Shown here: positions 1 to 32,569 of the stretch, one piece after another
How positions within the stretch are numbered: the first letter of the stretch is position 1
Layout: each line of letters starts with the position of its first letter
Assembly: GCA_040143965.1 (NCBI GenBank)
Contig: JASJQH010006957.1
Span: 1-32,569 of the forward strand
Source of the DNA: Basidiobolus ranarum
Lineage: Eukaryota
Direction of reading: 5' to 3'
Length of the DNA: 32,569 bases
The notes under the pieces: generated by a model
Told to the model about the DNA's origin: nothing
Database searches by the model: none
What the model saw: only the letters and a program-made list of their open reading frames with translations
Made by a program: the position numbers and the translations under genes

Positions 1-7
1 ACAGTAA

Positions 8-80
8 GGGGCGTTGGCCTAATGGATAAGGCATCAGACTTCGGATCTGGGGATTGTGGGTTCGAGTCCCATGCGCCTCG
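8..80 (+). tRNA. tRNA-Arg, anticodon TCG (copy 1)
   Basis: 73-nt cloverleaf: acceptor GGGGCGT/GCGCCTC, D stem GCCT/AGGC, anticodon arm TCAGA-CTTCGGA-TCTGG, T arm GTGGG-TTCGAGT-CCCAT. No intron; followed by TTTT. Confidence 0.97.
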
Positions 81-542
81 TTTTGGTCAACCTTACTTTA
101 GTTTGAGTACTCTAGATATTAGAACAGGGCATGTATTTTAATGACCATCAAATTACCAAACTTTTGTAGCGCACTCACCAGAGTATTATGAAGGTAATTG
201 TAAAATACGAAAGGATGCCCAAATTGAAGTACTCACGCAGATTCTAGTTTTGATCAAACAATCGATAATTGGATTCACAGCTAACGAGTAGAATAGTGCA
301 ACTATGATAGCCATTATTCTCTATTACTTCATTCCATACACATAAAGTCAATAATTCAAATATTTATTTTGACTCGTATACCTTACTCTTGCAACTGGTC
401 AGCCTAAATCGGTTAATGATTTTGACTTACTTTAATTCAGCTTCCATTTGTGCAAGGTGTTCAGCAGTATAAAGAAACTTGACCAATATTATGGCTTGAA
501 TCACCAAAGAGAATTTCTAGTTGCCTTCTTCGGTGTTGTAAG

Positions 543-872
543 TGTTGAAATTGGCATAGCCTAAATATATATAGAGTCATATATAGCTTAGTATTTAGTT
601 ATTCCTTATTTCACTAGGATATCACTCACTATTCTCGAGAGGGATTTACTTGGAAGTTCTCAGATATAAAGATTTTTCAAACTTGCGCTAGAAGCCCCAA
701 ACTTTGCACACATGTTCCTGGGATCTTCTTTAACACATTTTACACGTTAGTTTGTTTACATCTTGACAAAACTATAAATGTCAACTTTCTACTCAATAAA
801 TCAATAAGTGAGAACCACCAATTCTTCTAGTTCTCCAAACCACTACAAACAAACTCCCAAAATACCTCAACA
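543..872 (+). mobile_element. Solo LTR, family A (copy A1, 330 bp)
   Basis: Ends TGTTGA...TCAACA. Flanks GTAAG/GCAAG (5-bp TSD with 1 mismatch). TATAAA at 773 then AATAAA at 795. Aligns with two inverted copies at 13251 and 13675. Confidence 0.85.
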
Positions 873-995
873 GCAAGGACATAAATATAAATCAATTAGA
901 TAACACACTATATGCATCGATGAATACAAGATCCTTCCTATTACTATAGCCAGCACAATGCAACATTGTGATATTAGTGAAAATGAAGACAAGAA

Positions 996-1068
996 TCATT
1001 GTTGGCTAAATAAAAGAGGTATTAGACTTCGGATATGATGAATGTAGATGCGAGTTCCATGCATTTCG
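996..1068 (+). pseudogene. Decayed tRNA-Arg(TCG) relic
   Basis: Ungapped alignment to the intact tRNA gives 49/73 identities (hand count). AGACTTCGGAT anticodon region is retained; acceptor stem and B box are disrupted. Confidence 0.85.
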
Positions 1069-1598
1069 TTGCTACCCTGAGCATCCTTAGCAATTAAGTA
1101 ATTAATAATGATCATGGAACAACGCGACATCAATTTGATATTATCGGTGAACCCAGGTTTCATAACCTCAATTTCTTGTTCAATATGTATACCTGGTTTA
1201 ATAATTTGTAGGCACCTCCTTGAGGCGTTCTATGCGTAGAACTAAGGTATTAGAGTTTCGAAAATCCGCCCTGTTAATCGACCCGTTATATCAGAAATGG
1301 ATATACTTAAACCATCTATCTTTAGAAATACTATTAGAACTAACTATTCCCTTTACACTCGATTTCTTTTTGCAAAAAGAATGTATCAACAACGGTTAGG
1401 GAAGACATAAAACTTGAATATACTAGTTGCAGTAACACAAGTTAAAGTAGAAGAGCAGAAGAATATATTTTCATCTAAAGTGTTCAGTGTTTTATTCAAA
1501 GCCTGGTTTTCCAAAATCAGTGTTAATTGGGTTGGTTGATACAGAAATGCTATATTGCACTTTGCAAAGTACACGCTTCAGTGTCCTACGGCTATAGA

Positions 1599-2082
1599 TT
1601 AATATTCTTGAGGATTAAATATAGTGATGAAGTAATAGTCCGGATCTATTGAAGTAAACCGTACAATTAGTGAATTATTCTATTAAACAAAAAGACACAC
1701 TTTTAAGCTATACATACTAGGAGCAATCATAATCTCATGTTTCTTTGTACGGACACGAAGGAATGTGACTTCGTTCTAGAATACGAGCAATTTAATTAAA
1801 GTTTAGCCTAGATTCAGAATGTTTTAATGTATACCTGGGGATCAATTTCCTGTACTGTTGATTTGGCCATGTTCACCAAGTTAGTAAAAAGGGTGCTGTA
1901 TTGGTTAGTTAAAGTATTGTCAAGGGTGGAGCGAATGGATAAGCCTTCCTTGTTTACAATAACCACTCCTTTAACACCTTTGCGTGAAGCCAAACGCTTG
2001 AGATGCTCATCTACCTCTGACTTGAAAAAGTTTGTATGTTAATTAGTGATAACAGGAATGTGTTTATGACCAAGTTTACCAT
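1599..2082 (-). CDS. DYNLRB: Dynein light chain Roadblock/LC7 (97 aa, 4 exons)
   Basis: Exons 2082-2080 (ATG only), 2020-1835, 1775-1718, 1645-1599, all GT-AG. Translation MSEVDEHLKRLASRKGVKGVVIVNKEGLSIRSTLDNTLTNQYSTLFTNLVNMAKSTVQEIDPQNEVTFLRVRTKKHEIMIAPNPDYYFITIFNPQEY matches the Roadblock consensus. Not in the ORF track. Confidence 0.93.
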
Positions 2083-2785
2083 TTTTCGTTGATAAGTAAA
2101 GGTTAAGTCAAAAGCATATATCATGAGCTTATACTTTTTATTAATCTTGGAATTGACGTAGGTAAGCTCCTTAATCCATACACCGATTAATGATTGATTT
2201 AACCGTTTGACTGAGTTTAGTACATGTATGCATTGAAACATCAGAATATGATAACAAAATGAAGTTGTAACTAATGTAACCATAATTAGTGGAGATAAGT
2301 CAAATGGTTTATGCTTACTTCATTAGCACATTGCTAGTATTTTATTTAGTATCTAACTCATTGAACAACAATAGATGCTCTCAATACTTTTTATTCCCGA
2401 AGACGTTCTGTATGATAACGCTAAGTCAAACAATATTTTGATCGTTGATTTTATCATTTGCTTATTTCCAATATATGCTTGTCAATCCAGAACCGTACTC
2501 TAATGCCAAACCCGACTACAATTTTCTTTGTCCATATCTCTGTTCTAGTCCTATGAAGGAAGAGTAAGGCGCCTTTCCCTCCTCTTAAATGGGATCTGCA
2601 ATGGATGTTATCAAGTTAATGATCGCCGCAATAATTTACAGCCAAACAAATTAATGGAATTTCAGTAGGAAAAATCATCGATAAATACAACTTGGAAAAA
2701 AAGGTAAACAAATAGATATATTCCATCAATATCATATTGAACAAATGCCACTTTAGACTTGTTTCATTATCACTTTCTTACATAC

Positions 2786-6292
<3,507 letters not shown>

Positions 6293-6839
6293 ACCTTTAA
6301 ATTAGTACATTATTGTATACGGATAATTTCCATTTTATAATCTTAACCAAATATACTTGTATAGTCCATTTCCTAATTTTTATGTATGATGTACCTTTTA
6401 GCATGCCAAATTGCGCTAGTACTGATTCGTGTACGTTCTTTGAAATAAATCAATCAAACTTCACAAAGCTGACTATAGTTCAACGCGCTGTTCTTGTGAT
6501 AATTGTTGATTGACATTACAGATGAATGCTCAAACATGATGACTGATTGGTTAAGACCAACAATTCAAATCAAGTCAAAACAAATGGATGGATGAGATTT
6601 GTTTTTGTTTATAGTTTAACAATCCACAGTCTCACAAACTCTGCGTCTGTTGATTCTTGAATTCTTTTATTTCGTGTTTTCTTCGGGCTTCACTTAACGT
6701 CCGAGTAGTTACTTGATAGCTCTTACAGTTCTAAATTACTCTAAAGTTATCGTACTTTCAAGTTGTTTATTCAACCCTTCACTCCTTTTACTTTTAACCT
6801 TTATTTTATCCAGCTTTTTCCTTTTTCGAAGTTTCGAAA

Positions 6840-8948
6840 ATGCCTTCTTCTCCACTTAGTACCCCAAGGAGGATGACCATTCATTCACCATTTAAAACCC
6901 CACATTCTCTGAAAAGAGGTTTTAATGATGATGCCTCCGAACGCGATTTACGCAGAAAATCGCTAATGGAATCCGTGAAACGACGCAGATCAGAGCTCTT
7001 TACTCCCAGAAGACGTATCTCCATGCTTGAAGGTTCCCCAAAGCAAACTCCCCGCAGAACACCTGGAACGCCAAATAGAAGATTGACCAACTTAGTGAGC
7101 AGCCCTTTGCCCGTAGCTCAGATGCTTTCAGCAGAGGAGATCAGTCATCGCTACGAAGAATGGATGAAAATCGCCGCTGATAATAAGATTAACACTAACA
7201 ATACCTGGGACTTTGCTCTTATTGATTTCTTCTACGATATGTCTCTGTTGAAAGAGGGCGAATCAGTGAATTTTCAAAAAGCCTCATGCACCCTTGACGG
7301 TTGTGTTAAAATTTACACATCTAGAGTTGACTCTGTAGCTTCAGAGACAGGTAAACTTCTGAATGGATTGGCTGAAAGTATCGATACCAAGTCTAGAGGA
7401 TCCTTCGATGATGAAGATGGAGGTAAAAGGGCAAAGAAGTCATCTAGAAGTGAGAATACCTTGGCAAAGGATTTCACTTCCTTAACTTTAAAGCAATTTG
7501 ATCTGGAGTTTTCGGTTGATCCGTTATTCAAAAAAACATCGGCTGATTTCGATGAAGGAGGTGCTCGCGGTCTTCTATTAAATCACCTTAGCATTCACAA
7601 TAATGGCAAAATCATCTTCGATGCCAGTGACGCCGCGCCATTTGAGAATGAAGATACTGAACCGGATGAAGAAGATTCTGATATCGACATAGGCAAATTG
7701 AAAGATAAATTCTTTGATAACTTTGATGACTTCTTGAGTCGTGACGTTTGCCCTTCTTTACAAAGCTTTGAATTGACTTCTGATACTTCTCCGGATATTG
7801 CTGCTCTCAAGAAAGTTATTGAAGACTTTACCGAAAATGAGTTCTACGATGACCAAAATGATGGCGATGATTATGATGATGATGATGACAACGATGATAA
7901 CAATACTCCATTCTTCGGTCATGACAACAATGACGATTTTGGACCAAACAACTTTGAAGATGGTGAAGATGATGTACGTACCACGGACCAAGCAAATCAG
8001 AACATGTTTAATGTGGATTTCGTACCCATGGCTAACGGTGGAGATGATGTATATTCTTACTTTGATTCTGCTTTCATGAAGAATTGGGCTGGTCCTGAGC
8101 ATTGGAAACTTCAACGTGCCCCGAAAGACAAGGTCGAGATTGCTGGAGAAAATCAAAAAAAGAAAACTGAAAAGCAGCAATTCCAGATTGACTTTATAAA
8201 CTCTGATGATATTGATGAAAAGAAATTGTTTGCCCCCACAAATAATACTACCTTAGCAAAGCCTTCCGAGAAGACAGCCGCCAAGACACTACTTCCAGAT
8301 GATATGCATTTCTCTTCAAAAAATCTACTTAGTCTATTTACGAAGCCTCAGGTCTCTATGATAACCAAGAAAAGACCAGCCTTTGATGATAATGGAGAGT
8401 ACGAAGGCGCCGTCTTTGGAGACGAGAATAACATGTTTGAAATCGGAAATAATAACGGAGCCGAAAGTCAAGCTGAAACTCAAGTTTCGTCTAATTTCTA
8501 TAACGATGCAGTTGATGACAATAATGATGACGACGATGACGACGACGGTTTACCTTTCCCCGATGTTTACGATGGCGTTGATTTTGGTGAACAATTGGTT
8601 GCTCAACCAAAGTTGATCAAACCAGAGTTCTTGAACTATGCCAAAACTGCCAAGAAGGTAGATGTGAAGAAACTCAAAGACAACATTTGGAAAGAACTAG
8701 TGGCAGACGAATCCAATGAAGCCTCAGACACAGAGGATCTGGAAGTACGAAAGGTAGAGGGAACGCAAAAGTTCACCGATGTCATTACCAACTTAAAGCA
8801 AGTTTATCCAGAAAAGAAGATGCAAGATATCTCTGTGTCTTTCTGCTTTATTTGCTTACTACATTTAGCAAATGAGAAAAACTTGGATATTTCAAACGAT
8901 GAAGCTTTGGGTGACTTGATTGTAAAGCAAAATGATGACTTGGCTTAG
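6840..8948 (+). CDS. BRN1: Condensin kleisin subunit (barren/Brn1/Cnd2/CAP-H), 702 aa, intronless
   Basis: Motifs NKINTNNTWDFALID, NFQKASCTLDGCVKIYTSRVDSV, DPLFKKTSADFDEGGARGLLLNHL, NWAGPEHWK and FICLLHLANEKNL. Confidence 0.96.
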   Translation: MPSSPLSTPRRMTIHSPFKTPHSLKRGFNDDASERDLRRKSLMESVKRRRSELFTPRRRISMLEGSPKQTPRRTPGTPNRRLTNLVSSPLPVAQMLSAEEISHRYEEWMKIAADNKINTNNTWDFALIDFFYDMSLLKEGESVNFQKASCTLDGCVKIYTSRVDSVASETGKLLNGLAESIDTKSRGSFDDEDGGKRAKKSSRSENTLAKDFTSLTLKQFDLEFSVDPLFKKTSADFDEGGARGLLLNHLSIHNNGKIIFDASDAAPFENEDTEPDEEDSDIDIGKLKDKFFDNFDDFLSRDVCPSLQSFELTSDTSPDIAALKKVIEDFTENEFYDDQNDGDDYDDDDDNDDNNTPFFGHDNNDDFGPNNFEDGEDDVRTTDQANQNMFNVDFVPMANGGDDVYSYFDSAFMKNWAGPEHWKLQRAPKDKVEIAGENQKKKTEKQQFQIDFINSDDIDEKKLFAPTNNTTLAKPSEKTAAKTLLPDDMHFSSKNLLSLFTKPQVSMITKKRPAFDDNGEYEGAVFGDENNMFEIGNNNGAESQAETQVSSNFYNDAVDDNNDDDDDDDGLPFPDVYDGVDFGEQLVAQPKLIKPEFLNYAKTAKKVDVKKLKDNIWKELVADESNEASDTEDLEVRKVEGTQKFTDVITNLKQVYPEKKMQDISVSFCFICLLHLANEKNLDISNDEALGDLIVKQNDDLA

Positions 8949-9479
8949 CGGTTGAGCTGACAATTCAATTAGATTTTATACCTTATCAAGTTTATTTCAT
9001 GTATCTTAGAAATTTTCGTCTAAATTTTGTGACTTCACTTTCCGTGTAATCTTTTGTTTACGGTTTAGTTTAACTTTCTGTTGTTCTAGGCATTTTGGAA
9101 ATGTACATTTCATTTAGTTTTTAAATAAATTATCAACACATTAAAACTAGAAATATGAGTAGTTGGTGCTTGCTATAATCATGAATACTAACTAAGAAAC
9201 ATACTAAGCCAGGATCTCTACTGATTTTCTCGAAACATCTAAACGTAGGGTCAATACTATTTGTTGTTGCTACCCTTGTTGTTTGTGTTCAGAAATTGAT
9301 CGTTTATTCTCTATTGGGATTGACTTCCAGAGTCTAAAATTCGTCGTCGTTACCTCCTCTCTAAGAAAGCTTTGGAAAAAGGTAAAAAAATGATATCACG
9401 TCATATAGGAATTTTCTCTAATATAACATAGTGTAAGGCATTATTTTAACGTTGTTTTATCCTATCCAGCCTATTAAAA

Positions 9480-9805
<326 letters not shown>

Positions 9806-10036
9806 CTACTTAATCCTACTAATGCAGCCATATACCAAAATCATATCTAGTACTGTAATTAATAAAGTACCTATTTTTTTCTTACATAAGTTCTTGAATT
9901 CCTTATTTTTACTTCCAACACTAGGTTAACTGAATAACTTTCAAAGGTATTTCGAGAGCTGTGATTTAAGCCAATACTTCATAAAGTTTAAGACACAACC
10001 GCTTTCTAATATGCACTAGAATATGGGCAAGCAACG

Positions 10037-10108
10037 CAGATCTTATGGAGCTCAGGCCCACAACCCTCATATTTGTAATCTGATACATTGATATCAGCAA
10101 ACGTCACC
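10037..10108 (-). pseudogene. Decayed tRNA-Arg relic
   Basis: Aligns to the reverse complement of the intact tRNA (31/50 identities over the first 50 nt, e.g. CCCACAACCC and TCTGATAC). Anticodon loop is mutated. Confidence 0.65.
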
Positions 10109-10639
10109 TTAGTTTTTTTGATAAGACAATATGATGGCTTTAAATGTGTACCAAATAATTGACAATCCCTCTTATCACTAACCATTGTATTATAGATTAT
10201 ACACGCTTATATAGTCTTTGCAGAATTGTCAAGTGAAAGAATGTTTGCTTGCCCGTGTTAGTTTTTCACTAAAGGTATTGAGCTACTATGTTAACCCTAA
10301 TATGAAACTGATGGTATCAAATATGTAATAGAGTTTAATTTCTTGACAGTACAAATAAAACATTCTATGTAATATTAATCCTTAGACGCTTCCAAACATT
10401 TAAAGCAACAATCCAAATGCATAGAAGATTCTTAGGATGTGCAGAACCTGTAGCCAGCAACCCGAAAAATTTCTTAAAAGTATCTTGAAAGGTTAGAGAG
10501 TATTGGTTCTACTTCACCTCATAAAATCTTATGGCAGCCATATCAAAAGCATCGTGATAATGCTCACGGAGCAAGTTTCGAAGATTTATTCATGACAAAT
10601 TATTAATTTGCTAGAGTAAATATGCTAGGAAGATTTCAG

Positions 10640-10876
10640 TGTTGTTACCAGAAATAGGATAACAATGAAAATCCAAATTACGCACTAAAAGGAATGGTTC
10701 AGAGAACACACATTCTCAGAACTTGAATATCCTATATATATCAACGTATTAACATATGAATAAATTGAAGTTCTTAAGCTATTTATTTACAACTTATCTT
10801 TCGCTTCCAACATGCTTATTCCTCACACCCTCCGCACACGTAGGAATCCTGACTGCTATCTTATTGGTGAATAACA
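10640..10876 (+). mobile_element. Solo LTR-like element, family B (237 bp), immediately upstream of a tRNA gene
   Basis: Ends TGTTGTTACC...GGTGAATAACA with a perfect 5-bp TSD TTCAG (10635-10639 / 10877-10881). Internal TATA run near 10733 and AATAAA at 10759. Removing it restores the flank seen upstream of the tRNA at 12079. Confidence 0.8.
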
Positions 10877-10899
10877 TTCAGCTTTAATGAAAACAGTAA

Positions 10900-10972
10900 G
10901 GGGCGTTGGCCTAATGGATAAGGCATCAGACTTCGGATCTGGGGATTGTGGGTTCGAGTCCCATGCGCCTCG
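10900..10972 (+). tRNA. tRNA-Arg(TCG) copy 2
   Basis: Identical to copy 1; followed by TTTT. Confidence 0.97.
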
Positions 10973-11397
10973 TTTTGCTCTTCATTTCTGTTGGCAATAG
11001 AACTGGTTAGGATATGTGTAACATCCTGTCATTTTATTCAGTTCAGCGCGAAACGGTTCAATATAACCGCCGAGTAAGTACTTCAGAAGAGCACTAGTAG
11101 GAACAACATTGAGATGATATTCTTACATACAGATTTCTCGTGACACCAATGTCTAAAAAATTGTAGTATCGCTTATAGCGAAGTAAAATGATAGTTTTGG
11201 AAATATATACATAATATGGTTTTGTGTGAGTTTCTGTGTGCTTATTACTGGTATATTTGCACAGGTAAGATATCTGATACTTGGGCATTTACATTCGAGC
11301 TGCTGGAAGTAGATCTATTTATGTATTGATTGCTCTACCGTACTACACCAGATCCCGTTGACTTTTTCATCAGAAACTGAAGAGATAGCAGCAAAAA

Positions 11398-11470
11398 CGA
11401 GGCGCATGGGACTCGAACCCACAATCCCCAGATCCGAAGTCTGATGCCTTATCCATTAGGCCAACGCCCC
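11398..11470 (-). tRNA. tRNA-Arg(TCG) copy 3
   Basis: Reverse complement identical to copy 1; T5 terminator. Confidence 0.97.
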
Positions 11471-12078
11471 TTACTTGTGATAATAACCTCTGGATGTTGG
11501 TACCACTAATATTCCTTCACTGATATTTATTTGTTTTCCTTGCAAGCGCTATATCAGCTATACATATTTTTAAAACTCGATCACTTCACCATCACAAGTG
11601 TAGCCTTATAGAAGTCTTTTATTCACTAACTAGGTGAAAGGGTAATCAATAACCTGAGTATAGATCTCACTTCACATTTAGATACCTCCACATATTGGTT
11701 TCTCAACAACCAAAAATTCCACTGCTAGGCGATCAACAAAAGGATTCAATTATTAATATCAAGTATGTAAAAGAGTTTAAATTCTTGGCAACACCAATAA
11801 AACAGTCTCTGCAATGTTCATTGTTAGAGCCTTTTAGTTATATGAATTGCTACTTCAAATGCATAGGATGTTCTTGAGAAGTGCAGGACACGTAATCAGC
11901 AACTTGAAGAATACGTTAAAAGAATCTTCAAGAATAGGGAGTATTGGTGCTAATTCACCAGATAAAATTCAAATGGTAGTCATGAAGATCATATGGATAA
12001 TGCTATAAATGATAAGATATTGGGTAACTTCTCGGAACAAATATGGTAGGATGTTTCTGGCAGTTAAGAAAACAGCAA

Positions 12079-12151
12079 GGGGCGTTGGCCTAATGGATAA
12101 GGCATCAGACTTCGGATCTGGGGATTGTGGGTTCGAGTCCCATGCGTCTCG
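12079..12151 (+). tRNA. tRNA-Arg(TCG) copy 4 (C69T variant)
   Basis: One difference from copy 1 at 12147 (GCGTCTC), giving G4:U69; T5 terminator. Confidence 0.96.
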
Positions 12152-12380
12152 TTTTTGTTTCTGTTCTTTGTACAAAAGACAACACATGCTTATAAGTAGT
12201 AAATTCTGAAGTGGTTACATGATGCAAAATTAAGTTGCCCACTGTAGAGTTTTGTAAAATCGTAAGAAATTCGTTTCGTTGGATTCACAGCAACCGTCAA
12301 TTACTAGGCTATACCATTTCTTTCAATAGACATTATCGCCTTGTTTATTACAACAAAAATGATGACATGAGGTCCAAAAG

Positions 12381-12453
12381 CGAGGCGCATGGGACTCGAA
12401 CCCACAATCCCCAGATCCGAAGTCTGATGCCTTATCCATTAGGCCAACGCCCC
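12381..12453 (-). tRNA. tRNA-Arg(TCG) copy 5
   Basis: Reverse complement identical to copy 1; followed by CTTTT. Confidence 0.97.
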
Positions 12454-12655
12454 TTGCTGTGATTCTTGATTCCTGCATTTTACTACCATATTTTCTTCAG
12501 CGAGATACGCAATAATTTGTCATAATTTGAGTTCTCAAAACGTGCTCCGTAAGAATTATCAATATGCTTGTATCATGACTACCGCTTTGATTGAATTACG
12601 TGGAATAGTACCAGTGTTCATGTCATGAATATCTAACTCACCACATACTAAGTAT

Positions 12656-12684
12656 TATATGTATATGTATATATATATATATAT
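12656..12684. repeat. (TA)n microsatellite
   Basis: tatatgtatatgtatatatatatatatat. Confidence 0.85.
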
Positions 12685-13250
12685 TTGTTATTACCTCAAA
12701 TGATTGGATAGCTTTAACAACTAATATTACCGCTCCTCTTTTGTCAGTATTGACAAGAATTGGTTCACCTTAACATACTGGGTATGAATAATTTTATCCT
12801 TGAGTTAGTATCCTAGCGGAATACTGTTCGAGGTTAACAAAATATGATCATTGAAAGTGGCCTATATGCGGAGTTAGTACAATATCCTGTTCAATGAGCA
12901 CACTTTTTTTTCTGAATTATTGAATAAATGTCTTATCAATACTATACTAAATGTTCCAAATTCATGTCATGTGAAGCAACATAGTGTGAATAGTTGTTAA
13001 GTACACCTACACCTTATATTCCGCAACTTGCAAGGGTGGTTATTGTAAAAACATCTACTTCTTAACCTACCATTTCAGATGGCTAATCGCAAACATTTAT
13101 GTAACAGTTACACTTAGAATAGTCGTTTTTAAGTATTATACTAACTAGTAATATATTGTGAATAAATATACTGTATAGCACATAGCTGATTCCTTTGTTA
13201 TGCTCTGTTTGCAAATGTAAGTATGATTATACCTCATAGATATTACCCCC

Positions 13251-13601
13251 TGTTAGAGTATTTTGGGTGTTTGTTGAAGTGGTTTGGAGAACTAGAAGAA
13301 TTGGTGGTTCTCACTTATTGATTTATTGAGTAGAAAGTTGACATTTATAGTTTTGTCAAGAGGTAAACAAATAAACGTGTAGAATGTGTCAAGGAAGGTC
13401 CCAGGAACATGTGTGCAAAGTTTAGGGCCTCTAGAACAAGTTTAAAGAATATATACTTCTGAGAGCTTCTAAGTAAATTCCGATTGAAAATAGTGGGTGA
13501 TATCTTAGTGAAATATGGAATAACTAAATACTTAGCTATATATGACTCTATATATATTTAGGCTATATTATATAGATGTTTAGGCTATGCCAATTTCAAC
13601 A
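13251..13601 (-). mobile_element. Solo LTR, family A (copy A2)
   Basis: TGTTAG...TTTCAACA on the + strand, homologous to 543-872 inverted. Shares one flank (CTTAC...) with A1; the other flank (CCCCC) differs, so there is no TSD. Confidence 0.85.
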
Positions 13602-13674
13602 CTTACAACACCAAAGAAGGCAACTACAAAGTCTCTTTGGTGATTCAAGCCATAATATTTGTCAAGTTTCTTTA

Positions 13675-14022
13675 TGTTAAAGTATTTGGGAGCCTGTTGG
13701 AAGTGGTTTGGAGAATTACAGGAATTGGTGGTTTTCACTTATTTATTTATTGAATAGAAAGTTGACATTTATAGTTTTGTCAAGAGGTAAACAGATAAAC
13801 GTGTAGAATGTGTTAAGGAAGGTCCCAGGAACAAGTGTGCAAAGTTTGGGGCTTCTAGCACAAGTTTGAAAAATCTATTTGTCTGAGAACTTCTAAGTTG
13901 GTAAAAATATTCTAAGTAAATTCCTTATGAGAATAATGGATAATATCTTAGTGAATTATAAGAGAACTAAGTACTAAGCTATATATGACTATATAGGTGT
14001 TTAGGCAAAGCTAACTTCAACA
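13675..14022 (-). mobile_element. Solo LTR, family A (copy A3, 348 bp)
   Basis: TGTTAA...TTCAACA with a perfect TSD CTTTA (13670-13674 / 14023-14027). The empty site is preserved in the left arm (470-474, TAAAG). Confidence 0.92.
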
Positions 14023-14198
14023 CTTTATACTGCTGAACACCTTGAGTACTCCAATTTGGGCATCCTTTCGTATTTTACAATTACCTTCATAATACTCTGG
14101 TGAGTGCGATACAAAAGTTTGGTAATTTGATGGTCATTAAAATACATGCCCAATTCTAATATCTAGAGTACTCAAAACTAAAGTAAGGTTGACCAAAA

Positions 14199-14271
14199 CG
14201 AGGCGCATGGGACTCGAACCCACAATCCCCAGATCCGAAGTCTGATGCCTTATCCATTAGGCCAACGCCCC
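14199..14271 (-). tRNA. tRNA-Arg(TCG) copy 6
   Basis: Reverse complement identical to copy 1; shares its 3' flank with copy 1. Confidence 0.97.
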
Positions 14272-14611
14272 TTTCTTCCGAATTTCGTACTCTGGATCAT
14301 CCTATTTTAATTAATGTAAGAACAAGAACTCAATATCCTGACAACTCAATTGACTTCAAGTGGAATATTTTTCTGTTCACAGTATACTGTTTATTGAATT
14401 AAATTATACATACAAATAAATAGAAGAAATGTACGTTTAACAGATGTAAGAAAAAAGATCATGCCATCTACCCAATTACTATCATTGATAGAATAGTTTC
14501 TCTATGAATATATGTATAGGTTACTTGGAATAAAAAATCTTGACTAAAGAACTACGCTATCGAATGAAATATTCATGGGAATTCTTGTACACCAACGGTT
14601 ATATTATTCCC

Positions 14612-15196
14612 TTATTTCTTGTGCTGGCTTCTTTGTCTCATCTCCTTCTTTCTAATACGTTGAAGTTTCTTGGCGGAGACCTGTTACGATAGCAATTATT
14701 GTATGAAAAAGTCAGTGTTCTGTTACCAGTAAAAGCTGCATATTACTGATTTTAATGCCGCGATGTAAATAAATAAATAGCTTACCAAAGCTTGTAATTT
14801 TTCAAGTCTTTCCTTTTCTTCTTGAGCCTTCTTACGCTCTAAAGCTCTATTTTTCGATTCCTAGTAAGAAAAAGACAGAGTTAGAACATAATTAAACACA
14901 AAATATAAATAAGTTTACGCAGAATTATGAATACTCTGCCAAACGATGTAAACATGAATAAATACCTCTTTGATTCTGAGTTTCTCGTCTTTTAATTCCT
15001 TTTCGATCGCTCTAATAGCTTGAATTCTGTTGCGTTCGCGTGTACGTGCTGCCCAGTCCTGGCTTACACCCGCTGGTAAATGGGTACGTCTGTAAGCTGT
15101 TTTGGGTTGCTTCCATATTTTTCCAGATACTCTAGTAGCAGGAGCATTGATGGGCTTTTTTTCGGTTTGTGTGGTGGCTGTTGTAGTATCAGACAT
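14612..15196 (-). CDS. CGR1: rRNA-processing protein Cgr1 family (3 exons)
   Basis: RVSGKIWK motif, basic coiled coil, and VSAKKLQRIRKKE. Exons 15196-14966, 14860-14786, 14680-14612. Confidence 0.88.
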
Positions 15197-15540
15197 ATTT
15201 CTTGAGATATATATTAAAGTAACGGAGGTGCTTTCGGTATTCTTGACTTCTTATTACACTGAATTTGTGTAAGAAATTGTATTCTTGAAGGAAAAAAAAA
15301 AAGAAAATTTCCATTTGTAATTTCCCATTTAATCTGGAATCATCAAGCTTCAATTATATCCATGATGTATTCTAGAATAAAGGAAACTTCCCAAGGATAG
15401 GTGGGATGAATTTCTATTTGTTTATGTTCAATTTCGAATCAATACTTCATTGTTTAGTAAGTGATTTTGATATAACACCATTTGGTTTCTGATATTCAAT
15501 ATTTTATCTTGGTTTTTTCGCTCCTTTAATATCACTCACG

Positions 15541-17031
15541 ATGATGAATGGAGAACGTGTTGACTTGTCGGTTACTCCTAATGAACAGTTGACTGATCCT
15601 CCCCTTGACGCGCTTCGTTATTTTAACCGATGTCGCTTGAAGTCCGCCTTTGACTCCATCTTTCAAAAATATGGAAGAGATTTTGAAGAGAGTGACGTGG
15701 TTGATATAAGTACTGGTGAGGTGATAGAAGATAAAGGATTTTTAAAGAAAACACCCCAAAGAAAACTTGGTTCCTTGTTCAAACCAAAAGAAGAAAAGAC
15801 TCCGTTCACGAAGAATATGTTTCATTTACTAGAACCAGGAAATTCTACTAGTACAGAAGAAGAAACTTTACAAGAAACTCCTAATAAAACTCCCTTAGTG
15901 AAAGAGGTTTATGACGAAGAAGACTTTGAGAGTATATTGGTTCAGGAAAAATCTCACTTATCGCGCAATTTCCCTCCTTTCTATTCCCCTTCAACAATGG
16001 GGTTTAATCCTTCCCCATTTTTACCTTCTAATTTGAATCCGTTATTTAATACTCCTACTAGAAAAGCGATCCCTTTCAATAACACGCGTTCAATTATTTC
16101 ACCCAACTCGAATGACTTGCCTGTAGATTCTCCCGCAACAAACGCCTCACCACATAGAACTGAATTAGTTAACTCCCATACTATTCATAACCCACTGAAA
16201 TCGCCACCAACCAACACTCAATTGGAACTCAAAGAATCACCTCAATCACCCGCCAGTAACACTCTCGAGCCAGTACAAGATTTCATCACATCTCCATTAT
16301 CACCCACACCCACTGTGATACGACCAACAGCTACCTTAAATGTTGCTCCTCACGTTTCCACCGTCATTCCCACCTCCACCTCCACGACCAAGAAAAGAAA
16401 ATGGGAAGATTCAGCGGATAATGAAAAAATTGTGTCGAATTATGAATCCATGGATTTATTCGAAGTTGCACCCCAAGATAGAGACTTTGAAGTAGTAGTA
16501 TTAATAGAATCAAAGTCCCAGCAATTCCTCTCTTCTTTTACAAGTGAAAATCAGGAACCGGTCACCTTCACTTCTACTGATGATTTATCACCCAAAAGCT
16601 ACGTCTCTTCCATGGTCTCAGAACTTGTTAATATTAGACGAGCCGCTTCTAGAGCTAATACACCCACATTCAAAGAACACTTGGAGAAATACGAAGCCAA
16701 TGTTGAAGAGAGTCAAGATGATGATTCACACTCCATTGTATATGAGTATCTTGAAACTTCTAGAAATTTCATGGATAGCGATTCAATTGATTTCTCCAAA
16801 AAAGAAAGTCTGGAGATTTCTTCCAGCAGAGAAGATAACCAAAAATCCATTTCTTATCAAGTCCAGTTATTAGAAACTTCTCACACTATACAGACTCAAG
16901 AAATGGAACTAGTAGACCATTCCTTTACAAAACCAACTCTAGTAACGGAAACTAACGGTTGTAAAGGTTATGGAAAATGTACTAAAGCCTTTTGCTTTGA
17001 CTGCGCTTTCGTAGAAACTGAGATAGATTAA
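15541..17031 (+). CDS. SCM3: CENP-A chaperone Scm3/HJURP-like protein (496 aa)
   Basis: N-terminal RLKSAFDSIFQKYGRDFEESDVVDISTGEVIEDKG matches the Scm3 domain. S/T/P-rich disordered middle and a C-terminal CKGYGKCTKAFCFDC motif. Confidence 0.85.
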   Translation: MMNGERVDLSVTPNEQLTDPPLDALRYFNRCRLKSAFDSIFQKYGRDFEESDVVDISTGEVIEDKGFLKKTPQRKLGSLFKPKEEKTPFTKNMFHLLEPGNSTSTEEETLQETPNKTPLVKEVYDEEDFESILVQEKSHLSRNFPPFYSPSTMGFNPSPFLPSNLNPLFNTPTRKAIPFNNTRSIISPNSNDLPVDSPATNASPHRTELVNSHTIHNPLKSPPTNTQLELKESPQSPASNTLEPVQDFITSPLSPTPTVIRPTATLNVAPHVSTVIPTSTSTTKKRKWEDSADNEKIVSNYESMDLFEVAPQDRDFEVVVLIESKSQQFLSSFTSENQEPVTFTSTDDLSPKSYVSSMVSELVNIRRAASRANTPTFKEHLEKYEANVEESQDDDSHSIVYEYLETSRNFMDSDSIDFSKKESLEISSSREDNQKSISYQVQLLETSHTIQTQEMELVDHSFTKPTLVTETNGCKGYGKCTKAFCFDCAFVETEID

Positions 17032-17574
17032 CTCTATCGTAAATGATACTCTTTGTTTATTTTCGCGGTTCACTCAACCTTGTTTAATTAATATATATTC
17101 GTGTAAATAATCTTTCATATATCCTAGAGTTGGTTGGTCTTTTACTTTTAGTTGGGATATATCGTTTTCTTTTACCTCAAAATAACATACGTGATGGTAG
17201 TAGCTGACCTGAACAATAATGCGAACTTCTTTTGATTTGTAAATCTTATTTGTATGTCATGATTTCAAAATATAAATATTTCCTTCGAATTCATGGCTTT
17301 TTATGAATTATGCTAGAAGTCGATAGATTTTCAGGAAATTGGATATTATTTCTATAACCTGGTAATAGAAAATTTTTACTCTTTCAATGATCTACTTGGA
17401 ATCAAATCGATGTTTAGATGGGGGGTGGGGAAAGACGAGTAAATAAATTTTTATGAATGGAAAATTGAATTCACTCTTTACAAGCTAAAATAAGACCAGG
17501 AAATTGGTTAGTTTGTGAGTTAGTAAAAGAGAGAGTGAGAGTTACCTTAACATAATAATAAGAAGACTTTGATA

Positions 17575-18441
17575 ATGTCTCTAAAGAAAGCCCCCACTGA
17601 CGTCCATAAGACTGTTTCCCGTTTGTTGAAAGGGAGACTTATTAGAGATGAGCCTGCTTGGTTATCAGCGGTTAGAAGAATTCCCCCTGGTCCAAGTATC
17701 GTACGTTCTGTCTCGAAGTTCGATACCACCGGGGCCTTGCCTTTCGAAAAAGAGAAACAACCTGGAGTTAAACCAGTTAAAAGAGTAAGAAGATGGATGA
17801 AATATAAGACAGTTAAACCACCCAAGATTGAGTACCCTGAAGATAAATTGAGACGTCAATTTTACAAGGATCACCCACAAGAACTTTTACGTCCTCGCAT
17901 GTTGATGGAAACTGATGGGGAAAACCGTTCCGACTGGAGCAAGTTAACCACCGAAGACGGAAAGAAACCACATGAGGTTAATGGTGAAAGGTAAAATGAA
18001 AATCTCTTATTATGAGTTTTAGCATAATGATAACCTCTTTTAATTCTATACTTTACCTTCTAGTGTAATCCAATATCAACTTCACTTGATGTCACAGGGT
18101 TATACTACTCGTGAGGCTTACGTTTTCGCCACTTCCGAGTTCTATAAAATCAAGTCTCGTGAGGATACCGAACTTATGATTGCCAAACAACAAGCACAAC
18201 ACTTTGGTGCAGATTTGGCTAAGAGCTCCACTAGATGGGCTATCGAGAAGGAAGATGAAGCATTAGCAGAAACCGAAGGACTTTACGCCAAGAGAAAAGA
18301 AATGTAAGTGTCGATTTACAACTAAAGCCTTCGTTATACACACAGATTCTAACGTTAATTGAAATTTTTCTTTTTCAATTATCTAGGCGTCAAATGCAAC
18401 ATATGGCCGAACAAGCATTCACATCCAATACAGAACAATAA
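17575..18441 (+). CDS. RSM25: Mitochondrial ribosomal protein Rsm25/mS23 (3 exons)
   Basis: PAWLSAVRRIPP, IEYPEDKLRRQFYKDHPQELLRPRML and NGESVIQYQLHLM. Exons 17575-17990, 18064-18303, 18387-18441. Confidence 0.88.
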
Positions 18442-18976
18442 TCATTTTGCATTCCCTCATTTTTTTCTTTCCCTTCTATGACAATAGAAAGAAATATCTA
18501 CAATACAAATTCATCATTAGAGGATTGTACACTGTTGAAGAGAAGGTTCTTTTTCTGTTTGAATACTCAATCATTCATTCCTATATAATTTTTTTCATAA
18601 AGATTTCTCGTTCGTTTGCGATTTTTCGATTACTATTACCTGTTCGTATGAAATTAGTGAACAATCAATATTTCTTCACAAGAAGTTCAACAAAGGCTTC
18701 ATTAGGCAATGGGGATACATTTAATATGGCGTATATATGTATATACTAGGTTAAAGCAAAACAAGTTGTAGTTCGGATGGTGAAAGCTAATTAAGGAGAA
18801 GACGTGGTGGTAATGTTGTCAATTATTAGGAGATCAGAATGAATTCTATGGAAGGGTGTTTTTAGCCCTAACCCTAAATACAATGAGGATTGTTACCTCT
18901 ATACAGAATGTGTTTGTGTTTATGGATTCTCATTAGTATTGATGAGAATTGAACCAACCTAGTTGCTAAGAGGGGT

Positions 18977-20699
18977 TTAGGTTCTCTTAACCATGATGGT
19001 GAGAGTGGCTTCATCAGGAACACAGTCGAGGAAATCCTCACGAATATGTAATGGCATATCTAAAAGTCCGCTGGTTTTCATGACAGCACCATAGTTTTCA
19101 AATATATACTCAACTGCTAGGATTTTGAGTCCCTCTTCCTGAGATAAAACTGCTTGTTGAAATATGTAGGCGCAGGTTTCTACTCGAAGATGGTTGTGGT
19201 ATAGAAGGTTGGCGCAGATCTTTTTCAATCTATGGACCATGTACATCTCTGCCAAAACCAATACGTCGGCCGTAATATTCCAAGGGGTATCTATATCGAA
19301 TGAGTCCTGGTAAATATATCGCAAAAACGTATACATTACGGAATGGGACTCTTCCACTTTCATGCTACCCCCGGTAATCTCGGACATATTGCTTTGTAGT
19401 AAGCTTCTGAAATGCGGCCATCTGGCTACTAATATCACTTTATGAACATATATAGAGCGGCCTTCCTCCGTGATGATTTGAAAATCACTGAGTTCTTTAT
19501 CATCTAGCAAATATGCGAAATCCGAGTTTAACGTGGATGGTGGAATGGTCCATATGCCAAATGATTCTAAATTCAAAGTCAACAGATCTCGAAAGTGGTC
19601 GTACGGTGTTGGTCGAACCTTTTCAGTGTTCCCGAGGAGTAGTAGGTTCACGTGATCTTTGGATTCGTCTTCCATCACCGTAAAGTAATTCCAAACTCCG
19701 TTAGACAAAGCTGGTTTGCAATCTAATTTACTCCATCTCAATGTGATCAGATCTAAAGCCCATAATCCGTATGCCGACTGGGGTACTGTCTCGCATATGT
19801 ACTTTCCAAATACCAATAACCGATCACCGACCGCTTCAGTGAAATGTTGCGATTTGAGAAGCTCTATTTTGCCGGTGACGCCAAAGTACGGATTAACTCT
19901 AAGACTTCTCAGATCTAGCGAGAATAAGTCATCTACTGTAGAGCCAGATTCATCTTTACCTGCGTAAATGAAAATCCGATTGTCGACTAGAGTAGCTGAA
20001 TGGTTATATCTTGGTGGAACTGAAATCGGCTCGGCCCAAGTAAAGGTTATGAGATCGAGAACACTAAGCTCATCTAATACATAAGTGCCTATTTCCAGCT
20101 TTGAATTAGTACAGAGTTTTCAATATTACTAATAATAATATCATCATCATTACAATCTGAATTTCGTGCAAATCCTCCGTACACATATAGCTTGTCTTTA
20201 TATACGGTTGCAGTGTGAAGGTATCTAGCTGCAACTTTCGATCCGCTAACACGAGGATGAGTCCATGCTTTCTTTTCGATGTCATACAATATCAAATCGT
20301 TGCAATACTCTTGAAACTCGTTTGAACCGCCTGCAGCAACAAAAGTCAGTCAAAACCGGTAGATTGCCCAGTGAATTCAAAGTAGAGACATACCAAATAT
20401 CACGATAGTATTCCCGTACAGAGATGATGTATGGCCATAACGCTTTGAAGGGGGTTTTCCTTTGACATCCTAAATTAAAGTTGAATTAGCCAGATGAAAC
20501 TTGTTGAGGCTTTCGAAGTATTGCTAACTTTGTGTGTGGTCCAAACCAAAGTTTCCAAGTCAAGTGAATGTAATTCATTGGTAACTACACCGCCACCCCC
20601 AAATACATATATCTTCTTTTTAATTCGGGTAAAAGTAGGTCGCCATAGACCAACTAGGTTGTGTCCAGTCGTATTACGAGAGTTGGAAACTTTGAGCAT
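18977..20699 (-). CDS. Kelch-repeat plus BTB/POZ protein (LZTR1-like architecture, 4 exons)
   Basis: Kelch motifs (IYVFGG, RYGHT...VIFGG, RYLHTA...YVYGG, RYNHSA) followed by BTB SDFQIITEEGRSIYVHKVILVARWPHF. Exons 20699-20529, 20469-20394, 20330-20154, 20088-18977. Confidence 0.88.
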
Positions 20700-21413
20700 T
20701 GAACAAGATTACTTTCAACCACTCCACTTTAAGGTATATATACTCTGATTAAATGGAAGTCTAGCGCGGGAGAGGAGGGAATCTTGAGTTTAGAAGGTAT
20801 CTCCAGTGATATACAAGTTATTCAAGAGTTTCTTTTGAATTAATTGAATGTCAAAGGACTGTGAATATTGAATAAACCGGTCCAAATAATACTTGGAGTT
20901 CTCAACGAATTTGTTAGTAATTAGTTCTAGTTATAGTACGAGAGTGCGGAAGACTTTAACTAATTCAAGTTTATCATAAAGTTATTTTTAAAATGCAAGG
21001 GATGCTTCAGCGATTCATTTAATTAATGCAAGACCAGATGACCGATTAACCCTACTGGACTAATATTAGCAGGAGTTTTCAATTGCTGAGTATGCCCATA
21101 TTGGCGGGAATTTGTCAGGATCACGTGACAAACCGGTTTAGCCAACAGAAGCCTCTCTTATTGGATTAAAAATCAAGTGTTCTTGCACAAATATACTCAC
21201 ACTTGCTAGCTAAGCTTATGCTAAACCTTGATCAGGGAGGGGGGGAATTTTAGTGGATGTGGCTACTACCTAATTGAGATGTGACTCGTATTTTCACTAA
21301 CATCTAAGATAAAATTCGGCAATTGTTGATTATCAAAAAAATTGATGAGATGTTAATCAACCTGAATTGGTTTTATAAGGGATGAGCACGATTCTTGCGT
21401 CTCAAGTACAGTA

Positions 21414-21994
21414 ATGTCCAACAGCACCACCCAAAGACTTCAGAACTTGGCCTCTCATCTTAAGGTATATTCCCACTTTTTACTTTACTTTCTCAAATTC
21501 TAATTTATTGTTGTGTAGCCTGCCATGCGTACTAGAAGCCCTATTACCGCTCACGTCCTCGACTCTTCCGTAGGTAAACCTGCACAAGAAGTGAAGTTGA
21601 CCATTGAGAAGTTGGAGAACATTCACTGGCAGGTTATTGGAGAAGCGTAAGTTGAGGGATAACCCTATCACTTTGAATGCCAATACCAACCTTATTGTTT
21701 TCATAGACTTACCAACACCGACGGACGTTGCCCTGAGCTCTTGGCCTTGGACTACGACTTGAAGGCCGGAATTTACCAAGTCACCTTCAACACTGGAGAC
21801 TATTACAAAAAGCAAGGAGTGCCTTGTTTCTACCCTTATGTCAAGGTAGCGTATTTACCAGCAAGGTCATTTGATTATGTACTAACAATATCGAACATTC
21901 ATAGATCACTTTCGAGATTACTAGCCCTGAAGAGCATTATCACATCCCCCTTCTTCTGAGCCCTTACTCGTACTCTACCTACAGAGGCAGTTAA
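21414..21994 (+). CDS. 5-hydroxyisourate hydrolase (transthyretin-like, 4 exons)
   Basis: SPITAHVLD, TNTDGRC, FYPYV and the HYHIPLLLSPYSYSTYRGS terminal signature. Exons 21414-21464, 21519-21646, 21707-21845, 21905-21994. Confidence 0.95.
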
Positions 21995-22133
21995 ATTCCT
22001 AGTCATGACATTGATATCAGCATTCATTCAATTTTCAAATCCATCCACCGTTTTAATAAGATATTTCAACTGGAAAGAAATAAAGCATGAACCAAAATAT
22101 ATTACAAATCTCTTTACATTGCATCACCTCACA

Positions 22134-25049
22134 TCACATCACTATGCAATCCTCGATCTCGACTTTCTTGGCAATCTTTTTGTAGTCAGCGCGTAGGGCG
22201 ACAAATTCATACACGTCTTCGATTCGAAGAACCCCTTGATATCGTCGTGCATCATGCAAAAGCTCTCGCAGATGGTCAGGTGACACGATATATATGTGAC
22301 CCAACTCCTTCAACGCTGTGAAGTAACTGATCGCTTCTGGCTGTCCTCTTAGAGAGGAGGATGCCCAGTCATGGTATTGATTGAGATCGCTAAGGAAAGA
22401 AGGTTGAGACACTTCATTTGATTGTTTGGTGTTGGATGCGATGTTTACCTGATCAACTGGAATCCACCCGCTTCATTAATGGTAAATCTCTTGATATGTT
22501 TTCCAAGAAGACCGAAAAACCGATACCCAATTTCGGCCAGAAATACATCAAGTGTTTGTTTGTCAATACCACCTACCACCAACTTCGTGTGAGTGGCAAG
22601 ACATCCTACTGCCTCTACACAAGCCTAGCATTTCCGTTAGTTATTCGGGACTAATAAATGGGAATGGTGAAGATAACTCACTTGCGTGGGCTTCAGGTCC
22701 GGATTTACTTTCTCACTAGGAAGGAACTCGGTTGGAACTTGTTTAGATCTCAATATGAATTCTGTTTGTTGCATCAGAGCCTTACGTAAAGAATAAAGTT
22801 GCATGAGAATCCATTGGAACACTCACCAAGAGTCGTACTAACACTAACCTCAATACTTTTGTCTAGACCGGCTGCCACACAATCATCTAATACCCTCTCG
22901 AATTGACGCTTCTCGTTCACCGCCTCGGAAAGGAAATCGTTGGGATCTACGAATTGACAAACCTCTTGCTTATAGTATACATCTACCATTTGTAGTATCA
23001 GGTCCCCGATGTGAACCAATTCGAAAAACTCCAAGATGGGCGCTACTGATTCGGTGGCAGAGTCAAAATCTGCCTTGTACGCACCAAGACGCTCAGTAGC
23101 TATGCTATAACCAGGCTCAATATTGCCCACGCAAAGTTTCTTCAATAATAGTATAAATATCCGCTCGATGCAATTGTATGTTAGCTTCTTCACCGGAGAG
23201 TCGTCCGGTGCTCCAGCAAAGCAAGCACATCTGTGTAATGCTTCTTTGTTGAAGTTTATCATGTGAAGAGCCATTTCAATAGATAAAAGAAGTTGCAGAT
23301 CATTCAATTGGAATGTCGCATTCTCTTCGTAGTTTGATGATTCCCCCTTATCAAGATTGAGTACTTCCAATTGATGTGAACGCCCTTTCTTCGCTCGAGT
23401 ATTGCCACTTTCGGTAGATAAAGATTTCGTGGTTTTCTTTAACCAATTTTTTTTGAAGATCGCTACATTGACTCCTTCGAACATGGATTTTTTCTTGGGT
23501 GCTTCACTTTCATCAACAATTCGGAGTTCATCCAACTAAATTGCTCAGTTAGTTGCAGAGTTCACGTATACATATATACATAGCATAAGTCAACCTTTTT
23601 GCTCCACAGCTTGATCCAAGTATCATATTGAGATTCCAGTTCTTTTGCCTCTCTAGTTACATAATCTTCGATAAATGGCTCAAATAAAGTAAATAAATAA
23701 GCTTTCCGCTGAGCGGGATTCGGTGTACTCTTCACGATATCCTCCGATAATACAGTGCAATGGTAAAATGAACTCATTAAGGCTCTGAAATAGGTTTTAG
23801 CGTCGATTTCAAAAGCCATATCTATTAACTCCGCAATGTAGGGCCGCATCTACAAAGGATGTTTGAGTGGTACATTTCAATAATCAATCACCTTGACTAA
23901 CTTACTATCTCTTGAAACACCCGCTCCAACAACTTATCAAACACACACGACTCTTCGGGAAATACCTGCTGAATTAGAGAATATTCTCGAGTCATAGCCT
24001 GAAATAAGTAACTGGCAAGCTCCTCCAAAGGTTGGAATGTAATAGAAGCCATCGCTTGAGTTTGATCAAGATCTTCATAGAAACTATAGAGAAAAAGAGG
24101 AAATGAGCAAATGGTCGACTAATCTTGGATCATGAGTAAGCATACTTCTGTCGAGGCTTGAAGTGATTCTCATAGAACAGCTCAGACTTGTGAATGAATA
24201 TATGAAAGCACGAATATCCGCCAGTTAGATTGATCAATACTTGTGCCAGTTTCTTGAGAATTAGTAAGATAAATGAGTGTAAGTGCTTGAATGGTGGAAA
24301 TGTTACATGACTCCTCTACCTTCATCTCATCCACATCCTCCTCATCATAAGCTGCTTCAAACTGATTCAACATAGAACTCTCAAATCCATAATATACAGC
24401 TTCCAGTGTCAGCTTTATCTAACATATAATCCGCTTTGTTCAATATTCACATCAACAGATAGGTGAGTGTTGGTAAAAGATAAGATACCTTACTAGTGTC
24501 TTTCACTGGTTGTATTTCAGAGAATCGTTTCAAACGAGCAATCAGTGTACCAATCTCTGCCAAGTCTCGAGTACTATTAAATGCAAGGAAATCTCTACTT
24601 CCAGTCTTACGAAAATCGATATAAAAAGGGATCAGTTCATTGTATTGCTTTATAAACTCCTCTCTTGCTGACGGTAGAAAGTTTTTATCTGCATTACAAC
24701 GTGCTGGTAAGCTTTCATTAGCAGCATCGGGCTCAGTCAAGGGATCTTTATTGGAAGGGGGGCTCCATTCCACGCCCATTAGACGTAATTTTCTTAAGTA
24801 TATCTCTTCCTCATAAAATAAACTACTTAATCGGATACTAGTGCGTGAAATGGAAAATAAATCGAAAATCGGTAGGTAGTCCAGTATCTCAAGTAGAATT
24901 CTACTAGGTAAATTTTCAATACCAGGCTTTTCTCCAGTGGTATTTTTCTTAGAATTACCCGATGTTCTCTCAGTTCCAAAAGAAAAAGGTTTGAACGAAG
25001 TGAATATATTCACACTATTTCGAAAAGACTGTCTTTTTTGTGAAGGCAT
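22134..25049 (-). CDS. RCY1: F-box / Sec10-like recyclin (Rcy1/Pof6 family), multi-exon
   Basis: N-terminal F-box (LPSRILLEILDYLP), FFELVHIGDLILQMVDVYY, KRQFERVLDDCVAAGL, and terminal EDVYEFVALRADY...EDCIVM. ORF pieces are joined by GT-AG introns; not all junctions were mapped. Confidence 0.87.
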
Positions 25050-25673
25050 GGTTAGAAACGTAAAAACCTAACTCAGTATTTCTCAAATTATTCAAGAATA
25101 TCTCTCTTCGTTTTCCTTCCTGCTCTTCTCTAAAGGTTATTGGAGAGAGAGTAAATCAACTCCTTACGTTTGATATTCAACTTCTGGTGCTCTTGCTTCA
25201 GGAGTATTTCACTGAATGGTTTATACTAAAATACTTCGGATTAATTTATTAGCCGATTTACCAATCATCTTCGGTTAAATAGCTGATGTTTTAATCCAAA
25301 TTGTTTAGACCTAGAGTTAAATAGAGGAAACTTAATGGCGAAAAACTGCATCCAAAATAATGAGAAGTCCTAACTTGAAAAAGTCTCTGGCCACGGACAA
25401 TGAGGGCTTAGGGCTATACATACATGAGGTAGAGAGTCTCAATGATCCCGAGAAATCGAAAAAATAGCTTTACATCAGAAACATTCCAATTGATTTATCG
25501 TAAATTCCACATTTTTATTGAATGTCATATGTAATGTTTTAGTTGAGTGAATGCATGTGAATAGTTAACAAAGAGCATAAAAATGAAAGTTAAAACGAGT
25601 CTCTAGGTGTAAAATTCTCTTTTGAAATTGACAAAGACTTGAGAGAAAGGCGTAAGTGAGTGGAAAAAGTGGC

Positions 25674-26135
25674 TTATTTCTTTTTCTTGTTACCACCGTG
25701 TCTTCTAGCTTTGTCAGCAACAAGGGTTTCTTCATGAGTAGCTAAACGAGAGAATGTAGTACCGGTTGTACCTTCAGGAAGGTCAAAGAAGTCCAAGTCG
25801 GCAAGATCATCAAGTTCACCGAACTTCTTGGAGAATTTGGAGATTTTACCACTGTCGTCATCAAGAGTAGTTTGGATTTGTGGATTCCAAAGGGGATGAC
25901 TTCTGGTATCCTTGGATAAAGTGATTTGAGCACGGGGAGAGGTTGTACGCAACTTAAAGGTGGCACCATTGGTCAACACAACAGTTTGGTAAAAGCGTTC
26001 AGGATCGGGATATTTTCTGGTGTTATCGCTAGTAGCGTATCCTCTAATATAGCATCCTAAAGTACTTTGAGGAAGTACATTTTGAACTAGTCTGTTACGA
26101 GTAGTATTCAGCGGAAATTTACTTAACAACGACAT
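25674..26135 (-). CDS. MRPL36: Mitochondrial ribosomal protein bL31m (Mrpl36-like), 153 aa
   Basis: Arg/Ser-rich presequence, then FYQTVVLTNGATFKLRTTSPR...KDTRSHPLWNP...KFSKKFG. Confidence 0.85.
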   Translation of the reverse strand: MSLLSKFPLNTTRNRLVQNVLPQSTLGCYIRGYATSDNTRKYPDPERFYQTVVLTNGATFKLRTTSPRAQITLSKDTRSHPLWNPQIQTTLDDDSGKISKFSKKFGELDDLADLDFFDLPEGTTGTTFSRLATHEETLVADKARRHGGNKKKK

Positions 26136-26563
26136 GGTGTGGTAAGTCTTCAAACGAACCAGGACTCCTTTGAGAAAGTAGTAATTTACAAAAAGTTTTT
26201 CGCGATTCGATCCAATTCAAGCAGCATTCTTTGATCGCAGAGAAATTTTCAATTCATCCAAAATCTCATCAAAACATCCACTTCATAGAAATGAACATCA
26301 AATTGGGGTATTAGATGAGGTGGAAGATAAACAGCATGTTAAATCTTTTAATTAATATTTAAATCATTATTGCTTTTAAATCGAAATCAAACTGGAGTTT
26401 TACTGAGATTGTTAAATACCCCACACCCAACAGAAATCTATGTGGAGCGCCGGGGTATTTTTGGGGTGAGTAAGAAGTCATTGGGTACAAGGAATTTCAC
26501 ATTCAAGAAAGGCACAATAAGCCATTTTCTAATATCCCCCTTCCGGTTGGTCTTTTGGACAAA

Positions 26564-27564
26564 ATGAACACCAGACTTTTGGCTTCTCTCAGACCTTTGG
26601 CTCGTAGAGCAATTGGAACTCAACTAACACAAGGTACATTCAGACATGTCAATTCACTTTTATGCATAATCCATTCGTCACTTTTGATGATCCCCATTTT
26701 CAAGACTCTACGAATTAACTAAATTCAACCTCATTACCTTTTTAGGTGCACAAGTTACCCGTAGCGTTCTTCCTAGAGCTTCTGGTTTCCACTCTATCTC
26801 CTTCGTTCAAGAAGGTTTGATTTCCCAACTACACTTGACTCCAGCTATTCAACTAACCAACCCTCTTTCCCTTTCCCCTCAACCGAATTCAATCATATTC
26901 AGAAGAAAAGAAAGTTACTAATCCTGTCGATCCTAACTTCAAGTCCGATAATGCTGCCGTTCACGAATACGGAAAATATTTGATGAGCGTACTTCCCAAG
27001 TATATTCAACAATTTTCCGTATACAAAGATGAGCTTACCGTACACGTTGCACCTAGCGGTGTTTTACAAGTACTTGAGTTCCTTAGAGATCACGACTCTG
27101 CACAATTCAAGTCTCTTGCTGACCTTTGCGGTGCTGACTACCCAGGACGTAATAACCGTTTCGAAGTAGTTTACAACTTATTAAGCTTGCGTTATAATTC
27201 TCGTATCAGAGTGAAGACTTACTGCGATGAAGCTACACCAATTCCTTCGGCTGTCGGTCTTTTCAATGGCGCCAATTGGTTCGAAAGAGAGGCATGGGAT
27301 ATGTACGGTATTTACTTCACCGGTCATCCTGATCTCCGTCGTATCTTGACCGATTACGGTTTCGAAGGACATCCATTGAGAAAGGATTTCCCATTAACTG
27401 GATACGTTGAGGTTAGATATGATGAAGAGCGTAAGAGAGTTATTGCTGAGCCATTAGAGATGACTCAAGCACATCGTAACTTCGACTACAGCTCTGCTTG
27501 GGAACAAACCGGACCTGGACGTGATGATATGCCCAAGCAAATTGAAACCCCCAAGAAAGAATAA
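26564..27564 (+). CDS. NDUFS3: NADH:ubiquinone oxidoreductase 30 kDa subunit (3 exons)
   Basis: [10 protein letters not shown] and [13 protein letters not shown]...[27 protein letters not shown]. Exons 26564-26633, 26746-26814, 26903-27564, with a presequence. Confidence 0.96.
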
Positions 27565-27957
27565 AGGAGATTTTCTCATTTTCAAATAGTTGAGACATTC
27601 AAAGAATCTTAACCATACGCTACTTTCATTAGCCTCAGGATCCACCTAAAATCCCTTTTTTAATTCTTTGAAACAATTCATTTGCAACCACCTAACTGAC
27701 ATACGCCATCTTCAATGGATTCACTTTTCATACATGACGAGATATTTCCCTTTCGTAACACTTATCCCCCCACCTTTCAAATAAATCATTTCTGAACGTG
27801 TTTATTGATCTCGAAAGAATACTCAAAAATCCATTAATTCTATACTGTTTGTATTGTTCGTTGAAAGTATATGGAAGAACGGTTTCATCAAAAATAATTT
27901 ACTAAAGGTGGGTAGTAATTGCACATATTTGCTGCGTACAGAGAAAATATTCCATTT

Positions 27958-29348
27958 CTAAAGTACAGTGTAAGAATGTAAAACTCCTACGGGCGCAACT
28001 TCTTCACAAACATCGGTTGATATGTGCGTTACTTCACCAAGACCCTTGGTAGCTACAAGGTTTTTGAACCCATCTAATGGGCTGGTAAATCTTCTCCCTA
28101 ACCCAAGTCTTGATAGAGGGGTGTTCTGGATTTGGCTGGGTGTGGTTGTGCTACTAGTGGATTGAACCCGCTTAGGGGTCTTTTCGACCTCCCGACTGCG
28201 TTCAATCTCGAACAATGCATCTTCACAACGAATAGGTGATACTTCTTCCAATCGGGATTCACTCAGTAAGTGAATAGTGCTCTGTGCATCATCAAGTAGA
28301 AGCTTGTAATCGTCAATTAATGAGCTCATTTTGATTTCGAGATGTGACTGTCGCTCGTCAAGGGCGGTGATACTGGAGGAAAAGGTGTCTTGTACCTAGT
28401 TGAGAATAGCTAACTTAGGCAAACATATATTTGGAATGTCTTGGAAAAAGGTACTTACATTCACTATTTGATCTTGTACGAGCCTCAAACCATTAGCCAA
28501 CTCTTGAGTTTGGTGCTGTTGGAGCTCCATGACATGCTCCACTTCCTCTTGGAAATTAACGACATTCTCTTTTGTCAGTTCCAAATCCTGTTCCATATAA
28601 TCTGAATAGAGAGGATACATAGAGTGTGTTAGTGAATGGAGGTAGTATATAAAGTTCAAATAATCAGTACGAACCAATTCTTTTACTAATCATTATGGAC
28701 TTGGATTTAGCGTCGCCCATGTGATGTTTCATAGTACTTACTTCTCCAACAATATTATCCACTTCGGTACGAAATTGCAAGAAATCTTCTTTCAAAGATT
28801 TCAATTCTCTGTGCATATCTCGATTTGATTTGTTTAGTGATTTGACGGTATCTTCGCTCTCATAAAGCTTGTGAGATATTTCCTGCTTTTCGGATAATTT
28901 ATTCAACAATAATAATTTCTCTGCTTCCAACTCATGGGCGTCAGAGGGATTGGTCTGAGAGAAGTGACGAATCTTTTGTTCTAAATCTTCATTCTTTCGT
29001 GCTATCGAAAAGCCTAGTGTGGCTGCTAAGTGAAGCTCTTTCTCTTTTTCTATCACCATTTGTTTAAGTTGGTTTATGTCGTGTATATTGTTTACTTGTT
29101 CAACTAAACCTGAGAGCACATACTCTAAAATAAACGGTCAAAAAATGGGGTCCAATATAAAGGGATCAATGAGCTCATAAGCCTACCTGGTTCGAAATAT
29201 TCATAATCTCCTATGACAGTGTCAAAGTTGACATCTTTAGGATAGGAGGTTGGTAAAACACACTATTGAAACATATCTGGGTTAGACGAGGGAAGCACTT
29301 CGAGTTCAAGCAATAACAATATACCTGTGATATCGTTTTAGAGTTCAT
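27958..29348 (-). CDS. Coiled-coil protein with HAP1/TRAK-like CC1 box, multi-exon
   Basis: Predicted exons 29348-29325 and about 29263-29188 splice in frame onto ORF 29119-28664 (EKEKELHLAATLGFSIARKN). Downstream heptad-rich exons run to the stop at 27958. Start position inferred. Confidence 0.7.
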
Positions 29349-30119
29349 TATTTTGGCAGTTTTTGTTTAGTTGGTTCGAGAGGGGTAGGTGTGAATAAAG
29401 AGGGATGACGAGTGCAGAAAAGAATAAAAGGAAAAGGTAAATATCAAGCGAAGGGAACCACAACTTTTCCGTTTCAGGTATGTGTCTAACTAGTCAACGT
29501 AGCCTGGTTAAACTCTTCTCGAAGAAGCGTCTGATAGGAGAAGGGTAAGAGAGTGGTTCAACTGTTGAATTCGACCGCAGGACAATTAGATATTAAATAT
29601 TTGTGTAACTTTACAAGGGACTAACCAATTAAATAGCGTTCACCGAGTTTACTTGAAGTAAGATTAGCCTCAGTTTCTCAATAATGCAACCAACCAAAAT
29701 GGATTTCAAGTCACTACAAAACAATCCTCCTGTAACTTGCTTTAAGTAGTTATTGTGGGGTGTAAAGAGAAAGGTGTTGTACCAATTGTCTGAAATGACA
29801 ACACAGCGAGGATAACGTATGATTTAATCAGCTTACATTGCGGTATCGTGTAAATCTTGACTATAGTCTACACTTGAACTAGAACGGGGTAGGCATCAAC
29901 CCTTAGCACGCATTGGGGGTCAAAACAATGGCAACAATGATGATCAAATCCACTCGCGCCTCTAAAAGTCAATTTCGAAATTAAATTGTATGAGCCTATA
30001 ATGGACTTGAGATTTTCTTGATATGTATCGGAGTACTTACATTTTCGAACAAGAATGAAATCAGGATCATAACTAGAAATATCACGTGATTTCCCTCCAA
30101 CTTACTGTCCGATTTCTGA

Positions 30120-30200
30120 CATTATGGAATACCTCTGCATTATAGAATACTTTCGCATAATGGAATATTAATAGCATAATGGAATGGGGTTCATAATGCA
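30120..30200. repeat. Degenerate ~18-bp minisatellite, core CATWATGGAAT, about 5 units
   Basis: cattatggaatacctctg / cattatagaatactttcg / cataatggaatattaatag / cataatggaatggggtt / cataatgca. Confidence 0.75.
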
Positions 30201-31167
30201 AGATTACAATGCACCTGTTACTTATTGGCATTCACATACCTGGCAATTCTAATGCATACAATGTTAGCAAATGTAAGTCTCAGCCCTACAGCCCCTCACA
30301 CATTCTTTCTCACTTTCCATAGTTCAACCCTCTGTCAACAATGACTTTACAGTTACAACTACAATCGCAATCGCAACCCTGACCTTACCTTATCCTCAAG
30401 ACTCATTAATTTAAAATCTCTAGTACCTGGATTATGTGCGAAACAGCCGTTCCAGATATCCATTTGTTTGCCACTTCTTACGCAAGAGTAGGTATGATTG
30501 TGTCCTTAAGAGTTAGCATGTTTCTTTCGGAAAACCTTTGTATTTACTCTGGAGTACTATAAGGTATAAATTTTTCGGTAGCACAGTATCTTCTGCAGGG
30601 GAACGTCGATATGCCAAATTCCAAAAAGCAAGCAGGATACTGTCAAAATATTACCAACTCATGGCTAAGGTTGTGGCCAGAGTTGCGGGTGACAAACGGC
30701 ACAACGGTTTCTACACGTAGCTGCATGGCATTAGAAACAATATAAAAATGGCGCAGTCGAACAATATATATATATATTTCAAGAGTACATACTAATTTTC
30801 GACTTGCTCTACTCATCTTGCGCTATGAGTTTCTTGATGAAGTCTGGTTAAAATTTACCAGAGAAATGAATCATGATTATTGGTAAGATCCATTAAGTTT
30901 TGGAATTAGTGACGTTATAATTAAAGTTACACTATTCGGAACTGTAGCTGATGGTTGTCATTGTGTAATATGAATTTGATGAATCAGGTACTCGAATTGC
31001 CAAGCTACTCGTAATTCGGATTAGTATTCTTCCCCATGTAATTGAAATAGCTAATTCTCATTCTACAACAAGGGTGAGGAATATACATATAACACTTGAC
31101 ATATAGCACTATCATTAACCATAACACAAAATATAATATGTTATCTTCCAATTTCAGTCGAGTTTAT

Positions 31168-32140
31168 TCAGTATCCAAAGCTGTCGATGCCAATGGATAG
31201 ACTGGCGGCATCTTTAATGATAGCATGAGCCAACCTTCGATGAGCTGTAGTAGTTAAATGGAACAAATCCCAAAATACTTTCTTGTCAGGATTCTTACAT
31301 ATTTTCGGGATGACATTAAGCACATTCGAAGTCTGAATACAAGAATTCTTAGCGTTTACGTATCTACGACTAGACAACTCCTCCTCCAAAAACCCATTCA
31401 TATCAAATACTTTGGCCTTCAATTCGGTGTTGCTACGAAACAATGTTTTTAAAATTCGGTTATGCTTCTGACGACTGAGGCGGACCAGGTCTCTAGTGGT
31501 AGCATTCAAACTCATACTGAAGGGTAGATGATCAAGTGCAATGTTTGCATACATGAAGTGCTTGGCAGAGAATGGTAGCTCGAATAAGGCTTTTGAGGTT
31601 CTATAAATATTCTTGGCTACCAATTCGGGTGTGACAGTGGGTCCCCCATATATATAATCGTTTCCTGATTCTACAACTACATACAGTGTTGATCTAGTAT
31701 GTATCTCATTCGGGTTGCTCTCAATGAATTCTCTATGCGTCTCAATTTGATCAGCTATGCTAGGAACGGGAAGATCACCAGAAAAACCACTATATCCCTG
31801 AATCACCTTGTTGTTGACTTTGCCAATGGTTAGCTTGTTTAGTTACTAACTTAAAGATATTGCTGTACCTACCTGTCGCTCCACCGTAAGCATAGTTTAA
31901 TATCCTAGAATGGGTGAATTTTTGAATGTATTCTGGTCATATGGGTCCATTGGAAAAATGGCCATTGTAGTAATAGGAGGGAGGGTAGGTTTCGTTGCTG
32001 AGTCTATACGTATTACCGACATCGCTATAAGAATCCCCAAATATAACTAATGTATTAATACGACTTGGTCTGTATCCATGAGAGGCTGCATAAACCGCCG
32101 AGCTAGCTAAAGTAAGGCCAACGAGGTTGTAGAGACTCAT
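31168..32140 (-). pseudogene. Secreted GDSL/SGNH esterase with in-frame TGA (pseudogene or recoded)
   Basis: Signal peptide, FGDSYSDVGN, FSNGPI*PEY, NYAYGGAT, GNDY and FWDLFH. Intron 31872-31818. TGA at 31939-31937 replaces the usual Trp. Confidence 0.8.
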
Positions 32141-32458
32141 AATTATACAGATATGCAAGATACACTTAGATATTTATCACTTTGCTAAGATATCGTTCCC
32201 GTCCTTCTAATGCATTCTGGTTTGTGCATCTTCTTGCACTGATACTACTAGATCGTAAGGCTGAGTAAGATTGTTGTTTCAAAAACATTCATCGTTTTTA
32301 GAAATAGACGAGGGAGGAAATCATGAAGCGAATGGAGTCACTGCACAAGCCCTAACTGGCCAACAAATATATGTTTAGAGCTGTTCTCACAAACCCAAAC
32401 GATTGACTCAAGATCTGATCACGATTCTGATCATAGCAATGCCACCAACAAATAGTAG

Positions 32459-32501
32459 CCTAGTCCTAATCCTAGTCCTAATCCTAGTCCTAACCCTAGT
32501 C
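32459..32501. repeat. Hexamer tandem repeat (CCTAGT/CCTAAT/CCTAAC), about 7 units
   Basis: cctagt cctaat cctagt cctaat cctagt cctaac cctagt. Confidence 0.85.
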
Positions 32502-32569
32502 TTGCTATATTTAAAGTTGCCTCTATCATTTAACAAGGAGGTAGTAAGGAGTAATGACATACATGACAA

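Follow-up and report, generated by a model that had tools for sequence, protein, structure and literature searches.

Homogeneous clusters of tRNA genes, defined as consecutive tDNAs of one isoacceptor family lying less than 1000 nt apart, are known in eukaryotes, together with lineage-specific biases towards head-to-head or tail-to-tail pairs, and the covered parts of the survey that gives this definition describe interspersed relics, anti-parallel pairs and a turnover by duplication and deletion (Bermudez-Santana et al. 2010, PMC2888827). The covered part of PMC13063481 likewise states in general terms that arrays of tRNA genes arise by duplication. Local amplification beyond the dispersed set is described, in the portions of the reports covered, for the Arabidopsis Ser/Tyr (SYY) cluster and for plant tandem tDNA arrays, which are long head-to-tail series that number tens of units and are in part silenced as heterochromatin (PMC12308677, PMC7544208).

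The locus described here lies in a window of 32,569 bases, which is a whole contig of Basidiobolus ranarum, and it is a cluster of this ordinary, already described kind and not a new system. It shares with the surveyed clusters the one-isoacceptor genes less than 1 kb apart, the interspersed relics, the anti-parallel pairs and the turnover, and differs from them in that its gene orientation alternates, whereas the pairs of the covered parts of the survey are mostly parallel, and in that its outer copies stand beyond 1 kb, within a kb-scale inverted repeat that surrounds protein genes. The same text portions mention Cryptococcus as the only fungus and no early-diverging one (PMC2888827). Compared with the plant arrays, the window holds six copies in mixed orientation with diverged spacers. 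Among the part of the literature matches for Basidiobolus and tRNA that was covered, by titles and abstract openings, no paper on nuclear tRNA gene organisation was found; PMC7466969 mentions tRNA solely in an enzyme name and a reference, and PMC9713403 deals with mitochondrial tRNAs only.

A scan of the whole window with ARAGORN and with the Rfam model RF00005 at its gathering threshold gave, in both cases, exactly six tRNA genes, all of them Arg with the anticodon TCG, and no other tRNA species. The RF00005 scores of the six copies range from 54.7 to 57 bits against a cutoff of 29. Numbered from left to right, the copies lie at 8-80 (+), 10900-10972 (+), 11398-11470 (-), 12079-12151 (+), 12381-12453 (-) and 14199-14271 (-). 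Five are identical 73-mers, and copy 4 (54.7 bits) differs from them by one C>T substitution at 12147, which converts the G4-C69 pair of the acceptor stem into G4-U69. The sequence-only reading had announced six intact copies, five of them identical, without other tRNA species; both programs agree with it, at the same coordinates, and its description as an amplified single-species array is borne out by the duplication units seen in self-BLAST. Each intact copy is followed, from +1 or +2, by the T4-T5 run of a polymerase III terminator (TTTT directly 3' of copy 1), and all six bodies contain, by reading of the sequence, an internal promoter made of an A-box-like TGGCCTAATGG and of a B-box GGTTCGAGTCC, which we take to be such by comparison with the consensus sequences. 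As part of the explanation that we favour below, the six copies would probably be independent RNA polymerase III genes for a tRNA-Arg(UCG) of ordinary type that is deeply conserved in fungi and decodes CGA and probably, by wobble, CGG.

Two further copies are decayed. A search of the window by nhmmer, with a profile built from the six intact copies, resulted in two extra matches, one at 1001-1067 on the plus strand (relic L, E 5e-8) and one at 10045-10089 on the minus strand (relic R, E 0.002), the latter being the match core of a global alignment at about 10038-10108; the next match has an E-value of 0.88. The relics previously claimed at 996+ and 10037- are thereby recovered. Both were missed in the window by the Rfam tRNA model even at E<=10. 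Relic L keeps 49 of the 73 positions, and G>A or C>T changes make up 14 of its 24 substitutions, a sign of AT-biased decay.

Because the gaps between copies 2 to 5 are 425, 608 and 229 bp, against 1,745 bp from copy 5 to copy 6 and 8,977 bp from relic L to relic R, the cluster in the strict sense of PMC2888827 consists of four genes, copies 2 to 5, all Arg(TCG) like the two others, or of five tDNAs with relic R, which lies 810 bp from copy 2. Copy 6 is too distant to belong to it, and copy 1 is linked to relic L alone, over 920 bp. Within the strict cluster, the upstream flank of copy 2 (10315-10564, +) is an old direct repeat of the upstream flank of copy 4 (11757-12004, +), the two being 73% identical. 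Copies 4 and 5 belong to a quasi-palindrome of 515 nt (12009-12523), recognised by self-BLAST and folding, in which a 70-bp 5' flank and copy 4, a 217-bp spacer, and copy 5 with its own 70-bp 5' flank follow one another; these 5' flanks are 75% identical, and the segment as single-stranded DNA is predicted to form one long hairpin (z -20.8). Its tail-to-tail arms and short asymmetric spacer are shared with the fold-back or template-switch inverted duplications of PMC3907307 and PMC10766186, as described in the covered parts of these papers, with the difference that the mechanism is here deduced from an old, diverged product (flanks 75% identical) in which neither junction microhomology nor intermediates can be demonstrated.

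The convergent pairs proposed by the sequence-only reading are thus of unequal standing. The pairs 8+/14199- and 12079+/12381- have homologous flanks and are true inverted duplications. For 10900+/11398-, the orientation holds and flank homology is missing, the similarity ending within about 5 bp of the tRNA bodies. For 996+/10037-, the relics are real and the flank homology is missing at word size 7 and E<=1, so that an earlier inverted duplication enclosing the two relics was rejected.

The outermost copies 1 and 6 are borne by an inverted repeat of about 0.9-1.0 kb, whose arms are 91-97% identical and surround 12.4 kb (self-BLAST). The left arm, made of the tRNA gene and its 3' flank, extends from 3 to 873, positions 236-452 being without counterpart in the right arm, and the right arm, delimited by self-BLAST and alignment, occupies 13250-14276 and contains an internal tandem duplication (13251-13563 and 13675-14006, 87%). 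Between the arms lie an exon of the dynein light chain Roadblock/LC7 (Robl; 1814-2038, -, Pfam), the long exon of Smc5 (2759-5620, +), the gene of condensin subunit 2 (Cnd2/Brn1; 6840-8948, +) and the first exon of the dynein light chain LC8 (9480-9685, +, Pfam); the GC content ranges there from 0.33 to 0.41 without any trough. In the centromeres of S. pombe, a centre of about 10 kb is flanked by the imr inverted repeats, which carry identical tRNA genes, and the likeness resides in this placement of identical tRNA genes in repeats around a centre. Unlike that of S. pombe, the centre in the window contains four ordinary protein genes at a GC content of 0.33-0.41 in place of a gene-free core, and the window has one tRNA species and no outer repeats. 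A regional centromere of the S. pombe type is ruled out because of the Robl, Smc5, Cnd2 and LC8 genes and the normal GC content between the arms.

The contig runs out 7 bp upstream of copy 1, and such a break next to a repeat copy suggests that the assembler stopped at a repeat, and it would speak for an assembly artefact, in which the repeated segments or the inverted arm that closes the contig would be mis-joins or fold-back chimeras. This is hardly credible: chimeric fold-backs would be near-identical and adjacent, whereas the arms have diverged (73-97% identity) and contain indels as well as an internal tandem duplication, and every copy has its own unique flanks that continue unbroken into intact genes. 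The kb-scale inverted repeat and the hairpin-capable 515-nt quasi-palindrome adjoin the chromosome-maintenance genes Smc5 and Cnd2; inversion or instability is plausible at both, and they are likely to make assemblies break.

The explanation that we propose, and that we regard as probable, is that the locus is a homogeneous nuclear tRNA gene cluster produced by repeated local duplication together with birth and death of its members. Inverted and direct local duplications at one locus would generate the copies, some of which would then decay. The tRNA genes and short inverted repeats would favour fold-back or template-switch duplication, which would result in tail-to-tail pairs, as deduced from the final structure. 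Dated by the divergence of their flanks, the copies form an age series in which the relics, with unalignable flanks, are the oldest, the direct duplicate (flanks 73%) and the quasi-palindrome (flanks 75%) take the middle, and the outer inverted repeat (91-97%) is the youngest. From flanks of only 73-75% identity, the inner portion of the cluster would be predicted to be older than the split from B. meristosporus. The importance of the locus is modest: in an early-diverging fungus, it offers a clean and dated record of how tRNA genes arise and die, in which young, middle-aged and dead copies stand side by side and a 73-bp body is strongly held while its surroundings drift.

The uniformity of the tRNA bodies amid diverged flanks, already claimed from the sequence alone, proved correct. 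In the direct repeat, 181 matches and 66 mismatches (73% identity) in the flanks contrast with one difference in the 73 positions of the bodies (P = 4e-9); in the quasi-palindrome, the flanks are 75% identical and the bodies near-identical (P = 2e-8), and in the distal part of the outer repeat the identity is 90.8%, compared with 73 of 73 positions for the bodies (P = 9e-4). On these comparisons, the bodies are identical far beyond what the divergence of the flanks permits. Metagenome contigs scanned with the exact 73-mer gave one match, a single tRNA gene on a 1,680-bp contig with a GC content of 30.5%, adjoining a GMP synthase exon whose best matches are from Glomeromycotina (83%). This contig looks glomeromycotan, and the 73-bp body would therefore be frozen across fungal phyla, so that purifying selection alone can account for the uniform copies. 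Conservation of this 73-mer in a second fungal lineage would also be an indirect sign that the genes are transcribed, processed and charged with arginine. We infer that it is purifying selection on the functional tRNA that holds the bodies uniform, to which gene conversion near the tRNA genes may add.

Concerted evolution, in which gene conversion among the clustered copies and not selection on each copy would be the main cause of their identity, is a tentative and somewhat doubtful alternative. The outer repeat is 97.4% identical near the tRNA gene (4 mismatches in 155) and 90.8% in the distal part (37 in 404; Fisher p = 0.006), a step that would fit either gene conversion or two separate events, and since the tRNA-proximal part is the more alike, selection by itself may leave part of the identity unexplained. 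Four of the six copies also have a few upstream bases, ACAGYAA, in common. Against a leading role of gene conversion stand the identical 73-mer of the unrelated AT-rich fungal contig, where selection alone freezes the sequence, the shortness of the tract shared by most pairs, which in self-BLAST reaches no more than 7-16 bp on the upstream side of the gene and about 8 bp on the downstream side, the persistence of a private substitution in copy 4, and the decay of two copies that were left unrepaired.

The sequence-only reading had seen in the array a possible response to an unusual demand for CGA and CGG decoding, with yeasts as its yardstick. Native tRNA-Arg(UCG) is indeed absent from S. cerevisiae and hemiascomycetes, according to the covered part of PMC3753928. 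However, the nearest relative of the Cnd2 of the window is that of Basidiobolus meristosporus (84% identity), followed by Glomeromycotina and Kickxellomycotina, none of them above 49%; judged by this protein, the host is an early-diverging filamentous fungus and no yeast, and the comparison is therefore unfit. As to the demand itself, 10 Pfam-supported ORFs of the window provide 3,599 codons, 200 of them for Arg, a small sample unweighted by expression, in which AGA (83/200) and CGT (51/200) dominate, while CGA accounts for 26 Arg codons (13%, 7.2 per 1000) and CGG for 6 (3%). The claimed demand is consequently unsupported in the local sample. It is quite unlikely that the array mirrors an unusually high CGA/CGG demand, for instance of CGA-rich genes that are highly expressed or horizontally acquired, even if six copies of a single isoacceptor within 14 kb and the many bacterial-derived genes of Basidiobolus, which could shift codon demand (PMC7466969, covered in part), speak in its favour. 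By our own scaling, six genes for about 0.9% of the codons would be proportionate if the genome has several hundred tRNA genes. As far as the covered parts of the sources go, eukaryotic tRNA gene number is usually 170-570, in 11 species (PMC1693877), tRNA copy number rises with genome size (PMC9858662), and Basidiobolus genomes exceed those of other zygomycetes in size (PMC7466969). Under the local-duplication explanation, the copy number of tRNA-Arg(UCG) would simply match a CGA demand that is moderate, the genome being large and rich in tRNA genes. If the six genes were the only tRNA-Arg(UCG) genes of the genome, exact-match decoding of CGA would hang on one recombination-prone locus.

In S. 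cerevisiae and S. pombe, tDNAs have known boundary and condensin functions. The array could accordingly be kept for its architecture, a structural role that the sequence-only reading also envisaged, the inward-facing tDNA pairs bound by TFIIIC acting as chromatin boundaries or as loading sites for condensin or Smc5-6, and the insulated unit being the 12.4-kb block with Smc5, Cnd2 and the two dynein light chains. The outermost copies cap the inverted repeat around this block, and the eight tDNAs follow the order + + - + - + - -, which is fully nested and inward-facing and thus suggestive of architecture. Orientation alone proves little, since a balanced order has a chance of about 14/256 (about 5%, by our own arithmetic). 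The B boxes, intact in the six copies, are the only boundary-relevant sequence feature; a search with the B-box 13-mer (up to 3 mismatches) gave 9 matches, against 4.6 expected, namely the six genes, one relic and two at chance level, and hence no extra B-box-only sites. Two of the eight copies were moreover allowed to decay, and the four central copies, all to one side of the block, enclose nothing. The architectural role is thus unlikely, and the position of the array around the Smc5 and Cnd2 genes is a matter of what these genes encode and not of where their proteins bind. A bolder version, in which the locus would hold all or nearly all UCG genes of the genome, its tDNAs would double as TFIIIC/condensin boundaries and the outer repeat would insulate the block and could flip it by recombination, is very improbable; if true, the SMC machinery's own genes, those of the Cnd2 kleisin and of Smc5, would be coupled to a chromatin domain organised by tDNAs.

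Other identities were considered for the repeated sequences. A tRNA-derived SINE was rejected: the similarity common to all copies gives out after 7-16 bp on the upstream side and about 8 bp on the downstream side, which leaves no shared body, and a terminator stands directly 3' of each intact tRNA gene. A Pfam scan at E<=0.1 of 36 sequences from the repeat arms, the spacers and the neighbouring genes, five of which are parts of the Robl, LC8 and Cgr1 genes, gave matches above the cutoff for Robl_LC7, Dynein_light and Cgr1 only, the rest falling below it and being unrelated to mobile elements. A transposon was rejected as well, as none of the 31 spacer and arm ORFs (at least 45 aa) reaches the Pfam cutoff or matches a transposon family. 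Two Rfam matches obtained at E<=10 are explained by the tRNA genes themselves: MIR2630 at 12107-12424, which scores 38.8 bits where the cutoff is 144, is a by-product of the tRNA palindrome, and Plastid-ycf2, found on the antisense of each tRNA gene, is a by-product of that antisense strand and no gene.

The cluster is real, looks well assembled and is a local amplification of an ordinary tRNA gene; its best explanation is quite probably birth-and-death duplication under purifying selection: local duplication and copy loss would shape the array, and purifying selection would hold the tRNA bodies. Six tRNA genes are called in the window of 32,569 bases both by ARAGORN and by the Rfam tRNA model (gathering threshold). 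Each is a tRNA-Arg with anticodon TCG: copies 1 (8-80, +), 2 (10900-10972, +), 3 (11398-11470, -), 4 (12079-12151, +), 5 (12381-12453, -) and 6 (14199-14271, -). The Rfam scan of the entire window returned no other tRNA and no other Rfam family above threshold. The 73-base bodies are identical in five of the six copies, the exception being a single C>T at 12147 in copy 4, which makes the fourth pair of the acceptor stem G-U instead of G-C. A run of four or five T starts at +1 or +2 downstream of all six, and TGGCCTAATGG and GGTTCGAGTCC, which we take to represent the A and B box consensus, occur in every copy at the expected places. The amplified single-species array described in the sequence-only reading, with six intact copies, five of them identical, and no other tRNA, is thus confirmed at the coordinates which that reading gives. 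Copy 1 sits 7 bp from the end of the contig, of which the window is the whole.

The two relics claimed by the same reading were recovered by an nhmmer profile made from the six copies and run on the window, one on the left at 1001-1067 (+, E 5e-8) and one on the right at 10045-10089 (-, E 0.002), the next-best match having E 0.88; the Rfam tRNA model detects neither, even at E<=10. The left relic keeps 49 of 73 positions and the right one 48, with indels in addition. G>A and C>T changes account for 14 of the 24 substitutions in the left relic, a pattern consistent with either AT-biased mutation or deamination of cytosine; 24 substitutions are too few to choose between the two.

The arrangement in inward-facing pairs holds in part, since two of the four proposed pairs are demonstrable inverted duplications and the other two are paired by orientation only. 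The first is the outer inverted repeat, 3-873 with 14276-13250, in which each arm consists of a tRNA and its 3' flank; the 12.4 kb between the arms contain a Roadblock/LC7 gene, Smc5, Cnd2, an LC8 gene, the right relic and the four central copies. The left-arm stretch 236-452 is without partner in the right arm. Within the right arm, a non-coding unit of about 424 bp is duplicated in tandem (13251-13563 / 13675-14006, 87% identical), whereas it is present once in the left arm; no Pfam family exceeded the cutoff in 13251-14006. The second is a quasi-palindrome at 12009-12523, in which copies 4 and 5, together with their 70-bp 5' flanks (75% identical), enclose a 217-bp spacer; in single-stranded form this DNA folds as one long hairpin of -149 kcal/mol (z = -20.8; none of 100 shuffles as good). 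Between copies 2 and 3 the similarity stops within about 5 bp of the tRNA bodies, and the relic pair has no flank similarity, even by sensitive search. By our own arithmetic, a balanced order such as + + - + - + - - would arise by chance in about 14 of 256 cases, which is suggestive without being compelling. A direct repeat of 73% identity also links the upstream flanks of copies 2 (10315-10564) and 4 (11757-12004). The Pfam scan covered 36 sequences; once five gene sequences are set aside, no ORF among the 31 from spacers and repeat arms, each of at least 45 aa, reached the cutoff or matched a mobile-element family, and the true genes did pass. The spacer that separates copy 5 from the right arm contains a short (TA)n / (TATG)n microsatellite at 12650-12690.

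The uniformity of the bodies amid diverged flanks, also part of the sequence-only reading, is borne out by a null model in which the 73 body positions drift at the rate of their own flanks: the probability of at most one body difference is 4e-9 for the direct repeat and 2e-8 for the palindrome, and that of zero differences is 9e-4 for the outer repeat. By this comparison the bodies are clearly under constraint. Among the metagenome contigs searched, the exact 73-mer occurs once, as a single gene at 167-239 (-) of a 1,680-bp contig (L001, GC 30.5%), where it adjoins an intron-bearing GMP synthase gene; the first exon of the latter best matches Glomeromycotina (83% identity), a soft placement over 58 residues only. 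To the extent that this placement holds, the tRNA-Arg(TCG) body would be conserved across fungal phyla. Because the same 73-mer is found in a distantly related fungus, no special homogenising mechanism is needed and purifying selection suffices. Identity between the outer repeat arms is nevertheless 97.4% over the first 155 bp past the tRNA (4 mismatches) and 90.8% over the 404 positions beyond (37 mismatches; Fisher p = 0.006), which leaves room for some gene conversion besides selection.

An unusual CGA/CGG demand, the first of the two causes proposed for the array, is unsupported by our small, local sample of ten Pfam-supported ORFs (3,599 codons), whose 200 Arg codons comprise AGA 83, CGT 51, CGA 26, CGC 23, AGG 11 and CGG 6. 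CGA and CGG together account for 16% of the Arg codons, or 0.9% of codons overall, a share to which six genes would be proportionate, by our own scaling, if the genome has several hundred tRNA genes. The literature gives 170-570 tRNA genes in eleven surveyed eukaryotes (PMC1693877), higher tRNA copy number in larger genomes (PMC9858662) and Basidiobolus genomes exceeding those of other zygomycetes in size (PMC7466969). The yeast yardstick of a minor or absent CGA-reading tRNA stands for S. cerevisiae and hemiascomycetes, where CGA is read through inosine (PMC3753928), but is inapplicable to a Basidiobolus-like lineage. The window ORFs are eukaryotic (Smc5, condensin Cnd2, Scm3, a complex I 30-kDa subunit, mitochondrial ribosomal proteins), and the dynein light chain genes carry short introns. 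Cnd2 is 84% identical to its Basidiobolus meristosporus counterpart and at most 49% to its next relatives (a second Basidiobolus paralogue, Glomeromycotina, Kickxellomycotina); the host is therefore a Basidiobolus-like fungus (Zoopagomycota), not a yeast.

As for the proposed structural role, a B-box-containing 13-mer, allowed up to 3 mismatches, has 9 matches against 4.6 expected, seven of them being the six genes and the left relic, and the window holds no additional B-box-only sites. The enclosed Smc5 and condensin kleisin genes are a curiosity about gene products and not evidence of those complexes binding the locus. A centromere-like segment between the arms is ruled out by four protein genes and a GC of 0.33-0.41.

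Homogeneous tDNA clusters, defined as one isoacceptor family with neighbours less than 1 kb apart, are known across eukaryotes; PMC2888827 describes pseudogenes scattered among their members, orientation biases that differ between lineages, and fast turnover by duplication and deletion. Copies 2-5, with gaps of 425, 608 and 229 bp, form such a cluster, whereas the outer copies 1 and 6 exceed that spacing and are joined to the locus via the inverted repeat. Among the papers listed for Basidiobolus and tRNA, judged by title and abstract opening, none deals with how nuclear tRNA genes are organised in Basidiobolus.

Within about 15 kb (1814-17031) lie segregation and motor genes, namely Roadblock/LC7 dynein light chain, Smc5, Cnd2, LC8 dynein light chain and Scm3, a CENP-A chaperone encoded just outside the outer repeat; their grouping may be due to chance. 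Directly outside the last tRNA copy, at 14723-15250 (-), is a gene of two exons from the Cgr1 family, which acts in rRNA processing; its first exon matches Pfam at 2.1e-12 and its second falls below the cutoff. Basidiobolus meristosporus has two Cnd2 paralogues (P0002 and P0003), 84% and 49% identical to the window protein, which hints at an old gene or genome duplication in Basidiobolus.

Follow-up and report, generated by a model that had tools for sequence, protein, structure and literature searches.

Did a mobile element in an early-diverging fungus select a tRNA gene as its landing site? Retrotransposons that target genes transcribed by RNA polymerase III (Pol III) are the classic illustration of integration into a safe haven, and the cases collected in Table 1 of PMC5911963 all come from ascomycete yeasts and social amoebae. 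The question is raised by a contig from Basidiobolus in which a 237-bp segment lies immediately upstream of one of several tRNA-Arg(TCG) genes, and for which an initial annotation had suggested that a position-specific, gypsy-type element might exist in this host. That suggestion is partly supported. The finding is one well-defined, LTR-like (long terminal repeat) and integrase-type insertion in the upstream zone of a Pol III gene, which is a good lead towards possible targeting.

The tRNA-Arg(TCG) cluster and its surroundings

The window analysed here is the whole contig, which is 32,569 bp long and without N. Its source had been described as an early-diverging fungus, and rightly so: the Cnd2 (condensin) open reading frame (ORF) at 6798-8948 is 84% identical to that of Basidiobolus meristosporus CBS 931.73, the next matches reaching at most 49%, so that the host is another species of this genus or a near relative, and Basidiobolus is a zoopagomycete or entomophthoralean-grade fungus. 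Gene-dense housekeeping DNA lies around the tRNA cluster (2741-9722 and 14918-32173), and the neighbouring genes encode a Rad50/SMC-like ATPase, Cnd2, a dynein light chain, Cgr1, Scm3, MRP-S25, a Kelch-BTB protein, a transthyretin-like protein, Sec10, an F-box protein, L31 (bL31), the 30-kDa subunit of complex I and a GDSL lipase. Reverse transcriptase, integrase and transposase domains were absent from a Pfam scan of 48 of the 66 stop-to-stop ORFs of at least 70 aa, the 18 unscanned ORFs being ones that overlap longer-reading frames among the long ORFs. This domain scan of 48 of the 66 ORFs revealed no further mobile-element insertion in the window.

Six tRNA-Arg(TCG) genes were identified in the contig by ARAGORN and Rfam. 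Copies 1 (8-80), 2 (10900-10972; Rfam score 57 bits) and 4 (12079-12151) are on the forward strand, and copies 3 (11398-11470), 5 (12380-12453) and 6 (14199-14271) are on the reverse strand. Copies 1, 2, 3, 5 and 6 are identical and copy 4 carries one substitution. The upstream flank of copy 1 is unreadable because the contig starts 7 bp upstream of the gene. The genes are arranged in part as inverted pairs, with paralogous upstream flanks of 250-380 bp that share 60-79% identity. All of the readable flanks have kept a block, ATATGGTAGGA-N-YCAG, at roughly -45 to -19 relative to the gene, which could be an upstream Pol III promoter element.

Other repeats are found in the same region. Positions 1-861 and 13261-14276, which contain tRNA copies 1 and 6, form a large inverted duplication (89-99% identity), and it was probably at this repeat that the assembly broke. 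A unit of about 330 bp is present in tandem (13251-13563 and 13675-14006; 82-88% identity, some 424-443 bp apart) and again, inverted, at 540-861; its coding signal is limited to a sub-threshold match to DUF5504. In addition, a (TA)n / (TATG)n microsatellite occupies 12655-12686, in the upstream flank of tRNA copy 5.

A true insertion upstream of tRNA copy 2

The segment of interest (10640-10876, tabulated without strand) begins with TGTTGTTACCAG and ends with TGGTGAATAACA, so that its termini read TGTTGTT...AATAACA. It is bordered on the forward strand by two copies of TTCAG, the left at 10635-10639, placed by direct reading of the sequence and by alignment of the paralogues, and the right at 10877-10881, which corresponds to -23 to -19 relative to the 5' end of the mature tRNA. 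The two copies agree at all five of their positions and are taken as a target site duplication (TSD). To the left lies the ancestral upstream flank of the copy 2 unit (10315-10634, forward strand), which ends with the paralogue-conserved block AATATGCTAGGAAGATT(TCAG). To the right, a spacer of 18 bp, CTTTAATGAAAACAGTAA, runs from 10882 to 10899 on the forward strand and leads directly into the tRNA gene, the end of the element thus being 23 bp upstream of it. The spacer probably holds the putative Pol III start site, and its ACAG(T/C)AA motif is common to tRNA copies 1, 2, 4 and 5. On re-reading the sequence, every coordinate and count initially given for this site proved correct, including the 237-bp TG...CA element, its perfect TTCAG repeat, the 18-bp spacer and the distance of 23 bp.

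Whether these features mark a true insertion can be judged from the paralogous units, and the earlier claim that the excised copy 2 flank matches the uninterrupted flank of copy 4 was borne out by both MAFFT alignment and self-BLAST. When copies 2, 4 and 5 are aligned with MAFFT, about 250 bp of upstream flank together with the tRNA align with a single gap of some 242 columns, and this gap covers exactly the element plus one TTCAG; once these are removed, nothing is left unaligned against copy 4. In the self-BLAST comparison, 11757-12004 matches 10315-10564 with 72% identity, and 12477-12841 matches the reverse strand of 10634-10258 with 60% identity. The alignment places the unoccupied paralogous sites at 12040-12078 on the forward strand for copy 4 and at 12454-12495 on the reverse strand for copy 5, and at copies 3 and 6 the proximal part of the same flank is present and likewise uninterrupted. 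At the same offset as TTCAG, copies 4, 5, 3 and 6 carry the counterparts GGCAG, TGCAG or TCCAG. Since the paralogous flanks of copies 4 and 5 align straight across the site with one gap, the segment at 10640-10876 is a true insertion. Moreover, because the flanks of copies 3, 4, 5 and 6 are all uninterrupted, the sequence comparison shows the tRNA-Arg(TCG) units to have been duplicated before the insertion entered copy 2.

The repeat and terminal signature is not by itself unique. A scan for 5-bp direct repeats flanking TG/CA ends near the six tRNAs, at distances of up to 8 kb, returned six pairs, of which 10640-10876 is the only one shorter than 1 kb. It is the coincidence of this signature with the borders defined independently by alignment that makes the insertion call secure. 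The chance of finding a 5-bp repeat and TGTT...AACA ends at just those borders was estimated as about 1e-3 x 1.5e-5 (roughly 1e-8), making a fortuitous origin very unlikely. This estimate weighs heavily on the suggestion that the segment is a non-mobile, one-off insertion, such as filler DNA from double-strand break repair or a fragment of something larger, with a TSD-like repeat by accident. The element does occur as a single copy in the sequence examined, namely the window and the collections scanned for exact 24-mers, as a one-off event would predict. However, the perfect repeat and the TGTT...AACA ends fall exactly at the alignment borders, and excision of the element with one TTCAG restores the copy 4 arrangement without remainder, so that an accident of this sort is highly improbable.

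The insertion left both the tRNA copy 2 gene and its terminator, a TTTT run at 10973-10976 on the forward strand, intact. It lies at the gene-proximal edge of the conserved ATATGGTAGGA-N-YCAG block, and the upstream flank, with this block, has been displaced 242 bp from the gene.

A resemblance to the 5' end of the element is also found upstream of copy 3, where TGTTGGTACCA at 11495, 24 bp from the tRNA, matches the element terminus at 10 of 11 positions, and where a possible far end, ...ATTGGTTTCTCAACA (...CAACA), lies 214 bp off at 11708. A second insertion here was considered and rejected. The putative borders lack a TSD (CTGGA versus ACCAA), and within about 600 bp no other far end is flanked by a match to CTGGA at four or more of the five positions. 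The internal alignment to the element does not exceed that of shuffled sequences (local p 0.63 and 0.28; global p 0.07), and 12-mer matches with up to two mismatches number 6 against 2.8 expected, a count reached by 8 of 100 shuffles. The deciding evidence is that this stretch corresponds, in reverse complement, to the shared upstream block ATATGGTAGGA...YCAG, and self-BLAST pairs 12335-12506 with 11352-11526 at 79% identity. By this sequence comparison, 11495-11708 is ancestral tRNA flank and not an insertion.

The nature of the element

The termini and TSD of the insertion suggest that it is probably the solo LTR of an LTR retrotransposon, of either the Ty3/gypsy or the Ty1/copia superfamily. 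The short inverted repeats that bound LTRs have the consensus TGTTRNR...YNYAACA (PMC3601003), which the ends TGTTGTT and AATAACA fit at six of seven positions each, and the 5-bp TSD is within the 4-6-bp range for LTRs. Within the element, TATATATA at 10733-10740 is followed 26 nt further on, in the same orientation, by AATAAA at 10759-10764. TATA and AATAAA have been named as typical internal motifs of LTRs (PMC3601003); in DNA as AT-rich as this (GC 0.34) they are weak support for an LTR, and their order suggests that the element is on the forward strand. The superfamily cannot be read from the LTR alone because the LTRs of Ty1/copia elements also start with TGTTG (PMC3601003).

Several other identities were discarded. 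Stops occur in all six frames of the element (237 = 3 x 79), which holds an ORF of 43 aa, and a coding exon is ruled out by these stops. The element gave no Rfam match above the gathering score, which disposes of a SINE, a ribozyme or a snoRNA; the best sub-threshold match overlapping it scored 19.7 bits against a cut-off of 50.

A BLASTN search of the element within the 32,569-bp window returned only the match to itself, the next best being 15 nt with an E value of 0.021. Of 10 tests comparing the element with other parts of the tRNA cluster, two gave a nominal p of about 0.04, which is not meaningful. Exact matches to the 24-mers of both element ends were absent from metagenome contigs, and to the 5'-end 24-mer from viral and prokaryote-genome contigs, all of these being collections with little or no fungal DNA. 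As exact 24-mer scans miss diverged copies and the collections are nearly devoid of fungal DNA, these zero counts are uninformative as to copy number in the host.

An alternative identity is that of a miniature, non-autonomous cut-and-paste DNA transposon (MITE) mobilised by an integrase-like transposase, for which Ginger2/TDD is the most relevant group. Both termini satisfy the TGTNR motif (TGTTG at the 5' end and TGTTA as the reverse complement of the 3' end), 5-bp TSDs are made by TDD-4 and TDD-5, and a non-autonomous Ginger2 element of 252 bp, Ginger2-1N1_NV, exists (PMC2836005). Ginger-type rve transposases are, furthermore, reported to be widespread in fungi (PMC5751038, Table 1). The initial annotation had itself allowed for a MITE, on the grounds of an imperfect inverted repeat of about 20 bp, but this repeat turns out to be weak. 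Only about 11 terminal nucleotides match in inverted orientation, with one mismatch and one gap, and although the match can be extended to about 25 nt by admitting gaps, the longer extension is no better than chance (p ~0.06-0.07). Aligned locally, the two 45-nt ends attain a best score of 15, which was reached by 7.2% of 5000 random 237-bp segments of the window and by 5.5% of 5000 shuffles. Nor does the predicted fold contain a hairpin: folded as single-stranded DNA, the element has a z score of -0.05 relative to shuffles and its termini are unpaired. The terminal inverted repeats reported for Ginger elements are 45-297 bp long, against about 11 nt here, and Ginger2 favours RTATAY as its target, which TTCAG does not match (PMC2836005). 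The short inverted repeat and the missing hairpin thus disfavour a MITE, which we consider an unlikely identity for the insertion, and a solo LTR, which we consider a likely one, fits better.

On entering copy 2, the segment duplicated its 5-bp target, TTCAG, which occupies -23 to -19 relative to the 5' end of the mature tRNA. If the insertion is indeed a solo LTR, a DDE integrase would have joined the two ends of a cDNA across a 5-bp staggered cut. Recombination between the two LTRs may later have removed the internal gag-pol region, leaving one LTR between intact copies of the TSD. The end of this probable LTR now supplies the sequence upstream of -24 of tRNA copy 2.

Was the site chosen?

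From the position of the insertion it is quite possible that the site was picked by an integrase tethered to the Pol III initiation complex (TFIIIB/TFIIIC) of the tRNA gene, in the manner of Ty3, Tj1 and DGLT-A, and this step is proposed with lower confidence than those above. The TSD is at -23 to -19, and if transcription starts near the conserved CA at -6/-5, then the insertion would be some 14-18 bp upstream of the start, in contrast to those of Ty3 and Tj1. Positions that are 13-33 bp upstream of a tRNA make up 0.32% of the window and 1.9% of the 5.4-kb tRNA cluster, as computed over the five tRNAs with a readable flank, and random insertion would therefore seldom land there. One copy (n = 1) cannot show that an element aims at tRNA genes, and although five tRNAs in the window have a readable upstream flank, one flank is occupied and four are empty. 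We accordingly entertain only tentatively the possibility of a Basidiobolus LTR family that integrates at a fixed distance, about 20-25 bp upstream of tRNA genes, by way of the Pol III pre-initiation complex.

The same arrangement could have arisen if the solo LTR belonged to an ordinary, non-targeting retrotransposon and owed its proximity to the tRNA to chance and selection, an explanation that is somewhat doubtful but deserves serious consideration. No other non-coding stretch of the window is as long as the tRNA cluster (about 10.0-15.4 kb), and in so gene-dense a region insertions might survive only in this intergenic cluster; DNA flanking tRNAs may, more generally, tolerate insertions where genes are dense. 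Basidiobolus genomes have been described as rich in transposable elements (PMC5751038), so that some tRNA-adjacent cases are to be expected by chance in each genome. The element is a single copy beside four unoccupied flanks out of five, it is 8-18 bp farther from the gene than the sites used by Ty3 or Tj1, and the prior for targeting is low because the cases listed in Table 1 of PMC5911963 are confined to Ascomycota yeasts and dictyostelids. Against this, an insertion placed at random would fall 13-33 bp upstream of a tRNA in only about 0.3% of cases across the window and about 2% within the cluster, and elsewhere in the window no transposon protein domain was found among the 48 of 66 ORFs scanned. 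In favour of targeting, the distance of 23 bp is within the ranges published for DGLT-A and beta/Tca8 (PMC5911963, Table 1).

In the portion of the literature covered, no report was found of elements that target tRNA genes in Basidiobolus or in other early-diverging fungi. Should integration of this LTR prove to be directed to tRNA genes, no earlier example from hosts other than ascomycete yeasts and dictyostelids would be on record in that literature (PMC5911963, PMC5006619), and the implication would be that tRNA targeting either arose once more independently or is old in fungi. It would also provide an independent lineage in which to ask whether tethering to TFIIIB has evolved repeatedly, and whether the distance of integration tracks the local architecture of tRNA promoters.

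Relation to known tRNA-associated elements

The Ty3 LTR (sigma) of S. cerevisiae and Tj1 of S. japonicus resemble the element described here in their TG...CA ends, TGTTG-type start and 5-bp TSD, and in inserting upstream of a tRNA gene within the zone of TFIIIB. The sigma LTR starts with TGTTGTAT. Ty3 integrates at a distance of 1-4 bp from where Pol III starts, approximately 15 bp from the mature end of the tRNA (PMC5006619), and Tj1 has an LTR of 244 bp and a 5-bp TSD and inserts 5-11 bp from the mature tRNA end (PMC4600332). The dimensions of Tj1 are thus similar to the 237 bp and 5 bp of the Basidiobolus element. Both Ty3 and Tj1 nevertheless use sites nearer the gene, the TSD here being at -23 to -19.

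Solo LTRs of Ty1/copia elements (delta) also share with this insertion a TGTTG start and an association with tRNA genes, and the TSD of Ty1 is 5 bp. The Ty1 LTR starts with TGTTGGAATA (PMC3601003), but Ty1, unlike an element at a single position, is scattered across roughly 1 kb of DNA upstream of tRNA genes (PMC5911963). Outside the retrotransposons, Ginger2/TDD elements are comparable in having TGTNR termini, a TSD of 4-5 bp and a size of around 250 bp, and they differ in their long terminal inverted repeats (45-297 bp) and their AT-rich RTATAY target (PMC2836005).

In position, the insertion can be set beside DGLT-A, a Ty3/gypsy element of Dictyostelium, and the beta LTR/Tca8 of Candida albicans. 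The hosts of both belong to different phyla from Basidiobolus, and both families are defined by many copies together with pol, whereas here there is one copy without pol. Upstream of the mature tRNA, DGLT-A is found at a distance of 13-33 bp and the Candida beta/Tca8 LTR at 6-30 bp (PMC5911963, Table 1; PMC5006619), and the 23 bp of the Basidiobolus element is within both ranges. Many of the genomic copies of DGLT-A and beta/Tca8 are, furthermore, LTR only, as the element upstream of tRNA copy 2 probably is.
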